64,000 bases of DNA, from contig CAYZYG010000009.1 in the NCBI GenBank assembly GCA_964481395.1, forward strand, positions 959 through 64,958, given 5' to 3'. Source of the DNA: an uncultured Vicinamibacterales bacterium (GTDB taxonomy: Bacteria; Acidobacteriota; Vicinamibacteria; Vicinamibacterales; JAKQTR01). A program made the position numbers and the translations under genes. Of the stretch, positions 1 to 64,000 are shown piece by piece. Below the pieces are notes generated by a model. That model was given only the letters and a program-made list of their open reading frames with translations, had not been told where the DNA came from and ran no database searches. How positions within the stretch are numbered: the first letter of the stretch is position 1; each line of letters begins with the position of its first letter.

Positions 1-2
1 AG

Positions 3-221
3 GTGATGACCGTGGCGACGGCGTTCATGGGGCTGCTGCCCATCATGTGGTCCGAGTCGACCGGCGCGGACGTCATGAAGCGAATCGCCGCGCCGATGAT
101 CGGCGGCCTGGCGACCTCGTTCCTGCTCGAGCTGCTGGTGTACCCTGCGGCGTTCAAGCTGTGGAAGATGGGGGAATTCAGAAGACAGAAGACAGAACAC
201 GGAATGAGCGAGCCGTCCTGA
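3..221 (+). CDS. RND heavy-metal efflux pump (CusA/CzcA family), C-terminal fragment; the gene starts upstream of the window
   Basis: Open from the window edge. LPIMWSESTGADVMKRIAAPMIGGLATSFLLELLVYPA resembles the last TM region of CusA/CzcA-type RND transporters. The last ~15 codons are encoded by GAAGACA heptamer repeats. Confidence 0.8.
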   Translation: MMTVATAFMGLLPIMWSESTGADVMKRIAAPMIGGLATSFLLELLVYPAAFKLWKMGEFRRQKTEHGMSEPS

Positions 222-405
222 TCGGCCGACCAGCGCGCTTTGGCCCCTGGACCGGATTAGACCGGGACGTACACCGGAGGGTACAGTAAGGACCAGTACA
301 GTCCGTGTGCGACCTGGGCCGGCGGAACCGTCATCGTTGGCACGGCATGGCGAGCCGCCCCCCGCGGGAGGGGCCGCGCGGGCGTCGCTGATTCAGAGGC
401 ATCCC

Positions 406-2307
406 ATGACGATGCAGATGTCGGTGAGCCGGACGAAGTGGTGGCGGCTCAGGTATCTGGAGGATCCGGACTTCACGCGCCCGCCGATTGAGGTCGGCGA
501 CGACAGCCGGGCCAGGCTGCTCGAACGCCTGGCGGCGATCTACGGTGAGGAGGTTGCCCGCGAGACGCTGCCTGAACTGCTTCGCCTGATCCGGGTGCAC
601 CATGCCCACAAACCCGCTGAGATGATCGAGGCCGAACGCTCCGTCTCCGGATGCGGCCGGTTCAGCGAGAAGGACATGATGCTCATCACCTACGGCGACA
701 TGGTCCGGGCGCAGGGCCGGTCGGGGTTGTCGGCCCTGGGCGAGTTCCTGGCGCTGTTCCGCCGTGGCGAGCCGGTCTTCAGCATCCTTCACGTCCTGCC
801 GTTCTTTCCGTATTCGTCCGACCGCGGCTTCTCCGTCGTCGACTTCCGGGCGGTCGACCCCAGGCTCGGATCCTGGCAGGACATTCTCGCGCTGGGTGAA
901 ACCTACCGCCTGATGTTCGACGGCGTGCTGAATCACGCCAGCTCACGCAGCACCCCCTTTCGCGAGATGCTGAGCGGCAACCGCGACTTCGCCGACTACG
1001 CGGTGGCCTTCCGCAGTGCCGACGAACTGACGCCGGAGCAGCGGAAGATCCTGCGAAGGCCCCGCACGAGCGACGTGCTCTCCCGCTTCGAGTCCATCGA
1101 CGGTCCGCTGTGGGTCTGGACCACCTTCTCGCGGGATCAGATCGATCTGAACTACCGCAACCCGAGGGTCCTGCTGAGCTCCGTGGACACGCTGCTGTTC
1201 TACGTGAGGATGGGGGCCGACCTCGTCCGTCTGGACGCGATCACGTACCTCTGGAAGGAGGTCGGCACGCCCAGCGCGAGCCTCGAAGAGACGCACACCA
1301 TCGTGAAACTCTTCCGCGACGTGCTCGACCTCGCGGCCCCGCAGGTGGCGCTGGTCACCGAGTCGAACGTGCCGCACGCCGAGAACATCTCGTACTTCGG
1401 CGACGGCAGAGACGAGGCACAGCTCGTGTACAACTTCGCGCTGCCGCCGCTCGTGCTGCACGCGTTCTACCGGGAGGACACGACGCGGCTCTCGAGGTGG
1501 GTGCCCGACCTCGCGTACCCGTCCGATTGCGTCACCTACCTCAACATGCTCGACACGCACGACGGCGTCGGCCTGCCAGGCGTGAAAGACGTCCTGCCCG
1601 AGGACGAGATCGGGTTCCTCGTGGAGACTGCCCGGCAGCACGGGGCGTTCATCTCCTACCGGAGCGGCGACGGCGCGGACGTGCCCTACGAGATCAACAC
1701 CACCTGGTACAGCGCTCTCAACTTCGAGAACGACGGCGAACCGAGGGCGCTCCAGGTCCAGCGGTTCGTCGCGTCGCGGAGCATCCAGCTCGTCCTGAAA
1801 GGCGTGCCGGCCATCTACCTCCACTCGCTCGCGGGCTCCCGGAACGACGTCCGGCTGGCGCTGCAGACGAAGGTGAAGCGCGACGTCAACCGCTCGACCC
1901 TCGACTTCGAGATCCTGGCGCGGAATCTCGCGGACCCCGGGGCGAAGCTGTACCTCCTGTCCGAGAATCTGCGACGGCTCCTGCGGACGCGCGTCCTCGC
2001 GCCTGCGTTTCATCCGAACGGAGGCCAGCGCGTTCTCATGCTGTCACCCTCGGTCTTCTCGCTGCTTCGCGTGTCGGTCGACGGGGCCGAGCATGTGTTG
2101 TGCCTGACGAACGTCACGCGGCGCCTGCAGTCGCTCACGATCGACCTCGCGGATCTCGGCGTCAGATCCTCCTACTGGTTCGACCTGATTGCGGGCCGGG
2201 GATGGGTGGCGTCGAACGGGACGATGAAGATCGATCTGGGGCCGTATGAGGTGCTGTGGCTCACGCCGTCGCAGGAACTGGAGCGCAGGATCGAGTCGCG
2301 GGCGTAA
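406..2307 (+). CDS. GH13 sucrose-phosphorylase-family sugar phosphorylase
   Basis: ATG at 406 chosen inside track ORF 307..2307. Motifs FSVVDFRAVDPRLGSW, FDGVLNHAS and DLVRLDAITYLWKE are typical of GH13_18 sugar phosphorylases. Confidence 0.85.
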   Translation: MTMQMSVSRTKWWRLRYLEDPDFTRPPIEVGDDSRARLLERLAAIYGEEVARETLPELLRLIRVHHAHKPAEMIEAERSVSGCGRFSEKDMMLITYGDMVRAQGRSGLSALGEFLALFRRGEPVFSILHVLPFFPYSSDRGFSVVDFRAVDPRLGSWQDILALGETYRLMFDGVLNHASSRSTPFREMLSGNRDFADYAVAFRSADELTPEQRKILRRPRTSDVLSRFESIDGPLWVWTTFSRDQIDLNYRNPRVLLSSVDTLLFYVRMGADLVRLDAITYLWKEVGTPSASLEETHTIVKLFRDVLDLAAPQVALVTESNVPHAENISYFGDGRDEAQLVYNFALPPLVLHAFYREDTTRLSRWVPDLAYPSDCVTYLNMLDTHDGVGLPGVKDVLPEDEIGFLVETARQHGAFISYRSGDGADVPYEINTTWYSALNFENDGEPRALQVQRFVASRSIQLVLKGVPAIYLHSLAGSRNDVRLALQTKVKRDVNRSTLDFEILARNLADPGAKLYLLSENLRRLLRTRVLAPAFHPNGGQRVLMLSPSVFSLLRVSVDGAEHVLCLTNVTRRLQSLTIDLADLGVRSSYWFDLIAGRGWVASNGTMKIDLGPYEVLWLTPSQELERRIESRA

Positions 2308-2346
2308 GGCAGGGGACGGTCATCAGATAATAGACAGCAGGGCGGA

Positions 2347-2365
2347 GTCGGCCTGAAAGGCCGAC
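2347..2365. terminator. Stem-loop GTCGGCC-TGAAA-GGCCGAC between convergent genes
   Basis: Perfect 7-bp stem read directly from the sequence. It lies between the stop at 2307 (+) and the stop at 2401 (-). There is no clear U-tract. Confidence 0.45.
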
Positions 2366-2400
2366 CGCTCGCGGGCACTGACCCGGCGGAAGCGGCTAGT

Positions 2401-2598
2401 CTAGCCCCCGGCGATCATGTGGATGACCTTGACGTCCGCGCCGTCGGGGACCTTGGTCGCTCGGTACTGGTCGCGAGGCACGAACTCGCCGTCGATCCAC
2501 ACCGCGAGCATCCGGAAGATGTAGTTCTTCCGGTCGAGGATGTCCGACACGGTCATCCCGTCCTCGTACTCGAGCGGCTCTTCGTTGACGGTCAGCAT
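2401..2598 (-). CDS. ThiS/MoaD-family sulfur-carrier-like small protein (C-terminal GG)
   Basis: 65 aa ending ...VIHMIAGG, with a beta-grasp-like sequence pattern. Immediately upstream in the same orientation as the AOR gene. Confidence 0.8.
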   Translation of the reverse strand: MLTVNEEPLEYEDGMTVSDILDRKNYIFRMLAVWIDGEFVPRDQYRATKVPDGADVKVIHMIAGG

Positions 2599-2608
2599 GC
2601 TCTTCGAT

Positions 2609-2720
2609 GAACAGAAGACAGAATACAGAAGACAGGAGACAGAAGGAAAGGAATCGGCCTGATCGGCCGACTGTTGCTATTCTGTCCCCTGGCTTCTGTC
2701 TACTGTCTCCTGTCTCCTGA
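2609..2720. repeat. Composite palindromic element: AGACAGA-type heptamer arm, central hairpin TCGGCC-TGATC-GGCCGA, complementary TGTCTCC-type heptamer arm
   Basis: Left arm 2611-2645, central hairpin 2654-2670, right arm 2680-2719. The right arm is the approximate reverse complement of the left arm. Confidence 0.8.
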
Positions 2721-2728
2721 CGGAGTCC

Positions 2729-4936
2729 TTACTTCCAATACGGCCTCGCCAGCTCCACCACGTCCGGGAAGTCGATCCTGAACTTCTTCAGCGTGGCCTC
2801 CGTCGGCACCCCGTCCGTCGTCCAGCCTCGGCGCTTGTACACCGCATCCACGAGCTTGTTGTAGCGGTCCATCCGCCACTCGCGGTGCAGCCTCACTTTC
2901 TCCTCGGTCGTTTTGCCGGCCGGATCGATCCCGACGATGTCCTTGAGCTGCTTGTCGTAGCGCTCGGATCGTGACTCGTACTCTTCATTGGTGACCGGTC
3001 CGACCGCCCTGTACGGCGGGATGTCGAACTCGCGCCCGCCCTGGCCCATGCGCAGGTTGAACATCCGCTGGAAGTTGTAGACCGCTTCCGACTGCTCGAT
3101 CAGGCTCTGGCGGTCGAGCGGCTTCCCGGTAATACCCGTGTACAGCTCGAGGTAGTTGTTGACGTGCGCCGGAACCTTGGCGGCCTCAGGCCCGGGGTAC
3201 ATCTTCGCGTTGTCCGGGGGCTCGATGTCGTTCCACGGCAGCTTGCACAGCCCCTGCAGGCTGAACCACGTTCGGAACAGGGGGAAGTAGTGCAAGGCCT
3301 CGGCCTTGTCCTCGAAGGTGGGGATCTGGTTGTTCACCATGTCCATGAAGATGAGCCACGCCTCATCGTGCTGGGGGCCCTTGTTGGCCAGCGCGTATCC
3401 GCCCTGCTGCGCCAGCGACTCCTTGGACATGTACTGGGAGATCTCGAGGCCCTTGATCTGCATTCCGATGTCGCGGATCAGCTGCGGATCTCCCCATCCC
3501 TTCTCGATGAAGAGGTTCTGCATGTAGCGGACGCCCTTGCCCACGATCACGCCGAAGCCCTCGCCACGGGCCATGTCGTGGAGGAGCTGCACCTCGGACT
3601 CGCCGTTGCCCCAGCCGAGGTCGAGGCCCCCCGTGCGCTCCTTGTTCAGGATGCCCCGGTCGTAGCACTCCATCACGAACGCGCAGGCCGTGCCGTACGA
3701 GATCGTGTCGATGCCGTAGGTGTCGCAGTAGAAGTTCACCTCGAGCAGCCAGTCGGGATCGAACAGCCCGCAGTTGGACCCCAGGCCGGCCGCGTTCTCG
3801 TACTCGGGCCCGTCCACCGTGACGATGTGGCCCTTGTACGGCCCCGTGCGCACGACATGACCGTCCGCGCCCTTCGAGCAGGCCATGCCGCACCCGTACC
3901 AGCACCGGTCCGGCACCGCCTGTGTGAACCGTTTGTCCCACACCTGCGAGTCGATCTTCGGCGTGTCCGGGTGCTTGCCGTACTGGAAGTTGTAGACCGG
4001 CAGCAGGTCGTACGCGTCCATGATCTCGACGAGGTGCGCCGTGCCCTGCCGGCGCATGTGGTTCTGCTCGTCGTCGAAGTCGTGGATTTCCTTGTTGATG
4101 ATCCGCCCGACCTTGATGACCTGCTGGATGTCCGCCGCGTTGTTCAGGTCCGGCCCCATCTTGAAGCCATGGACGACGAGCGCCTTCAGCTTCTTGTCGC
4201 GGAACACCGTGCCCGTGCCGCCGCGGCCGGCCTGCTTCAGGCGGACGGCCCCGCGCTTCGGGTCGTACCAGGAGAAGTTCAGGCAGCCCATGTAGGCCGA
4301 CTCGGCGGCCTTGCCCGCTGACACGACCGCCACGTTCTGCATGTCCTTCGGATTGTCCGCGTACATGTGCGTGAAGATCTCGGCGGCGATGTGACTGTCG
4401 GGCGTCTCCTCGGGCGCCTCCTCGATGGTGATCGTGCCCTTCGGGCCGTCGATGACCACGATGACGTCGGTCTTCGCCTTGCCCCGGATCTCGACGGCAT
4501 CGAAGCCGACGAACTTGACGAGGGGCCCGAAATACCCGCCCACGTTGCAGTCGATGGGAATGCTCGTCATCGGCGACAGCGACACGACGATCGACTTGCC
4601 CGAGCCTGCGTACTGCGTGTTGCCCGCCAGGGGCCCCGGACTGATGATGATCTCGTTTTCGGGGTCGTTCCACTTCGTCTGCGGGGTGATGGCGTGCCAG
4701 AGATAGTAGAGGCCGAAGCCGCGGCCGCCGGTGAAGACGTCGATCATCTCGTCGGTGATGGCCTTCTCGCTGATCGCCATCGTGTCGAGATCGATGAAGA
4801 GGGTCCGCCGGGTGTAGCCCCGGACCGGCTGGCTCGGCGTGAACGGCACCTCGACGAGCACCTTGTGCGCGGCTTTCATCGCCGGCACGTCGTCGGCGTA
4901 GTTGGTTCGGACCTTGTAATCGTAGGTTACGGACAT
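2729..4936 (-). CDS. aor: Aldehyde:ferredoxin oxidoreductase family (tungsten/molybdopterin AOR), long form of 735 aa
   Basis: N-terminal GYTRRTLFIDLD...FTGGRGFGLYYLW and an overall AOR-family pattern across the full-length ORF. Confidence 0.9.
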   Translation of the reverse strand: MSVTYDYKVRTNYADDVPAMKAAHKVLVEVPFTPSQPVRGYTRRTLFIDLDTMAISEKAITDEMIDVFTGGRGFGLYYLWHAITPQTKWNDPENEIIISPGPLAGNTQYAGSGKSIVVSLSPMTSIPIDCNVGGYFGPLVKFVGFDAVEIRGKAKTDVIVVIDGPKGTITIEEAPEETPDSHIAAEIFTHMYADNPKDMQNVAVVSAGKAAESAYMGCLNFSWYDPKRGAVRLKQAGRGGTGTVFRDKKLKALVVHGFKMGPDLNNAADIQQVIKVGRIINKEIHDFDDEQNHMRRQGTAHLVEIMDAYDLLPVYNFQYGKHPDTPKIDSQVWDKRFTQAVPDRCWYGCGMACSKGADGHVVRTGPYKGHIVTVDGPEYENAAGLGSNCGLFDPDWLLEVNFYCDTYGIDTISYGTACAFVMECYDRGILNKERTGGLDLGWGNGESEVQLLHDMARGEGFGVIVGKGVRYMQNLFIEKGWGDPQLIRDIGMQIKGLEISQYMSKESLAQQGGYALANKGPQHDEAWLIFMDMVNNQIPTFEDKAEALHYFPLFRTWFSLQGLCKLPWNDIEPPDNAKMYPGPEAAKVPAHVNNYLELYTGITGKPLDRQSLIEQSEAVYNFQRMFNLRMGQGGREFDIPPYRAVGPVTNEEYESRSERYDKQLKDIVGIDPAGKTTEEKVRLHREWRMDRYNKLVDAVYKRRGWTTDGVPTEATLKKFRIDFPDVVELARPYWK

Positions 4937-5223
4937 GGCCGTCTCCAGATGGAACGGACGGCCGTGCCCGGGGATCCGGCGATCCCGGCAACGGACCGTT
5001 CGTGGTGTGTGCAGCGTCGGGGGCTGCCTGCTGCCGGGGAGGAACGCCGCCCGGCAGCGTACCGGACAGTCTACCAGAACGCCGGCACCCGCAGGAGAGC
5101 GGCTGGGCGCCGCGGGGCGCCGCTGGGCACCGCTTCCGCGGGGGTGTGCAGGCCATGCGGAGCGGTGGCAGTTGACCTGACTCGGGGTATCCTTGTGGGC
5201 TCCGACTGTGAAGGAGGGTACAG

Positions 5224-5406
5224 ATGAGCGCTGTGAAGAACGAGGAGTTGTTGACGGCTGGTGCCATCGCCAAGGCTGTTGGTGCGTCCGACGCCAAGGT
5301 GAAGAAGGCCATCAAGGACCTGGCCATCCAGCCCAAGGCCAAGAAGGGCGTGTGCGCCTACTACGGGGCGGATGCGGTTGCCAAGGTGAAGAAGGCGCTG
5401 GGGTAG
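5224..5406 (+). CDS. Small Lys/Ala-rich protein (60 aa), possibly DNA-binding
   Basis: Strong RBS GAAGGAGGG 6 nt upstream of the ATG. GC3-rich codons. Internal repeat G-A-x-D-A-K-V-K-K-A occurs twice. Confidence 0.65.
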   Translation: MSAVKNEELLTAGAIAKAVGASDAKVKKAIKDLAIQPKAKKGVCAYYGADAVAKVKKALG

Positions 5407-5411
5407 GGGGA

Positions 5412-5472
5412 GAAGACAGAAGACGCGTGGGGAAAGAGTAGATAGTAGATAGTAGACAGTAGACAGTAGACA
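5412..5472. repeat. Heptamer tandem repeats (GAAGACA x2, then GTAGATA/GTAGACA x5)
   Basis: Units read directly: 5412-5425 and 5438-5472. Located between convergent gene ends. Confidence 0.9.
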
Positions 5473-5506
5473 GGCGGAGCATCGCTGCCGCCGAGGCCAT
5501 CGATCC

Positions 5507-7210
5507 CTACGGCGTCCGGCAGAGCCCGGCGAGGGCGGGGCCGAGCTTCGGGTGGGCGTCGAACTGCGTCACGTAATCCGACTCGCGGCGACCGCCCTTT
5601 GCCAGGATGACGGCCCGGAGCGCGGCCCGCTCCGCGTCGGTCCACCCGCCCACGGGGAGCAACGCCACGAGCGGCGCCCACCGTTCCCAGAACAGACGCT
5701 GGCCCGGGCGAAGCCGCCGCCAGGCCGGGAGACCGAGCGCCGCCCCGGCCTCATCGGCGAGCGTCTCTGTGGCCCGCTCACGGTCGGATCCGAATCGCGC
5801 CGCCACCATCCCGGTGACTCGCAGCGCCACGGCATCCGTCTCGAGCGCGCCGAGCACGTCGCCTCTGTCGGCGCCGAGGCTGAAGAACACGTTGGCTGCG
5901 ACGAGCCGCCGGAGCACCGGCAGACCGGTGCGATAGCCGGGACGGCTGCGGACGCGCTCCGCCTCGCGCCGGGCGAGCGTCGACGCGCGCCGATCGCGCG
6001 GCCTGAACCCGAGCTTGTAGTAGAACCACCACGCGCCCGACTGCAGCCCCTCGTCGTTGTGGTGACCGAGTTGGTACGGGTCGACGGTGATCGTGTCCAC
6101 GCCGAACATCGCATGCACCGCAGCCAGCAGGCGCCCGTAGATCCACGCCGCTTCGGCGCCGCGGAAGCTCTCGAAGACGTTGTACGCAACTTCGGCGGAG
6201 CGCCAGAGCGCGCCGAACAGGGCGTAGCCGATCGGCACGCCGTTGCGCAGCGTCAGGAAGCCGTAGACGGCGTCGAGCAGCAGCCGCTGTTCGACCTGCA
6301 CGCCCATGCAGGCGAACTCGAGCCCGTTCCCGCAGTCGATCAGGCGGACGTCCTCGGGGTCGGCCGCCGCAAAGCAGTAGAGATCGCGGGCCCGAGTGAC
6401 CATGGCCTCCCGCGAGAGGTCGATGAGTTCGACGGCCCGCCGCCCGGTGACCGGACGGATGCGGCGCGGCGGCACTCGCATGTCGACTCTCAGGTCGGGA
6501 CGCGCCGAGCGCAGCGGGCCGGGCTGCGCGACGACCGGGTGGCCGGCGACGCGCGCACGCGTCCGGTCAGGCGAGAGCGGCCCTGCCTTCACGCGCAACG
6601 TCAGGTTCAGCTCGTCGTACAGCTGGTCGCCAAGGAGGTCGTGGCCGGTCACGGCCGCGCTTCGTCGCACGAGGAAGGCGGCATCGGTCTCGCCGCCGCA
6701 CAGCCGGTCCAGCCACGCGCGGCCCAGCAGCGGGGGCTCGTCGAACACCGCCCGCTCGGACCAGAGCGTCAGCAGCGGAAGACGCGTGTCGAGAGCGGCC
6801 TCGTTCTCCCCGCTGTCCCATTCGACCGTCAGCGCATCGCCGGTACGCGCCGCCAGCCACCGCGCGGTGGACGCGGCAAACGGATAGACCGTATCCGTAC
6901 CGGCGATGCCGCTGTTCTCCAGGGCTGCCTGGTGGCGTCGAAGGTCCGTCCGGCGGTCGAAGACCATCAGCATCACCCGCACGGTCTCGAAGACGCGCGC
7001 GTCGTCCGGATAAGCGTAAAGAAACACCAGCGTTTCGTGCAGGAGGACGACCTGATCCACCCGAGACAGGGTGGATCGTCGCAGCAGGCGAAGCAGGCTG
7101 AGCTTCCGTCGTGCCGCGTCCCCGACGAACTCGGTCTTCAGCGCGGCCAGGGCGGTCAACGCCCGGCCGGGGCTTTGCCGTCGCGGAGAACGGGATGTTG
7201 AAGGGCTCAT
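5507..7210 (-). CDS. Conserved-looking hypothetical protein (567 aa); the C-terminal half is possibly acyltransferase (GNAT)-like
   Basis: Long ORF with an ATG start and normal amino-acid composition. The segment GYALFGALWRSAEVAYNVFESFRG...YKLGFRP weakly recalls a GNAT fold. No firm family assignment is possible by eye. Confidence 0.6.
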   Translation of the reverse strand: MSPSTSRSPRRQSPGRALTALAALKTEFVGDAARRKLSLLRLLRRSTLSRVDQVVLLHETLVFLYAYPDDARVFETVRVMLMVFDRRTDLRRHQAALENSGIAGTDTVYPFAASTARWLAARTGDALTVEWDSGENEAALDTRLPLLTLWSERAVFDEPPLLGRAWLDRLCGGETDAAFLVRRSAAVTGHDLLGDQLYDELNLTLRVKAGPLSPDRTRARVAGHPVVAQPGPLRSARPDLRVDMRVPPRRIRPVTGRRAVELIDLSREAMVTRARDLYCFAAADPEDVRLIDCGNGLEFACMGVQVEQRLLLDAVYGFLTLRNGVPIGYALFGALWRSAEVAYNVFESFRGAEAAWIYGRLLAAVHAMFGVDTITVDPYQLGHHNDEGLQSGAWWFYYKLGFRPRDRRASTLARREAERVRSRPGYRTGLPVLRRLVAANVFFSLGADRGDVLGALETDAVALRVTGMVAARFGSDRERATETLADEAGAALGLPAWRRLRPGQRLFWERWAPLVALLPVGGWTDAERAALRAVILAKGGRRESDYVTQFDAHPKLGPALAGLCRTP

Positions 7211-7379
7211 GTGCGACGCAGTATCGGGCCGGCGTCGGTCCCGGTCAAGAGGCCGGGCGCCTGCGGGGCGTCAGTTCGTGGTGGACGCCGCACGGCCGGT
7301 CACGCCACCGCCCGGTTCCGACCCGCGCTCGCATCCTGCCCGGTGCCCGGATATGATCGACCCCGCACGAGGTGGAGGG

Positions 7380-7832
7380 ATGACGACCAGAGCCGACATT
7401 GACGGGTTCATCGCCGAGAAGACGCTGGCCATCGCCGGGGTGTCCCGAGGGGGGAAGAAGTTCGGGAACACCATCCTGAAGGAACTGCGGGCGAAGGGCT
7501 ACACGATCCTCCCCGTGCATCCCCACGCCGACGCGGTGGAGGGTCTGCCGGCGTACCCGTCGTTCGCAGCGCTGCCGGAGCAGGCTGGCGGGGCCATCGT
7601 CTGCGTACCGCCGGCCGAGGCGGCGAAGGTCGTGCGGGCGGCAGCCGAGGCGGGCATCAGGCGCATCTGGTTGCAGCAGGGCGCCCAGTCGCCTGACGCG
7701 CTCGTCCTCTGCCGGGAGCACGGGCTGAGCGTCGTCCACGGGCACTGCATCCTGATGTTCGCCGAGCCCGCAGGGCTTCCTCACCGCATCCACCGGTGGA
7801 TCTGGCAGATCATCCGAAAGGTCCCGGCCTGA
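7380..7832 (+). CDS. CoA-binding domain protein (YccU/YneT-like)
   Basis: ATG at 7380 after GGTGGAGGG. IAGVSRGGKKFGNTILKELRAKGYTILPVHP is typical of single-domain CoA-binding proteins. Confidence 0.8.
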   Translation: MTTRADIDGFIAEKTLAIAGVSRGGKKFGNTILKELRAKGYTILPVHPHADAVEGLPAYPSFAALPEQAGGAIVCVPPAEAAKVVRAAAEAGIRRIWLQQGAQSPDALVLCREHGLSVVHGHCILMFAEPAGLPHRIHRWIWQIIRKVPA

Positions 7833-9385
7833 TGACGACGCCGCGCAAGGACGATCCGCTCGACGAGGTGGTCGACGCGATCGAAGACGCTGTTGAGGAC
7901 GCGGTGGAAGAACCAGCCCGCTACGGGCTGCGCCAGTGGTCCGGCTGGGTGCTCGGCCCGGCGGCGCTCGTCGCGCCGTTGCTGCTTCCGGCGCCCGCCG
8001 GTCTCTCGCCAGAGGGCTGGAAGACCGCTGGTGCCGGCGCGCTGATGGCCATCCTCTGGATCACCGAGGCGATTCCGATACCCGCGACCGCGCTGCTGCC
8101 GTTGGTGCTGTTTCCGCTCCTCGGCCTGAGCAACATCCGAGACGCCGCGGCACCCTTCGCGAACCCGGTGATCATGCTGTTCCTCGGCGGCTTCATCATC
8201 GCGCTGGCCATGCAGAAATGGGGGCTGCACCGCCGGGTGGCCGTCACCCTGATTGGCGCAATGGGCACGCGACCACGGCGCATCATCCTGGGGTTCCTAC
8301 TCTCCTCGACGGCCGTGAGCATGTGGGTCAGCAATACCGCCACCGCGCTGATGATGCTGCCGATTGCGACGTCGGTCGTCGCGCTTCTGCCGACTGGCAC
8401 CAGGCGCAGCTCCCCGCTGCGCGGATTCGGCACGGCCTTGCTGCTGGCGGTCGCGTACGGCTCGACTACCGGCGGCATGGCCACGCTCATCGGCACGCCG
8501 CCGAACGCGCTGCTGGCGGGGTACATGGACAGCGTTTACCACCGCGAAGTCGGATTCGCCCAGTGGATGCTCCTCGGCGTACCTGTGACCCTCGTGACGC
8601 TGCCGGTGGTGTTCTTCGTGCTGACGCGCGTCTCGTTCCGCCTCGGCACCGCCGAGGTGCCTGGGATGAAGGCCCTGCTCGCCGGTGAGCGGGCCCGGCT
8701 CGGACGGCCCAGCCGGGGCGAGATCTCGGTGGCCATCGTCTTCGCGCTGACGGCGGTCGGCTGGATCTTCCAGCCGCTGGTTGCACGCGCATTTCCCATG
8801 GTGTCCGACACTACCGTGGCCATGGTGGGGGCCCTGGCCCTGTTCATGATTCCCGTCGACGCCGGGCGCGGTCAGTTCGTGATGGACTGGGGCGCGACGA
8901 AGAGCCTGCCGTGGGAAGTCCTGCTGCTGTTCGGCGGCGGGCTCAGCCTGGCCGGCCTGATCGAGAAGCACGGCCTGTCGCACTACCTGGGCAGCCTGAG
9001 CGGCGGTCTTCATGGCGTGCCGGTGGTGGTCACGCTCTGCATCGTGTGCTTCCTCATCCTGATGCTGACCGAGTTGACCAGCAACACGGCGACCGCCGCG
9101 ACGTTCCTGCCCATCGTCGGCGCAACCGCCATCAGTCTCGGTCAGAACCCGCTGCTGTTCCTGATTCCCGCGGCGCTGGCGTCGAACTGCTCGTTCATGC
9201 TGCCCGTTGGGACGCCGCCCAACGCCATCGTCTTTGGCAGCGGCCTCATCACGTTGCCGCAGATGGCCAAAGCGGGCTTCATCCTCAATGTCGTCATGGT
9301 GCCCGTCATCGTCGGCCTCGTGCTGCTGCTCGGGCCGTACGTGTTCGATCTGCAGCTGGGGGTGATTCCAGAATGGGTGAAGTAG
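7832..9385 (+). CDS. DASS/SLC13-family anion:sodium symporter
   Basis: SNTATALMMLP and GTPPNA motifs are each present twice (inverted-repeat topology) with many TM segments. The ATG overlaps the previous stop (TGATG). Confidence 0.85.
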   Translation: MTTPRKDDPLDEVVDAIEDAVEDAVEEPARYGLRQWSGWVLGPAALVAPLLLPAPAGLSPEGWKTAGAGALMAILWITEAIPIPATALLPLVLFPLLGLSNIRDAAAPFANPVIMLFLGGFIIALAMQKWGLHRRVAVTLIGAMGTRPRRIILGFLLSSTAVSMWVSNTATALMMLPIATSVVALLPTGTRRSSPLRGFGTALLLAVAYGSTTGGMATLIGTPPNALLAGYMDSVYHREVGFAQWMLLGVPVTLVTLPVVFFVLTRVSFRLGTAEVPGMKALLAGERARLGRPSRGEISVAIVFALTAVGWIFQPLVARAFPMVSDTTVAMVGALALFMIPVDAGRGQFVMDWGATKSLPWEVLLLFGGGLSLAGLIEKHGLSHYLGSLSGGLHGVPVVVTLCIVCFLILMLTELTSNTATAATFLPIVGATAISLGQNPLLFLIPAALASNCSFMLPVGTPPNAIVFGSGLITLPQMAKAGFILNVVMVPVIVGLVLLLGPYVFDLQLGVIPEWVK

Positions 9386-9490
9386 GAAGACAGTAGCCTT
9401 GAGAACGGCTACTCCAGCCCTGAACCGGCGGGCACCTTCGAGGCGTTCCAGCGGCACCAGCAGAGCATTAACAACGGCCTGTCGTTCTAC

Positions 9491-10480
9491 ATGCGCCGGA
9501 AGAAAGCGGCCGACGACGTGGCGGTGAAGGCGCAACTGGCGCAACTGGCCGGCGTGCCGCCTGACGAGATCGTGATCACCCGTAACACCACCGAGTCGCT
9601 GGGCACGGTGACCCACGGCATCGACCTCGCGCCGGGGGACGAGGCGGTGATGTGCAACCAGGACTACGGTTCGATGCTGGAGCAGTTCCGCCAGCAGTCG
9701 AAGCGCCGCGGGCTCAAGTGCGTCGAGATCGCCATTCCGCTGCACCTAAAGGACGACCAGGAAATGGTCGACACCTACGCGGCGGCGATGACGCCGCGCA
9801 CGAAGCTGCTGCTCGTGTCCCACATGGTGAACATCACCGGGCAGATCCTGCCCGTGCGCAAGATCGCCGACATGGCCCACGCGCGGGGCGTTTCGGTGAT
9901 CGTGGACGCGGCGCACTCGTTCGCCCACCTGAACTTCACGATTCCCGAGCTGGACGGCGACTTCTTCGGCGCGAGTCTGCACAAGTGGCTGTGTACGCCG
10001 CTCGGCGCCGGCATCCTGCACATCAAGAAGGATCGGATCAAGGACGTGTGGCCGCTCCTTGGCGACACCTCTCGGCCCGCAGACGACATCCGCAAGTTCG
10101 AGCGTCTCGGCACGCAGCCCGTGTGGACGATGCTGGCCGTTGCCGACGCGATCCGCTTCCACACGATGATTGGCGCGGCGCGCAAGGAAGCGCGGCTGCG
10201 TTACCTGCAGCAGTACTGGACCGACAAGGTGCGCGGGTTCCCGAAGGTCTACCTGAACACGCCGACCGGCAACCGCGCGTGCGGCATCGCGAACGTAGGC
10301 GTCACGGGGATGACGCCGAAGGAGCTGGCGGACACGCTCTTCGACCGGTTCAACATCTACACCGTGGCCATCGACACGGTGGCCGTCAAAGGGACGCGCG
10401 TCACGCCGCACCTCTATACGACGACGGCCGAACTCGACGCGCTCGTGAAGGCGCTTCAGGAACTCGCCCGCCGGGCCTGA
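9491..10480 (+). CDS. Class V aminotransferase-fold PLP enzyme (cysteine desulfurase / isopenicillin-N epimerase-like), apparently 5'-truncated
   Basis: Motifs ITRNTTESL, SHMVNITGQILP and ASLHKWL (PLP lysine). In-frame homologous-looking codons (LENGYSSPEP...FYMR) extend upstream to the TAG at 9383-9385 with no ATG/GTG/TTG start. Confidence 0.7.
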   Translation: MRRKKAADDVAVKAQLAQLAGVPPDEIVITRNTTESLGTVTHGIDLAPGDEAVMCNQDYGSMLEQFRQQSKRRGLKCVEIAIPLHLKDDQEMVDTYAAAMTPRTKLLLVSHMVNITGQILPVRKIADMAHARGVSVIVDAAHSFAHLNFTIPELDGDFFGASLHKWLCTPLGAGILHIKKDRIKDVWPLLGDTSRPADDIRKFERLGTQPVWTMLAVADAIRFHTMIGAARKEARLRYLQQYWTDKVRGFPKVYLNTPTGNRACGIANVGVTGMTPKELADTLFDRFNIYTVAIDTVAVKGTRVTPHLYTTTAELDALVKALQELARRA

Positions 10481-10631
10481 AGTCGCGCGGCGGGCCCGTC
10501 CGGCGCCACCCGCCCGGGCGTGGAGATGCTCAGTTCAGGAGCGGTCCGCATACCCGTCGCGCTTCAGGATCTCGGCCGTCGGGCCTGAGAGCTCGCTGCG
10601 TCGCTTCCGGCCCGTGAGGGCTGACAAGGAG

Positions 10632-10650
10632 GCCCGCCGATTAGGCGGGC
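10632..10650. terminator. Stem-loop GCCCGCC-GATTA-GGCGGGC between convergent genes
   Basis: Perfect 7-bp GC stem read directly from the sequence. Confidence 0.45.
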
Positions 10651-10660
10651 TCGTTCCATT

Positions 10661-10695
10661 CTGACTCCTGACTCCTGACTCCTGAATTCTGTCCT
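10661..10695. repeat. Heptamer tandem repeat (CTGACTC x3 plus degenerate units)
   Basis: CTGACTC CTGACTC CTGACTC CTGAATT CTGTCCT, ending 3 nt before the stop codon of the minus-strand protease gene. Confidence 0.9.
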
Positions 10696-10698
10696 GAT

Positions 10699-13600
10699 TC
10701 AACGAACCTGCTTGAGCAATTCCGCGACGGCGGTCTCGAGCTGCTGGTCCTTGCCCGCGCTCATCACGGCGAACTCGTTCATCACCGTGATGTCGGGCTC
10801 GGTCTGGCGGTTCTCGAGGTACTGGCCCGCCATGTTCTTTACGCCGAGCGGCGGAACGCCCCAGCGTGTGCTGCCGTCCTGGAGCGACTCCCAGCCGGCG
10901 AAGGTGCACGTGCCCGGGACGGGCATGCCGACCAGCTTGCCGATGCCGAGCACCTTGTAGGTGTCGGCGTAGCAGTGGCCGTCGCTGTAGTTGGCTTCGT
11001 TGGCCAGCGAGATGCTCGGCTTGGTCCAGCGGAAGTTCGGCTCGAAACCGTTGCTGCGCGTATCGTTCGTGTAGTCGAAGAATCGCTTGCCGCTGAGGAA
11101 CATCGCGAGGTCGGCCACCAGGTCTCCGCCGCCGTTGAAGCGCGTGTCGACCACGAGCCCCTTCCGCGTGGCGAACTTGCCCATGGCCTCCTCGAAGGTG
11201 GTGCGGTAGGCGCCGTCGTTCATGCCCGGCACGTGGATGTAGCCGAGTTGGCCGTTGCTGAGGCGGTCCACCTCTTCCTGGTTGCGGCGGACCCAACGCG
11301 TGTACAGCAGCCTGTTCTCATCCCCGAGCGAAACGGGCGAGACGACGATCTCCCGTCTCGTGTCGCCCTCGACAATCACGAGCAGCGTCTTCCTGCCGGC
11401 CTTTCGATTCAGATACCGCGCCGGATCCCTGTCGGGCGCGATCGTCTCGCCGTCGATCGACTCGATGATCGCGCCCGGCTTGACGTTCATCCCCGCCTTG
11501 TCGAGCGGGCCGTTCCTGATCACCTCGACGACCTTGATGCCTGGGCCGGCGTACGCCTGGTCGTAGAAGATGCCCAGCGACGCCGTGGCATCGCCTTCGG
11601 AGCCGGATTGGCTGTAGCGGGCGCCGCTGTGGCTGACGTTGAGTTCTCCCAGCATCTCGCTGAGGACCTCCGCGAACTCGTACCCGTTGCCCACGTGCGG
11701 CAGGTACTTCTGATAGACGGGCTTGAGGCCGTCCCAGTCGATGCCGTGGTAGCCCGCCGTGTAGAACGTCTGCTTCGTGCGCCGCCAGACGTGCTCGAAC
11801 ATGAACGCCCGCTCGCCGGCGGTATCGAGGGTCATCTCGCCCTTGATGGCGATGCTCTCGCGCTTGCCGCCGGCCGGATCGATCTTCGAGAGGCTCCCGT
11901 CGGCCAGCAGGAAGATGTTCTTCTGGTCCTTGTCCCACGCCAGACTCCCGCCGTTGGCGTTGAGGGTGACCAGCATCTTCGTTTCCCGCGTGCGGAGCGT
12001 GGTCGTCCAGAGGTTCATGCCGCGCTCGAATCGGGCGAGGTAGTAGAGCGTCTCCCCGTCCTTGCTGACGAGCGCGTCGCCGAGAGACGAGGAGTGAATC
12101 GTCAGACGGGCCTTCCGCAGATCGAGGCCGTCGAACTCGATGTCGATGCCCTCGGGCTTCGCCTCGGTCTTCTCGTCCTTGGCGGCTTCCTTCTTCGCGG
12201 CGTCGGCCTTCTCCTTGTCCTTCTTCTCCTCGGCTTCCTTGACGAGGGCGAAGTCCTCCTTGCTCAACCGGAAGCGGTCCCAGGCTTCCTGGGTGAAGAA
12301 CATTCCGTAGACGTCGGCCTGCGCGCTGCCCGACTGGGCCACCGACTTGAGGCCGTCGCGGTTGCTGAACCACAGCATGGCCTTGCCGCCGAGCACCCAC
12401 TTGGCGCGCCGGTCGTGAAACCCGCTCTCGGTCAGGTTGATGACCTTGCCCTTGCCGTCGGTGCTGACGAGACCGACCTCTCCGGGTGCGAGCCCCGGGA
12501 CCGCGTAGTCGAAGAGGATCCACTTGCCGTCCGGGCTCCACTGGAAATACTGGTCCGCGTCGGAACCGGAATAGAGATGGTCGTTCGTCAGCAGCGTCCG
12601 GCTCTGCTTCGTCTCGACGTTGTAGACCTTGAGCGTCGTCCGGTTTTCGACGTAGGCGATCTCCTTGCCGTCGGGCGAGAACTCGGGCTGGTAGTTCTCG
12701 TGCTCGTTGGCGATGAGCGGCGTCTCCTTGATGATGGTGGACGCGTAGAAGTAGGGCTCCTCATCGCGGGCGCGCCGGGCCTCCATGATGCGCCAGCGGT
12801 TGCCGCGCTCGGAGGCGTACACCAGCGCCTTACCGTCCGGCGAGAACGTCAGGCCGCGTTCCTGCTCTGGCGTGCTGGTGATGCGCTTGGTGACCCCGCC
12901 CTCGACGCTGGTCACGAAGACCTCGCCGCGCGAGATGAAGGCGATCTCCTTGCCGGTCGGCGACACCGCCATCTCACGCGCGTTGCCCGTAATGGGCAGC
13001 ACACGCTCGTTGTTGGCCCTGGTGTCGGCTGCGATGGTCACCTTGACCTTCTCAGGGCCGCCCGAACCCCGCTTCGTGTAGAGTTCGCCGTCCCGGCTGA
13101 AGCAGAGGGTGCCATCGGCCGCCGTACTGAGGAACCGGACGGGTACGCCCTTGAACGACGTGACCTGTTCCGAGCGGCCGCCCTGCAGGCTCATCTTGTG
13201 CACGTTGAATGTGCCGCTCTCCTCGCTGAGGTAGAAGAAGGCCTGATCGTTGTCCGTGAGCACGGGCGTGCGGTCCTCACCCGCGAAGGTCGTGATCTTC
13301 CGGTGGGTGCCGGCGGCGATGTCGTACACCCACACGTCGCGGGCGATGGCAGACGAGTGGTGCTTGCGCCACTCATTCTCGCCGCCCTTCTTGTCGTGGT
13401 AGAGGAAGAACTTCCCGTCCCGGCTCAGCGCCACATCTTCAGCGGGGGTCGTCAGCACCTGGGTGACCCGGCCGCCGGTCACGGGCACCAAGTAGAGTTC
13501 CGGCTGCGACCCGGTGGGGAAGCTCCGGTTCGTCGCGGCGTCCTGGCGCGCGGCACCGAAGTAGACGCTCTTCCCGTCGTTCGCGAAGGCGTAGGGGTAC

Positions 13601-13941
13601 TCGGCGGCCGAGTGGTAGGTCAGACGCGTCGGTTCCCCGCCCTCGGCCGGCATCACGAAGACGTCGAAGTTGCCGTGCCGGTCGCTGGCGAAGGCGATCT
13701 GCTTCCCGTCGCGGCTCCACACGGGCATGTAGTCGTGGGCCTCGTGAGACGTCAGCGCGACGGCCGCGCCGCCGGAAGCGGGGACCCGATACAGGTCGCC
13801 CTCGTAGGTGAAGACAATCGTTTTCCCGTCCGGAGAGATGGCCGGGTACCGGCACCAGAGGGGCGTCGTCGGGGCGGTCGTGACGGGGAAGGCCGCCACG
13901 AAGAGGAGGCAGAGGGTCAGGACGGCTGTTCGCTTGGGCAT
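10699..13941 (-). CDS. Tricorn-protease-like S41 peptidase with TolB-like beta-propellers, exported
   Basis: Signal peptide, repeated PxxSPDGKxIxF propeller motifs, and a C-terminal S41 region (GYIHVPGM...VVDTRFNGGGD). Confidence 0.9.
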   Translation of the reverse strand: MPKRTAVLTLCLLFVAAFPVTTAPTTPLWCRYPAISPDGKTIVFTYEGDLYRVPASGGAAVALTSHEAHDYMPVWSRDGKQIAFASDRHGNFDVFVMPAEGGEPTRLTYHSAAEYPYAFANDGKSVYFGAARQDAATNRSFPTGSQPELYLVPVTGGRVTQVLTTPAEDVALSRDGKFFLYHDKKGGENEWRKHHSSAIARDVWVYDIAAGTHRKITTFAGEDRTPVLTDNDQAFFYLSEESGTFNVHKMSLQGGRSEQVTSFKGVPVRFLSTAADGTLCFSRDGELYTKRGSGGPEKVKVTIAADTRANNERVLPITGNAREMAVSPTGKEIAFISRGEVFVTSVEGGVTKRITSTPEQERGLTFSPDGKALVYASERGNRWRIMEARRARDEEPYFYASTIIKETPLIANEHENYQPEFSPDGKEIAYVENRTTLKVYNVETKQSRTLLTNDHLYSGSDADQYFQWSPDGKWILFDYAVPGLAPGEVGLVSTDGKGKVINLTESGFHDRRAKWVLGGKAMLWFSNRDGLKSVAQSGSAQADVYGMFFTQEAWDRFRLSKEDFALVKEAEEKKDKEKADAAKKEAAKDEKTEAKPEGIDIEFDGLDLRKARLTIHSSSLGDALVSKDGETLYYLARFERGMNLWTTTLRTRETKMLVTLNANGGSLAWDKDQKNIFLLADGSLSKIDPAGGKRESIAIKGEMTLDTAGERAFMFEHVWRRTKQTFYTAGYHGIDWDGLKPVYQKYLPHVGNGYEFAEVLSEMLGELNVSHSGARYSQSGSEGDATASLGIFYDQAYAGPGIKVVEVIRNGPLDKAGMNVKPGAIIESIDGETIAPDRDPARYLNRKAGRKTLLVIVEGDTRREIVVSPVSLGDENRLLYTRWVRRNQEEVDRLSNGQLGYIHVPGMNDGAYRTTFEEAMGKFATRKGLVVDTRFNGGGDLVADLAMFLSGKRFFDYTNDTRSNGFEPNFRWTKPSISLANEANYSDGHCYADTYKVLGIGKLVGMPVPGTCTFAGWESLQDGSTRWGVPPLGVKNMAGQYLENRQTEPDITVMNEFAVMSAGKDQQLETAVAELLKQVR

Positions 13942-14482
13942 CGTTCGCTCGCTGGATGATCACGGACCGTAGACGCGGTGTCACACCCACGCGGGTCCTG
14001 TCGCCGGACAGCCCACCGGTGCTCAGACCCACAACCATGACCACGGCTGGGGGTCTTCCGCCCCGGCGGGCGCCCATCCGGCGCCACCCGCGCGGGCTGC
14101 GCGAACCGCTCCAGATTGTAGACAGTAGACAGTCGGAAGCGCGAACGCAAGTGGACGCGTCCGCGCAGGTCGTGCCGTGGTGCAACCCCGTGGTGCGACC
14201 CCCGGTCTTGTCCCGACTTGAACGTCGGTTCCCGAATGCCGATCCGTACTTGGGGCAAGCGGCCCCTATCGTGCTGCTTGCCAACAGCAGATTTCGTGCG
14301 ACTCGTCCAGTGAGTCTGCACACTGTTTGCGCCGCGGAGAATCCTCCGTGCAATGTGCGCCGGAGGTCTTGACCGCCTGATGCCGGACGTGGAGGATGTT
14401 CATGCCGCGTATGTGCTGGCGTGGGGCGGTGCCCACTCTGGCCTGTTTTCGCCCGAAGTCGTGGCGCCGAACCGGTGAGCCC

Positions 14483-15118
14483 TCACCGCAGCGCCTGTAC
14501 AGCCAGCAGGAACAGGGCCGCGCCGGTGACGACGTGCATGATCCACGCGCGGCGCCCCAGCAGGGCTGTCAGCCAGCTGAACGCCGAGCTGTAGCCGAGG
14601 TGGCAGACGAACGCCATCGCCACGTGCAGGAACGCCAGCGCGAGAAACTTTGCGGCGAAGCCGGGACCCGGCTCGACGAACAACGGGATGGAGCCCACGT
14701 AGAGGAGAGGCACGGCCGGGTTCAGCAGATTCGTCACGAGCCCCTGGCCGATCAGGAGCGGGTTCGAGGGCGCGGACAAGGCAGCCGCCGACGGCGGGGC
14801 GTCGGCCGCCGTGAGCGCACCGGCCCGTGCCAGGCGCCAGGCCTGCTGCAGGCTCCGTGCCCCGAGCCATGCCAGGCAAACCGCACCGCCCCACCTGATC
14901 ATCGACAATGCGTCCGGTGACTGACGCAGCAGCGCTGCCAGGCCTGCGGCCGATGCCACGGCCCACGTCGAATTGCCCAGCGCGATGCCGGCGGCCGTCA
15001 GCAGGCCGCCCGTGCGGCCGCGGGCGGCGGTGTTGCGAAGGACCACGGCCGTCGACATGCCGGGCGTGATGACGACCAGTGCCGCGACGCCGACGAACCC
15101 GGCCCAGTGCGCAGCCAC
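14483..15118 (-). CDS. LysE/RhtB-family amino-acid exporter
   Basis: 211 aa, GTG start, about 6 TM segments. The N-terminal VVITPGMSTAVVL motif matches the family. Starts 3 nt after the NRPS stop. Confidence 0.85.
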   Translation of the reverse strand: MAAHWAGFVGVAALVVITPGMSTAVVLRNTAARGRTGGLLTAAGIALGNSTWAVASAAGLAALLRQSPDALSMIRWGGAVCLAWLGARSLQQAWRLARAGALTAADAPPSAAALSAPSNPLLIGQGLVTNLLNPAVPLLYVGSIPLFVEPGPGFAAKFLALAFLHVAMAFVCHLGYSSAFSWLTALLGRRAWIMHVVTGAALFLLAVQALR

Positions 15119-15121
15119 CCC

Positions 15122-18100
15122 TCACTCCACCGCGCGCGTCGGCGAGCCCGCATAGATGCGATCCGGCTCGAGCGCATCCCGCTTCATGACGATGCCCTGG
15201 GGCGCGACGAAGGCCCGGTCTCCGATGTCGGCTCCGTAGAACACGACCGTATGACTGCCGACTGAGGCGCTGCGACCGACCCGCACCTTGTCGATCTTCA
15301 GGATGCGATCCTCGAAGGTGTGCGCCTGCAGATCGCACGACACGGTCGAGTCGTCCTCGAAGTGGAGCATGTCCGGATCGACGACCTGAGCGAATCCCGG
15401 TCCCAGCACGACGCGCCGGCCGATCCGCATCCCCATCAGCCTGAGGACCGCGTTGATGAGGAGCGTGCCCTCGAGCTGCGCCAGGACCCCCCGCGCCCAT
15501 TGATTCCAGGCGACGTAGAAGAAGTCCCACCGGCTGCACCAGCACGACCACAGCGGATGCTGTCCGGAACGCACGCGACCGAGCAGCAGCCACTTCAGGA
15601 CGACCGTGGCTCCCACGAGCACGCCCGCGGCGGCCAATGTCACGGCCGGGGCCAGCACGAAATGTGAGAACGCGCCACCCACCCGCCTGGAGCCCAGGAA
15701 CAGGCCCGCGTACCACAGGTACGCGATCAGGAGCGGCACGACCGGCAGGCCCAGGCGCAGAGACTCCCAGAAGAATCTGGTCGCATAGCGCAGGGCGTCA
15801 GGGTCATGGGTGAGGCTGCGATCGGCGGTGACCACCTCACGGCGCGGCAGCTCCATGGGCGGCACGCCGAACCACGTGCTGTCGGTCCGGGCCACGTCGG
15901 CATCCGCGACGGTGGCGACTCCGATGAACAGGTCTGCCGGCCACGCGTGGCCGGCGGGCACCACTGCGTGATTGCCGAGGAAGGTGCTCCGTCCGAGGCT
16001 CGTGTCGGCGATCGTCACGGTGCCGCGATGCCGCCAGGGCGCGCAGAAGTAAATACCGTCCGCGAAGAAGCTCTCGTCGCCAATCGACACGGTTTCGGGC
16101 AGGACGTCGATGATCGTGCTCACCTCGCAGTTCCTGCCGATGCGCATCCCTGCCAGGCGCAGCCACCACGGCCAGAACAGGCCTCCACTCAACCAGCGGC
16201 TGGCCGCGTCGACGATGCCCGTTCTGGTCCAGATTCGGATGGACTCGGCGCTCCACTGGCTGACCACGCCGGGCGAGATGGGGCGTGTGAGCCGCATGAC
16301 GACGCCCTGCGTGACGAGCCTCGCGGCCACGACGACGAACGCTCCGGCGATGACGATCACCACGCCGCGCGCCGAGACTGCCGGATGCTCCAGCCACGCC
16401 AGGACCCGCGAATCCAGGTCGGGCACCAGGGCCGCGGCAGCGATCATCCCGAGGACGATCGGGATCCACGACGCCAACGTCGCCGCCGTGCGGCCACCGA
16501 TGGCCAGCAGCGTGTAGCCGACTGGCCCGATCTCGCGTCCGCGCGTCACGTCTGGTGCCGGCGGTGCCTCGCCGGTCCTGGTCGCAGGCACCCCGGTCCA
16601 CCGCTCGTGGTCACCGACGGACTGGCCGGCAGGCAGCCACGAGAGTGGTGCCAGAAACCCGCCGCGTCCGACCGCGCTGCCGGGGCTCATGCCAGCCCGC
16701 ACGTCGAGCGTCGCGTCGGCGCCGATGTGGATTGGCCCGATGACGACGTGGCCGTCCTCGCGCTCGACGAGCCGGGCGCCACTGTCCTGCGCGAGCGTGG
16801 CGCCGTCTCCAATCGAGAGCAGGTCCCACCCCCCACGCTGCAGGTCCACACCGCGGTGGATGTAGACGCGCTTCCCGATCTGCGCGCCGAGGCACCGCAG
16901 AACGAAGGGCAGCACCGGCGTGCCTTCGATCCACCGCCAGGGGATCGACTGCGCCGTGCTCACCACAATCCAGTGCCTGGTGTAGAAACCGCTCCACACC
17001 GGCGCGCGCGTGGGCGTGTACCGACCCACGGCGAGCCGCTTGACCAGCAGGGTCAGCGGCACGGAGGCGAGGAGCCGTGCCAGCGTGGCGAGCACGATCA
17101 CCACCGGCATCGCGGCGACCACCCCGACGAGGCCAACGTTGCTCAGGGCCCATGGCAGGATCTCGAACGCTGCGAAGGCCAGCACCGCGCCCACGGCGAC
17201 GACTCTCAGCGCGAGCCAGACCGACTGGATCGTCGTCGAGAGAACGGGGCGGCCCGCTCGCTGGGGACCTCCCGCGCGGGGCGGCAACGTGGACAGCGCC
17301 GTGCTCTTCCGCGCGCGCATCCGTGCGGCGAGCGCGGCGACGGTCCGCGCCTCGTACAAGTCGCGGACCGTGGCCGTAGCCCCCCCGGCCACTCCCGCGT
17401 CACGCAACTCGCAGACGGCCGCCACGGCGGCCAGAGAGTCGCCGCCGAGATCGAGGAAGAAATCGTCGTCAACCGATAGCGGGCCGTCATGGTGGAGCGA
17501 GGCCGCGAACGCGGCCGCGACAGCCCGTTCGTCATCGGAACGCGCGCCGACGACAGCCTCACGGCCGTTGCCGTTCTCAGGCGGAAGGTCCGGCAACGAC
17601 TTCCGGTCCAGCTTGCCGCCGACGGTCGTTGGCAGATCCGCCGTCACGCCGAACCGGTTCGGAACCATGTACTCCGGGAGCACGCGTCGGAGCGCGGTCT
17701 TCAGCGCGGCAGTATCGACCGGCCCCAGCGGACCGTTCGGGACGATGTGGGCGGCGAGAACCTGGCGTGCGCCCGAACCCTGGACGCGGCACGCGGCCGC
17801 GCGGATGCCGGGCAGCGCCGCGAGGTGCGCCTCGATGGCGGTGAGTTCGACCCGATACCCGCGGAGCTTCACCTGCCCGTCGATGCGTCCCAGATACTCG
17901 AGGGCGGAATGGCCATTGCGGCGAACGAGATCCCCGGTGCGGTAGATCCGTCCGTGAACGGGATGGACCGGAAACTTCGTCGCGGTGACGGCCTCGCGAC
18001 CCCTGTACCCGCGAGCCAGTCCTGGCCCGGCAAGGCACAGCTCGCCAGGCTCCCCGTCCGGCAGCTCCTCGAGCGCATCGTCGAGCACGAAGGCACGATG

Positions 18101-19087
18101 TCCCCGGACGGGCCATCCGATCGTCACGGGCTCTCCCGGCCGAACACGGCCGCGGACGACGGTAACGGAGCACTCGGTCGGACCGTATCCGTTCTCAAGC
18201 CACAGGCCCTCAGACCAGAGGTCGGCCAGATCCGCCGGCAGCGCCTCACCGCCGACGTAGACGAGCTTCAGATCGGGCAGCTCGGCCCGGGGGTGGCTGC
18301 AGCCCATGCTGCGAAGGAGCGTCGGCGGCGGGCAGAAGACGGTGATGCGTTCCCGGCGGAGCCAGGGGACGAGATCCGGCCCCAGCCTCACGGTGTCGTC
18401 GTCCAGCGGTACGAGTGTTGCCCCAGCGGCGAACGCGAGCCAGCTCTCCTCGAGCGACGAATCGTAGGCCGGGGAGGAACACTGCGCGACGCGTTCGTTC
18501 GGCGTCAGACGGAAGTACTCGAGATCGGACGCCACGAGATTGCCGATGCCGCGATGCTCGATCATCACGCCTTTGGGCTCGCCTGTCGTGCCCGAGGTGT
18601 AGATGACGTACGCGAGATTGGAGAGATCGCCGTCGCGGCCGTTCAGCGACCGGACGGGAGGCGGCAGGCCTCGGGGAACCACGACCGGTCGCGGCCGGGC
18701 CCCGATCGCCGTCAGCCTGGCCTGGCCCTCTTCGCTGGTGATGACCGCCGCGGGATCGGCATCGTCCAGAATGCGGCGCACGTGTTCGTCCGGGAACACC
18801 GGATCGAGGCAGGTGAAGGCGCCGCCGACCTTCATCACGCCAATCTGCGCCGCGTACAACGCCGGCGTTTCACGGCCGAGAAAGACAGCGACGAGGCCTT
18901 CCGGAGCGACCAGGCTCTCCAGGGATTCGGCGACGGCGTCCGCCTGATGGCGGAGCGCCGCGTAGGTGATCTGCTGCCGATCGCGCCGCCCCCGTCCCGG
19001 TGGGACGTCGACGGCCACGCGGTTCGGGCAGCGCCCGGCGACCTCGTCGAAGAGCCGGTGGAGGAGCGGTATGCCGTCCGGGGGCAT
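15122..19087 (-). CDS. Pls/PosA-type single-module NRPS: adenylation + thiolation + three TM-separated hexapeptide-like C-terminal domains
   Basis: A-domain cores YTSGTTGEPKG, NGYGPTE, YRTGD, GRIDGQVKLRGYRVEL. Carrier motif LGGDSL. These are followed by three MRIGR/RVYIH-type left-handed-helix-like segments, each preceded by hydrophobic TM pairs. 1321 aa. Confidence 0.9.
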   Translation of the reverse strand: MPPDGIPLLHRLFDEVAGRCPNRVAVDVPPGRGRRDRQQITYAALRHQADAVAESLESLVAPEGLVAVFLGRETPALYAAQIGVMKVGGAFTCLDPVFPDEHVRRILDDADPAAVITSEEGQARLTAIGARPRPVVVPRGLPPPVRSLNGRDGDLSNLAYVIYTSGTTGEPKGVMIEHRGIGNLVASDLEYFRLTPNERVAQCSSPAYDSSLEESWLAFAAGATLVPLDDDTVRLGPDLVPWLRRERITVFCPPPTLLRSMGCSHPRAELPDLKLVYVGGEALPADLADLWSEGLWLENGYGPTECSVTVVRGRVRPGEPVTIGWPVRGHRAFVLDDALEELPDGEPGELCLAGPGLARGYRGREAVTATKFPVHPVHGRIYRTGDLVRRNGHSALEYLGRIDGQVKLRGYRVELTAIEAHLAALPGIRAAACRVQGSGARQVLAAHIVPNGPLGPVDTAALKTALRRVLPEYMVPNRFGVTADLPTTVGGKLDRKSLPDLPPENGNGREAVVGARSDDERAVAAAFAASLHHDGPLSVDDDFFLDLGGDSLAAVAAVCELRDAGVAGGATATVRDLYEARTVAALAARMRARKSTALSTLPPRAGGPQRAGRPVLSTTIQSVWLALRVVAVGAVLAFAAFEILPWALSNVGLVGVVAAMPVVIVLATLARLLASVPLTLLVKRLAVGRYTPTRAPVWSGFYTRHWIVVSTAQSIPWRWIEGTPVLPFVLRCLGAQIGKRVYIHRGVDLQRGGWDLLSIGDGATLAQDSGARLVEREDGHVVIGPIHIGADATLDVRAGMSPGSAVGRGGFLAPLSWLPAGQSVGDHERWTGVPATRTGEAPPAPDVTRGREIGPVGYTLLAIGGRTAATLASWIPIVLGMIAAAALVPDLDSRVLAWLEHPAVSARGVVIVIAGAFVVVAARLVTQGVVMRLTRPISPGVVSQWSAESIRIWTRTGIVDAASRWLSGGLFWPWWLRLAGMRIGRNCEVSTIIDVLPETVSIGDESFFADGIYFCAPWRHRGTVTIADTSLGRSTFLGNHAVVPAGHAWPADLFIGVATVADADVARTDSTWFGVPPMELPRREVVTADRSLTHDPDALRYATRFFWESLRLGLPVVPLLIAYLWYAGLFLGSRRVGGAFSHFVLAPAVTLAAAGVLVGATVVLKWLLLGRVRSGQHPLWSCWCSRWDFFYVAWNQWARGVLAQLEGTLLINAVLRLMGMRIGRRVVLGPGFAQVVDPDMLHFEDDSTVSCDLQAHTFEDRILKIDKVRVGRSASVGSHTVVFYGADIGDRAFVAPQGIVMKRDALEPDRIYAGSPTRAVE

Positions 19088-19104
19088 ATGGGCGCGCGAG
19101 CCCT

Positions 19105-19557
19105 CTACTTCGGATGCGTGTAATAGATCTTGCCGACGATCTTCCAGCCCTCCGGGAACTTGTAGAGCGAGAGGTAGTCGGTGAACGTGTGGACGCCGTC
19201 CCGCCAGATCTCGACCCGGACGACGGCGGCGGTGCCCTGTATGTCAACCTGGGTGAAGTCGTACTTGATGGCGGGCGGCTTCGGCGCCGCAGGATCGGCG
19301 GCGGCCTTTTCGATACGCCCGGCCCAGTCCGCGAGCGTCACGAAGGACATCTTCCCGTCGCCGCCGAGGACGAGCATGCGGAAGTCGGGGTGGAAGCCGG
19401 CCCGCATGGCGGCGGCATCGCGCTTGATGTGGACGCCGTTGATGTACGCCTCGGTGACGACCTTGATGACGTCCTCCCGGTCGGCCGCGAGGCCGGACGA
19501 CGGGACCATCAGCATCAGGCAGATCGCGAAGGCGACGGCGGTGATCGGTCTGAACAT
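19105..19557 (-). CDS. NTF2-like (SnoaL / putative lumazine-binding) exported protein
   Basis: ATG at 19557 after GAGGAG. Signal peptide MFRPITAVAFAICLMLMVPSSGLA, and an NTF2-like pattern ending YKFPEGWKIVGK. Confidence 0.7.
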   Translation of the reverse strand: MFRPITAVAFAICLMLMVPSSGLAADREDVIKVVTEAYINGVHIKRDAAAMRAGFHPDFRMLVLGGDGKMSFVTLADWAGRIEKAAADPAAPKPPAIKYDFTQVDIQGTAAVVRVEIWRDGVHTFTDYLSLYKFPEGWKIVGKIYYTHPK

Positions 19558-19667
19558 GGCCACTCCTCTACGCGAGTGCCGGAAGCGGGGCACGGCGCGT
19601 CATCGCAGTGTAGCAAACACGGAGGAGGATCGAACGGGGATTCCCGGATTCGTGAGACGATGAAGGC

Positions 19668-20195
19668 ATGTCGATCCTGAAGATGCTGGGTTTCGGTCGC
19701 GGGGGCGACCAGGGCCGGTCCGGCAACACCGATACCGTGCGGCGCATCGTCGATGCCCTGCAGCACATGGAGCCCGACCGCGCGCGGTACGTCGCCGCGT
19801 TCGCGTACATCCTCGGTCGCGTGGCCATCGCCGACCACGAGGTCAGCGACGCCGAGACGCGTCTGATGGAGCGGATTGTGATGGAGCGGGGCGGGCTTCC
19901 CGAGGAGCAGGCCATCATCGTCGTCCAGATCGCGCGCAGCCAGAACCAGCTCTTCGGCGGAACCGAGGACTTTCTCGTGACGAGGGAGTTCAACACGCTC
20001 GCCAGCTACGAACAGAAGCTGGCCCTCATCGACTGCCTCTTCGCCGTGTCGTCGGTGGACGGCACCATTGCCCTGAGCGAGGAGCAGGAGATCGCCCGGA
20101 CGGCCCTCGAACTCAAAGTCGAGCACGCCGATGTGGTCCGGGCCCGCGTGGCCTACCGCGAGTATCTGGCCGTCCTGAAGCGCGACATGCCCTGA
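19668..20195 (+). CDS. TerB-family (tellurite-resistance TerB-like) protein
   Basis: The patterns AFAYILGRVAIADHEVSDAETRLM and LIDCLFAVSSVDGTIALSEEQEI resemble the tandem TerB helical repeat. Confidence 0.7.
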   Translation: MSILKMLGFGRGGDQGRSGNTDTVRRIVDALQHMEPDRARYVAAFAYILGRVAIADHEVSDAETRLMERIVMERGGLPEEQAIIVVQIARSQNQLFGGTEDFLVTREFNTLASYEQKLALIDCLFAVSSVDGTIALSEEQEIARTALELKVEHADVVRARVAYREYLAVLKRDMP

Positions 20196-20417
20196 TTCCT
20201 GAGCACGCCGGAGCTTCGCTCTTCCTTCGCGGAGCGGCCGCTTCCGATCCCGCATCCTTTGAAGTCCCGTCTGGCGGACGCCGATACAGCAGTTAGCGTG
20301 GAGTGTCCCACGGGTGGCCCCCTGTGCACGCGGCAATCGTCCGCCGGGGCGGTCGAGATTCCGCGCGAGGTCTGACACCGGTCGAAGCCACAGGAGCGCC
20401 GAGTAGAGCGAACGAGC

Positions 20418-22517
20418 ATGTCAGCCGGCATCAGCCAGACCCCCGCGTCCGTGGAGACTCAGATCCTGCAGTTCGCGCGGGCGTTTCGAAGTGCCGCCCG
20501 CGTGGTCGGCTTCTACCCGCCCGCCCATCCTGCTGTCGGCACGTCGCTGGAACACGTCGCGGCGGCCGCACGCAGCGCGGCGGCCGGGCGTCCCCTGGCG
20601 CTCACCATCCTGCCGGACGCATTCCTCGTGGGGGGCGAGCCGCTCGAGAGCCGGGAGACGGCCATCGCCGAGCTGGCCGAGATTCTGCACCGCCACCGTG
20701 TCGGGGCCCTGAATCTCCGGGGCAGCGCCGGCACCCAGGCCTGGCGCGCGCTGTTCGAACTGCTGGCGCTGCCGCCGGAGGACATCAGCGCCACGGGCGG
20801 CATCCAGCGCAGGTGGATGGCCCTCCGGTACTCGGACCCCGTGATTCTCGAAATCGACTTTGGCGAGATGCTGCGGGGACGTGTCGGCGGTGACTTCGCC
20901 GAGCTGGCCGGCGTCATCAACCACTATCTCGAGGCAGCGGGCGTCGGGTCGTCCTTCGCGGACGACCCCTACGCCATTCTCCTGGCGGCGCTGGAGAGGG
21001 CGGTCGGCGACGAAGCCGCCGTGGCGACCCTGATTGCCGAACTCCGCGCCGGGGCGCAGCTCATCCGGATGACCCAGGCCGACCGCTTCGACCATCTGAT
21101 GCGGAACGCTGCGCGCATCGGCGAACACCTCACCGAGAGCCAGATGGCCGGGCTGCTCGGGGAGCGGGGCAAACCCACGGCGCTGGTGGGGGCCGTCGAC
21201 GTGGTCGCGTCCCTCATCGAGCGGATGTCCGACACGACGGTGGCCCGGTTCCTGGCGGCGGCGATGAGCATTGGGGACCGGCCGTCGGACCGGTTGATCG
21301 AGGTCTTCACGTCGCTCGCGCCAGACGCGCAGCGGCGGTCGGCCATCCTGCCGATGGCGCGTGCCAGTGTCGCCGGTATTTCACCGGACGCGGTGGCAGG
21401 GTGGACGGACCTGGAACGGCAGCTGGAGTCCCTGTCGGATCGGCAGTTCGTGTCGGACGCGTACGAACGGGAACTCGAAACCGCGAGACGCCGCAGCGAG
21501 GAGGCGGGGCGCCTGAGCCAGGATCCGCCGGAGCGCATCACCGCATGGGTGCAGTCGCTGGACGACGGCGCGGTAGAGGATCTGGACCTGCGGCTCATCG
21601 AGGACCTCGCGCGGATCGAGCAGGATCCCGCCCAGTTCCGCGTCGTGGTCGGTATCTTGATCGGCCGAATCAACGAGGCCGCCGAGCCCGGTGACTGGGC
21701 CACGGCCGGGCGGCTTGCGGCCGCTCTGATGGGTGCGGTGAGGGCGGCGACCGCGGGAGAATTGGCCGAGGCCGCGACCCACGCCCACACGCTGCTCAGA
21801 GACTCGCCGGCGTGCGCTGATGCCCTGGCGGCGCTTGAGGATGCTCGAACGGCGGCCCCTGTAGGGCAGATCAGGTTCCTCCTGACCGTCGGTCCGGCCC
21901 TGATCCCCCGAATCGTGCGTCGGTGGGTCACGGCCAAGGAGCCTGCCGTGCGCGCGCGCCTCGAGTCAGCGCTCGGAGAGTTCGGGAAGGAGGGACGTGA
22001 GGCCCTCCGCCGGATGCTCGGTTCGACGGAGACGTCACTGAAGACGGCTGCGATCAGATTGCTGAACGTGGGATCTGCGACGGACCATCTCGGCGCGCTC
22101 GAATCGCTTCTGTCCGACGCCAGTCAGGACGTGCGCCAGGAAGCGCTCCGGGCGCTGACCACGGCCGAAGCGGACCGAGCGCATGAGGTGCTGGCGAGAG
22201 GGATCGCACGTGCCGACGCCGACCAACAGCTTGCGTTCGTCGGCGAGCTCGTCGCGGTGTCGGGACGGGGGCTGGTGCCGGTCCTCCGGCGCCTCGTGTC
22301 GTACCTCGACCAAGCTGCCGTGGAGCCGCAGGTGTACCTCGCGGTCATCGACGGTCTGAAGCAGACGGGCGGTCCCGAGGCCGCGTCAGCGCTGCGGCAG
22401 GTGTCCGAGCGCGGGTCCTGGCGGACGCCGCTCCGCACGATGAAATTCCGGAGCGCCGCGAAGAACGCGCTGCGCACGATCGGATCACCCGATCTGCCCG
22501 GTGGGAGCCACGCATGA
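20418..22517 (+). CDS. Hypothetical protein with C-terminal HEAT-like repeats and an N-terminal domain resembling that of the downstream HD-GYP protein
   Basis: 699 aa. The C-terminal ~250 aa show repeated Ala/Leu-rich helical pairs (e.g. DVRQEALRAL). The stop overlaps the next start (ATGA). Confidence 0.7.
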   Translation: MSAGISQTPASVETQILQFARAFRSAARVVGFYPPAHPAVGTSLEHVAAAARSAAAGRPLALTILPDAFLVGGEPLESRETAIAELAEILHRHRVGALNLRGSAGTQAWRALFELLALPPEDISATGGIQRRWMALRYSDPVILEIDFGEMLRGRVGGDFAELAGVINHYLEAAGVGSSFADDPYAILLAALERAVGDEAAVATLIAELRAGAQLIRMTQADRFDHLMRNAARIGEHLTESQMAGLLGERGKPTALVGAVDVVASLIERMSDTTVARFLAAAMSIGDRPSDRLIEVFTSLAPDAQRRSAILPMARASVAGISPDAVAGWTDLERQLESLSDRQFVSDAYERELETARRRSEEAGRLSQDPPERITAWVQSLDDGAVEDLDLRLIEDLARIEQDPAQFRVVVGILIGRINEAAEPGDWATAGRLAAALMGAVRAATAGELAEAATHAHTLLRDSPACADALAALEDARTAAPVGQIRFLLTVGPALIPRIVRRWVTAKEPAVRARLESALGEFGKEGREALRRMLGSTETSLKTAAIRLLNVGSATDHLGALESLLSDASQDVRQEALRALTTAEADRAHEVLARGIARADADQQLAFVGELVAVSGRGLVPVLRRLVSYLDQAAVEPQVYLAVIDGLKQTGGPEAASALRQVSERGSWRTPLRTMKFRSAAKNALRTIGSPDLPGGSHA

Positions 22518-23932
22518 TGGATCGGGGAGTGCGGCTGCAGCGATTCGAAGAAGTCGTTCACCGGCTCAGCGGCGCGCTCAACGCCGCGCGCATGTACTCC
22601 AGCGACCACCCGAGTGTCGCCGAGCACTGCCGGGCGCTCGTTGCCGCGCTCGGGCCGCTCTATCAGACCGAGAAGGCGGTGCTCATCGGATTCCTCGGCG
22701 GAGAGGTTATCGCCGACGACACTCCCCTGCTTCGGGCGAGCGCCTACCGGACCGAGCTCATCCGCGACATGCAGGCGCTGGGCGTCCATCGGGTGATCTT
22801 CGAGCGGGGCGTGACCGAGGAGGAGGTCAGGCAGTTCGTGCACGCCGCGGCCATCGCCCGGCCTGAGGACCGGACGGCAGTTGATGACGCCGCCGCGTCT
22901 GACGCGACTGTAGACTTCCTCGTGCTCGCGCACCTCAGGGCCGGACGCATCCCCGTCGACGGCACGGCTGGCCGGTGGGGATCCAGTTTCGTGTCGGCCC
23001 GCCAGGTGTACAGCGGGTCGGTTGAGTCGGCTCGTGCCGTGTGGGACAACGCGCTGGCAGAGGGGCGCGCCGACACGCTGCTGGCGCGCGAGACGGTCGA
23101 TCAGCTTGCCGAGGCCGTCGGCGACTCGATGGGCCTGATGATCGGACTCACAGGAATGAAAAGCCACGATGAGTACACGTTCACCCACATGGTGAACGTG
23201 TCCATCCTGACCATGGCGCAGGCACGCTCGCTCGGCGTCGAAGGGTCGCAGTTGCGCGCGCTCGGCCTGGCCGGGTTGATGCACGACATCGGCAAGGTCA
23301 AGACGCCGCTCGAGATCCTCACCAAGCCCAGCAAACTGACGGATCGTGAGTTCGACATCATGAAGCGGCACCCGGTCGAGGGCGCGGAAATGCTGCGTTC
23401 GGCGGCCGAGATGCCCCGCATCGCGCCCGTCGTGGCCTTCGAGCATCACCTGCGGCTCGACGGGACCGGCTACCCGTTCGGCCTGCAGCGGCCTGGACTG
23501 AACCTCGCGACGCAACTCGTCGGGATTGCCGACGTCTACGACGCCATGCGATCGAAACGGTCGTACCAGCAGGCATTTCCCACGGACCGGATCATCGAGG
23601 TGATGCGGCGCAACGACGGCAAGCAGTTCGACCAGCACCTCGTGCGTCGTTTCATCGACCTGATGGGCGTGTACCCCCCGGGATCGCTCGTCCGCCTGTC
23701 GACCAACGAGGTGGCGGTCGTCGTGGCGAACGACGGTCCTGACCCGTCGCAGCCTACGGTGAAGGTGCTGTTCGACTCGGGCAGTCAGCCCTTGCCGGAT
23801 CCGGAGACGCGCCGGCTGTGGGCTGAGGCGTCCGACGATCCCTACGGGGATCCCGGGACGAGCATCGTCGAGGCCCTCGACCCGTCGGCGTTCGACGTCG
23901 ACGCCCTCAGTCTGCTGGCGGCGACGTCCTGA
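22514..23932 (+). CDS. HD-GYP domain phosphohydrolase (probable c-di-GMP phosphodiesterase)
   Basis: HDIGKVKTP...KRHPVEG...FEHHLRLDGTGYPFG is the HD-GYP signature. Confidence 0.9.
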   Translation: MMDRGVRLQRFEEVVHRLSGALNAARMYSSDHPSVAEHCRALVAALGPLYQTEKAVLIGFLGGEVIADDTPLLRASAYRTELIRDMQALGVHRVIFERGVTEEEVRQFVHAAAIARPEDRTAVDDAAASDATVDFLVLAHLRAGRIPVDGTAGRWGSSFVSARQVYSGSVESARAVWDNALAEGRADTLLARETVDQLAEAVGDSMGLMIGLTGMKSHDEYTFTHMVNVSILTMAQARSLGVEGSQLRALGLAGLMHDIGKVKTPLEILTKPSKLTDREFDIMKRHPVEGAEMLRSAAEMPRIAPVVAFEHHLRLDGTGYPFGLQRPGLNLATQLVGIADVYDAMRSKRSYQQAFPTDRIIEVMRRNDGKQFDQHLVRRFIDLMGVYPPGSLVRLSTNEVAVVVANDGPDPSQPTVKVLFDSGSQPLPDPETRRLWAEASDDPYGDPGTSIVEALDPSAFDVDALSLLAATS

Positions 23933-24008
23933 CCCGGCTCGTGTCCGCTTCTCCGTGCCTGCCTGGCATCGCCGAGGGCTGGAAGCCTCGAGCGCCGACC
24001 TGGAGAAC

Positions 24009-24074
24009 GTCATTCCGGGAGCGCGAAGCGAAGCCCGGAATCCAGCTCTGGATTCCCGCTTCCGCGGGAATGAC
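24009..24074. repeat. MITE-like imperfect inverted-repeat element (GTCATTCC...GGGAATGAC), copy 1
   Basis: Termini GTCATTCCGGGAG / CGCGGGAATGAC are inverted. Translating it gives the WIPxSAGMT-type pseudo-peptide. A second copy is at 60215-60312. Confidence 0.75.
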
Positions 24075-24104
24075 GTGGGGTGGCGCCAGGGGACATCCAC
24101 AGCC

Positions 24105-24167
24105 GATCTCCGGTCCCCGGTCCCCGATCCCCGGTCCCCGATCCCTGTTCTCCGACTCCCGGTTCCC
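24105..24167. repeat. Heptamer tandem repeat, C-rich class (GGTCCCC/GATCCCC, about 9 units)
   Basis: GATCTCC GGTCCCC GGTCCCC GATCCCC GGTCCCC GATCCCT GTTCTCC GACTCCC GGTTCCC, read directly. Confidence 0.9.
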
Positions 24168-24182
24168 GACCTGTCCGTTTCC

Positions 24183-24875
24183 CTATCCCTGCCCGTAGTA
24201 CGCTGCCGGACCGTGTTTGCGCTCGAAGTGTTTCCGGAGCAGTACCTGGTCTATCGGGGCGGCCTGCGGATTGGCAGCGAGCGTTTCGGTCGCGAGCCTG
24301 GCGATGTACTCGGTGGCGATGGCGCGGTCGACGGCTTCGTCCGGCGTGGCTCCCCAGCAGACCGGACCATGGTTGGAGACGAGTACGGCGGGGAATTCTG
24401 ACGGATCCACCCCGTTGAAGCGTTCCACAATGACCAGGCCGGTGTTCAGCTCGTACTCGTGCTCGATCTCCGCCGGGGTCATCGGGCGAGTGCACGGAAC
24501 GGGACCGTTGAAGTAGTCGGCGTGCGTCGTGCCGAACACCGGGATCTCGCGACGCGCCTGCGCCCAGGCGGTGGCGTACAGGCTGTGCGTGTGGACGATG
24601 CCTCCAACGCCGGGAAATGCCCGGTAGAGAGCCAGGTGCGTGGGCGTATCCGAGCTGGGACGAAGCGTCCCGCCGACGACGTCGCCCCCCTCGAGTGAGA
24701 CGACGACCATCTGCCCCGCCGTCATGATGTCGTACGCGACGCCAGACGGCTTGATGACGACGAGGCCGCGCTCGCGGTCGATGCCGCTGACGTTGCCGAA
24801 CGTTCCCGTGACGAGTCCGGCTCGCACGACCTGTTGATTGGCGGCGAGCACCTGCTGCTTCAGGCTTTCCAGCAT
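24183..24875 (-). CDS. araD: L-ribulose-5-phosphate 4-epimerase
   Basis: GNVSGIDRERGLVVIKPSGV, SSDTPTHLALY and IVHTHS match class II aldolase/AraD. Confidence 0.9.
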   Translation of the reverse strand: MLESLKQQVLAANQQVVRAGLVTGTFGNVSGIDRERGLVVIKPSGVAYDIMTAGQMVVVSLEGGDVVGGTLRPSSDTPTHLALYRAFPGVGGIVHTHSLYATAWAQARREIPVFGTTHADYFNGPVPCTRPMTPAEIEHEYELNTGLVIVERFNGVDPSEFPAVLVSNHGPVCWGATPDEAVDRAIATEYIARLATETLAANPQAAPIDQVLLRKHFERKHGPAAYYGQG

Positions 24876-24958
24876 CGGGCTATCTTACCGAAAAGACGAC
24901 GCGCCTCTCCCGGGCGAGGAGCCCGGCAAGATCGAATGCCACCTCTTCCTGTCAAAGG

Positions 24959-26644
24959 TCAGCGCACGCGGCTCCGGATGTCGATGAGCTGCTTCATGAC
25001 GTGGTAGAGCGAGCCCTGCCATGACTGGGTGCCGAACGCGTCGTGCAGCGTGCGGTACAGGGGGTACAGCTCTTGATACACCGCGTGGGCCTGGGGCTTG
25101 GGCGTGTAGATCCGGGACTTGAGGCCGGTCATGGCCCGTTGGGCGCTGGCGTAGGTGGCATGCCCTCCTGCGGCCTGCCCGGCCACGACGGCGCCGGCGA
25201 TGGCCGCGCCGAGCGCGCAGGTCTGGGCCGACCGGCTGATGCGCATGGGACGGCCGGTCACGTCGGCGTAGATCTGCATGACGAGCGCGTTCTTCTCGGC
25301 GATGCCCCCACAGTTGACGACCTGCTTCACGCTGACCCCGTAGTCCTCGAACCGCTCGATGATGGCGAGGGCGCCGAACGCGGTGGCTTCGATGAGCGCC
25401 CTGTAAATCTCGGCGGGCTCCGTGTAGAGCGTCTGCCCCACCAGCAGCCCGGTGAGCCGCTGGTCGACCAGGATCGTGCGATTGCCGTTGTTCCAGTCCA
25501 GCGCCAGCAGGCCCGACTCGCCCGGCCGGATTCGCGCGGCCCTGACCGCCAGCGCCTCGTGCGTGCCCTTGGCGCCGCCCGGCTGCAGGTACGAGACGAA
25601 CCAGTTGAAGATGTCGCCCACGGCCGACTGGCCGGCTTCGAGACCGAAGAACCCCGGCATCACGCTGCCGTCGACGATGCCGCAGAGTCCGGGGACGTCC
25701 TGCAGCGGCTTGCCGCGCGGCGACACGGTGATATCGCAGGTGCTCGTCCCGATGATCTTGACGAGCGTTCCCGGCGACACGCCGGCCCCGACGGCCCCGA
25801 GGTGCGCGTCGAACGCGCCGACCGCCACGGGTATACCGGCGCGCAGGCCCGTCCGCTTCGCCCACTCCTCGGTCAACCCGCCGACGGCCTGGTCGACCGA
25901 ATAGGCCCGCGGCCGGAGCCGCGGTCGCAGGTCGCCGAGTTTCGGATGGAGTCGTGCGAGGAACTCCGCGTCGGGGTAGCCTCCCCACGTGTCGCTGTAC
26001 ATGGCCTTGTGGCCCGCGGCGCACACGCCGGCGACGAGACGTTCGGGGCGCTCGGTCCCGGTCAGCATGGCCGGGATCCAGTCCGCAATCTCCACCCAGA
26101 GATGGGCCGCGTCGAACACCACCGGGTTCGTGCGGCAGCAATGGAGGATCTTGCTGAAGAACCACTCGCTCGAGTAGGTTCCGCCGATCTTCGCCAGGTA
26201 CTGCGGCCGCAGTCGCGACGCCAGCGCCGTGATCTCGGCCGCCTCGGCGACGCCGGTATGGTCCTTCCACAGCCAGGCCATGGCCGCCGGGTTCTTCGCA
26301 AAGCGATTCTGGAGGGCGAGCGGCTGACCTCGACGGTCGACCGGCAGGGGGGTGCTGCCCGTGGTGTCGACGCCGATGCCGATGACCTGTTCCGGCCGGA
26401 ACGCGCGAACGGCCTTCCTGGCCTGCGCGAGGGCTCCCGCGATCGAGATCTGAGCGCCCGTCACGTAGTCGGCCGGGTGCTGGCGGGCGAGATTCGGATC
26501 GCGCGACAGGATGACGCCGTGATCGCCGTGTTCGTAGTTCCAGACCGCGGTCCCGACCTCCCGCCCGGTCGCGACATCGACCACGAGGGCCCGGACGGAG
26601 TTGGTGCCGTAGTCGAGGCCGATCGTGTATTTGCGTCTGGGCAT
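24959..26644 (-). CDS. araB: Ribulokinase (FGGY family)
   Basis: YTIGLDYGTNSVRALVVD N-terminus. Length 561 aa and overall FGGY pattern typical of AraB. Confidence 0.9.
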   Translation of the reverse strand: MPRRKYTIGLDYGTNSVRALVVDVATGREVGTAVWNYEHGDHGVILSRDPNLARQHPADYVTGAQISIAGALAQARKAVRAFRPEQVIGIGVDTTGSTPLPVDRRGQPLALQNRFAKNPAAMAWLWKDHTGVAEAAEITALASRLRPQYLAKIGGTYSSEWFFSKILHCCRTNPVVFDAAHLWVEIADWIPAMLTGTERPERLVAGVCAAGHKAMYSDTWGGYPDAEFLARLHPKLGDLRPRLRPRAYSVDQAVGGLTEEWAKRTGLRAGIPVAVGAFDAHLGAVGAGVSPGTLVKIIGTSTCDITVSPRGKPLQDVPGLCGIVDGSVMPGFFGLEAGQSAVGDIFNWFVSYLQPGGAKGTHEALAVRAARIRPGESGLLALDWNNGNRTILVDQRLTGLLVGQTLYTEPAEIYRALIEATAFGALAIIERFEDYGVSVKQVVNCGGIAEKNALVMQIYADVTGRPMRISRSAQTCALGAAIAGAVVAGQAAGGHATYASAQRAMTGLKSRIYTPKPQAHAVYQELYPLYRTLHDAFGTQSWQGSLYHVMKQLIDIRSRVR

Positions 26645-26711
26645 GACAGCGTCCCTCGGTCCCGGGTTCGGGGGGCGGGGATTGGCTCAACCGATCCCCG
26701 GTCCCCGGTCC

Positions 26712-28121
26712 CTACACGTGTCTGTACACTTCCCACCCGAGGTACGTCTCGAGCGCGTCCTCGATGGCTTCTGCCACGGTTTCCCGTGTCGCGGCCACGT
26801 GGTGTTCGAACCCCATGCGGCAGATGTACTGCAACAGGTCCTGGAAGCGCGGGATCTCGACGACCCCGTAGCCGCCGAACGTGTCGAGCGCATCGTCCGT
26901 GAAGCGCCCTTCGCCGACGTACGCCGCGATCGCGCCCCTGATCTCGTCCGTGGAGACGCGGCAGTAGGTGAACGGCCCGGGCGCGACCCGGCCGACAATC
27001 GTGCCGTACGTGTTCTCGCGGCCGACGGTGCCCGCGATGATCTCCTGGTAGTCCATCCGCTGCTCCGCAAAGAAAGCCCTCGGCAGGTTGGAGCAGTGGA
27101 AGACGACGGCCTTGTCGGGATCGTCGGCGTAGTTGTTGTTCCAGTCGAGGAGGGCGGCGGGCTTCTGCGAGGCCGCCTGCAGCACGTACATGCCGACGAC
27201 ACCGGCCACGTCCGTCTCGCAGCCACTGGGCAGGAGCGAGTCGGACATCATGCTCATCAGCGTGCACGGAACGATGCCGTAGAACTCCTCGAGCGCCGTC
27301 CAGCACTGGATGGCCGTGGCCGAGAGGTGCTTGTCCCGCACCCAGCGATCGATGGCGACGCCCAGTTTCGCCATCTTCATCAGGCTCAGCGTCGGGATTC
27401 CCTTTACGGATGTGTAGCCCATGACGGCGTCGAGCTTGGCCCTGACCTCCGGCTCCGCGTCCGGCATCTTCGCGATCCACCCGAGCGCCTCGGACAGGTC
27501 GAGGGTCTCGATGCTGATGCCCGACCGCTCGAGCAGTTTCTCGCTGTAGCGGACCGTGTTGAAAGCGGCCGGCCTGGCGCCAAGAGCGCCGATCCTCGCG
27601 TGCCTGAGGGCGCGGACCACGCGGCACGTCGCGCCGAAGCGGCGGAGGTCGTCTCGGAAGGACGCTGATGCCGGGTCGACGGTGTGCAGCGACGTCAGGG
27701 AGTAGCGGATGCCGTACTGCCGGAGGTTGTTGCAGACCGACATCTTGCCGCAGAAGGCATCGCGCCGGTGTGTGATGGTCATCCGGTCGCCCGCGTCGCT
27801 GAACGCGTGGATGAGGACCGGCACGTCGAGTTCGGCCCAGCGGAGGGTGTTGGCCACCGCCCGCTCGTCGCCGAAGTTCGGGAGCGTGACCAGCACGCCG
27901 TCGATCTCGTCTCGGTGGGCGCGCAACAGGTCCGCGCACGCCCGGGCCTCCTCGAGGCTCTCGACGGCGCCGTGGCGCGTTGCGTCCGGAGCCAGAGCAA
28001 CCGACTGGAACCCTTCGGCTGCCAGGGCTTCAAGAACGGCCTGGCGGCCTGTTTCACACAGATGCGCCGGGAAAAACCCTCGGTTGCCGACGACGAGGGC
28101 GAGGGTGGTGGGCGTAGGCAT
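26712..28121 (-). CDS. L-fucose/L-arabinose isomerase-family protein (about 470-aa type)
   Basis: N-terminal LALVVGNRGFFP...VTLPNFGDE pattern. Positioned upstream of araB-araD in the same orientation. Confidence 0.8.
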   Translation of the reverse strand: MPTPTTLALVVGNRGFFPAHLCETGRQAVLEALAAEGFQSVALAPDATRHGAVESLEEARACADLLRAHRDEIDGVLVTLPNFGDERAVANTLRWAELDVPVLIHAFSDAGDRMTITHRRDAFCGKMSVCNNLRQYGIRYSLTSLHTVDPASASFRDDLRRFGATCRVVRALRHARIGALGARPAAFNTVRYSEKLLERSGISIETLDLSEALGWIAKMPDAEPEVRAKLDAVMGYTSVKGIPTLSLMKMAKLGVAIDRWVRDKHLSATAIQCWTALEEFYGIVPCTLMSMMSDSLLPSGCETDVAGVVGMYVLQAASQKPAALLDWNNNYADDPDKAVVFHCSNLPRAFFAEQRMDYQEIIAGTVGRENTYGTIVGRVAPGPFTYCRVSTDEIRGAIAAYVGEGRFTDDALDTFGGYGVVEIPRFQDLLQYICRMGFEHHVAATRETVAEAIEDALETYLGWEVYRHV

Positions 28122-28374
28122 GCAACAGTTCTCCGTCAGGCAGGCGAGGGGCGGCCGACGCGGAGAACGTTATCACGGTCCGGGGGATGACCGGTACACG
28201 AAGACCGGGCCTCGAGATCCGGGAGCCGGGATCCGGGATGCGGTCCTGCACGGCACAGACGCCTGGAACGGGCGCCGACAGGGCCGGTGGTACACGCCTC
28301 GACCGAGGGTCACAGACGAGCCATGCCGCGGCCTGCGGGCCCGCCTGTAGAATGATGGTCTCTGAGGAGCAGTC

Positions 28375-29343
28375 GTGTTCAACCAGACTGAGGAAGCGTC
28401 AATCCGCGCGTGGAACGACGGGCTCGACGGCCACGTGACGCTGCACGTGCTGCTGAGCGACGACACGAGGAGCGAACGTGTCGAAGCTTTTGCCAGGCAG
28501 TTCGCGGCGCTCGCGCCGCGCGTGGGCCTGGCCATCGACCGGAGGCCAGGCGCCGAGGCTCCATCGATGCACGTGAGCCGTCGCGTGCGGTACCTGGCCG
28601 TCCCTGTCGGGACCGAACTGGCGCCCTTTCTGGAGTGCGTCCGCCGCTTATCTCCATGCGTGACGGACGCCTCCCGATCCGCACTCGCCCGCGAGCCCGG
28701 TTCAGGCGACGCGGACGTGCACCTCTACGTGTCGCCGCACTGCCCGCATTGTCCGGTCGCGACGCGGGCGTTGTTCGGGCTGCTCGATGAAAACCCGGCG
28801 GCGAGACTCGTGGTCGTCGACGTGGACCTGCTGCCCGAAATGGCGACGCGCGACGCCGTTCGCTCGGTGCCGACGGTGCTGGTGGGCCGTCACTACCGCT
28901 CGACGGGGGCGATCTCGGTCGACGAGATTCGCCGGGCGCTGGCGAGCACCGAGCCCGATGCGGCCGCTATCGGTCGGCTGCTCGACGGGGGCGAGGCCGC
29001 AGCCGTGGCGGACATGATGGCTGAGGCCGGGCGGGTGTTTTCCACAGTCCTCGACCGCGTGGCACACGAGACGATGACCGTCCGGCTCGGGGCCATGGCC
29101 GCCCTGGAGCGGCTCATCGAGATCGCGCCCGAGGTGGCGGCCACCGCGGAGTCCGGGCTCTGGGAGCGGATCGCCGGCACCGGGCGCGAGGCGACGGGAG
29201 ACGTGCTCTACATGCTCGGTGAGGCAGGGACACCGGCCACCGTGCCGTGGCTCAGGGCGTTCCACGAGGCGACGGCGGATCCGGAGCTGCAGGAGGCGGT
29301 GACGGACGCCCTCGCGCGGCTGGCCGAGCGCGCAGAGCGCTGA
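28375..29343 (+). CDS. Thioredoxin/glutaredoxin-fold protein (CPHC) with a C-terminal HEAT-like segment
   Basis: HLYVSPHCPHCPVA...VRSVPTVLV is a classic Trx-fold active site plus cis-Pro region. GTG start as in the ORF track. Confidence 0.7.
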   Translation: MFNQTEEASIRAWNDGLDGHVTLHVLLSDDTRSERVEAFARQFAALAPRVGLAIDRRPGAEAPSMHVSRRVRYLAVPVGTELAPFLECVRRLSPCVTDASRSALAREPGSGDADVHLYVSPHCPHCPVATRALFGLLDENPAARLVVVDVDLLPEMATRDAVRSVPTVLVGRHYRSTGAISVDEIRRALASTEPDAAAIGRLLDGGEAAAVADMMAEAGRVFSTVLDRVAHETMTVRLGAMAALERLIEIAPEVAATAESGLWERIAGTGREATGDVLYMLGEAGTPATVPWLRAFHEATADPELQEAVTDALARLAERAER

Positions 29344-29374
29344 GGCCGCTGCACGCGGCGGGGCCGGGCCGGCC

Positions 29375-29404
29375 GGCGAGGTGGAGCGAGCGCCCCACCT
29401 CGCC
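29375..29404. terminator. Stem-loop GGCGAGGTGG-(10 nt)-CCACCTCGCC between convergent genes
   Basis: Perfect 10-bp stem read directly from the sequence. Confidence 0.5.
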
Positions 29405-29437
29405 CGGTCTGGGCCTTCACAGCGGGCTAGCCCCGTG

Positions 29438-31390
29438 CTAGCGGGCGGCCTTGGCGCCAGCCGGCACGACGTACACCGACTCGAGCACCTTGTTCGATTC
29501 CTCGTCCTGCACGAAGGCCACGACCACGAGGTTGCCGGTGATCTCGTGCTTCTTCTGGCGGAACCGGTACTGGCCGTCCCGCTCCTTGACCTCGAACTCA
29601 TCGAGGTGGGCCTTCGCGTCGGCGACGGCCTTGGCGATGTCGAACGTGTACTCGAACGTCCCGCCCTTGCCCGGCTGGAGGGCGAACCCCAGCACAGCCT
29701 TCGCGTCGACGGCCATGCTGCGCACGACCATGGGGTGGAAGCGTTCGCCGTTCTCGCCGCTGTAGGTGACCGACTCCTCGGCGAGCACGATCTGCAGTCG
29801 CGGCTTTACCGCCTTTGCCGAGAGTCTGGAAACCGTGGCCCTGACTGTGACCGTCGCCGGCGCCGCGGTCGCCTGGAGGGCGATGCGCGCCCCCGGCTGC
29901 TCGGCGAGACGCTTCTCGATCGCGGGATCGACCTTCGACTCGAAGATCGACTTCGCGTTGTCGGCGCTGCCGCCGCCGCCGTCGCGGTCACCGTCGAAGA
30001 AGTAGCTGGGCGAGCTGTTGACGGCGTAGTACTGCCGTCGCGCGACCGTGGCAGGATTCACCATCGGGTCGGGCTGGGGAATGTGGACGTGGTAGTTCAG
30101 CAGGATGAAGTCGTCCCGGGTGTAACGTTCGTGCGCGGCATCGAAGGCGAGACCCGCCCCCACGCACGGAGGTCAACCCGCGCCGGGGAAGACCTCGGCC
30201 AGCACGGTCTTCCCGGTCGACCTCGCCCCGGCCTTCCGGGCGAACGGGGTGACGGCGAAACGCGTGTGATCGCGGCGGTAGCGCTCGTCGAGCATCGTCT
30301 CGAGACCGTCGAGCGAGCCGTTGTGCGTCTTGCTGTACACGGCCTCGAGTTCCTTGGTCTCGTCGGCCGTGATGCGGCCCGTGAGTGCGAGGGCACTCAG
30401 GTACTCGAGTTGCTGGACGTCGTTGCCGGCCTTCTTTGCGACCTCGGCCAGCGTTCGGGCAACCGGCGCCATGGCGCTGGCGGCCGGCTTGGCCGCGTAG
30501 GCCTCGTTCAGTGCCTTTACGCCTTCTGCGTCCTTGCCCCGCTTGACGAGAATCTGTCCGAGCGTCGCCAGCGCGGAGGCGCGGACCGACTTGAAGGCGG
30601 CCCGCATGTCATCGTCCGTGGGCGCCTCCGGCCGCGTGGGCGGGCGTGGCGGCGTGGCCGGCCGAGGGGGCGCGGGTGGTGCGAGACTGACCTGTGTCAC
30701 CCCGCCCTTGGTCGAGAACCGGTAGGCGGGGGGCGGAGGCGCGGGCGTTGACGGTTCGGCCGCCGGCTTGTCAGTCGCGGGTCCTCCACCGGCCGCCGCC
30801 GGTTTCGGCTGGGAGGCCTGCGCCGTCATCTTCTCGTAGTTGGCGAGCGTGCGCTCGTACTGCTTCCGGCGCATGTCCATGTAGGCGCGCTCGTCCATGT
30901 CCGCGAGCGCCTTTCTGGCGAACTCCTCCGCTTCTTCGGAGTAGATACCCGCGTTCACCAGCCGAGACGCGAGGTTGGCGTACGTGGAGTAGATGGGTGT
31001 CGTGTCCGCTCGCTTCTCCGCCTCGGCGATCTCCGCCTCCGTGCCGGCGAGGAACTTCGCGCGTGAGTCCTTGTAGGCGGCGAGCACGGACGTGGTGATC
31101 TGGCTCCTGGCCATGCTGAGGAGCTGCGGCGTGGCTTTCGGGAAGTCGGCGATGAACTTCTCGAGCGCCTCCACACGCTTGAGCGGATTCGTCTCGCCGG
31201 CGGCCGCGTTGAAGGCCTTGGCTTCGTCGGGAAGCTCTTTCGCCGGCTCGGCCGGCTTCTGGGCACCGGCCGCGGCGGCAGGCTTCTGGTCGGGCGGCTT
31301 CTGCTGCGCCGTGTCCTGGGCGCGGGGCCACGACGTCGCCGCGAGAACGAGGGCGATGATGAGAACGGTGAATCGACGGAATCGTGCCAT
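29438..31390 (-). CDS. Exported Pro/Ala-rich helical protein fused to a thioredoxin-like domain with a candidate selenocysteine redox motif U-P-P-C (in-frame TGA at 30173-30175)
   Basis: Track ORFs 30173..31663 and 29438..30163 share one frame and are separated only by TGA. The junction reads KTVLAEVFPGAG-TGA-PPC-VGAGLAFDAA. ATG at 31390 has RBS AAGGAG and a signal peptide. A SECIS-like hairpin follows the TGA. Confidence 0.6.
30130..30168 (-). promoter_or_regulatory. Candidate bacterial SECIS hairpin downstream of the in-frame UGA
   Basis: With U of UGA as +1: lower stem 8-13 / 41-46 (CGUGCG/CGCACG), upper stem 15-21 / 27-33, apical loop G22 G23 U24 C25 U26. Confidence 0.5.
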
Positions 31391-31466
31391 GGGGTGCTCC
31401 TTGAGCTGAGCGAGGAACAGTGCCGGGCATTCTAACATCGCCGGGGGCGGGCCCAAACCTTCGCCA

Positions 31467-32021
31467 TTATGGCGTTCGGGCGGGAGCGCGGCCTGCCATC
31501 CGAAGCAGTGTCGTGACCGTGCGCCAGTTCCGCGCCGTGGCGTCGACGCCAAGCAGGCGCTCGACGCGGTCGCCGAGCCGGGAGGGCCCGAAGCCATCGG
31601 GCGTGTAGAGGTAGAACGCCTTGCCGTCGAGGGCGAAGCGCTCGGTCGGCGACCGACGCGCATCCATGGCCACCAGGTCCGGGCTCGGGGGTCTACGCGC
31701 CAGGAAGAAGACGTGCACGCTTCGCGGGCTGGCGTCGGCCTCGGGAAACGGGTTGCCCGCGGCGGCGCGACGAAGCTCCGCGCCGGTGATCAGGAGGACG
31801 CGCGGCTCGAAGCCGCGCGTGCGGGCCACAGCCGCCGCGACGCGCGCCGGCAGACGACGGGCCGCCTCTGCCGGGCAGGAGAAGATCACGTTCCCGCTCT
31901 GGATGTAGGTGCGGACGTGGCGACACCCCTCGGCCTCGAACACCTCCCTGAGTTCCTTCATGGGCAAGGTGTTCCGGCCGAGGACGTTGATGCCGCGCAG
32001 CAGGGCGATGTAGGTGGGCAT
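31467..32021 (-). CDS. DUF1697 family protein
   Basis: MPTYIALLRGINVLGRNTLPMKELREVF is the family N-terminal signature. Confidence 0.85.
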   Translation of the reverse strand: MPTYIALLRGINVLGRNTLPMKELREVFEAEGCRHVRTYIQSGNVIFSCPAEAARRLPARVAAAVARTRGFEPRVLLITGAELRRAAAGNPFPEADASPRSVHVFFLARRPPSPDLVAMDARRSPTERFALDGKAFYLYTPDGFGPSRLGDRVERLLGVDATARNWRTVTTLLRMAGRAPARTP

Positions 32022-32038
32022 GAGCGTGCGGGACCGCC

Positions 32039-32515
32039 CTACGGCTTCCTCCGGTAACGCGCCAGCATGAAACGCTGCCAGGTGCCGTCCGGCTTCTGCA
32101 TCTCGGACGACAAGGTGCGCTCATCGTCACTGACGATCTCGATGATGTCGTGGTACTTCGCCATGCCGCCGTCGAAACCCGGGCCATCGGCACTGAGCGT
32201 CAGCACGCGCTGGGCGCTGTCGAGCGTGCCTTCCCCGTAAATCCACAGGTGCGTCATGCACGACGCGATGAACGTGCCGACGAAGCACTTCCGGGCCGGG
32301 TCGTAGCCGAGAGTCATCACCGACGTCATCTCGCCATCCGGGCTGCTGACGAGACCTTCGGCGATCGCCCACATGCCGCCCAGCGACCGGACGGACTCGG
32401 TTCCCGACGACTGGTAGGGGGGCTGGTCCGGACCCATGTTGGCTTCGCCCTCGAAGGTCCACTCGCCGACCAGCTTCTGCAGCCACTCGTGCTCTGCCTG
32501 GGGTTTCTCGGTCAT
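32039..32515 (-). CDS. DUF1579 family protein
   Basis: ATG at 32515 inside the track ORF. EHEWLQKLVGEWTFEGE is a DUF1579-like N-terminus. Confidence 0.75.
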   Translation of the reverse strand: MTEKPQAEHEWLQKLVGEWTFEGEANMGPDQPPYQSSGTESVRSLGGMWAIAEGLVSSPDGEMTSVMTLGYDPARKCFVGTFIASCMTHLWIYGEGTLDSAQRVLTLSADGPGFDGGMAKYHDIIEIVSDDERTLSSEMQKPDGTWQRFMLARYRRKP

Positions 32516-32759
32516 GTCGGGTCTCCTGCGCCCTGTCGATCTGCATGACGCGGCGCCGGGGCAGCCGCCCCTGGCGCGCGCCGCTGTGTTGTGCTGTCGT
32601 GAGGCCGAACGGTCACAGTATACCCGGACCGACCTGGTGCTCCCGCTGGAACCGTTGCGAACCGGGCGCCGCGCTCCGGAACTTCGACAACGAACCACTG
32701 ATACGGGCCACCGGTGGACGTGTTACACTAGTCAGAAGACTAGTCAGAAGGAGACTGTC

Positions 32760-33017
32760 ATGCCCGCGTGGCCGGTTCAGGATGCGAAGGCGAGATTCAG
32801 TGAACTGCTCGAGACCTGCCTGGCCGAAGGGCCTCAGGTGGTGACGAAGCGGGGAGCCGAGGCGGCCGTTCTGGTGCCGGTCGAGCAGTGGCGCCGGCTC
32901 GAAACGTCGGCGCGCCCGACCCTGAAGTCGCTGCTGCTGTCCGATCGCGGTCGCACGCGCCTGACGATTCCGAAGCGGGGCAGCGCCAGGCGCCGCGGGT
33001 CGGCGACGCTGGAGTGA
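32760..33017 (+). CDS. Type II antitoxin (Phd/YefM-like), partner of the downstream PIN toxin
   Basis: WPVQDAKARFSELLE...PQVVTKRGAEAAVLVPVEQW pattern. 85 aa. Ends 5 nt before the toxin start. Confidence 0.85.
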   Translation: MPAWPVQDAKARFSELLETCLAEGPQVVTKRGAEAAVLVPVEQWRRLETSARPTLKSLLLSDRGRTRLTIPKRGSARRRGSATLE

Positions 33018-33022
33018 CCTGC

Positions 33023-33436
33023 ATGTTCCTGCTCGACACCAACGTCGTCTCGGAATTGCGCAAACCGCGGCCTCATGGCGCCGTTCTGGCCTGGCTGGAA
33101 GGGGTGGAGGACCGGCGTCTGTTCGTGTCGGCCGTCACGCTCGCCGAGATTCAGGCGGGCATCGAACTGACCCGTCAGCAGGACACGATCAAGGCCGCCG
33201 AGATCGAGTCATGGCTGGATCAGGTCGCGGAGTCATGGAACGTCCTGCCGATGGACGTCGCGGCATTCCGGCTGTGGGCGAGGCTGATGCACGGCAGGCC
33301 GGACGCCCTCTACGAAGATGCGATGATCGCGGCCACCGCCCGCGTGCATCACCTCACGGTGGTCACACGCAACGTCCAGGACTTCGCACCGTTTGACGTG
33401 TCGGTGCTGAACCCGTTCAGGACGGCGAGGCGCTGA
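33023..33436 (+). CDS. vapC: PIN-domain ribonuclease toxin VapC
   Basis: MFLLDTNVVSE...AMIAATA...VVTRNVQDF carries the PIN acidic residues. Confidence 0.9.
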   Translation: MFLLDTNVVSELRKPRPHGAVLAWLEGVEDRRLFVSAVTLAEIQAGIELTRQQDTIKAAEIESWLDQVAESWNVLPMDVAAFRLWARLMHGRPDALYEDAMIAATARVHHLTVVTRNVQDFAPFDVSVLNPFRTARR

Positions 33437-33633
33437 GTGGGTCGAGTCACACGTACGGCCTCTTCGCACGTCCGCGCTCGATGGCCGCCGTTGTTCCCTC
33501 GCCACGCAGCCTGAGCGCGCGAGTTCATCACCATGACTGCCCATCGACGGACCGAAAGGCCCGCCAGGCCGAGAAGACGTCGGCGCCATGAGGCCCGCCG
33601 CCGCAACCGGCGGTGCGCTGGTAACAGGGTCTG

Positions 33634-36195
33634 TCAGGCCAAGCTTCCCAGGCGCGTCAGGGCGATCACGGGCTCGCCGGTACCGCGCGACGCCCCCAGA
33701 TCGACCTCGAACTCCGCGGCCCAGTCGTTGTGCATGTCGGGATCGACGAGCATCTGCTGGACCTTCCAGACCTCTCGGGAGTCGTCCGGCGTGACGTAGG
33801 TGTGCCGGAGGTTCCGCGCCTCCGGATCGAAACGCAGGTCCGCGTGTTCGACGCGGTACGCCTCCCACAGCGCTTTCAACCGATCCGGCGACCAGACCTG
33901 GTCGTCGCCATCGCGCGGGCTGTCGAGCACGTCAACCGCCGCGGAGTCGAGACGGGACCATCCCCGCAGGAAGGCGAAGATCCGCGCGCGGATGGCGGCG
34001 GTGAACCGCCTGGTGTCGCGCGTGACGTCGGCGGCGGCCTCCTCGGCTCCAGGCGGCCGGAGTTCCTTCACGGCCGTCGCCGCGGCGCCGGGCGGCCGGT
34101 ACGCGGGGTCGCGCATCCGCTCCCACTCGTCCGCCAGGCTCGAATCGACCATCGTCAGGAGCGTCCGCAGGTACTGCTCCATGTCGATGACCTCGTCCGA
34201 CTTCGCGTAGTCGGGAACGGTGTTCCGGAGGACTTTGTACACGCTGTTCAGATGGCGGAGCAGCAGGCCCTCGGACCGCTGCAGCTCGTAGTCGTAGATG
34301 TACTCGGCAAACGACCGGAACTGCTCGAACATCTCCCGCGCGATCGACTTCGGGCGGATGTTCTCCTCGCCGACCCACGGGTGTTTGTCGGCGAAGGCGT
34401 TGAACGTGTCGTATACGAAATCGCGCAGGGGCTTCGGATACTCGAGCTTCTCGAGCTCCTCCATGCGCTGCTCGTACTCGACGCCGTCGGCCTTCATCTG
34501 CGCGACGGCGCGGTCCTTGATCCGGTCGAGCTGGCGTCGGAGGATGATCTCGGGATTCTCGAGAATGGCCTCGACGAGCGTGAGCAGGTCGAGCGCGTAG
34601 TCCGGCGACGCGGGATCGAGCAGCGGAATCGTCTCGAGGAGGTACAGCGAGAGCGCCTGGTCCATCGAGAAGTCGTCCTGCAGCTCGACGTTGACCCGCA
34701 GCCGGGATCCCTCCTCGGTCTTCGGCACGAACTCGACGATGCGGCGATCGACCAGCGCCCTGAAGAGCTGCCAGGCGCGCCGCCGGTGCGCGTTCTTGGC
34801 CACGTCGGTGTCGTGGCAGTCCCTGATGATCCGCTGCATGGCCCGGCAGCCGTCGCCCTTCCGGCTGAGCACGTTCAACAGCATCCCGTGCGACACCTGG
34901 AACCGCGACACGAGCTGTTCGGGCTGGGCCGCGATGAGCCGCTTGAAGGTATTGAGATCCCAGTTCACGAAGTTGTGCTCGGGCGGCCTTCGCTTGACGA
35001 CTTTCTTCCCCTCCTTCGCGGCCTTCTCGCTCAGCTTGATGTTCTCGATGACGTGCTCCGGCGCCTGCACGACGACGTAGCCCTGGTCGTCGAAGCCCTT
35101 CCGCCCGGCGCGCCCGGCAATCTGATGGAAGTCGCGGGCGCTGAGGATGCTCGTCTTCCGCCCGTCGAACTTGCACAGCCTCGTGAACAGAACGGTCCGG
35201 ATCGGCACGTTGATGCCGACCCCCAGCGTGTCGGTCCCGCAGATCACCTTGAGCAGGCCGCGCTGCGCGAGCTGCTCGACGAGCACGCGGTACTTCGGCA
35301 GCAACCCCGCGTGGTGCAGGCCGATCCCGTGCTTCAGCCACTTGCGGACGTCCGATCCGTACGGGCTCGTGAAGTGGTAGTCGGCAATCGCCGACGCGAT
35401 CGCGGCCTTCTCGTCCCGCGTGCAGATCTTCAGGCTCGTGAAGTCCTGGGCGCTCGACGCGGCGTCGGCCTGGGTGAAGTGCACCACGTAGACGGGGACC
35501 CTCTCCTCGTCCACGAGTTTCTCGATCGTGTGGGCCAGGGGGATCTCGGCGTAGCTGAACTCCAGCGGCACGGGCCGCTCCCCGGACTTGATGCTCTCCG
35601 TCGGAAAGCTGTTGAGCCGGGTCAGCTCCTCCTCGAAGAAGCGTGTGTCGCCGAGCGTCGCGGACATGAGCAGGAAGCGCGAGTTCGGCAGCGTCAGGAG
35701 CGGCGTCTGCCACGCCACCCCCCGGTCCCGATCCGCGTACCAGTGGAATTCGTCCATCACGACGTCGTCGACCCACGCGTCGGCGCCCTCGCGCAAGGCG
35801 ACGTTGCCGAGAATCTCCGCGGTACAGCAGAGGATGGGCGCGTCGCGATTGACGCTGGCGTCACCAGTCGAGAGGCCCACGTATTCCGGTCCGAACTCCC
35901 GGCAGAGCGCCATCCACTTCTCGTTGACCAGGGCCTTGATGGGACAGGTATAGACGGCCCGACGGTCGTGCGCGAGCGACGCGAACAGCATGGCCGAGGC
36001 CACCAGCGACTTGCCCGAGCCCGTAGGCGTGTTGAGGATGACGTTCTTGTCCTCGAAGATTGCGAGGATGGCCTCTTCCTGCGCGGGATAGAGCGTCAGG
36101 CCGATGTTCGTCACGTAGTCGAGGAACCGCTCGAGCAGCTCGTCGGCGGACGGATCCGCGTGGCCGGGGAGGAACTCGTGAAGTGGCGCCGCCAT
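33634..36195 (-). CDS. DEAD/DEAH-box SF2 helicase with a DUF3516-like C-terminal region
   Basis: ATG at 36195. Motifs [21 protein letters not shown] and [10 protein letters not shown]. Confidence 0.9.
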
Positions 36196-36364
36196 GTGTG
36201 GCTGTTGTACTCCGAAACGACAGCGGCGCGACAGTCGGGACCCGACTTCGCCGCGCACGCGGACGCGGCTTCGTCGAGGCAGGCCCGGGACCCGGATCCC
36301 GGGACCCGATCGCCGTCAGTTCCTTTGTGCCATACTCCGCGAGTCAATCGACGGAGACCGACAC

Positions 36365-39300
36365 ATGCGATTCCGATACGTCGTCCTGGCAGCGGTCCTG
36401 ATCACCAGTACGGGCCTCTTGGCTCACACGCAGGACGGTGGCTCCGCCGCCAATCCATCTCTCTACCAGGGCCTCCGGTATCGCCTGATCGGCCCCTTTC
36501 GCGCGAGCCGCACGGTAGGCGCGGCGGGCATCCCGACGCAGCCCAACGTCTTTTTCATGGGCGTCAACAACGGAGGCGTCTGGAAAACCGACGACTACGG
36601 CCGCACCTGGAACCCGATCTTCGACGACCAACCGACCGGGTCCATTGGCGATCTCGCCGTCTCGCCATCGAACCCTGACGTGATCTACGTCGGTACCGGC
36701 GAAGGGCTCCACCGTCCGGATCTGGGCGTGGGCGATGGCATCTTCAAGTCGGCCGACGGGGGACGGACATGGGCGCACGTCGGCCTGCCGGACGTCCAGC
36801 AGGTCGCCCGCCTGGTGATCCACCCGACCGACCCTGCCGTCGTGTTCGTCGCGGGGATGGGCCATCCGTACGGCCCCAACGAGGAGCGCGGCATCTTCCG
36901 CACGACCGACGGCGGTCGCACCTGGGGCAAGGTCCTCTACATCGACCGCAACACCGGGGGCCTGCAGGTCGAGTTCGATCCGGTCGATCCGCGAACGGTC
37001 TACGCCTCGATGTGGGCACATCGCGAGGGCCCGTGGGAGAACGCCAGCTTCTCTGGACCGAACAGCGGCCTGTTCAAGTCGACCGATGGCGGCTCCACTT
37101 GGGCGCGCCTCTCCGGCGGCCTGCCCGCAGCCGGCCCGGGCGGATGGAAAGCGTTCTTCGATGTGTCCCGTTCGAATCCGAACCGCCTGTACGCCCTGGT
37201 CAGCGCCGGCGCGGGCAGCGGCGTCTACCGGACCGACGACGGCGGCGGGACCTGGACCCGGGTCAGCACAGACCGGCGCCTCGGTGTGGAGATCCGGGTG
37301 CATCCGGCGAACCCCGACGTGGTCTTCGCCGCGGGCACGGCGGCCTACCGGTCCGACGACGGGGGCCGCACGTGGACGAGCTTCAAAGGCGCGCCTGGCG
37401 GCGACGACCCGCAGCGGCTGTGGATCAACCCGCTGCAGCCGGACATCATGCTGCTCACGACCGACCAGGGCGCGACCGTGTCCGTCAACGGCGGCCGGAC
37501 GTGGAGTTCCTGGTACAACCAGCCCACGTCCCAGCTCTATCACGTGACGACCGACAACCAGTTTCCCTACTGGGTCTACGGCGGGCAGCAGGAGAGCGGC
37601 GCGATCGGCATCGCCAGCCGCGGCAACGGCGGCCAGATCTCCTTCAGGGACTGGATCGGCGTCGGCGCTGACGAGTACGCGTACGTCGCTCCCGACCCCC
37701 TGGATCCTGACATCGTGTACGGCGGCCGCGTGCAACGGTTCAACAAGAAGACGGGGCAGTCCCAGAACGTGGCGCCCGAGGCGCTCCGATCGGGGCAGTA
37801 CCGCATCCTGCGGACAATGCCGCTGCTGTTCCATTCGTCCGATCCGACGATGCTGCTGTTTGCGACGAACGTTCTGTGGATGACCACGAACGGCGGGCAG
37901 GACTGGGAGATCATCAGCCCCGACCTCTCGCGCGAGAAGCCCGATTTGCCCGACAGCGTCGGCGACTACCGCACGCCCGATCTCCCGGCCATGCCCAGGC
38001 GAGGGGTCATCTACGCAGTCGGCCCGTCGCCGCTCGACGTCAACGTCATCTGGGCCGGGACGGACGACGGCCTGGTGCACGTGACCATCGACGGCGGGAA
38101 GACATGGAGGAACGTGACGCCGCCCGCGCTTCGCGCCTGGGACAAGGTGTCGCAGATCGTGGCAGGGCACTTCAGCGTGAGGACGGCGTACATGGCGGTC
38201 AATGCCATACGCCGGGACGACATGCGCCCGCACGTCTACCGCACGCACGATGGCGGCGCGACCTGGACCCGCATCGTCACGGGCCTCCACGAGATGGGGC
38301 CGGTCAACGTGGTCCGCGAGGACGCGAAGCAGCCCGGGCTGCTGTTTGCCGGGAGCGAGCGCGAGGTGTACTTCTCGACTGACGACGGGGCGCGGTGGCA
38401 GGCGCTGCGCCAGAACATGCCGGCGTCGTCCATCCGCGACCTCATGATCCACGAGGACGACCTGGTGGTGGGGACGCACGGGCGATCGATCTGGATCATG
38501 GACAACATCCAGCCGCTGCGGGAGCTGGCGAGGGTCGCCGGAGCCGGGCGGGCCCATCTCTTCGGCCTGCCGCCGGCGACGCGCGTCCGCTGGAACATGT
38601 TTTCGGACACGCCGCTGCCCCCGGAGGAGCCGACGGGCGAGAACCCGCCGGACGGCGCGACGCTGGACTACTATCTCGACCGGCCCGCCGCCGACGTGGC
38701 CCTCGAGATCGTCGACGCCGGCGGCGCCATCGTCCGCCGGTTTTCGAGCCGCGATGATCCAGAACGGATCGACGTATCCGTGCTGCCGTACCCGACCTAC
38801 TGGTTCAGGCCCGAGCAGCGGGTCGCGACATCGCCGGGTCATCACAGGTTCGTGTGGGACCTGCGATACCCGCCACCGCGCGGGGCGACCCGGCAGTACT
38901 CCATCGCCGCCGTGTTCCGGAACACGCCGAGCGGGCCGCACGGGCCGTTCGTGGCGCCTGGGCGGTACACCGTCAGGCTGACGGTTGACGGAGAGAGCTA
39001 CGAGCGTCCGCTCGACGTGCGACTGGACCCTCGCGTCACGCTCGGTGAGGCGGATCTCCGCCTGCAAACCGACCTGTCGCTGCGATGCTACCGCGGCTAC
39101 CTGCGTGCGCAGGAGATGCGCGAGGCCATCGATGCGGCGCTCGCGGTTGGCTCGGGGGATGCCGCGCGTCAGGAGGGGCGGCGCGCTCTGCGTGGCGCCG
39201 GATCACCCTCCGAGCCTGACCTGCTCTACGGAAGTATCACGGCGGTACCCGACGACCTCGAAACCGTCGTCGGCCTGCAGCAGAAGTTCCTGTTCATGCT

Positions 39301-39412
39301 GTCGCTGCTGCAGGCGGCCGACGCGAGGCCGACGACGCAGGCCCGCGAAGCGGTGCCGGCGCTGGAGCGGACTCTCGCGGCGCTCGAAGCCCGCTGGGCA
39401 CGGCTGCGGTGA
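36365..39412 (+). CDS. Exported BNR/sortilin (VPS10)-like beta-propeller repeat protein
   Basis: ATG at 36365 and a signal peptide. Repeated S-x-D-x-G-x-T-W (BNR/Asp-box) motifs throughout. Confidence 0.85.
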   Translation: MRFRYVVLAAVLITSTGLLAHTQDGGSAANPSLYQGLRYRLIGPFRASRTVGAAGIPTQPNVFFMGVNNGGVWKTDDYGRTWNPIFDDQPTGSIGDLAVSPSNPDVIYVGTGEGLHRPDLGVGDGIFKSADGGRTWAHVGLPDVQQVARLVIHPTDPAVVFVAGMGHPYGPNEERGIFRTTDGGRTWGKVLYIDRNTGGLQVEFDPVDPRTVYASMWAHREGPWENASFSGPNSGLFKSTDGGSTWARLSGGLPAAGPGGWKAFFDVSRSNPNRLYALVSAGAGSGVYRTDDGGGTWTRVSTDRRLGVEIRVHPANPDVVFAAGTAAYRSDDGGRTWTSFKGAPGGDDPQRLWINPLQPDIMLLTTDQGATVSVNGGRTWSSWYNQPTSQLYHVTTDNQFPYWVYGGQQESGAIGIASRGNGGQISFRDWIGVGADEYAYVAPDPLDPDIVYGGRVQRFNKKTGQSQNVAPEALRSGQYRILRTMPLLFHSSDPTMLLFATNVLWMTTNGGQDWEIISPDLSREKPDLPDSVGDYRTPDLPAMPRRGVIYAVGPSPLDVNVIWAGTDDGLVHVTIDGGKTWRNVTPPALRAWDKVSQIVAGHFSVRTAYMAVNAIRRDDMRPHVYRTHDGGATWTRIVTGLHEMGPVNVVREDAKQPGLLFAGSEREVYFSTDDGARWQALRQNMPASSIRDLMIHEDDLVVGTHGRSIWIMDNIQPLRELARVAGAGRAHLFGLPPATRVRWNMFSDTPLPPEEPTGENPPDGATLDYYLDRPAADVALEIVDAGGAIVRRFSSRDDPERIDVSVLPYPTYWFRPEQRVATSPGHHRFVWDLRYPPPRGATRQYSIAAVFRNTPSGPHGPFVAPGRYTVRLTVDGESYERPLDVRLDPRVTLGEADLRLQTDLSLRCYRGYLRAQEMREAIDAALAVGSGDAARQEGRRALRGAGSPSEPDLLYGSITAVPDDLETVVGLQQKFLFMLSLLQAADARPTTQAREAVPALERTLAALEARWARLR

Positions 39413-39672
39413 TGTAAGATGCGCCGGTCCGATCGGGCGCGACAGCCCCAGGATGACATGTCACGGAGCAGTCCCTTGAGCCAGGCCGACGGCGGCCGTC
39501 TGCAAAACGCGCCGTGAGGGGGTGACTTGCGTGGGGATAGGGGCCCCCGCGCCATGCACGAGTCGAACTCCCGGCAAGGTGCGTTTTGCCGGCTTGCGCG
39601 AGCGGGACTGCGGAGGGAGATGCCGTCCTGGGGTGTACAGGGTCCACATCGGGTTGACCGTGGGGGAAGTCC

Positions 39673-41436
39673 ATGACGACGATCGACTGGGTAGTCATCT
39701 TCGCGTACTTCGCCGGGCTGGCCGCTCTGACGTGGTGGGCCATCCGCAAGAACCGCGACACCGCCGACGACTACTTCCTGGCCGGCCGGAACCTCGGCTG
39801 GTGGGTGGTCGGGGCGTCGATTTTCGCGTCGAACATCGGCTCCGAGCACCTCGTCGGTCTGGCCGGTTCAGGGGCCACCAGCGGTGTGGCGCTGGCGCAC
39901 TACGAATTGCACGCTTGGTGCCTGCTCGTGCTCGGCTGGGTGCTCGTGCCTTTCTACATCCGCTCGCGCGTCTACACGATGCCCGAGTTCCTGGAGCGGC
40001 GGTTTTCGCCGACCGCGCGCTGGGTCCTCTCGCTCATCTCGCTCGTCGCCTACGTCCTGACCAAGCTGGCCGTCGGGATCTTCGCGGGCGGCATCGTGTT
40101 CGGGACGCTGCTCCCGGAGTTGACCGTCCACATCGGCAGCTTCACGCTCAACAGCTTCTGGGTCGGTTCTGTGCTCGTCGTCCTGCTGACGGGGCTTTAC
40201 ACCGTTCTCGGCGGCATGCGCGCCGTCGCCTACACGGAGGCCGTACAGACGGCGGTCCTCGTCGTCGGGTCGCTGATGCTCACGGTCTTCGGGCTGTCGA
40301 AGCTCGGCGGGTGGGGTGAGCTGCGTGCGGCGCTCGACCCGGACATGTTCAACCTGTGGAAGCCGCTCATTCCCGCCGGCGTCGAGGGCACGTGGGCGCC
40401 CGTCAAGGAAGCGGGCCGCATGGCGTGGTACTTCAACACGAACTACCCGTGGCTGGGCATGCTGTTCTGCGCGCCGATCATCGGCCTCTGGTACTGGTGC
40501 ACGGACCAGTACATCGTTCAGCGCGCGCTCGGAGCGCCGAGCGAGCAGGAGGCGCGGCGCGGCAGCATCTTCGCGTCGTTCCTGAAGCTGCTTCCGGTTT
40601 TCATCTTCATCATCCCCGGCATGATCGCCCTGGCGCTCGCGAAGACCGGTCGAGCCACGGGCCTCGAAACCATCATCGACGCCGGCGGCAACGTCGTGAC
40701 GTCATCGGCGCAGGCTGCTTTTCCGCTGATGGTGCAGGCGGTGATGCCCGCCGGACTGCGCGGCATCGTCGTGGCGGGCCTTCTTGCCGCGCTCATGAGT
40801 TCGCTGGCGGGGACGTTCAACGCCTGCTCGACGCTCTTCACGATGGACTTCTACCAGCAGCACCGGCCCAAAGCCACCCAGCACCAGCTCGTGTGGGTCG
40901 GACGCCTCGCGACGACGGTCATGGTGCTGATCGGGCTCGCGTGGATTCCCGTCATCCAGGGGGCGAAGGGGCTCTACGAGTACCTGCAGGGCGTTCAGGG
41001 ATACCTCGCCCCGCCGATTTTCGCCGTCTTCTTCTTCGGCGTGTTCTTCAAGCGGCTCAACGCGAAGGGATGTCTGACCGCGCTCATCGTCGGCTTCGTC
41101 CTGGGGATCTTCCGACTGGCCGTGGACACCCCGATCAGCCTGGCCCTCAGCGGCTACGAGCATGGCTATGCCGTCGGCTCGTTCCTCTGGGTCGTCAACA
41201 ACATCTACTTTCAGTACTACAGTCTGTTCATTTTTGTCGTGTCGACGCTGGCGATGTTCGCGGTGAGCTACGCGACCGAGGTGCCGGACGAATCGAAACT
41301 GACGGGCCTGACCTACGCGACGGTGACCGCCGAGCACCGCGCGGAGTCGCGGCGAAGCTGGGGCCGGGGGGACGTCATCAGTTCGGGGGTCGTGCTGCTG
41401 CTGATTCTCGCGGCGTATCTGTATTTCAACGGGTAG
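39673..41436 (+). CDS. Sodium:solute symporter (SSS/SGLT family)
   Basis: DYFLAGRNLGWWVVGASIFASNIGSEHLVGLAG and about 14 TM segments. Confidence 0.9.
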   Translation: MTTIDWVVIFAYFAGLAALTWWAIRKNRDTADDYFLAGRNLGWWVVGASIFASNIGSEHLVGLAGSGATSGVALAHYELHAWCLLVLGWVLVPFYIRSRVYTMPEFLERRFSPTARWVLSLISLVAYVLTKLAVGIFAGGIVFGTLLPELTVHIGSFTLNSFWVGSVLVVLLTGLYTVLGGMRAVAYTEAVQTAVLVVGSLMLTVFGLSKLGGWGELRAALDPDMFNLWKPLIPAGVEGTWAPVKEAGRMAWYFNTNYPWLGMLFCAPIIGLWYWCTDQYIVQRALGAPSEQEARRGSIFASFLKLLPVFIFIIPGMIALALAKTGRATGLETIIDAGGNVVTSSAQAAFPLMVQAVMPAGLRGIVVAGLLAALMSSLAGTFNACSTLFTMDFYQQHRPKATQHQLVWVGRLATTVMVLIGLAWIPVIQGAKGLYEYLQGVQGYLAPPIFAVFFFGVFFKRLNAKGCLTALIVGFVLGIFRLAVDTPISLALSGYEHGYAVGSFLWVVNNIYFQYYSLFIFVVSTLAMFAVSYATEVPDESKLTGLTYATVTAEHRAESRRSWGRGDVISSGVVLLLILAAYLYFNG

Positions 41437-41443
41437 GACAACA

Positions 41444-41510
41444 GGGACCGGGGAGCTGGGACCGGGGACCAGTTGTGGAGGTCCCCAGTCCCCATTCGTG
41501 GTCCTCGGGG
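41444..41510. repeat. About 65-bp element: G-rich heptamers, spacer, C-rich heptamers, then CCATTCGTGGTCCTCGG (copy A)
   Basis: GGGACCGGGGAGCTGGGACCGGGGACCAGTTGTGGAGGTCCCCAGTCCCCATTCGTGGTCCTCGGGG. A close relative is at 52411-52476. Confidence 0.85.
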
Positions 41511-41529
41511 TGTCCGGCGGGCTCGGCGA

Positions 41530-41601
41530 GCCCGCCCTACCGTGCCCGATAAGGCCCGCCCTACCGTGCCCGATGCGGCCCGTCCTACCGCCCCCGAGGT
41601 G
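41530..41601. repeat. 24-bp tandem repeat x3 (GCCCGCCCTACCGTGCCCGATNNN)
   Basis: Units 41530-41553, 41554-41577 and 41578-41601 (the third is degenerate). Confidence 0.85.
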
Positions 41602-41695
41602 GTGGGGCGCGGTCGCCGACCGCGCCGGGACGCGTGGGCCGAACCAACCCCCAATCCCCGCCCCGAGGATCGCAGACGAGCGGCCGACGCGGCGG

Positions 41696-43918
41696 TCAGT
41701 ATCTGAATAGATAGCTCAGCTTCACGAAGACCTGACGGCCTACGTTCGTGCTCGCCGCGTCCGACCGGCGGACCGGTCGGGACATGGCATCCAGCATCCA
41801 GTTCTCGTACCTGTCCGTGTACCCCACGTACACAGCCGTCCAGGGATTCACGAGGTAGGTGACCAGCAGGTCGTATCCGAGCCGGCGCTCGTCTTCGAGA
41901 TCCACGAGGGCCGCGTTCGGGAGCACCGATTCGTAGTCGACGATCAGGCGGGCCGAGAGCTCACGGGTGAACTGGTAGCTCGCGCGGGTCCGCAGGATGT
42001 GATTCGAGAAGATCCGGCTGCCCGCGCAGCGGGGGCAGGCGCCCTCCTGGTGCCTGAGATCGAGCTTCGTATACAGATAGGACTGATCGACCCGCACGGG
42101 CGGAATCGGCTTGAACGAGAATCCGACCTCGGCCTCGATCGAATCGGCCAGAAAGGGATCGAGACCCTCCGCCGGGTAGTAGTTGATGGCCGTGCCCCAC
42201 TCCGCGGACCCGTTCAGGCCGAGCCAGGAGAGCCGCTCCGTCGACGCATAGACCACGGTGGACTGACGGCGGAAGTCGGTGTCCTCGAAGCGCTCGAAGA
42301 TGTTCCAGTGACGGACGCCGATCTCGGTCGGGCCGTCGAGCTGGATCTCGCCGCCGGGCTCGACGGTCCACTCCTCCAGTTCGCCGGCGAAGTTCCAGAT
42401 GGCGCTGCCTTCGAGGCCGACGCCGACGTTCTGGACGTTGCCCTTCGTGAAATGCCAAGTGTAGTCGGCTTCGGACTCGACCTCCCGGATGTCCCGCCTG
42501 CGGACGAATCCGAGGTCGGTCTGGAAATCGGGGCTGGCCTGGAAGTACCCCGTCGAGAAGTCGAAGCCGCGCCCCTCGCGGCTCAGTCTGGCCGCGATCA
42601 CGTTACCGGAGCGATCGGAGCCCTCGACCGGGACGGTCTGGCTGCCCACGGCCTGCCCCTCAACGGCCCAGTTGTCGTCGATCCGCCACCGCCCGTCGGC
42701 GGCGAAGACCCGATTGGCGGTCGGACCCCACTCGCGGTCGGTGACTATCGCGCCCAGGTGGGACTGGTTCGAGAACTCGCGCTGGACGCGCAGCACCGCC
42801 ACGGCAGCGGTCTTCTCGTGGCGGGAGTCGCTTTCCGGCACGAGGCTTCCAGGCGCATCGTCGTTCATCACGAGGCCGCCGAACGCCCATCCGCCGGCTT
42901 TACCGGTCACACGGCCACCGATCAGTGGGTCGGCCACACGGCGGGAGAAGAAGAGGTTGACGGGCGTCTCGAAGTAACTGGCGTTCTCGATGAAGAACGG
43001 ACGCTTCTCCGGGAAGAACACCTCGAACCGCTGATTGATCGTGACCTGGGGCTCGTCCGACTCGACCTGGCTGTAGTCCGGATTGACGGTCACATCCAGC
43101 GTCACCGTGTCCTTGATGACGGCCTTCGTGTCGATGCCGACCCGGGCCGACCGCTCGGTGACGTAGCCGTCCGGTTCCAGGATGCGATCGGCGGCGAAGT
43201 TGCCGTACGGGATGACCAGCAGGTTGCGGCCCGGGGAGATGCCCTCCAGGCCCGTGAGGCGGGCCATCTGCGGCCCGAAGCTCGCCAACCGCCGGGTAAT
43301 GTACGGCCAGAACGAGAATTCGTTGAGACGAGGCACGATACGGCCGAACGCGACACCCCAGGTCTGCCGGCTGTCCGTGCTGAAGCGCAGGCTCTTGAAC
43401 GGCACGGCAATCAGCACCGCGTACCCGAACGACGTGCGCCGGCCCTCCGATGACCACAGCGTGTCGAAGCTGTAGTCGTCGTCCTGGCCTTCGGCCGTAA
43501 TGCCGTCCATCTGAATGCCCAGAGGATTCACCAGGAACATGTACGAACGGCGGCCGTCGCCGTACGTGTCGAGCACCAGGCCCACGATGTCGTCGCCCAT
43601 GATCGATTCGCGCTTCGTCAGGTTGGCGCGAATCCTGGCCGGATCGTCGCGGCAGAGGTAGACCGCGTAGAAATGCCGATCGTCGTACGACACGTAGACG
43701 TCGGTCTCGACCTGGGAATCCACCCCGTCCCCCGGCTCGCGCTGCTTGAAGCCGGTCACCTTGAGGCCCGGGGGCACGGCCTGGCCGTCCAGGTACCGCT
43801 CCAGCACGGGAGGACTGTCCACCCGAGGAATCGTGACCTCGGGCGGCGGAGCCTGAGCTGCCGCAGCGGCGGCCCCCAGGGTCAGCATGGCAGTCAACGT
43901 CAGGAGTCGAGTAGTCAT
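41696..43918 (-). CDS. DUF5916 / carbohydrate-binding-family-9-like outer-membrane protein
   Basis: Signal peptide. The N-terminal pattern YVSYDDRHFYAVYLCRD resembles CBM9-like/DUF5916 proteins. The C-terminal ...KLSYLFRY is a typical beta-barrel terminus. Confidence 0.75.
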   Translation of the reverse strand: MTTRLLTLTAMLTLGAAAAAAQAPPPEVTIPRVDSPPVLERYLDGQAVPPGLKVTGFKQREPGDGVDSQVETDVYVSYDDRHFYAVYLCRDDPARIRANLTKRESIMGDDIVGLVLDTYGDGRRSYMFLVNPLGIQMDGITAEGQDDDYSFDTLWSSEGRRTSFGYAVLIAVPFKSLRFSTDSRQTWGVAFGRIVPRLNEFSFWPYITRRLASFGPQMARLTGLEGISPGRNLLVIPYGNFAADRILEPDGYVTERSARVGIDTKAVIKDTVTLDVTVNPDYSQVESDEPQVTINQRFEVFFPEKRPFFIENASYFETPVNLFFSRRVADPLIGGRVTGKAGGWAFGGLVMNDDAPGSLVPESDSRHEKTAAVAVLRVQREFSNQSHLGAIVTDREWGPTANRVFAADGRWRIDDNWAVEGQAVGSQTVPVEGSDRSGNVIAARLSREGRGFDFSTGYFQASPDFQTDLGFVRRRDIREVESEADYTWHFTKGNVQNVGVGLEGSAIWNFAGELEEWTVEPGGEIQLDGPTEIGVRHWNIFERFEDTDFRRQSTVVYASTERLSWLGLNGSAEWGTAINYYPAEGLDPFLADSIEAEVGFSFKPIPPVRVDQSYLYTKLDLRHQEGACPRCAGSRIFSNHILRTRASYQFTRELSARLIVDYESVLPNAALVDLEDERRLGYDLLVTYLVNPWTAVYVGYTDRYENWMLDAMSRPVRRSDAASTNVGRQVFVKLSYLFRY

Positions 43919-43924
43919 GAGTTC

Positions 43925-45322
43925 TCAGAAGCCCGCCGCGCCGATGGTCTTCCGGTCCACCTGGGGCGCGTATTTCTTCGCAAGGCCCTCGATCTCAGAT
44001 GCCTTCCCGATGAGGACGAACACCATGTTCTCGAGGGGGAAGTACTGTTTGATGACGCGGCTCACGTCGGCCATCGTCGCGGCGTCGATTCTCGCGTAAT
44101 ACGTGTCGATCTCGCGCTCGTCGAGACCGTCGGCCACCAGGCCCGCCAGCGCGTCGGCAAGCTGGTCGCTGGTCTCGATCTCCGGCGGGAACTGGCCCTT
44201 CAGGTACGTCTTCGCCGACAGCAGGTCGTCCTCGGTGATGCCCCGTTCGTGGAGCTGCTTCAGCGTTTCCAGCGTGAGATCGAGTGCCTGCTCGGTGGAC
44301 GCGTTCCGCGTGTACGAGTTGATCGCGAACGGCCCCTTCGCCCTCCACTGGGCGAACGACGACCCGGCGCCGTACGTGAGGCCGGACTTGATGCGCAGCG
44401 CGGTGTTGATCATCGACGTGAAGCGCCCGCCGAACAGCGTATTCACGATTTCGACGACGACGCGATCGGGGTTCGACCGGCTGATCCCGACGTTGCCCAG
44501 ACGGAAGAACGTCTGCGTCGAGTCCGGCTTGTCGACGAGCAGCAGCCGGCGTCCCTTCACGGGCACCGCGTCGGGCAGCGACACGACGGGCGCCTTTTTC
44601 GCGGGCCATGCGCCGAAGCGGGCCGCGATGGCCTTCTCCATGTCCGCAGCGGCAAAGTCGCCCACCACCGCCATCACGGTCGAGGAAGGCACGTAGTGCG
44701 TGTCGTAGAAGCGCGCGACATCGTCGCGCGTGACGGACGCGAGGGAGGTCTCGTCGCCGCCCGCAGGTCTGGCGTACGGGTGATTCCCATAGAGGTACGC
44801 GTTGAAATAGGTGCCGATGACGCCGGCGGCCCGGTCTTTCGCCGCCTTGATCCCGTCCACCCGCTGCGCGACGAGCTTCGTGACCTCACCGGCGGGAAAC
44901 GTGGGATGGAGCATCGCATCGGCGACCAGATCGAGCCCCTTGTCGAGGTCCTTCTTCATGAACTCGGCCGACGCCTGCGTCGAGTCGACCGACACGCCAG
45001 CCCCGAACGAACCGCCGATGAAGTCGAGTTCCTCCGCGAACCGGTCCGCCGATCGCGTGGGCGTGCCCTTGCGCAGGAGCGCCGCCGTCAACGAGGCCAC
45101 ACCTTCCTTGCCCGCGGGATCGGCGACCGAGCCGGCGCGCACGACGACGCTGAGGCTGACGATCGGCACCTCCCGCTGTTCCATGAGGAGCAGGGTGAGC
45201 CCATTGGGCAGGACGACCTTCTTGTAGGGCGGGAACTTCAGCGACGCCGGCTGCGCCAACGCAGGAACGGCCATCACGAGGACGAACAGGAGGCTGGCTG
45301 CACTTCTGGCGATGTTCTTCAT
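43925..45322 (-). CDS. M16-family peptidase, non-catalytic-type subunit (no HxxEH)
   Basis: Signal peptide and M16 fold pattern LPNGLTLLLMEQREVPIVSL. I could not find an HxxEH motif. Confidence 0.85.
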   Translation of the reverse strand: MKNIARSAASLLFVLVMAVPALAQPASLKFPPYKKVVLPNGLTLLLMEQREVPIVSLSVVVRAGSVADPAGKEGVASLTAALLRKGTPTRSADRFAEELDFIGGSFGAGVSVDSTQASAEFMKKDLDKGLDLVADAMLHPTFPAGEVTKLVAQRVDGIKAAKDRAAGVIGTYFNAYLYGNHPYARPAGGDETSLASVTRDDVARFYDTHYVPSSTVMAVVGDFAAADMEKAIAARFGAWPAKKAPVVSLPDAVPVKGRRLLLVDKPDSTQTFFRLGNVGISRSNPDRVVVEIVNTLFGGRFTSMINTALRIKSGLTYGAGSSFAQWRAKGPFAINSYTRNASTEQALDLTLETLKQLHERGITEDDLLSAKTYLKGQFPPEIETSDQLADALAGLVADGLDEREIDTYYARIDAATMADVSRVIKQYFPLENMVFVLIGKASEIEGLAKKYAPQVDRKTIGAAGF

Positions 45323-45331
45323 GTCGGCCTC

Positions 45332-46678
45332 CTACTTCTTTTCGCCTTCGACTTCGGGAACGAGTGTGGCCACGGTCCGGTTCTGTTCGGTGAAGTACTG
45401 CCGCGCGACCCGCTGGACGTCGGCTGCCGTGACCCTGGCGAAGTCGTCCGCTGCCGTGAACAGCTTCCGGTAGTCGCCGAAGAACACCTCGTAGGTGCCG
45501 ATGGCGTTGCTGCGGCCGCTGATGGTCCGGACCTGGCGGTAGAAGCCCGAGATCAGGATGTTCTTCGCCTTCTCCAGTTCCTCCGGGGTTACCGCGCCCG
45601 TTTTGACGCGGTCGATCTCCTCGTACACGGCCTTCTCGACCGCAGCCGGGTCCACCCCGGCCTTGGGCTGGGCCGTGATCGTGAAGAGCGTCGGATCGAA
45701 CGCCCAGTCGGAGCCGCCGCCGACGCTCAGAGCGATCTGGTCCCGATCGACCAGCCGTCGGTACATGCGCGAACTCTGGCCCGAGAAGAGCACGGTCTCA
45801 AGCGCCTGGAGCGCGTAGTAGTCGGGATGCGCCGTCTGCGGCACGTGCCACGCCATCATCACGATGGGCAGTTGCGCGAACTTCCTGACTTCGACCCGGC
45901 GCTCGCCGAGTTGTTCGGGTTCCTTCGTCCGGACTGCTGGCGGGGGAGCGGACGAGGGGATCGGCTCGATGTACTGCTCGGCCATCTTGACGATCTCGTC
46001 GAACGTGACGTCGCCGCTCACGACCATCGTGGCGTTCGACGGCGAGTAGCCCATTCGGAAGTGACTCTTCAAATCGTCCATCGTCCAGGCTTCGATGTCG
46101 GACATCCAACCGATGACGGGCCACTGGTACGGATGGGCCGTAAACGCGGCTGCCGAGAGCTGTTCGTTCAGCAGGCCGAAGTTGTTGGCGTCGACGGCCT
46201 GGCGGCGCTCCGACGCGATGACGCCGCGCTCGGACTCGACGATCTCGGGATCGAAGGACAGATGCTGGATGCGGTCGGCTTCGAGGTCGAAGATGAGTTC
46301 GAGCGCCGAGCGGGGGAACCAGTCCTGGTAGACCGTGACGTTCTCGCTCGTGTAGGCGTTGTTCGATCCGCCGTTGGCCTCCATCACCCGGTCGAACTCG
46401 CCCGGGCCGTACTTCTTCGCGCCGTTGAACATCATGTGCTCGAAGAAGTGGGAGATGCCGGTGATGCCCGGCCGCTCGTTGCGCGATCCGACGCGGTAGA
46501 AGATGTAGAGCGCCACGCTCGGAATCGAGTGGTCCTCCTGCACGAGGATCTTCATCCCGTTCTTGAGCGTGTGCGTCCTGACCTCGAACTCCTGCGCCGC
46601 GGCAGGGAGGGTCGCCGCACAGAGCGCAGCGGCTGCCAGCAGCGCCCTCGCGGCATTCGGTGTCTTGCGTCTGTTCAT
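45332..46678 (-). CDS. M16-family zinc peptidase (pitrilysin-like), catalytic subunit
   Basis: HFFEHMMFNG is the inverted zinc motif HxxEH. Signal peptide present. Adjacent to its partner subunit. Confidence 0.9.
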   Translation of the reverse strand: MNRRKTPNAARALLAAAALCAATLPAAAQEFEVRTHTLKNGMKILVQEDHSIPSVALYIFYRVGSRNERPGITGISHFFEHMMFNGAKKYGPGEFDRVMEANGGSNNAYTSENVTVYQDWFPRSALELIFDLEADRIQHLSFDPEIVESERGVIASERRQAVDANNFGLLNEQLSAAAFTAHPYQWPVIGWMSDIEAWTMDDLKSHFRMGYSPSNATMVVSGDVTFDEIVKMAEQYIEPIPSSAPPPAVRTKEPEQLGERRVEVRKFAQLPIVMMAWHVPQTAHPDYYALQALETVLFSGQSSRMYRRLVDRDQIALSVGGGSDWAFDPTLFTITAQPKAGVDPAAVEKAVYEEIDRVKTGAVTPEELEKAKNILISGFYRQVRTISGRSNAIGTYEVFFGDYRKLFTAADDFARVTAADVQRVARQYFTEQNRTVATLVPEVEGEKK

Positions 46679-46789
46679 GTTCGCTCCGGTCCTGTGAATC
46701 CCGTCTCGCCCAGCCCTGTGTCCGTGCCGGCACTCGGGGAAGGTTGCTTCGAATCCCGATCCCCGACCCCCGACTCCCGGATTGTGGCC

Positions 46790-48184
46790 CTATGCTCGCA
46801 GCAACGACACCACCCGATCGACCAGGTTCGTTGCGAAGACCCCACCCGACTCGAGCATCGCCCGGCTCTGGAGGAGCGCATCGGCCACCTCAGGGAATGT
46901 GAGTGGGACGCGGCTCTCCGCCTCCGCCGTGCCTCCGCCCGTGACCGCCGTCCGGGCCAGCCTGCGATCCAGGTCCGTCATGCCGCGTCCCGCGACGACC
47001 GCCTGCGCGACGCCCGCCAGCAGCAGGTGCGGGTGTGCCGAGCCGTCGGGCAGGCGAAACTCGATCGTACCGGGACTGGTCTGCCTCCCGCGCTCGTCGG
47101 TGGGGACGATAGGGATGCGAACCAGCGCCTTCCGGTTGTAGCGCCCCCAGGTGATCGCGCTCGGGGCCTCCTTGCCCTGTCCGAGTCGGACGAACGAATC
47201 GCGGCTGCGGTTCCCGAAGGCCATCAGCGCCGCCCCATGCGTGACGAGGCCTCCGATGAGCCACGTGGCCTCCGGCGCCAGTGTGCCGTCCGCCGTCGTG
47301 TGGGGCAGATAGTCCCCGTCCCGCATCGATGCGAAATGGAAGTGCATGCCGCTGCCCGCGTGGCCCTTTCGCGCCATGGGCGCGAAGCTGCACAGCATCC
47401 CGGCCCGGTGAGCCAGATTGCGGAGCACCCACTGGGTGAGCACCACGCCGTCCGCAGCCTCGGGCAGCGGGCGCAGCCACAGCTCGATTTCGTGCTGCTC
47501 CCAGACGCGCGGGTCCGAGGCATCCGACTGGACGTAGCCGACCTCGGCATGGCCGTACTTGACCGGCACACCCATTTCGGCGAGATGAACCAGCGCCTGC
47601 CGCCGCAGCGACTCGCCAAACACGAACGGCGAGGTCGCATGATAACCGCGCTCGTTCGCGCCGTAGGCGTCCGCGTCCTGGCCGCGGTGGCCGAGGAAGT
47701 ACTCGATCTCGCCGAGCGCGTGCAACTCGGTGCCCGTCTCCGCGACCAACCGCCGGTACGCGGTGCGGACAATGGTGTCCGGCGATTCCGCCAGCGGGGT
47801 GCCCTGGCGATTGAAGTGGCTGCAGAGCAGCGCCATGGCTGGCTCATGGGCGAACGGATCCAGGAACGCCGACGACAGTCGCGGCCGCAGGACGATGTCG
47901 GACGCGCCGACGGGAATCCCCAGTTCGCCGAATAGACTGGAGCCGTCGGCCCGTTCGCCGCCGGCCAGCACGTCGAGGAGATGGGCGCGATCGCGCGGAA
48001 CGAAATCCAGCGTCTTCAGCCAGCCGTCGCCGCCGACGTGCATCAGCGAGAGGAGGCGGATCCCGCGGTCGTGGACGACGCCGGCAAGGTCGTCGGCCGT
48101 CCAGTCCGCCGGAGGCTTGCCAATGAGGCGGTGCAGCGTCTGTACCGGGGCGCGATGGTCGGGGTCGGTCTGGACTGAGGACAT
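46790..48184 (-). CDS. Glutamine synthetase-family protein (GlnA-like / gamma-glutamyl ligase)
   Basis: ATG at 48184. The segments HALGEIEYFL, GYHATSPF, EVGYVQ and GSGMHFHFS resemble GS catalytic-domain beta-strands. Confidence 0.75.
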   Translation of the reverse strand: MSSVQTDPDHRAPVQTLHRLIGKPPADWTADDLAGVVHDRGIRLLSLMHVGGDGWLKTLDFVPRDRAHLLDVLAGGERADGSSLFGELGIPVGASDIVLRPRLSSAFLDPFAHEPAMALLCSHFNRQGTPLAESPDTIVRTAYRRLVAETGTELHALGEIEYFLGHRGQDADAYGANERGYHATSPFVFGESLRRQALVHLAEMGVPVKYGHAEVGYVQSDASDPRVWEQHEIELWLRPLPEAADGVVLTQWVLRNLAHRAGMLCSFAPMARKGHAGSGMHFHFASMRDGDYLPHTTADGTLAPEATWLIGGLVTHGAALMAFGNRSRDSFVRLGQGKEAPSAITWGRYNRKALVRIPIVPTDERGRQTSPGTIEFRLPDGSAHPHLLLAGVAQAVVAGRGMTDLDRRLARTAVTGGGTAEAESRVPLTFPEVADALLQSRAMLESGGVFATNLVDRVVSLLRA

Positions 48185-48308
48185 GGTCGTCTGGCTCCGT
48201 CTGCGGGGCCTCCCCATCTTATCCAATGGCCCCCGTGGCCCGAACCGCGGCTGGAAAAGGAGACCAGCCCCCAAGGTCCCCCTGCGCAGTCGGCCTACAA
48301 TGGGGCCT

Positions 48309-49682
48309 ATGCGCCTGCACCCTGCCTTCATCGCTCCGCTCGCGGTCCTGGTGCTTTCATCCTGCGCAACCGCGCCGGCGCCGCGGAGCGCACCCGGCAT
48401 CGAACCGGGGCTGTCTTCTCAGGCTCTGGCGGAGATCTGGAACCGCGAGCGCGTGTCCTGGCCGGTCCCGCCGCTGGTCCGGCATGCCGATGTGGAGGCT
48501 CGGCTGCGGGAAGTGCAGGCGTCCGCGCCCGACTTCTTCAGCCTCGAGGAGATCGGCCGGTCGGTCGAGGGACGATCGATCAACCACCTCTGGTTCGGCC
48601 GCGGCCCCTACAAGGTGCTGCTCTGGTCGCAGATGCACGGGGACGAGCCGACCGCGACGGCGGCCCTCTTCGACGTCTTCGAGTACATGAGCCGCCACCG
48701 GGACGAGCCGGCCGTGCGCCGGATGCTCGACGCGCTGACGTTTCACGTCGTGCCCATGCTGAACCCCGACGGTGCTGAGCGTTTCCAGCGGAGGAACGCC
48801 CAGGGCATTGACATCAATCGCGATGCCCTGCGCCTGCAGACGCCAGAAGGACGTGTGCTCAAAGCCCTGCGCGACCGCCTCGACGCGCCCATCGGCTTCA
48901 ACCTCCACAACCAGAACTGGAGGACGTCGGCAGGAGAGACGAAGGAGCCCGCGTCCATCTCCCTGTTGTCGGTGGCGTTTGACGAGGCGCGCACCGAGAG
49001 CCCGGGACGCATCCTGACCAAGCAGATCTGCGCCGTCATCCGTGACGCGCTCGAGCCGCTGGCACCGGGGCGGGTCGGCCGGTACGACGACGAGTTCGAG
49101 GTTCGGGCGTTCGGCGACAACATCACGAAGTGGGGCACGAGCGTCGTGCTGATTGAGACAGGGCCGTGGCCGGCTCTCGAACCTGATCCGCATCTCGTCC
49201 GGCTGAATTTCGTGGCGCTGATGTCGGCGTTCGATGCGCTGGCGACCGGCCGGGTGCGGCAGGCCGACGTGCGGCGTTACGAGACGCTGCCGATCAACGG
49301 CTCGAGCGTCTTCTACGTCCTCGTTCGCAACGCGACGGTCGTCAGTGGGACCGGCGTGGCCCCGTTCACCGCCGACATCGGGATTCTGGCTAATCGTCAG
49401 GTTCGCGAGGTCAACGGCGTCCGGCAGATCCGCCTCTCCGCGCGAATCGAGGACCTCGGCGACCTGCACCCCATGGGTGGTCTCGAGGAGATCGATGCCT
49501 CGGGTCTGGTCGCGGCACCCCTGTTCGACCCGGCGCTGAGAGCGGGAGATGTCACCCGCCTCCCGGACTGGCGCGCCAAACCGGCGGCCACGACCATCAG
49601 CCCTGGGGAGCCGGCGGCCATCCTCCTGCTCGAGCCTGCTGCGGACGGTGCCTTCCGCGTCGTTCGCGTCCTCTCCTGGTGA
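48309..49682 (+). CDS. M14-family zinc carboxypeptidase, lipoprotein
   Basis: ATG at 48309. Lipobox LVLSSC. QMHGDEPTAT (HxxE zinc site) and NPDGAER. Confidence 0.85.
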   Translation: MRLHPAFIAPLAVLVLSSCATAPAPRSAPGIEPGLSSQALAEIWNRERVSWPVPPLVRHADVEARLREVQASAPDFFSLEEIGRSVEGRSINHLWFGRGPYKVLLWSQMHGDEPTATAALFDVFEYMSRHRDEPAVRRMLDALTFHVVPMLNPDGAERFQRRNAQGIDINRDALRLQTPEGRVLKALRDRLDAPIGFNLHNQNWRTSAGETKEPASISLLSVAFDEARTESPGRILTKQICAVIRDALEPLAPGRVGRYDDEFEVRAFGDNITKWGTSVVLIETGPWPALEPDPHLVRLNFVALMSAFDALATGRVRQADVRRYETLPINGSSVFYVLVRNATVVSGTGVAPFTADIGILANRQVREVNGVRQIRLSARIEDLGDLHPMGGLEEIDASGLVAAPLFDPALRAGDVTRLPDWRAKPAATTISPGEPAAILLLEPAADGAFRVVRVLSW

Positions 49683-49688
49683 CACTAA

Positions 49689-49730
49689 CCCCCGGACCAC
49701 CCCCGCTCTAGAGCGGGGGTGATCCGGGGG
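49689..49730 (+). terminator. Long GC hairpin CCCCCGGACCACCCCCGCTC-TA-GAGCGGGGGTGATCCGGGGG
   Basis: Starts 7 nt after the stop of the carboxypeptidase gene. Near-perfect 18-20 bp stem. Confidence 0.55.
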
Positions 49731-49813
49731 ACCTTGCCCCGACCTTGGTCGGGTCTCGCCCGGGGCTCTCGCCCGGGGTTCGTCCCGCGGTGTCGCCTCG
49801 CTCTGCCCCCTGG

Positions 49814-49841
49814 TCTCCTGACTCCTGACTCCTGACCCCCC
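49814..49841. repeat. Heptamer tandem repeat (TCTCCTG ACTCCTG ACTCCTG ACCCCCC)
   Basis: Read directly. Same CTGACTC class as the array at 10661-10695. Confidence 0.85.
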
Positions 49842-50064
49842 TAATTCTGACCGCCCACCCGCGTCATCGTGCGCCATCCTCGGCCGGCGCACGATGTCGC
49901 CTTCCATTCTCCTAAGGACTGCCTAGATTCGGGACAGGGTGTCTCGATGTCTGACCCCGTCGAGCCCCAGCGGTCCGGGCGGCCGTCGCCGCGCCACGTG
50001 GTGGCCTCAGGCGCGTCGGCGGCCTGCCGGCATTCCCGTTCAGCCGGGTCCGCAGGAGACTGTC

Positions 50065-51615
50065 ATGAAACGCGCAGGCGCTCAGCACGGGCTGTCGCTC
50101 GTCGAAGCCACAATCATCCTCATGTCCCTGCTGGTGCTCGGGGGCGTTCTGGCCCCCTCCATCAAGGACTACATCGAAGACGCCAAGATGGTGAAGGTGA
50201 AGGAGGACTGCGAGGCGATCGGCCTGTCCATCGCACGCCTCCTCAGGGACGTCGGTCCGTGCGTCAAGATTGACGGGCGCCAGCCCTGCACGATGTTCAA
50301 CCGGGCCGACCTGCTCATCAGTGAGGGACACGAGGTCGAGGGCTACACAGAGACAGCCCGGGCGACCCTCTCGACCGTGACCTGCGAGAGCGTCGCCGGA
50401 GCGGTCAATTACGTGACCGAGTACGTGCCCAGGCCGGCGCCGGCCGGCGTGAGTTGGAAGGACGCGACGCACCTCGGTGGCTCGACCGCCTTCTATGCGC
50501 CGCCGCTGGTCACCACCGCCAGCCTGAAGCGGATGGTCGACACCCAGGGCCTGGCCGACGACATTCGAGCGGTGATGCGCGACAGCGGCATCCCGGACGC
50601 GGCCGAGGGCGTGATCGCGACACTGCAGACCCTCTCGACCACCACGACCCCCGCGGGGGCCCTCCCGGCGTGCAGCGGCGTCGAGCCGCCGATCGGCTCG
50701 GTCGTCGAATGCGAGCTCCGGGCCGGGGAGACGCTGCACTGGATGGCGTACCGGCCAGGAGCCAAGTCTGGCAACCGCGCTCCGGGACGGCTGGAGTACG
50801 TCCGGTGGGCGGGGAAGGAACCGGTGAAGTCCTTCGCGTTCCGAGTCGAAGCCGACAAGGAGGTCTACACGTTCCTCATTCCGGCGCCGTGCGCCAACCT
50901 CTCGCTGATGTCCGTCGCGGATATCCGCCAGCGGGAGGTGGGGGGCGGCACGACGACAGCGTGCAGCGAGACCGGCACGAGCGTCGGCGGTGGCGCGTCG
51001 TACAGATCAGCCGCGTGGTCCGAGACGGTCTCGGTGAACGCGCGGTCGGAGATCGGCTGGTATCACACGCCCCTCTGGGCCGGCCTGCCCAACGGGCATC
51101 CGAACGTCGACTACATCGAGAACCATCTGATCCGCAACTGGCCGTCGAACGCGCCGGGTCTGCACTATGCGATCCCGGGCCAGCACCCGGACCTGCTCGT
51201 GGGGCCCCGGTTCAACCTCGGCTGGCGGGGGCCGTATCTGTCCGCTCCGATTGGGGATGACCCGTGGGGGCACAAGTACTTCGTCAACACGATCTTCCTC
51301 TTCGCCATGGGCAACCAGCCGCACGCCGAAGGCTACTCGACCTGGTCATCCGACACGGTCTGCCTGTCGGCCGGCCCGAATGGCTGGGTCGAGACGCCCT
51401 TCACGTCGTACGGGTATCCGGGTACCAGTGGCTATGAATCCGGGTACTACAGCACGACTTCGACGAGCTACTACGGTTCGTTCGGCGACGATCCGAGGCG
51501 TCTGAGTTCCTACGGTTACGGCGGGCGCAGGTACGTTCCGGGTCCGCAGTACCCCGCGGGCACCATTCGCAGCGGCGACGACTTCGTCTACGTGATCTCG
51601 GGCAGCTCGCGCTAG
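50065..51615 (+). CDS. Giant GspG-like pseudopilin (516 aa) with a prepilin-type N-terminus and large internal insertions
   Basis: RBS AGGAGA. AQHG-LSLVEATIILMSLLVLGGVLAP is a class III signal with Glu at +5. The C-terminal GWRGPYL..DDPWGHKYFV..LSAGPNG..GDDFVYVI matches the GspG core motifs. Confidence 0.75.
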   Translation: MKRAGAQHGLSLVEATIILMSLLVLGGVLAPSIKDYIEDAKMVKVKEDCEAIGLSIARLLRDVGPCVKIDGRQPCTMFNRADLLISEGHEVEGYTETARATLSTVTCESVAGAVNYVTEYVPRPAPAGVSWKDATHLGGSTAFYAPPLVTTASLKRMVDTQGLADDIRAVMRDSGIPDAAEGVIATLQTLSTTTTPAGALPACSGVEPPIGSVVECELRAGETLHWMAYRPGAKSGNRAPGRLEYVRWAGKEPVKSFAFRVEADKEVYTFLIPAPCANLSLMSVADIRQREVGGGTTTACSETGTSVGGGASYRSAAWSETVSVNARSEIGWYHTPLWAGLPNGHPNVDYIENHLIRNWPSNAPGLHYAIPGQHPDLLVGPRFNLGWRGPYLSAPIGDDPWGHKYFVNTIFLFAMGNQPHAEGYSTWSSDTVCLSAGPNGWVETPFTSYGYPGTSGYESGYYSTTSTSYYGSFGDDPRRLSSYGYGGRRYVPGPQYPAGTIRSGDDFVYVISGSSR

Positions 51616-51679
51616 CCCGGTCCCGGCATTTCAGATCGCCCGGCCGCGCCCGCGCGCGCGGCCGGGGCGGCGAACCGAG

Positions 51680-52384
51680 ATGGACCGACGTCGCGAGCCT
51701 CTTCCCTTCAGACGGCCGGAAAGCCCGGCGGGACTACGGCCGGGCCCGGTCCCCGTCCCGCCGAAGCGCTCCGGCCCCGCGCGCCGCCGCGTTCGCGGGA
51801 TCGGTCTCTACGTCATTCTAGCGTGTGCGGTCGCGGTGGCACTGATGCTGGCACCCTCGATCCAGCGCGCGCCGGACGGACCGCTGATCGATCGGGCGCG
51901 GAGCGACTGCATCACGATCGGGTCCGCCATCCTGCGCTTCCAGACCGACACGGGTCTGGCGCCACGCTGGTTCCGCGCGTCGGACGTTCACGCGCCGGCT
52001 ACGTCACGCGTCATGGTCATCGTCGGGCCTGGCCGGATTCCTCGCGAGGTCGGGTCGACCGGGTGGACGACCGAGGCCACCGATGAACTCAACGCGCAAC
52101 TGACGACGAACGGCCCCGGTTACGCCGTCATGGAACCCAGCGGCGCGCCAGGGTGGAACGGACCGTACCTCGCGCCAGGTCAGATCGGACCCGACCCTTG
52201 GAACCACCGCTACATGGTCAACGTGGGGCTGTTGTCGTCACGCGGATCCGGATCGCGAGAGCATGACGCCCGCGCCGTCTGGGTCCTCTCGGCCGGTCCG
52301 AACGGCATCATCGAGACGACGATCGACCAGCCTGCGGATCGCGCTCGCACGGGCGGCGACGACATCGTGTATCGGATTCAGTGA
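51680..52384 (+). CDS. GspG-like pseudopilin paralogue with a degenerate N-terminal signal
   Basis: GWNGPYLAPGQIGPDPWNHRYMVN...LSAGPNGIIET...GGDDIVYRIQ. The hydrophobic N-helix GIGLYVILACAVAVALMLAP lacks the +5 Glu. The start choice is uncertain. Confidence 0.65.
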   Translation: MDRRREPLPFRRPESPAGLRPGPVPVPPKRSGPARRRVRGIGLYVILACAVAVALMLAPSIQRAPDGPLIDRARSDCITIGSAILRFQTDTGLAPRWFRASDVHAPATSRVMVIVGPGRIPREVGSTGWTTEATDELNAQLTTNGPGYAVMEPSGAPGWNGPYLAPGQIGPDPWNHRYMVNVGLLSSRGSGSREHDARAVWVLSAGPNGIIETTIDQPADRARTGGDDIVYRIQ

Positions 52385-52410
52385 AGGACGGGGCAGATTC
52401 CCACACGGTC

Positions 52411-52476
52411 GGGACCCGGGACCCGGGGCCGGGGATCAGCTGTTGAGTCCCGAGTTCCCATTCGTGGTCCTCGGTG
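52411..52476. repeat. About 65-bp heptamer-arm element, copy B
   Basis: GGGACCCGGGACCCGGGGCCGGGGATCAGCTGTTGAGTCCCGAGTTCCCATTCGTGGTCCTCGGTG. Begins 27 nt after a plus-strand stop codon. Confidence 0.85.
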
Positions 52477-52670
52477 ATGATGAACCCCACTGTCTCGAAA
52501 CGAGGCACTGGGCGCTGGCTCATGTCCAATACCTAGGCACAGTGCCTGGCATGCCCCGAAACGAGACAAAGACACTGCCCAGTAACGGGACATTCTGCTC
52601 AGAAACCAGGCATCGGCGACAGCCGGAAGTGGTAATCTCTTCGATCGCAGACACACGCTGCTGGCTTCCG

Positions 52671-54089
52671 ATGTCGCCGGTGCAGAACTCACTCGCCCTG
52701 ACGCCCGCTACGCAATCAGACCGCCTGCACGGCTGGAAAGAGATCGCGTCCTATCTCGGGCGCGGCGTGCGCACGGTGCAGCGCTGGGAGCGCGAGCTGG
52801 GCCTGCCGGTCTACCGGTTCGTGACGAAGGGGTCAGAGGTCGTCTACGCGCGGCGCGGCGAACTCGATGCCTGGATGAGTTCGACGGAGCGCACCCGGGC
52901 GGGTGGTCCGACTGCTCCGGAACAGCCGTCCGAACCCGAGCCTGCTCTGCTTCGGCGGCACGTGACACGCCTCGATCTCGGCTGGGCTGCACTGGCGATC
53001 GCGGTGTTCGTCGTGCTGCTGATGGGACTGGCCAACAGGCTGCCGGCCACGCTCTGGCCGTTCGGCGCCGGTCCTCCCGCGGAGGCGCCAGTCTCGGCCC
53101 GCTTCGACCATCAGCGCCTGCAGGTCTTCGACGCCCAGGGCTCTCCTGTCTGGGAGCATCCGTTCGAGTTCCCCGTTGACGAGGGCGTGTATCGTTCGGG
53201 GTTTCTCGCCGATGGCCAGGCTCCAGGGATCGTCGTCGATGATGTGAACACCGACGGCGAACCCGAGGTCCTGCTCGTGCCGTGGGCCGCAGATTCAGGA
53301 AACCGGCGCCTCTACTGCTTCGGCTCGCGCGGTACTCTGCTGTTCTCTGCGCCGACCCTCCGTGCGGAGTCGGGTCGTCTCGCCCGCCGCGCGCAGGAAT
53401 TCAGTGCCGGGCGTTTCGCGGTCACCGGCAGCGCCGGCGGGGCGAAGTCGATCTGGGTGAGCTTGCCTCACGCCTACAGGCCCGAGACGATCGTGCAGCG
53501 CCTGGATGGCCGGGGCCGCCTGGTCTCTGAGTACGCGAGCGGCGGCACGGTCACGCTGTTGAAGGCGCTCTCCGTGAACGGACACCGCGTGATGCTGGTG
53601 GGTGGAACGAGCGCCGACTTGCAGGCGGCCACGCTCGCGGTCCTGGACTACGACGACGCCGCAGGACAGGAACCGACCGGCGCCGTCGCCGGATGCGCGG
53701 ATTGCAGCACGGCCGCACCGCTGGCGTTCCTCGCCTATCCCCGCCTGGCCGTCGCGGCGGCCGTGTCGCGGCCTCCCCTCGTCACCGCTGTGCAGACGCG
53801 CGCCGACGGCGGCCTGGACGTGTCCGTTCTGCAGGCCCGGCTGGGTATCGCTGCCGACCGCCCGTTCACGCATGCGGTGGTCGTCTACAGTTTCTCGCCG
53901 GACCTTCGCCTTGAATCGGCGATGGCAACCGAGGGCTACCTGCTGGCGCACTCGCAGCTGCAACTGGCAGGCAGTCTGGCGCGGCCGTTCGGCGAGGACG
54001 ACCGACGTGCGATGTTGCCCGTGCGCGCCTGGCAGGGCGACGGTTTCGGGGCGGTGGCGCTGGGAGATCGGATTCCGTTCACACGGTAG
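52671..54089 (+). CDS. HTH-domain membrane-anchored protein with a large extracytoplasmic domain
   Basis: ATG at 52671. HGWKEIASYLGRGVRTVQRWERELGLPV is an excisionase/MerR-like HTH. One TM (LGWAALAIAVFVVLLMGL) is followed by about 370 aa of unknown function. Confidence 0.6.
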   Translation: MSPVQNSLALTPATQSDRLHGWKEIASYLGRGVRTVQRWERELGLPVYRFVTKGSEVVYARRGELDAWMSSTERTRAGGPTAPEQPSEPEPALLRRHVTRLDLGWAALAIAVFVVLLMGLANRLPATLWPFGAGPPAEAPVSARFDHQRLQVFDAQGSPVWEHPFEFPVDEGVYRSGFLADGQAPGIVVDDVNTDGEPEVLLVPWAADSGNRRLYCFGSRGTLLFSAPTLRAESGRLARRAQEFSAGRFAVTGSAGGAKSIWVSLPHAYRPETIVQRLDGRGRLVSEYASGGTVTLLKALSVNGHRVMLVGGTSADLQAATLAVLDYDDAAGQEPTGAVAGCADCSTAAPLAFLAYPRLAVAAAVSRPPLVTAVQTRADGGLDVSVLQARLGIAADRPFTHAVVVYSFSPDLRLESAMATEGYLLAHSQLQLAGSLARPFGEDDRRAMLPVRAWQGDGFGAVALGDRIPFTR

Positions 54090-54274
54090 TCCCCCTCTCG
54101 TCGGCCGCGCGCGGCTTCGCGTCGCTCCACCGGTCACTTACGAGAAGCGCGTCGTGGCTCGACGGGCTCTCGTCGTGTCGGTTCTGCCCGACCTGAGACG
54201 GGACGACGTGAGGCCGAGGTAGAATTCGACTCGTCGGCAGCAGCTTCAGGCCGTCGAGACGTCCGGAGGGAGCC

Positions 54275-55351
54275 ATGCGAGTGCGGGTGGCTGTCTGCGC
54301 CATGGTCTGGTCGTGTCTGGCGGGATCGGTGGTCGGCCTGTCGGCCACGCCACCGCAATCCGATGCGCGGCCGACGATCACCGTCGGGAACGTTACCGCG
54401 TCCCGGGGGCAGGTGGCGACGGGCTTCATTCAGGTCCCGGCGGGTTCGGATGACGAACTGAAGATTCCCGTCGCCGTCGTACACGGCGCGAAGCCCGGCC
54501 CTGTTCTCGCGCTGGTGGCTGGCCTGCACGGTACGGAGTACGCGTCGATCGTCGCCCTGGAGCAGCTCATCGGCGGCCTCGACGCCACGATGATTTCCGG
54601 CACCGTCATCATCGTACCGCTGGTGAACGTCCCGTCGTTCGAGCGCAAGACGGCTCACCTCAACCCCGTCGACGGGAAGAACATGAACCGCACGTTTCCC
54701 GGACGAGCCGACGGCACGCAGAGCGAGCGCGCGGCGCTCGCCCTCACGCGGGAAGTCGTGGACCAATGCGATCACCTCATCGACCTGCACGGCGGGGATC
54801 TCGACGAGAGCCTGCGGCCGTATGCTTACTGGACGGTCACCGGCGACCGCCGCCAGGACGCGATCTCGCGGGAGATGGCGCTGGCGTTCGGCCTCGACCA
54901 CATCATCATCTCCGCGGACCGGCCGCGGGACCCGAGCCAGTCGCGCTATCTCGAGAACACCGCCACGCTGAGCGGCAAGCCCTCCCTGACCGCTGAAGCA
55001 GGACACGCCGGGCGAACCGACGCCGAGGACGTGACGGTGCTGGTCGACGGGTGCCTGAACGTGATGCGGTACCTGCGCATGCTGCCGGGCGCGCCGTCAG
55101 TCGTCGAGAACCCGGTATGGATCGAATCGACCGCGAGCATCACGAGTTCGCAGACGGGCCTGTTCTACCCCCTTGTGAAGCGCGGCGCTTACGTGCAGCA
55201 GGGGATGAAGGTCGGCTACGTCACCGACTTCTTCGGGAAAGTCGTCTTCGAGGCCCGCGCGCCGGAATCTGGCGTCATCCTCTACATTCGCGCCGTGCCG
55301 TCAATGACGAAGGGCGAAACGATCGCGAGCGTCGGCGTCGTCAGGCGCTGA
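54275..55351 (+). CDS. Succinylglutamate desuccinylase/aspartoacylase (AstE/AspA, M14-like) family protein, exported
   Basis: Signal peptide. LVAGLHGTEY, NMNRTFPG and DLHGGD motifs. Confidence 0.85.
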   Translation: MRVRVAVCAMVWSCLAGSVVGLSATPPQSDARPTITVGNVTASRGQVATGFIQVPAGSDDELKIPVAVVHGAKPGPVLALVAGLHGTEYASIVALEQLIGGLDATMISGTVIIVPLVNVPSFERKTAHLNPVDGKNMNRTFPGRADGTQSERAALALTREVVDQCDHLIDLHGGDLDESLRPYAYWTVTGDRRQDAISREMALAFGLDHIIISADRPRDPSQSRYLENTATLSGKPSLTAEAGHAGRTDAEDVTVLVDGCLNVMRYLRMLPGAPSVVENPVWIESTASITSSQTGLFYPLVKRGAYVQQGMKVGYVTDFFGKVVFEARAPESGVILYIRAVPSMTKGETIASVGVVRR

Positions 55352-55430
55352 ACCCGCGTCACGGCCGCAGCGACGCCGAGCAGCCATTCCCGCAGATCGG
55401 CGATAATGGGGAGACTCCGAGCCTTGATTG

Positions 55431-58400
55431 ATGACCTGCCCCCGATGCGGTACCAGCGCGCCGCCACGTGACGGTGTCTGCGGAACCTGCGGCGAACCAT
55501 CGCCTGCGGGCGACCAGACCATCCTGCCGGGCGGCCAGCTGCCAGCGGACCAGACCACCCTGCCTTCTGCCGCGGGCGTCGGCGGCGACGAGGCCCCTCT
55601 CGTGCCAGATGCCCCGGGCGCGACGATGGTGCCGTCCCGACCGCCCGATCCCGACTCGACGATCCTGCCGCAGACGAGTCCGGCGCCTGAGGCGACGGTC
55701 TTGCCCTTGGTGCCGGCGGACCCCGACGGAACCGTTACACCAGAAAGCCGCCCCCCGGCGCGTTCGCGCACCAATACCGGATCGTCGGTTGGCACGACTG
55801 GCGGCGCGAGCGCGGTCCTCGAAGTCGGCCAACCGTTCGGAAGCCGGTATCACATCATCCGGGTTCTCGGCGAAGGCGGGATGGGCGCCGTCTACCAGGC
55901 CTGGGACGAGGAGTTGGGCGTGGCCGTCGCGCTCAAGGTGATCAGGCCCGAGGTGCTGAGCGATCCCGTCCAGGCGAGGGAGCTTGAACGCCGCTTCAAG
56001 CGCGAGCTGCTGCTGGCGCGTCAGGTCACGCACAAGAACGTCGTCCGCATTCACGATCTCGGCGAAGTCGAGGGCATCAAGTACATCACGATGACCTTCG
56101 TGCACGGCGACGACCTGGCCACCGCGCTGAAGAAGGACGGGCGGCTCCCGGTGCCGCGCGTACTCGCAGCTGCACGGCAGGTCGTGTCCGGCTTGCAGGC
56201 CGCGCACGAGGCGGGCGTGGTGCACCGCGACCTGAAACCCGCCAACATCATGATGGACGCCGACGGCAGCGCGCTCATCATGGACTTCGGCATCGCGCTG
56301 TCGACCGGTGACGGCGAGAAGAAGACCGGGCAGGCGGGCGCGGCCGCGCAAGCGTCTGCCGTCCAGGATGACGCCGCCACCATGATGGGGGCGCCGCCGC
56401 CGCCAGACCTGATGCGGGCGACCGGCAGCGGCACCATCCTCAGCACGCGCTCGGGCGGCATCGTCGGCACGCTGGAGTACATGGCGCCCGAACAGGCCCG
56501 AGGCGAGAAGGTCGATCACCGCGCGGACATCTACGCGTTCGGGCTGATTCTCTCAGACCTGCTGACGGGACGACGCGAGGCCAAACCCGGGTCGACCCCG
56601 TGGGACACGCTGACGGATCGCATTACCACCGCCCCCGCGCCACTGCGCGGACGGTGCGCCGACATCCCAGAAGCGCTGGATGCCGTCGTCACGAAGTGCG
56701 TGCAACTCGATCCGGCGGCTCGCTATCAGACGACGGCCGAACTGGCCGCGGCCCTCTCGCGGCTGGACGATGAAGGGAACTCGATACCCGAGCCGGTCGT
56801 GAAGCGCTTCACACCGAAGGTCCTGGCCGCCGCGGCAGCCCTGGTCATGACGCTGGTTGGCGGGACGTACTTCCTGGCCCGAGGGCCGGGAGAGGCGCCG
56901 CCTCCGCCAGAGCCGATGTCGGTGCTGATTGCCGATTTCGCCAACAACACCCAGGAGCCTGTGTTCAATGGCCTGATCGAGCAGGCGATGACCGTCGGCG
57001 TCGAAGGCGCCTCCTTCGTGTCCGCGTACCCGCGCGCCGACGCGTTGAAGGTGGCCGGCCAGGTCAGACCCGGCAGCAGACTCGACGACGCGACGGCGGC
57101 GCTCGTCGCGCTGCGTGAAGGCGTGGACCGGGTCATCACGGGCGCCATCAGCAAGGACGGCTCCCGCTATCGGGTCGACGTGAGACTGATCGATCCTTCG
57201 GAGGCCGCGGAACAGCAGGTGCTGGCTTCGTGGGACGGACAGGCGTCCGACCGGGACGCCGTCCTTCCGGCGGTGGCCCGTCTGGCCACCAGCGTCCGCG
57301 AGGGGCTTGGTGATACGACGGCCGCGAGCGACGCCACGCGCGATGAGGAGAGCTTCACGGCCTCGTCGCTCGAGGCTGCGCAGGCGTACACGGCGGCTCA
57401 GGAGTTCCAATGGGCCGGCAAGTACCAGGAGGCCTTCGACCAGTACAAGCGGGCCTCGGAGCTCGATCCCACCATGGGGCGGGCATTCTCGGGGCTCGGG
57501 GCGATGGCGAGCAGCCTCGGGCGGACCGCCGAGGCGGAGGAGTACTACAAGCAAGCGCTCGGGCGGCTGAATCGCATGACGGACCGGGAGAAGTACCGCA
57601 CGCGTGGCGGCTACTATCTGCTCACGCGCAACTCGGACAAGGCGCGCGAGGAGATGCAGGCGCTCGTTCAGCAGTACCCGGCCGACAGTGCGGGCCTGAT
57701 CAACCTGGCGCTGGCCGAATTCTACCGGCGCAACATGGCGAAGTCCGTCGAACTGGGGCTCCAGGCATCTGCTCTCCTGCCGCGCAACGTGCTGTACAAG
57801 AACAACACCGCGTTGTTCGCGATGTACGCCGGCAACTTCGAGCTGGCCGAGAAGGAAGCCAGCGGCGTGCTCGAGATCAACCCCGAGTTCGCGAAGGCGT
57901 TTGTGGCCATCGCGTTGTCGCAGCTTGCGCTCGACCGGGTGGCCGATGCCGACACGACGTGGCGACGCCTGGAACCGCTGCCAGGGTCGGCCACGTGGTT
58001 CGAGGCCCTCGGGCTGGCCGATCTGGCCATGTACCAGGGCAAGCTCTCCGATGCCGCCACGCTCCTTGACGCGGCCGTGAAGGCCGAGGCCGACCCGTCG
58101 CGCCAGGCCCGGCTGCTCGTGACGCTGGCCGAGGTCAGGAACCTCCAGGGGCGCTGGCGCGACGCCGTGAAGCTGGCCCGGCAGGCTACGACGGTGAGCG
58201 ATCGAGCCAGCATCGCGTTCCTGGCCGGGCGCGAGCTTGCGAAGGGCGGGCAGACGAGAGAAGCCTTCGAGATCGTCCGCAAGCTCCTGCAGCGCCTCGA
58301 CGCCGAGTCGCTGGCCAACGCCCGCGTCCTCGAAGGCGAGATCGCGCTCGAGGAGAACGATCCGCGCAAGGCCATCGAGCGCTTCAAGACGGCTCAGCAG

Positions 58401-58706
58401 TTCGCCGACTCCTGGCTGGGCCGCTTCGGCCTCGGACGCGCGTACCTCGCCGCGGGCGCGATTGCCGAGGCCGACTCGGAGTTCGACCTCTGCTTCAAGC
58501 GGCGCGGCGAGGCCACAGCCGTGCTGCTCGACGACGTGCCGACGTACCGGCTGTTCGCGCCGGTGCTGTACTACCAGGGCCGTGTCCGGCAGGAGTTGGG
58601 CAGTCCCGACGCGTCCGCGTCGTACGAGGCATTCGTGGCGCTGAAGGCGAACGGCGACGAGCAGGGGCTCGTGGCCGACGCCCGCACGCGGCTGGCCGCG
58701 CAGTAG
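55431..58706 (+). CDS. Ser/Thr protein kinase with an N-terminal zinc ribbon, TM segment and extracytoplasmic TPR region
   Basis: CPRCG...CGTCG. Kinase motifs GEGGMGAVY, VALKV, HRDLKPANIM, DFG and YMAPE. One TM. C-terminal TPR-like repeats. Confidence 0.9.
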   Translation: MTCPRCGTSAPPRDGVCGTCGEPSPAGDQTILPGGQLPADQTTLPSAAGVGGDEAPLVPDAPGATMVPSRPPDPDSTILPQTSPAPEATVLPLVPADPDGTVTPESRPPARSRTNTGSSVGTTGGASAVLEVGQPFGSRYHIIRVLGEGGMGAVYQAWDEELGVAVALKVIRPEVLSDPVQARELERRFKRELLLARQVTHKNVVRIHDLGEVEGIKYITMTFVHGDDLATALKKDGRLPVPRVLAAARQVVSGLQAAHEAGVVHRDLKPANIMMDADGSALIMDFGIALSTGDGEKKTGQAGAAAQASAVQDDAATMMGAPPPPDLMRATGSGTILSTRSGGIVGTLEYMAPEQARGEKVDHRADIYAFGLILSDLLTGRREAKPGSTPWDTLTDRITTAPAPLRGRCADIPEALDAVVTKCVQLDPAARYQTTAELAAALSRLDDEGNSIPEPVVKRFTPKVLAAAAALVMTLVGGTYFLARGPGEAPPPPEPMSVLIADFANNTQEPVFNGLIEQAMTVGVEGASFVSAYPRADALKVAGQVRPGSRLDDATAALVALREGVDRVITGAISKDGSRYRVDVRLIDPSEAAEQQVLASWDGQASDRDAVLPAVARLATSVREGLGDTTAASDATRDEESFTASSLEAAQAYTAAQEFQWAGKYQEAFDQYKRASELDPTMGRAFSGLGAMASSLGRTAEAEEYYKQALGRLNRMTDREKYRTRGGYYLLTRNSDKAREEMQALVQQYPADSAGLINLALAEFYRRNMAKSVELGLQASALLPRNVLYKNNTALFAMYAGNFELAEKEASGVLEINPEFAKAFVAIALSQLALDRVADADTTWRRLEPLPGSATWFEALGLADLAMYQGKLSDAATLLDAAVKAEADPSRQARLLVTLAEVRNLQGRWRDAVKLARQATTVSDRASIAFLAGRELAKGGQTREAFEIVRKLLQRLDAESLANARVLEGEIALEENDPRKAIERFKTAQQFADSWLGRFGLGRAYLAAGAIAEADSEFDLCFKRRGEATAVLLDDVPTYRLFAPVLYYQGRVRQELGSPDASASYEAFVALKANGDEQGLVADARTRLAAQ

Positions 58707-58780
58707 GCTTGACCGCCGGTTCGCGAGGACACTCGGTCTCGAGTGTTGACGGCCGCGTAGTAAGACGATATCTTACCTTC

Positions 58781-59032
58781 ATGACCACCGTGATCTCCAG
58801 CAAGGGCCAGATCGTGCTCCCCGCCGAGATCCGAAGGCAGGACGACATCCGCCCGGGGGAGGAGTTCAAGGTCGAGCGCCTCGATCCCGGAGAGTACCGT
58901 CTGACGCGTCTGACTCGGAGGAAGAACGCCGGCCTCGTGGATGTGCTCCTGTCGTGTCCGGCAGAGGGCGGGCTCAGTCCGATCGACCGGACGGAGACGA
59001 CCGACGACATCCATCTCCCGGGCGTGGCCTGA
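58781..59032 (+). CDS. AbrB/MazE/SpoVT-type antitoxin (VapB-like)
   Basis: TVISSKGQIVLPAEIRR is the SpoVT/AbrB swapped-hairpin motif. The stop overlaps the toxin ATG. Confidence 0.85.
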   Translation: MTTVISSKGQIVLPAEIRRQDDIRPGEEFKVERLDPGEYRLTRLTRRKNAGLVDVLLSCPAEGGLSPIDRTETTDDIHLPGVA

Positions 59033-59460
59033 TGTTCCTCGTCGATGCGAACGTGCTCAGTGAGGCCACGAAGCCTCAGCCGGACCGAAAGGTCGTCGAC
59101 TGGCTGCGCGCGAACGAAGCGACGATCGTCGTGGACGCCATCGTGCTCGGAGAACTGCGGGCCGGCGTCCTCACACGGCCGGCCGGACGCAAGCGCGAGC
59201 AACTCGAGCGCTGGTTTGCCGTACTGGTTGAGACCGTCGAGTGCGTTCCCTGGGACGCTCGGGTCGGCCTGCGATGGGCCGGACTGATTGCCGATCTCAG
59301 ACGGCGCGGGCGCACGCTGCCGCTCCTCGACAGTATGATTGCCGCGACCGCGTTGGAGCACGAGTTCACTGTGGTGACCCGCAACGTCCGTGACTTCCGT
59401 CGGGCGGGCGTGAAGGTTCTGGATCCGTTCGCGTCACAGCCGAAATCACGGCCGGAGTGA
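59032..59460 (+). CDS. vapC: PIN-domain toxin VapC
   Basis: MFLVDANVLSE...DSMIAATA...VVTRNVRDF. Confidence 0.9.
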   Translation: MFLVDANVLSEATKPQPDRKVVDWLRANEATIVVDAIVLGELRAGVLTRPAGRKREQLERWFAVLVETVECVPWDARVGLRWAGLIADLRRRGRTLPLLDSMIAATALEHEFTVVTRNVRDFRRAGVKVLDPFASQPKSRPE

Positions 59461-59530
59461 TTCCGGCCGAAGACCGAAATCATCCACCGAAATCAGTCCG
59501 GGAGTGTCCGGGAGTGATTGCGCGAACCGC

Positions 59531-60586
59531 ATGCCTGTTGCCATCACCCGTGGCGTGAGCGCGTCGCTGGCCTCGTGCGAGCTGACGCACCTGGCGCGGG
59601 CGCCGATTGACCTGAACCTGGCTTGCGCCCAGCACGCGGCGTACGAGGCGGCGCTCGAGCGCGCGGGCTGCCGGGTCGTCTGCCTGCCGCCGCTGGACGA
59701 CTGTCCGGATGCGGTGTTCGTCGAGGACGTCGCGGTGGTGCTCGACGAGATCGCCATCGTCACGAGGCCTGGTGCGGAGTCCAGGCGGGGCGAGGTCGAA
59801 TCCGTTGCGCGGGCGCTCGGGGGCTACCGCAGCGTCAGGCGCATCGAGCCGCCGGGCACGCTCGACGGCGGGGACGTGCTGAGGCTCGGCCGGCGAATCT
59901 ACGTCGGCTTGTCCGGGCGCAGCAACCAGAGCGGGATCGAGCAACTCGGGGCGATGCTGGCCCCGCACGGCTACGAGGTCACGGCCGTGCCCGTGACCGG
60001 CTGCCTGCACCTGAAGTCGGCGGTGACGGAAGTTGCCCTGGGCGTGATCCTCGTCAATCCCGAGTGGGTGAACGCGGCTACGTTCGTCGATGTGGAGGTG
60101 ATCGAGGTCGATCCCGCCGAGCCTTACGCGGCGAACGGGCTGTTCATCGCCTCGCCGCCGGCTGCGCCCGCGCCCGCCGAGCCACCAGCGTTATCTGCGA
60201 ACCTCCCCCGGGTCGTCATTCCGGGGCCGGATCCCTCGGCCTGTCCGTTGGGGGCCGAGGGGCGGGCGGCACCAGGAATCCGGCCCTGGATTCCCACTTC
60301 CGCGGGAATGACGCCAGGAACTCCCAGGGCCTGTCCCAGCGCGTCCTGGCCCACGCGCTGGGACGAGGCAGCACCGAGTCCCGAATCCCGATTCCCGACT
60401 CCCGACGAGAGTCACCTCTGCGTCCGTCTCCCGCCGTCCCACTCGACGCTCATCTACCCCGCATCGTTTCCCCGCACGCGCGCCCGGCTGGAAGCTCACG
60501 GCATTCGACTTGAGATCGTCGACGTCTCGGAGCTGCAGAAGGCCGAAGGCGCGGTGACCTGCTGCAGCCTGGTGTTTCGCGACTAA
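59531..60586 (+). CDS. Dimethylarginine dimethylaminohydrolase (DDAH/amidinotransferase fold) carrying an in-frame insertion of about 99 codons derived from repeat elements
   Basis: VFVEDVAVV, TRPGAESRRGE, LDGGDV, CLHLKS (His) and GAVTCCSL (Cys) align with DDAH. The segment 60149-60445 has no DDAH counterpart and contains the MITE-like and heptamer repeats. Confidence 0.75.
   Translation: MPVAITRGVSASLASCELTHLARAPIDLNLACAQHAAYEAALERAGCRVVCLPPLDDCPDAVFVEDVAVVLDEIAIVTRPGAESRRGEVESVARALGGYRSVRRIEPPGTLDGGDVLRLGRRIYVGLSGRSNQSGIEQLGAMLAPHGYEVTAVPVTGCLHLKSAVTEVALGVILVNPEWVNAATFVDVEVIEVDPAEPYAANGLFIASPPAAPAPAEPPALSANLPRVVIPGPDPSACPLGAEGRAAPGIRPWIPTSAGMTPGTPRACPSASWPTRWDEAAPSPESRFPTPDESHLCVRLPPSHSTLIYPASFPRTRARLEAHGIRLEIVDVSELQKAEGAVTCCSLVFRD
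60215..60312. repeat. MITE-like inverted-repeat element, copy 2, located inside the DDAH reading frame
   Basis: GTCATTCCGGGG...CTGGATTCCCACTTCCGCGGGAATGAC. Same termini and right arm as copy 1 at 24009-24074. Followed at 60378-60405 by GTCCCGA ATCCCGA TTCCCGA CTCCCGA. Confidence 0.8.
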
Positions 60587-60600
60587 CCGTACAGACGAAC

Positions 60601-60629
60601 GGCGGGTGCGGCCCGCTGCCGCACCCGCC
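60601..60629. terminator. 12-bp perfect hairpin GGCGGGTGCGGC-CCGCT-GCCGCACCCGCC between convergent genes
   Basis: Read directly. Begins 15 nt after the DDAH stop. Confidence 0.6.
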
Positions 60630-60630
60630 G

Positions 60631-60690
60631 CCGTTCGTCCCGTCCGTTCGTCCCGTTCGTCCCGTTCGTCCCGTTCGTCCCGTCCGTCCG
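60631..60690. repeat. 9-bp tandem repeat (CCGTTCGTC, about 6 units with CCGTCCGT variants)
   Basis: CCGTTCGTC CCGTCCGTTCGTC CCGTTCGTC CCGTTCGTC CCGTTCGTC CCGTCCGTCC. Confidence 0.85.
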
Positions 60691-60696
60691 GCTCGG

Positions 60697-63600
60697 CTAC
60701 GGCGTGAAGCGGACGGCGTTGCTGAGGAGGCTCGGTCCAAACAGGTAGACCTGGACATCGACCCACCCGCTGACATCGAGATCGGCCGGTATCTGAACGG
60801 TGTGGCGGATTCCGCCCGCGACACCGCCGACGTTTGCGGCCCAACCGGTGCTCGTCTTTGCATTCCCGGCGCCGCTCGCTGGCGTGAAGACGTACGTGGC
60901 CAAGTAGGCACTCGTCGACACGCCGTCAGCCTCGACCGTCAGCCAGGCTCCCGGGATCAGCGACGCCACTGGCGTGGTTGTGAACCCAGTGGCGCTGGTC
61001 GCTTGGAAGATGTGCTGGATGACCGGCGCGCTCGGCGTGTCGGACACGGTGATCGAGAAGGGGTTGGTCGTCGTCGTCTCTTCCGCGTTCCTCAGCGTGA
61101 TTGTTGCGGCACCAGGCAGGAGGGCCTGGGGCAGCATGAAGATCCACTTCGATGCCGTTGCGAGGTGCACCTCGACGGCGGGGTACTCCACCCCGCCTTG
61201 TGTGATCACCACCTGCTGCGCAATCGCGGGCGGGTAGGTTCCGGGCAGCAGGTCGCTGAACGGCAGGCCACTGCCCACAACGGTCACCGCCTGGGCAAAT
61301 GCCTTCCCCGCAGGCTGGGGCGTTACCGACGTGATCGTCCCTCCAGACGCCGGCACTGGCGAGCACACCAGCGCCATGGAGTCGACAATAGAGCCGGCGC
61401 CCCCGACGACGCCGGTCACGGCCTCGCCAGCCGGGCAGTCGTAGGAGAACGCCGTGCCGTTCCAGGCCGCCGGCTGCGGGCCGAGCGGTGCCGGCGCAAT
61501 GGGCCCACCGGCCAGGGCCTGGCACCGTGGCGCAATCGAGGTGACGAAGTCACCGGTGCTGGCCCATGCCGGGCGCCCGTAGGTTCCGTAGAAGCCCACC
61601 ATCACCTCACCCGCCGGGCAGGCCGTGGAGTAGGTTGGCGGGCCCCAGCCCGGATTGGTTACACCCCCGAACTGGGACGGGTGGTTGCCGTCACTGCAGA
61701 GCAGGCCGGCGCTTCCTAGTGCGTCGGTGCCCTGGTTCACGATGAACCCGTTTGCGAACACCCCCGCCGCGCAGTACCCTCCGTACGGGCCGCCCCCCTG
61801 TCCCCCGGCCGGCAGCGTCGATGCGATGGTGTGGGTCGCCGACGCCGACCCGACGTAGCCCGGCTGCGTGACGGTTGCGACCACGGCGTAGGCGCCGATC
61901 GCGCTCGGCACGGTCAGGGTGCCATCGTAGGTGACGGAGTACGCGACCGAGGGCGTCGTGATCACGTTGGCAGGCTTCGGCGAGCCGTCGTACACCGCCC
62001 CCGTTCCGGTAATCGACACACTCACCGGCGTCGCGCCTGCCGGCACCTGAAGGCAGTTCGAGAACTCCGTTGTGCCGCGTGAGTCTGTGGCCGACATCGT
62101 GATGAACGACCCCGGGGCCGCGCTGAAGAACGCGGTGCCGCTGGTGCCTCCCGAGAACGATCCGATGAACGTCTGTCCTTCGCCGCTGCCGCTCGGATCA
62201 CAGGCCACATTCGAGAACAGCTCGAAGATGTAGGGGCCCGCCACGGGCGAGGTGAAGGCGAAGTCGGCTTGCGTGGGTTGGATGTTGCTCAGGACGGGGG
62301 CACCGTTTGCCGCTCCCAGCGGTTCGTAGTCGATGCCGAGACCGCCGTTGACGTAGATGGCGTTCGCGCTGACGGTGGTTCCAGTTGCACCCTGCCACAC
62401 CACGACGCCCGGACCCGCATTGGCGGAAATCGTGTTCCCCGCCAGGATCCCGGACGCGCCCTCGCGGACGTCAACGCCGGCCCCGCCGTTGGGAATCGTG
62501 CCCGTGCCAGCCGCGTTGAGACCGATGTAGTTACCCGTGATCTGCGTGTTGGTGGCCCCCGCGTACGCGCCCTGACCGGTCAGCGCGATGCCCGCAGCGA
62601 GATTCCCTGAAATGACGTTGCGCTGCCCTGGCGCCGCCCCGCCAATCACGTTGTTCGGACCGACCTCGACGTGAATGCCGAACTTGACGTTGGGCAGGGC
62701 AGCGGTGCCGGCGGCGTTCGTGCCGATGAGATTGCCGAACACCGAGTTGCCCGTGCCCCAGATCTTGACACCGTAGGCCGAATTGCCGGAGATGACGTTT
62801 CCCTCGCCGGCGGTGGTGTCTCCACCAATCTGAACACCCGAGACGCCCGAGGCGATCATCACGGCGGCCAGGTCACCCCCGACGGGGCCGTTCGGCCGGG
62901 CCGCGGTTCCGGCGGGATCCGTGCCGATCCGGTTGCTCTTGACGATCACGCCCGCGCCAGTACCTTGCACCAGCACGGCGTGCCCGCCGTTCCCCGAGAT
63001 GACGTTGCCGCTGCCAGGCGCACCGATGGTCGTGCCGCCGGCGTTGACATGCAGGACCCCGCCCCCGACGTTGCCGAGCGCCGCCCCCGACGTGTCCAGG
63101 CCGATCGTGTTCTGCAGAATCTGGGTTCCCGTGGGGGCTCCGGCACCGGTGCTCTGAAGGGCGATGCCCCAACCGGAATTCCCCGACACGAAGTTCCCGT
63201 GAATGATCGTGTTCTGGACGAGGTTGTACGCGGACACGCCCTGGTTGTTCGGAATCGCGCCGGTCCCGGCAGCGTTCAGACCGATGCGGTTTCCCCGGAT
63301 CTCTGTGCCCGTGCCGCCGCGCAGCAGGACGCCGACGTTGTTGCCCGAAATGACGTTGCCGGCCCCGGGCGCGGCCGGCGGGGCGCCGGCCGGTGCGAGC
63401 CCGATGACCGTCGCTGTCGCGCCGCCATCGATGGTGACGCCCGCGTCGTTGCTCCACGCCGCGAGGCCGAGGCCTACCACCGCAATGCCGTTGTTGCCGA
63501 TGAAGTTGCCTTCGATGCGGTTGCCGGCGCCGCTGCGCACCCAGACGCCCTGTGACTGACCGTTGCCGCCGATGACATTACCCTGACCGGGCAGGTGGCC

Positions 63601-64000
63601 GCCGATCAGGTTGGCGCTCGATTGGACCTCGACGCCCGTGTAGTTCGAGGCAATCATGCCGAAGTGGCTCGCCTGAACGGTGTGGCTCCCACCGCCCGCG
63701 AGGAGCAGGGCCGCACCGCTCGTGTAGCTCGCGTTGGGGACAAAGCCATTGAACTCGATCCCCCGTACCGTCGAACCCGTGCCCGTGAGCGCCAGCCCGA
63801 TGCTGCCCGCCGGCATGTTCGCGCCGGAGATCTGGATGACTGGCTGGCCACCACCCAGCGCGTAGTGCGAGTCCGTCGTGGCGTCGACGATGACGCCGCT
63901 GCCAACCGCGGGCAGCGGATTCAGCGGCGCGAAGACGTGCGGACCGGGCTCGACGACCTCGAACGTAATCGTCTGGCCGGATGTGGCCTGCTGCAACGCC
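60697..64000 (-). CDS. Very large right-handed parallel beta-helix (PbH1/CASH-like) repeat protein with C-terminal Ig-like (IPT/TIG-like) domains; the N-terminus lies beyond the window
   Basis: Dozens of about 22-25-aa G-N-x-I-x-G-N repeats (e.g. GNVISGN, GNRIG, GNYIG). The frame is still open at the window edge, so the TTG at 63996 is probably not the true start. Confidence 0.8.
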   Translation of the reverse strand, partial: ALQQATSGQTITFEVVEPGPHVFAPLNPLPAVGSGVIVDATTDSHYALGGGQPVIQISGANMPAGSIGLALTGTGSTVRGIEFNGFVPNASYTSGAALLLAGGGSHTVQASHFGMIASNYTGVEVQSSANLIGGHLPGQGNVIGGNGQSQGVWVRSGAGNRIEGNFIGNNGIAVVGLGLAAWSNDAGVTIDGGATATVIGLAPAGAPPAAPGAGNVISGNNVGVLLRGGTGTEIRGNRIGLNAAGTGAIPNNQGVSAYNLVQNTIIHGNFVSGNSGWGIALQSTGAGAPTGTQILQNTIGLDTSGAALGNVGGGVLHVNAGGTTIGAPGSGNVISGNGGHAVLVQGTGAGVIVKSNRIGTDPAGTAARPNGPVGGDLAAVMIASGVSGVQIGGDTTAGEGNVISGNSAYGVKIWGTGNSVFGNLIGTNAAGTAALPNVKFGIHVEVGPNNVIGGAAPGQRNVISGNLAAGIALTGQGAYAGATNTQITGNYIGLNAAGTGTIPNGGAGVDVREGASGILAGNTISANAGPGVVVWQGATGTTVSANAIYVNGGLGIDYEPLGAANGAPVLSNIQPTQADFAFTSPVAGPYIFELFSNVACDPSGSGEGQTFIGSFSGGTSGTAFFSAAPGSFITMSATDSRGTTEFSNCLQVPAGATPVSVSITGTGAVYDGSPKPANVITTPSVAYSVTYDGTLTVPSAIGAYAVVATVTQPGYVGSASATHTIASTLPAGGQGGGPYGGYCAAGVFANGFIVNQGTDALGSAGLLCSDGNHPSQFGGVTNPGWGPPTYSTACPAGEVMVGFYGTYGRPAWASTGDFVTSIAPRCQALAGGPIAPAPLGPQPAAWNGTAFSYDCPAGEAVTGVVGGAGSIVDSMALVCSPVPASGGTITSVTPQPAGKAFAQAVTVVGSGLPFSDLLPGTYPPAIAQQVVITQGGVEYPAVEVHLATASKWIFMLPQALLPGAATITLRNAEETTTTNPFSITVSDTPSAPVIQHIFQATSATGFTTTPVASLIPGAWLTVEADGVSTSAYLATYVFTPASGAGNAKTSTGWAANVGGVAGGIRHTVQIPADLDVSGWVDVQVYLFGPSLLSNAVRFTP

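Follow-up and report, generated by a model that had tools for sequence, protein, structure and literature searches.

The window analysed here, a stretch of 64,000 nucleotides, carries on its minus strand what is very probably one 650-residue selenoprotein gene and not two hypothetical ORFs, as judged from its sequence and those of its relatives. A 496-codon ORF (30173..31663) and a 241-codon ORF (29438..30163) share a common frame with an in-frame TGA, and GC3 on the two sides of this TGA is 0.83 and 0.91. The features of the locus are as follows, with hairpin nucleotides numbered from the first base of the TGA as +1.

29438..31390, minus strand: whole predicted selenoprotein gene, 650 codons including Sec406, with stop TAG at 29440-29438
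31397..31402, minus strand: Shine-Dalgarno-like AAGGAG, read from the sequence, 6 nt upstream of the ATG at 31390
31319..31390 (end approximate), minus strand: predicted signal peptide MARFRRFTVLIIALVLAATSWPRA, deduced from the translation
30173..30175, minus strand: in-frame TGA (+1..+3), putative Sec residue 406
30164..30175, minus strand: predicted U-P-P-C redox motif (+1..+12), aligning with CPPC or CGPC of Cys homologues
30160..30168, minus strand: lower stem, 5' arm; C8-G16 in the minimum-free-energy (MFE) fold, C8-G13 in the sequence-only reading
30155..30161, minus strand: upper stem, 5' arm, G15-G21; apical 5 bp formed by 17-21, with 95% of cells paired
30150..30154, minus strand: apical loop G22 G23 U24 C25 U26; G23 and U24 are the presumed SelB-contact bases
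30143..30149, minus strand: upper stem, 3' arm, C27-C33; seen in the fold, the relatives and RNAalifold
30130..30138, minus strand: lower stem, 3' arm; C38-G46 in the MFE fold, C41-G46 in the sequence-only reading

The gene start and the overall architecture are common to the Cys homologues, each of which is one uninterrupted ORF, and similar hydrophobic leaders stand at the start of Sec-type and Cys-type homologues alike. The predicted protein opens with a putative signal peptide, continues as a helical/low-complexity N-terminal region and ends in a putative Omp28/DsbA-like thioredoxin-fold domain; the predicted peptide across Sec406 reads VFPGAG-U-PPCVGAGLAFDAAHER. At the motif the protein matches Pfam Omp28 and Redoxin, with all fold matches (Omp28, DUF1223, DSBA, Redoxin) sub-threshold; likewise, PDB sequence and profile searches returned thioredoxin or redoxin chains only, all sub-threshold (E 0.08-0.85). 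The gene product is presumably a thiol/selenol-disulfide oxidoreductase. TGA is the usual stop in the window, ending most of the stop-to-stop ORFs chosen as likely genes, and public gene calls split the locus everywhere into 241-aa and ~400-aa fragments, both named "hypothetical". The neighbours (Trx_3/HEAT, DUF1579, PIN, fucose isomerase, helicase) are not conserved beside the gene in related loci.

We investigated the RNA directly downstream of the TGA (minus strand of 30175-30130, UGACCUCCGUGCGUGGGGGCGGGUCUCGCCUUCGAUGCCGCGCACG). The hairpin sequence, the in-frame TGA and the GGUCU loop at +22..+26 are as the sequence-only reading had quoted them, and MFE and centroid predictions for both the 46-mer (-22.1 kcal/mol) and its 91-nt context contain the apical stem 17-21/27-31 closing this loop. 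The ensemble probability of the apical stem was 0.92 (+1..+60 context), and the 23-nt minihelix alone had an MFE of -10.7 kcal/mol. The upper stem had been proposed as G15-G21 paired with C27-C33 (21-27 GC, 20-28 CG, 19-29 GC, 18-30 GC, 17-31 GU, 16-32 GU, 15-33 GC); its apical 5 bp and the loop held, but two G·U pairs give way to pairing of 8-16 with 38-46, leaving 32-37 as a 3' bulge, and the structure exactly as first drawn has an energy of -16.5 kcal/mol. All six pairs of the proposed lower stem (8-46 to 13-41) can form in the sequence. This stem is well formed in the window, but is only 75-79% paired across relatives and is missing from their RNAalifold consensus (16-22/26-32).

Thermodynamic stability is weak compared with shuffled controls, with z-scores of -1.44 (46-mer) and -0.72 (91-mer). 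The genuine fdhF SECIS of Escherichia coli gave z = -1.33 with the same tool; because this authentic element scores alike, the z-score does not discriminate. Rfam returned no match at gathering score over the whole window, and at E up to 10 over 29900-30400 it returned chance miRNA, sRNA and flavivirus-stem-loop matches only, with no SECIS family. To our knowledge, general models of short bacterial SECIS elements within ORFs are lacking from Rfam, and this blank therefore says little.

The hairpin closely resembles the fdhF SECIS in position and loop. The 46-nt fdhF string was found exactly, inside fdhF, in 5419 of 5426 E. coli genomes, where the TGA is codon 140 and GGUCU occupies +22..+26. 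The numbering from which the comparison had started, with GGUC at +22..+25, proved right in the E. coli genomes, in a fold control and in the literature (PMC8659212), which places the E. coli minihelix at nt 15-31, 11 nt after the UGA, with U17, G23 and U24 conserved (PMC8659212). Both elements lie directly 3' of an in-frame UGA inside an ORF, present GGUCU at +22..+26 with G23 and U24 in the apical loop, start the upper helix near +15, 11 nt downstream of the UGA, and have a less important lower helix leading back toward the UGA. They differ in loop closure, with a GGUC tetraloop closed by A21-U26 in fdhF and a pentaloop closed by G21-C27 in the window hairpin, which RNAalifold renders as a triloop (G23-U24-C25) closed by G22·U26. 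They also differ in the 5' arm: U17/U18 are bulged in fdhF, whereas in the window hairpin the strand is G-rich and continuous, has two G·U wobbles and lacks a bulged U; position 17 is a G paired with U31, and neither the MFE fold nor the consensus shows a 5' bulge. U14 is unpaired only in the alternative fold of the sequence-only reading. The host proteins are unrelated, fdhF being a molybdoenzyme and the window gene encoding a predicted secreted thioredoxin-fold protein. With no counterpart of the bulged U17, on which E. coli SelB depends, and a loop closure differing by one nucleotide, the window element would be fdhF-like in its working, not a copy.

We compared the hairpin with the bSECISearch rules of Zhang and Gladyshev for bacterial SECIS (bSECIS) elements, taken from the summary in Fig. 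2 of PMC13188914. These specify a loop of 3-9 nt, an upper stem of 4-16 bp, a spacing of 16-37 nt, an MFE of -7.5 kcal/mol or lower, and a G in one or both of the first two loop positions, pattern G[G|U] (PMC13188914). The window stem-loop lies directly downstream of the in-frame UGA within the ORF, with a loop of 5 nt opening G22 G23 U24, a stem of 5 bp (MFE) to 7 bp (as first proposed), a spacing of 18 nt (+4..+21) from the UGA to the apical loop, and the energies given above (46-mer and minihelix), so that loop, stem, loop G, spacing and MFE all fall within the published model. In addition, homologues have Cys where the UGA stands, and the structure is mostly confined to UGA forms. In this 68% GC window, a loose set of the rules is satisfied after 46% of TGA triplets; agreement is thus necessary, not diagnostic.

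The window contains 1494 TGA triplets on both strands, 14 of them with a 5-bp stem in exact register; stem register and G23 U24 coincide at a single one of the 1494, the TGA at 30175-30173. When the same peptide was recoded synonymously with the window's codon usage, 2.2% of recodings gave both the stem and G23 U24. Both numbers count in favour of a SECIS, as did the earlier argument that the same loop in the same register is unlikely to be coincidence and backs the Sec reading. A 5-bp stem by itself was possible in about 20% of the synonymous recodings and in 9 of 96 Cys forms, so the peptide itself already supplies part of the potential to form the stem.

We then compared Sec and Cys forms across 153 related loci, comprising 54 TGA loci (34 distinct 48-mers) and 99 Cys-type loci; synonymous variation was measured in 47 Sec and 96 Cys sequences. 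The codon at the Sec position is TGA in 54/54 Sec-type loci and TGC or TGT, encoding the first Cys of CxxC, in 99/99 Cys-type loci, with the protein conserved on both sides. The sequence-only reading had expected orthologues with TGA to conserve the stem through compensatory changes and Cys-containing orthologues not to do so. The contrast between the two forms was borne out: the apical stem had a mean pairing probability of 0.82 in Sec forms vs 0.09 in Cys forms, which equal them in GC content and from which the stem is mostly, not wholly, absent. Only one compensatory pair was found. Pair 21-27 changes from G-C to C-G in loci L002, L004 and L093 through the silent substitutions GCG->GCC and CUC->CUG; these loci are adjacent on the tree, so the switch may have happened only once. 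Elsewhere the stem is invariant, and the RNAalifold covariation term is only -0.16.

Selection on the RNA is clearly visible at synonymous sites. Entropies at codons +4..+10 of the 47 Sec sequences were 0.15, 0, 0.34, 0, 0.41, 0 and 0.15, vs 1.1-1.8 for fourfold-degenerate codons outside +4..+10 and 0.7-1.8 for the same codons in the 96 Cys sequences; this collapse of synonymous variation is limited to nt 13-33 and to TGA forms. Two minority Gly codons, GGG (0.25) and GGU (0.11), are nevertheless fixed, in 47/47 and 34/34 sequences, respectively. Among the 34 distinct Sec sequences, G23 is present in all and U24 in 33. Codon +7 encodes Asp in 95/96 Cys forms, whereas every Sec form has Gly (GGU/GGC) or Ser (AGU) there; since Asp (GAY) rules out G at +23, the Gly/Ser replacement creates G23, and it accompanies TGA in two separate Sec clades. 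In the stretch from the TGA to the GTG at +13, Pro and Cys codons vary synonymously (CCG/CCC/CCA/CCT, TGC/TGT), and the retention of Pro-Pro-Cys while its codons vary silently indicates that this stretch is translated. These results show that RNA-level selection acts on exactly these hairpin nucleotides. It is the comparative evidence that decides the case, not stability.

We consider it highly probable that +8..+46 after the UGA at 30175-30173 (minus strand) constitutes a bSECIS within the coding region, and the element is very probably a canonical bacterial SECIS by its sequence features; we further infer SelB binding and actual Sec insertion at the UGA. In the proposed mechanism, the ribosome would near the UGA with the apical minihelix (+15/+17 to +31/+33, GGUCU loop) still folded, and the C-terminal domain of SelB, the elongation factor specific for Sec, would bind this minihelix chiefly via G23 and U24. 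The bound SelB·GTP·Sec-tRNA(Sec) would then be tethered at the A site, and the UGA would be decoded as selenocysteine, not as a stop. The resulting protein is predicted to be secreted and 650 residues long, with Sec406, in UPPC, at the active-site position of its putative thioredoxin fold.

The UGA might instead be recoded without selenium, with the hairpin aiding near-cognate read-through (as Trp, Cys or Arg) without SelB. Stable downstream hairpins can raise read-through in other systems, and neither the 64-kb window nor the regions flanking 30 Sec-type loci yielded a selA, selB, selD or tRNA-Sec gene; Pfam detected no SelA, SelB or SelD domain in 30 of 35 window stop-to-stop ORFs chosen as likely genes. 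A blank for the machinery over 64 kb proves nothing. Such non-Sec recoding is improbable, considering that the UGA replaces the catalytic Cys of CxxC, forming the classic Sec/Cys pair, and that the loop bases most strongly selected, G23 and U24, are the determinants for SelB, stand in the fdhF register and were gained with loss of a conserved Asp, whereas a generic roadblock hairpin needs no particular loop bases.

We hold it very unlikely that the hairpin is a by-product of the V-G-A-G-L-A-F codons in a GC-rich genome, with any Sec insertion proceeding via another element. The unremarkable z-scores against shuffles, the 5-bp stem arising in 20% of recodings and 9/96 Cys forms, and the loose rules being satisfied after 46% of the window's TGA triplets speak for this explanation, but it is at odds with synonymous sites frozen within nt 13-33 only and in TGA forms only, with the fixed minority Gly codons, with the silent double change that keeps pair 21-27, and with Asp -> Gly/Ser following TGA in two clades. 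Equally slight is the chance that the TGA is a true stop, yielding a ~405-aa N-terminal protein and a 241-aa protein from the GTG at +13 with an incidental or re-initiation hairpin: every database entry is split in this way and the GTG is in place, but the halves are one ORF with Cys in the 99 Cys-type loci, the silently varying Pro-Pro-Cys between TGA and GTG is translated, the GTG is preceded by CCUCC and no Shine-Dalgarno sequence, and a split would sever CxxC and the first strand from the thioredoxin-like domain.

For the protein read through as a selenoprotein, the C-terminal domain is, by profile similarity, distantly related to the Omp28-related selenoprotein NF045500, described as 'hypothetical protein GOS_C' with UxxC and a Trx-like fold (PMC2398784, PMC13188914). 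Both have UxxC near the start of an Omp28-like domain, in the window protein with a putative thioredoxin fold, and both have Cys-form homologues. The window protein and 40/40 Cys homologues tested match the same N-terminal part of the NF045500 profile (span 35/36 to 186/208 in two alignments); the window protein scored 17.6 bits vs a 200-bit cut-off, and the 40 Cys homologues all match NF045500 (best E-value 3.8e-16) and NF033782, still below cut-offs. The window protein differs from GOS_C in its extra ~380-residue N-terminal region (JGI name 'TPR repeat protein') and in its source, namely soil and wetland Acidobacteriota (Vicinamibacterales) as opposed to marine plankton. Literature searches on Omp28 with selenoprotein and on Vicinamibacter with selenocysteine found nothing relevant, and the literature searched contained no report of selenoproteins of Vicinamibacterales-type Acidobacteriota. 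We tentatively suggest, at slightly below even chances, an uncatalogued selenoprotein family that is secreted, occurs in soil/wetland Acidobacteriota, and joins an N-terminal helical region to an Omp28-like UPPC domain.

The distribution of the Sec forms seems to reflect two independent Cys-to-Sec conversions, one in a large Vicinamibacterales clade and one in the L047/L154 clade. Each conversion seems to have built the G22 G23 hairpin in the same register from existing codons, losing an otherwise invariant Asp. The gain of the SECIS base G23 through loss of a 99%-conserved Asp would make selection on overlapping RNA and protein codes visible and, if true, would provide a natural record of in-ORF SECIS birth and of an RNA signal overriding protein-level constraint. 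A Cys-type relative has the stem already, and the Cys form L041, with GACCU as its loop, is only 2 nt away from a working-looking SECIS.

The family is abundant: roughly 740 members were detected, and its proteins form over 100 clusters at 90% identity. Metagenomes of soil, wetland and sediment are the source of these clusters, to which correction of the split ORF would apply. Use of Sec would thereby be extended to a predicted secreted thioredoxin-fold protein of Vicinamibacterales-type Acidobacteriota. Elsewhere in the window, 45334-45332 (minus strand) was considered as a second recoding site and rejected; downstream of this TAG come a Shine-Dalgarno sequence and another signal peptide, so it separates two ordinary tandem genes.

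The hairpin that follows the in-frame TGA at 30175-30173 (minus strand; U of UGA numbered +1) is, with high probability, a canonical in-ORF bacterial selenocysteine insertion sequence (bSECIS). The string on which this had been proposed, minus strand 30175-30130, was matched exactly (UGACCUCCGUGCGUGGGGGCGGGUCUCGCCUUCGAUGCCGCGCACG). A 496-codon ORF (30173..31663, minus strand) ends at the TGA and a 241-codon ORF (29438..30163, minus strand) comes next in the identical frame; reading past the TGA gives ...TVLAEVFPGAG-U-PPC-VGAGLAFDAAHERY..., a UxxC motif. Third-position GC in the two halves (0.83 and 0.91; window GC 68%) is as high as in real genes of the window, so both halves look coding, and among the remaining stop-to-stop ORFs selected as probable genes in the window TGA is the ordinary stop used most often, indicating that the genetic code is not reassigned. 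The gene likely starts at an ATG at 31390 with AAGGAG upstream, and its leader, MARFRRFTVLIIALVLAATSWPRA, is signal-peptide-like.

31390 (start) to 29440-29438 (TAG stop), minus strand: putative selenoprotein gene of the window, 650-residue product, recoded position at residue 406

We then folded the element with RNAfold. The MFE structure of the 46-mer (-22.1 kcal/mol), identical to the centroid, places pairs 17-21/27-31 around the loop G22 G23 U24 C25 U26, with a 3' bulge of 6 nt (32-37) and a lower stem of 9 bp (8-16 with 38-46), and the core of this fold was unchanged in a 91-nt context. The sequence-only reading had drawn stems of 7 bp (15-21/27-33, with two G·U wobbles) and 6 bp (8-13/41-46); its apical 5 bp and GGUCU loop are present in both the MFE and the ensemble (probability 0.92), whereas its full stems are not those of the MFE and form a legitimate alternative at -16.5 kcal/mol. 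Stability did not exceed that of dinucleotide shuffles (z = -1.44 for the 46-mer, -0.72 for the 91-nt context); the authentic SECIS of fdhF, the E. coli formate dehydrogenase H gene, gave z = -1.33 with the same tool, so this statistic is unable to separate a SECIS from background.

Of 5426 complete E. coli genomes, 5419 contain the 46-nt fdhF string used for comparison without a mismatch; it lies within the gene annotated 'formate dehydrogenase H subunit alpha, selenocysteine-containing', with TGA as codon 140. The fdhF numbering of the sequence-only reading was right: GGUCU lies at +22..+26 in both fdhF and the window. The E. coli determinants are a 17-nt minihelix (nt 15-31) located 11 nt from UGA and conserved at U17, G23 and U24, the first two of which contact SelB (PMC8659212, review). 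Register, G23, U24 and the 11-nt spacer are common to fdhF and the window element; the latter lacks the bulged U (the fdhF MFE has a 5' bulge at U17/U18), and its loop closure differs by one nucleotide (GGUC at 22-25 closed by A21-U26 in fdhF). It would function as its fdhF counterpart does but is no replica of it. It also satisfies all published bSECIS rules, namely a loop of 3-9 nt, an upper stem of 4-16 bp, a G at loop position 1 or 2, spacing of 16-37 nt and MFE <= -7.5 kcal/mol (PMC13188914). A loose version of these rules was passed after 46% of all TGAs in the window; passing them is necessary, not diagnostic, at this composition. Among the 1494 TGA triplets on both strands, 14 have a run of five pairs downstream in this register, and that at 30175-30173 alone combines the stem register with G23 U24. 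Rfam returned no match in the window at the gathering score, and no SECIS family in 29900-30400 at E up to 10.

Decisive evidence came from 80 genomic and 80 metagenomic related loci, the genomic ones nearly all Acidobacteriota (Vicinamibacterales, Blastocatellia, Bryobacteraceae). The codon in question is TGA in 54 loci (Sec forms), never TAA or TAG, and TGC/TGT in 99 (Cys forms); all 54 and 99 carry the motif G-[U/C]-[PG]-P-C, with the protein conserved on both sides of the codon. Cys forms encode the N-terminal region and C-terminal domain in one uninterrupted ORF with a signal-peptide start as in the Sec forms. The loci thus present a textbook Sec/Cys pair, which rules out the highly improbable reading of the locus as two genes, the form in which public gene calls (NCBI, ENA, JGI, Logan; protein matches P0001-P0120 and P0121-P0240) split it: an N-terminal product of ~400 aa and a 241-aa fragment from a GTG at +13. 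One Acidobacteria MAG (fen_186, L058) carries two Cys-type paralogues of the domain ~1.9 kb apart at one locus, on one strand in different frames.

We investigated selection on the hairpin at the RNA level. Across codons +4..+10 (nt 13-33), synonymous codon entropy was 0.15, 0, 0.34, 0, 0.41, 0 and 0.15 in 47 distinct Sec-type sequences, versus 1.1-1.8 at fourfold-degenerate codons just outside this stretch and 0.7-1.8 in 96 Cys-type sequences, where these codons are free to vary. Minority codons were fixed despite low usage (GGG, 0.25, in 47/47; GGU, 0.11, in 34/34 Sec sequences). The apical stem had a mean pairing probability of 0.82 in Sec and 0.09 in Cys forms, which are equal in GC (0.70 vs 0.68); the stem is thus kept in TGA orthologues but mostly not in Cys ones, and minihelix energies are -10.9 and -5.3 kcal/mol, respectively. 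When the window's own peptide was recoded with resampled synonymous codons, only 2.2% of trials produced both the stem and G23 U24. In 34 distinct Sec 48-mers the upper stem was 95% paired, versus 42-65% in slid controls; the lower stem was only 75-79% paired across relatives. Compensatory change was seen at one pair and no others: G21-C27 became C21-G27 in three Sec-type loci (L002, L004, L093) via silent GCG to GCC and CUC to CUG, and since these are adjacent on the tree, the switch may be a single event. RNAalifold independently found 16-22/26-32 with a small covariation term; because it pairs 22 with 26 (G·U in 21 sequences, A-U in 11), the apical loop may be a G23-U24-N25 triloop.

The loop also displaces a conserved residue. 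Codon +7 (nt 22-24) encodes Asp in 95/96 Cys forms and Gly (GGU), Ser (AGU) or Gly (GGC) in Sec forms; Asp is GAY, making G at +23 impossible, and G23 was present in 34/34 and U24 in 33/34 distinct Sec sequences. A Cys form from a Bryobacteraceae MAG (L041; codons +4..+10 after TGC, GUGGGGGCCGACCUGGCCUUC) has the stem of Sec form L002 at a probability of 0.98, with loop GACCU instead of GGUCU, two substitutions away from a SECIS-like element. The helix therefore comes partly free with the Ala-Asp-Leu-Ala codons, and the distinguishing mark of Sec forms is the loop. Asp is again replaced by Gly in a small second Sec clade (L047, a Thermodesulfobacteriota single-cell genome, and L154), which a neighbour-joining tree places closer to Cys forms than to the main Sec clade:

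L047:2980-3027 and L154:1480-1527: second TGA clade, U[PH]PC-TAIGLAF, hairpin with other stem sequence

Its stem (GCCA/UGGC) is shifted by ~1 nt, with G22 G23 within a 6-nt loop. This clade may be an independent Cys-to-Sec conversion, but the hairpin is weak (z about 0) and does not strictly follow the rule of a G at loop position 1 or 2, making it suggestive only. Taken together, the proposed hairpin was confirmed in sequence, apical stem, loop and register, and its SECIS interpretation is supported by the Sec/Cys pair, synonymous constraint, pairing in Sec forms and the displaced Asp.

On the window protein, Pfam placed Omp28 (just sub-threshold) and a weak Redoxin match on the UxxC motif, and in NCBIfam it scored 24.9 bits with Omp28 lipoprotein and 17.6 bits with NF045500, 'Omp28-related selenoprotein', whose cut-off is 200. 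Each of the 40 Cys homologues examined matched these two NCBIfam models (E-values at best 3.8e-16 and 5e-13), and most also matched Pfam Omp28, DUF1223 and DSBA; PDB profile matches were to thioredoxin/redoxin, all weak. NF045500 is the UxxC-containing 'hypothetical protein GOS_C' of a 2026 review (PMC13188914), first described from Global Ocean Sampling data with a Trx-like fold and 74 Sec sequences (PMC2398784). The window protein appears to be a distant relative, sharing UxxC but far under the family cut-off and with an extra N-terminal region of ~380 residues.

Annotation pipelines miss this selenoprotein gene. Searching with the C-terminal part gave 367 matches; of the top 100, almost every one is ~241 aa, the length called from GTG at +13, and 12 of 12 sequences read among the best 120 start there, indicating that gene callers ran into a stop at this point in each of the 12. 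The best 120 matches to the full 650-residue query were only N-terminal fragments of ~400 aa ('hypothetical' or 'TPR repeat protein'), and neither search's best 120 included a full-length entry. No selA, selB, selD or tRNA-Sec was detected, either within the 64-kb window or flanking 30 Sec-type loci. Acidobacteria are recorded with selenoproteins (3 families, 4 proteins; PMC1794560); we found no literature on selenoproteins specific to Vicinamibacterales. SelB binding, Sec insertion and a redox function are predicted for the window gene. What makes it notable is chiefly how widely it is mis-annotated and how plainly it shows selection at the RNA level prevailing over a conserved residue.

Elsewhere in the window, an aldehyde:ferredoxin oxidoreductase gene (AFOR_N/AFOR_C) adjoining a small ThiS-family gene (2401-5311, minus strand), a tricorn-like protease (10699-13959) and a TerB domain protein (19656-20195) have no evident tie to the SECIS. 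A convergent neighbour (28366-29343, plus strand), with a Thioredoxin_3 domain, a CPHC motif and then HEAT-like helical repeats, comes to within 95 nt of the Sec gene's stop and is absent beside that gene in related loci. Two long same-frame ORFs at 43925-46678 (minus strand), one stop plus three codons apart, were rejected as a recoding site: the intervening stop is TAG, and GGAGG, an ATG and a new signal peptide come after it. They are two ordinary tandem genes, putatively M16-type peptidases as judged by eye, and the long ORF opposite (43454-47935, plus strand) is a GC-rich shadow frame.

Follow-up and report, generated by a model that had tools for sequence, protein, structure and literature searches.

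In the 64-kb stretch of DNA analysed in this work (64,000 nucleotides, hereafter the window), the gene of a dimethylarginine dimethylaminohydrolase-like enzyme (DDAH) contains, at the turn of a beta-hairpin, a long insert that is read in frame and that carries non-coding-type repeats also found between the genes of this genome, as the first-pass annotation had proposed. In the explanation that we regard as probable, this insert is an ancient, unconstrained coding spacer within an intact DDAH, in which the resident repeats of each genome are collected. The insert site is therefore to be seen as an old hypervariable spacer and not as the outcome of one recent event. The features concerned are listed in Table 1.

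Table 1. Position and nature of the DDAH gene, of the parts of its insert and of the related intergenic repeats in the window.
Feature	Position	Strand	Description
DDAH-like ORF	59531-60586	+	351 aa from ATG; D112, H160 and C344 present
In-frame insert	60149-60442	+	97-98 codons; replaces a 2-residue beta-hairpin turn; Pro/Ala/Ser-rich, predicted disordered
GC-rich insert leader (ASPPAAPAPAEPPALSANLPRV)	60149-60213	+	11-nt exact repeat (60173-60183) of core 60113-60123
Left REP dimer unit	60214-60283	+	CGTC tag, ATTCC...GGAAT stem, CCGG tail, long structured loop; variant CGTC-type
Nested hairpin CCCTCGGCC-(11 nt)-GGCCGAGGG	60233-60261		within loop of left unit
Right REP dimer unit	60286-60313	-	reads CGTCATTCCCGCGGAAGTGGGAATCCAG; CGTC-1/dRS3/NTS type; 2 mismatches to NTS consensus CGTCATTCCCGCGMAVGCGGGAATCYRG
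Perfect hairpin GTCCCAGCGCGT...ACGCGCTGGGAC	60333-60364		12-bp stem, 8-nt loop; no T-tract, not terminator-like
Heptamer array CCGAGTC CCGAATC CCGATTC CCGACTC CCGAC	60374-60406	+	imperfect; TRF 4.7 copies, 88% matches
Insert tail (ESHLCVRLPPSH)	60407-60442	+	
Intergenic sister REP dimer	24008-24075		between convergent genes
Intergenic C-rich heptamer array	24103-24169	+	27 nt downstream of 24-kb dimer; order and polarity as in insert

The ORF encodes a DDAH with a complete core

The open reading frame (ORF) of about 350 residues announced by the first-pass annotation was recovered from the same ATG. Its start, MPVAITRGVS, corresponds to MLVAITRGVS of the homologues, which carry the name dimethylargininase. 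An alternative GTG start is present at 59504 and would give an ORF of 360 aa.

When the ORF was searched against the PDB by phmmer, the DDAH of Pseudomonas aeruginosa (PaDDAH, 3rhy) was matched with E=2e-41 in two blocks, ORF residues 19-206 corresponding to chain residues 21-208 and ORF residues 306-349 to chain residues 211-254. The PaDDAH chain is thus matched before and after the insert, which lies, as had been claimed, between the catalytic His160 (CLHLKS) and Cys344 (TCCS). In this alignment, C344, H160 and D112 are the counterparts of Cys249, His162 and Glu114 of PaDDAH, and the three positions are invariant or nearly so across 119 homologues. Furthermore, of the columns with at least 95% conservation among the 118 remaining homologues, all 109 are retained in the core, the entire C-terminal segment 3' of the insert included.

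In the AF2 model, the core was predicted with pLDDT >90 as a five-bladed beta/alpha propeller, and Foldseek gave a TM-score of 0.91-0.92 relative to PaDDAH structures (3bpb/1h70). The GC content by codon position in the core is 0.72/0.48/0.89, with a third-position value of the coding type. Full-length similarity, catalytic triad and predicted fold place the ORF in the DDAH family of the pentein/amidinotransferase superfamily, and its sequence is that of an intact gene. The high-GC genome is probably acidobacterial (Vicinamibacterales-like), as far as the single homologue with a named source can tell.

Borders, composition and reading frame of the insert

Alignments set the borders of the insert at 60149 and 60439/60442; the start proposed earlier was thus retained, and the proposed end, 60445, differs by an alignment ambiguity. 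In the AF2 model, the insert is flanked by strands 204-206 and 306-310 of the hairpin, and the ORF exceeds the 118 homologues by +97 aa. The inserted peptide contains 24% Pro (P+A+S+G+T, 62%) and pLDDT is below 50 for residues 237-298, in agreement with the Pro/Ala/Ser-rich and probably disordered segment anticipated from the DNA. The GC content by codon position is flat (0.69/0.76/0.73), without codon periodicity. A search of the protein collection with the insert peptide returned no homologue at E<=10, a weak negative since the window's own protein was not returned either.

It had also been pointed out that the insert is a multiple of 3 without stop codon. This is true but constitutes weak evidence: a given frame is open in 25% of shuffles and in 36% of real 291-nt intergenic windows, so that, with one third for the length, the chance of an open, in-frame insert is about 0.1. 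Frame preservation in a single gene is therefore no proof of selection.

Several other origins were considered and rejected. No known structured RNA or intron was matched when 59000-61000 was searched against Rfam at E<=1, and a scan of 59400-60750 for two transcription units revealed no internal promoter or terminator. A decayed copy of the C-terminus of the gene with the downstream spacer was discarded as well, no similarity being found and the sole internal repeat being the 11-mer of the leader. A short tandem duplication may have left this 11-mer behind; as 20 of 2000 shuffles scored equally well, it is suggestive only. Finally, RNA folding of the whole insert gave a z-score of -1.79, versus +0.37 in a core control. 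In DNA this rich in GC, such a global value counts as a weak signal, and the evidence is carried by the discrete perfect hairpins.

The insert is built from repeats resident in the genome

Within the insert, an inverted dimer of CGTC-tagged REP units (60214-60313) is followed by the perfect 12-bp hairpin and then by the heptamer array. The inverted repeat noticed first, GTCATTCC...GGAATGAC at 60215-60312, is present, and its sole other copy in the window lies at 24009-24074. When the insert was compared by blastn with the rest of the window, 60272-60313 matched 24034-24075 over 42 nt with 90.5% identity (E=3e-11), and the similarity to the 24-kb region thus survived alignment statistics. The term MITE-like used for this repeat was apt, the two elements (66 and 98 nt) having terminal inverted repeats and no coding capacity, and it can be sharpened: both are inverted dimers, with the tags facing outward, of CGTC-tagged REP units of the dRS3/NTS type, CGTCATTCCCGCGGAAG(C/T)GGGAATCCAG (PMC3733652, PMC11893778).

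CGTC-1 REPs are described as a CGTC tag, an 8-bp stem with A-T/T-A at the first two positions, a 4-nt loop and a short tail, found mostly as inverted dimers (PMC3733652). The minus-strand unit at 24048-24075, CGTC-ATTCCCGC-GGAA-GCGGGAAT-CCAG, conforms to this definition, and the minus-strand unit of the DDAH gene at 60286-60313 departs from it by one stem mismatch. NTS are defined by at most one mismatch to their consensus (PMC11893778); by this rule the 24-kb copy, which reads CGTCATTCCCGCGGAAGCGGGAATCCAG, has one mismatch and the DDAH copy has two. The strict SRM regular expression of the same work (PMC11893778) matched neither unit, one loop base being off. It was rejected for counting, since it returned two unrelated matches in the window and missed the real units.

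The heptamer array, first placed at 60378-60405, is present and was extended at both ends by TRF. Its best blastn matches are 46750-46779 (E=1e-4) and 24152-24170. Heptamer arrays occupy almost every intergenic spacer of the window; among the period-7 arrays with at least three copies, 12 of 13 are intergenic and that of the DDAH gene is the sole intragenic one. The composite order earlier recognised in 24009-24167 was confirmed, a C-rich heptamer array following the dimer on the same side at both window dimers. It was found for none of the 46 dimers in other genomes (0/46); the idea that it is typical of the element family as a whole was thus rejected, the arrangement being specific to this genome.

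Repeats are classic misassembly sites, and two short contigs end within a 9-mer array at 60673. An assembly or annotation artefact, that is a chimeric join of intergenic DNA or two genes misread as one, is nevertheless most improbable. The independent assemblies of SRR15237815 and SRR15237799 are identical to the window over 58374-60673 and 58710-60673, respectively, and no difference was seen over the whole gene among three assemblies, each from its own read set. In addition, the two halves of the DDAH share a frame and are both required for one fold, the insert contains no promoter- or terminator-like site, and inserts at the same point occur in relatives from unrelated samples.

Inserts at the same turn in a clade of relatives

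The canonical 7-residue segment (L-V-G-G-R-L-I) was found in 100 of the 119 close homologues, and in the other 19, that of the window included, this very turn is longer by +4 to +97 aa. The inserts of the 18 relatives measure 4-32 aa and are unrelated in sequence, that of the window being three times longer than any of them. All 19 insert-bearers fall in one clade (one NJ tree without support values), and 80 more distant metagenomic DDAH loci are essentially insert-free. Three relatives (L003, L005 and L008) are true orthologues by synteny, with the order kinase-TPR / DDAH / giant beta-helix gene. Since relatives with an insert were recognised through their complete predicted proteins, the sample carries an ascertainment bias, and frameshifted alleles would have escaped it. 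No relative above 75% identity was found in the databases (best, 74% aa identity), hence no empty-site allele. Empty sites were also inspected for a palindromic target (e.g. GGCGGCCGCC from GGC GGC CGC C); about 50 such DNAs revealed no consistent palindrome, and the idea was rejected.

The shared turn and the single clade of insert-bearers indicate that the turn was already expanded in the ancestor of the clade, with turnover since. The very recent neutral event that had been envisaged among other options is thus not supported, in view of the 18 relatives. It had also been argued that unrelated inserts in orthologues would denote a genuine domain. Such inserts do exist, but they are no genuine domain, because their length is variable, their GC content by codon position is flat (likewise in 8 relatives' inserts) and that of the window is predicted to be disordered.

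In L003 and L005, the DDAH loop contains a hairpin, GTAG-CCCCGGACC-TTCA-GGTCCGGGG, with a GTAG tag and a 9-bp G+C-rich stem, as in the RAYT-associated GTAG REPs. The in-gene REP of L005 is identical (31/31) to an intergenic copy located 680 nt upstream, and an intergenic copy is also present in L003. The in-gene REPs of the two loci are identical at 31 of 33 positions (94%), in genes with saturated synonymous sites, the third codon positions being 53% identical (P=3e-7). This GTAG REP, found in the DDAH loops of relatives, is absent from the 64-kb window, where no RAYT gene was seen. The REP type in the loop is thus the type resident in that genome in 3-4 of 9 lineages; for L008, L011, L012 and L137, the 20-kb flanks contained no further copy of the insert sequence. 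Different resident REPs at the same turn, together with the 94% in-gene identity despite saturation, point to an action of REP homing, or of gene conversion between REPs, inside coding DNA.

A tolerated loop, a selected loop or a pseudogene

Since the enlargement persists throughout a sub-clade, the loop could have been selected for a function, as a flexible tether, as an interaction or regulatory segment, or as a heptamer slippage switch of the catalytic C-terminus (contingency locus); the catalytic Cys is encoded 3' of the array, and one heptamer unit more or less shifts the frame. We hold this to be quite unlikely. Neither sequence nor length is shared among the inserts, their composition is of the non-coding type, the loop of the window is predicted to be disordered and, as a weak negative, its peptide lacks a homologue in the protein collection. 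For a switch, the units are imperfect (G, A, T and C successively at position 5), which disfavours slippage, and there is no copy-number difference among the three assemblies. The near-perfect repeats and copy-number variation of phase-variable contingency loci thus contrast with 88% matches and identical assemblies.

A recently inactivated pseudogene, in which folding or activity was lost through the insert or through the part of it gained last, with the open frame being luck and other lesions yet to come, is somewhat less far-fetched but still unlikely. It would accord with the probability of about 0.1 that a 291-nt stretch be open and in frame by chance, with the +1 frame of the insert being open as well, and with a length of 97 aa, three times the longest insert of any relative. 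However, the 109 conserved columns are all kept beyond the insert as well as before it, the GC3 of the core is 0.89, the model gives a confident fold of the core around the loop, and the enzyme is intact in 18 relatives with inserts at the same turn. Moreover, the in-gene REP units by now differ from the sister copy (90.5% identity) as well as from the consensus, which suggests that the insertion was followed by some time in which the gene remained intact. Because the core retains these 109 highly conserved positions and the predicted DDAH fold, a tolerated loop appears more likely than a pseudogene. The tolerated surface loop was also the best of the three options first envisaged, in view of its position at a turn in the AF2 model and of the TM-score of 0.92.

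For the spacer that we favour, the following course is probable. The beta-hairpin turn was already enlarged in the common ancestor of the DDAH sub-clade, and the spacer has since evolved like intergenic DNA, differing in length and sequence by lineage, with an in-frame, stop-free sequence as the only visible constraints. In this way it has taken up the small repeats that populate the intergenic DNA of its host: in the window, it has gained the inverted CGTC REP dimer, the further perfect hairpin and the heptamer array, and in two sister lineages a GTAG-tagged REP matching their own intergenic REPs. According to published reports, REP-type elements home to palindromes and to REPs already in place; they also recombine with one another. 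An initial element would therefore turn the site into a landing pad, and gene conversion would presumably keep the in-gene REP copy 'fresh'. The mRNA would be translated through the insert, giving a Pro/Ala/Ser-rich disordered loop of about 97 aa on a predicted, probably active DDAH.

More tentatively, and with considerable doubt, one codon position may have acted as a long-lived intragenic landing pad across the whole clade, where GTAG and CGTC/NTS REPs integrate, homogenise and turn over together with heptamer arrays. If so, the gene would record the repeat ecology of each host genome inside an ORF, and would offer a natural system in which the rates of REP insertion and of gene conversion could be measured, with the frame as a simple constraint.

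Relation to known repeat systems

In-frame intragenic REPs, including RPE-4 and RPE-6 of Rickettsia, have already been documented (Di Nocera et al. 2013, PMC3733652; Ogata et al. cited there). More than half of the intragenic REPs are dimers or clusters, they encode stretches of 20-30 aa (dimers) or 43-82 aa (clusters), and they were argued to be neutral and to lie in loops or linkers; RPE-6 and dRS3 are both members of the CGTC-1 family (PMC3733652). The DDAH insert resembles them in that intergenic-type palindromes are read in frame within the gene of a known protein, its REP unit being of the CGTC-1 family like RPE-6 and dRS3. It differs by its 97 aa, by the additional non-REP hairpin and heptamer array, by its host, a high-GC genome of the free-living type, and by the clade-wide occupation of the same DDAH turn by REPs of two superfamilies. 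On the AF2 model, the DDAH insert is best described as selfish repeat DNA tolerated in a predicted surface loop, a clear but not unprecedented case. It provides a well-delimited example of 'extragenic' palindromic repeats inside the ORF of a conserved enzyme, outside the classic example of Rickettsia. For annotation, when an enzyme of a compact family is over-long in a high-GC metagenomic genome, it may be an intact protein with a repeat-derived disordered loop, and not an error or a pseudogene.

The two inverted hairpin units forming a non-coding element of 66-98 nt recall REPINs and MITEs, as do the gene-less 60-120-nt dimers of CGTC units found in about 46 loci from many phyla and the same termini placed elsewhere around a small nuclease gene. 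In contrast to REPINs and MITEs, only two copies are visible in the window, and the mobility of CGTC dimers is putative; target-site duplications had been proposed for search, and no direct repeat was found flanking either dimer or the whole insert. No dedicated transposase for CGTC dimers was found in earlier work (PMC3733652), and the 2025 paper notes only an IS-like architecture (PMC11893778).

The dRS3/NTS-type unit is the target of the Ssn GIY-YIG single-strand nucleases (SsnA), and an intragenic position is reported to be rare for NTS, at 2% in N. meningitidis 8013 (PMC11893778). The element type inside the DDAH gene is thereby tied to a characterised nuclease family. Unlike the NTS/Ssn system, the 64-kb window is devoid of an Ssn gene by tblastn at E<=10; the query was the NTS-flanked GIY-YIG ORF of L122 (Pfam PF01541, E=2e-17). 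Identical CGTC units flank GIY-YIG ORFs in both L117 and L122, which reproduces the published NTS-ssn-NTS arrangement.

Position of the insert in the DDAH enzyme

When compared with the solved P. aeruginosa enzyme (PaDDAH), the first 206 and the last 46 residues of the dimethylarginine dimethylaminohydrolase (DDAH) ORF were co-linear with chain residues 21-208 and 211-254 (E=2e-41). The two-residue turn of PaDDAH was replaced by about 97 residues, with catalytic residues on both sides: D112, H160 (CLHLKS) and C344 (TCCS). An AlphaFold2 model, for which an alignment of 119 homologues was the input, had a core with pLDDT >90 and superposed on PaDDAH with a TM score of 0.91-0.92 (relative to the target). 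Residues 237-298 had pLDDT <50, and the predicted strands 204-206 and 306-310 directly bordered the insert. Assemblies made independently from two other read sets (SRR15237815 and SRR15237799) were identical to the window throughout the gene. The insert is therefore not an assembly artefact, and an artefact of any kind is extremely improbable.

The gene could also be a pseudogene of very recent origin. This is unlikely, however, as the core kept 109 of the 109 columns conserved in at least 95% of the other 118 homologues, including every one downstream of the insert; zero misses were likewise found in just 35 of the 119 sequences. The insert would be translated as a long disordered loop of an enzyme that is probably still functional.

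Anatomy and composition of the insert

Five parts were distinguished in the insert (see table). Its composition is that of non-coding DNA, with GC contents by codon position of 0.69/0.76/0.73 versus 0.72/0.48/0.89 in the core, and its peptide contained 24% Pro (P+A+S+G+T, 62%). The open frame is weak evidence, since among shuffled sequences 25%, and among real 291-nt intergenic windows 36%, were stop-free in a given frame, and the +1 frame of the insert was open as well. A search with the insert peptide (80 aa) gave no homologue at E<=10, a weak negative because even the window's own protein was missed. A loop enlarged under selection, or a switch operating by heptamer slippage, seems distinctly improbable.

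An exact 11-nt direct repeat, CCCGCCGAGCC, was observed at 60113-60123 and 60173-60183, 60 nt apart, and the leader peptide APAEPPALSAN echoes the core peptide DPAEPYAAN. They may have been left by a short tandem duplication (an equal score was reached by 20 of 2000 shuffles).

Coordinates of the DDAH gene, its insert and related features (window positions unless a locus is named)
Feature	Position	Strand	Description
DDAH ORF	59531-60586	+	351 aa
Whole insert	60149-60442	+	five parts
Part a	60149-60213		GC-rich leader
Part b	60214-60313		inverted dimer of hairpin units, CGTC tags outward
Part b, right unit		-	CGTCATTCCCGCGGAAGTGGGAATCCAG
Part b, left unit	60233-60261 (nested hairpin)		variant, long loop with nested 9-bp hairpin
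Part c	60333-60364		perfect 12-bp hairpin
Part d	60374-60406		imperfect heptamer array, 4.7 copies
Part e	after 60406, to 60442		short tail closing the insert
Heptamer arrays, first half	174-204, 2611-2645, 2682-2719, 5437-5473, 10661-10685, 14118-14133, 24103-24169
Heptamer arrays, second half	26691-26712, 28216-28243, 36284-36308, 41444-41470, 46755-46782, 49815-49836, 52410-52435
Toxin-antitoxin pairs in relatives	L003 5419-6251; L005 10870-11525; L008 10868-11616

Intergenic copies of the repeats

Elsewhere in the window, CGTCATTCC sites were found only at both ends of a 66-nt dimer located between convergent genes (24008-24075). The first-pass annotation had proposed that the insert repeat resembles the intergenic region 24009-24167 and shares with it the order dimer, then C-rich heptamer array. 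The similarity holds statistically (42 nt, 90.5% identity, blastn E=3e-11), and the common order was confirmed, an array lying 27-61 nt beyond each of the two dimers on the same side. No adjacent array was present at 46 comparable dimers of other genomes; the composite is therefore particular to this genome.

Short heptamer tandem arrays were present in nearly all intergenic spacers of the window, with diverse units (CAGAAGA, AGTAGAC, CTGACTC, CCGGTCC, CCCGATC and others). Arrays with three or more copies numbered 13, of which 12 were intergenic, the DDAH array being the sole exception. In a period-7 scan, array density was about 0.17 per kb in the window, as against 0.03 per kb for other genomes (826 kb). 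Intergenic heptamers are abundant in cyanobacteria. The same is reported for Beggiatoaceae (PMC4679880). No published description of such abundance was found for the window's lineage. A tandem repeat with a 24-nt unit (2.8 copies, 88% matches) was also observed at 41530-41597, in the spacer past the gene ending at 41436.

Identity of the CGTC repeat

The CGTC-tagged superfamily of small palindromic repeats (REPs) was defined by Di Nocera et al. 2013 (PMC3733652). Its family 1, which has an 8-bp stem starting A-T/T-A and a 4-nt loop, corresponds to Neisseria dRS3 and Rickettsia RPE-6, and inverted dimers are its main arrangement (PMC3733652). Scanning one genome per species for ATTCCCNCTTCCGCGGGAATGAC gave more than 120 stretches, which is a lower bound. 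The matches listed included Proteobacteria, Binatia, Phycisphaerae, Chloroflexota, Nitrospiria, Patescibacteria and others, and many of them were inverted dimers of 60-120 nt resembling the window's.

The GIY-YIG nuclease SsnA has the NTS motif, CGTCATTCCCGCGMAVGCGGGAATCYRG, as its ssDNA target, and ssn genes typically have NTS on their flanks (2025 Ssn paper, PMC11893778). The 24-kb unit differed from NTS by one mismatch and the DDAH unit by two. At two loci from other genomes, L117 and L122, an ORF of about 90 aa lay between identical units in inverted orientation; the product of the L122 ORF has a GIY-YIG domain (PF01541, E=2e-17). The window dimers thus resemble derivatives of an NTS-ssn-NTS unit that lack the gene, and the term "MITE-like" used for them is therefore fair, with the reservation that no target-site duplication was found at the window's elements of this putatively mobile family. 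The 64-kb window held no GIY-YIG gene of the L122 kind. Complete NTS(+)/GIY-YIG ORF/NTS(-) units with the window's hairpin sequence were observed at L117 4832-5184 and L122 1839-2197, the L117 ORF having an apparent in-frame stop close to its N-terminus.

Inserts in relatives

Among the 119 best DDAH homologues (62-74% identity), 100 had the canonical 7-residue segment (L-V-G-G-R-L-I), and 19 carried 4 to 97 extra residues at the identical point, which was invariably flanked by L-[LV]-[IV] and G-x-x-I-Y-P. One named homologue, from Vicinamibacterales, was the basis for assigning the window to a probable taxon. In one neighbour-joining tree, computed without insert columns or support values, the insert-bearers grouped in one clade, in which the window's protein was basal. 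Inserts were essentially absent from 80 more distant metagenomic DDAH loci, and the databases contained no close relative in which to look for an empty site. In the alignment, one homologue (P0006, 340 aa) had about 80 aa from the middle of the enzyme duplicated internally, and another (P0105) had 13 aa duplicated in tandem immediately ahead of the insert site.

The gene neighbourhood, in which kinase-TPR, DDAH and a giant beta-helix gene follow one another among scattered toxin-antitoxin pairs, identified L003, L005 and L008 as loci of true orthologues; their inserts were unrelated in sequence and had an equally flat GC profile. The L003 and L005 inserts held a GTAG-tagged REP (GTAG-CCCCGGACC-TTCA-GGTCCGGGG). 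A further copy was found 680 nt upstream in an L005 spacer (31/31 identical) and another 1.2 kb downstream in L003; a fourth relative, L134, had a degenerate one. Inside the genes, the REPs of L003 and L005 were 31/33 identical, versus 53% identity at third codon positions of the two genes (P=3e-7), so that either each lineage underwent an independent insertion or conversion with other copies homogenised them. As the window lacked this GTAG REP and the relatives lacked the CGTC dimer, each genome carries its own resident repeat in the loop; this pattern was observed in 3-4 of 9 lineages. Several GTAG-tagged units were also observed in the kinase-DDAH spacer of L005 (9904-9971, three GTAGCCCCGGACC half-sites) and L008 (9943-9989, an inverted pair); in these genomes, the REP family found in the loop thus also brackets DDAH.

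We infer that the most likely course began in the ancestor of this DDAH sub-clade, where a permissive beta-turn would have changed into an in-frame spacer free of constraint. The spacer would afterwards have behaved as intergenic DNA within a gene, a landing pad gathering REPs, hairpins and heptamer arrays, probably aided by recombination and by the preference for palindromes or other REPs that has been reported for REP insertion (PMC3733652). The anatomy of the insert, the identities of its repeats, the distribution within the clade, the composition and the intact core were demonstrated; translation, activity, the landing pad and the order of events are the proposed steps. Of the initial reading as an exonised element, the non-coding-type repeats in frame stand; a single very recent event is not supported, given the clade of 19 with inserts at one turn. 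The phenomenon itself is already known, since in-frame REPs inside genes are documented for both the GTAG and CGTC superfamilies, RPE being the classic precedent (PMC3733652). The documented stretches amount to 20-30 aa for dimers and, in Thauera and R. conorii, to 43-82 aa for clusters (PMC3733652). The DDAH insert is bigger (97 aa) and composite, and in orthologues the same turn is repeatedly occupied by different REP families; these three features set it apart.

Other features around the DDAH gene

In the window, a MazE/AbrB-type antitoxin and PIN toxin pair lay between kinase and DDAH (58781-59460); in syntenic relatives, a pair of PIN/MazE or HepT/MNT type lay on the opposite side of DDAH. 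Around DDAH there is thus a variable slot for toxin-antitoxin modules. Directly upstream of the DDAH start codon, the 10-nt unit GTCCGGGAGT was present twice (59496-59516). Downstream of the stop, a 13-bp perfect hairpin (60600-60630) was followed by five copies of the 9-mer CCGTTCGTC (60644-60689; region 60594-60689), whose complement GACGAACGG was located at 60594-60602. Both short contigs of independent assemblies (L001 and L002) stopped within this array, at 60673.
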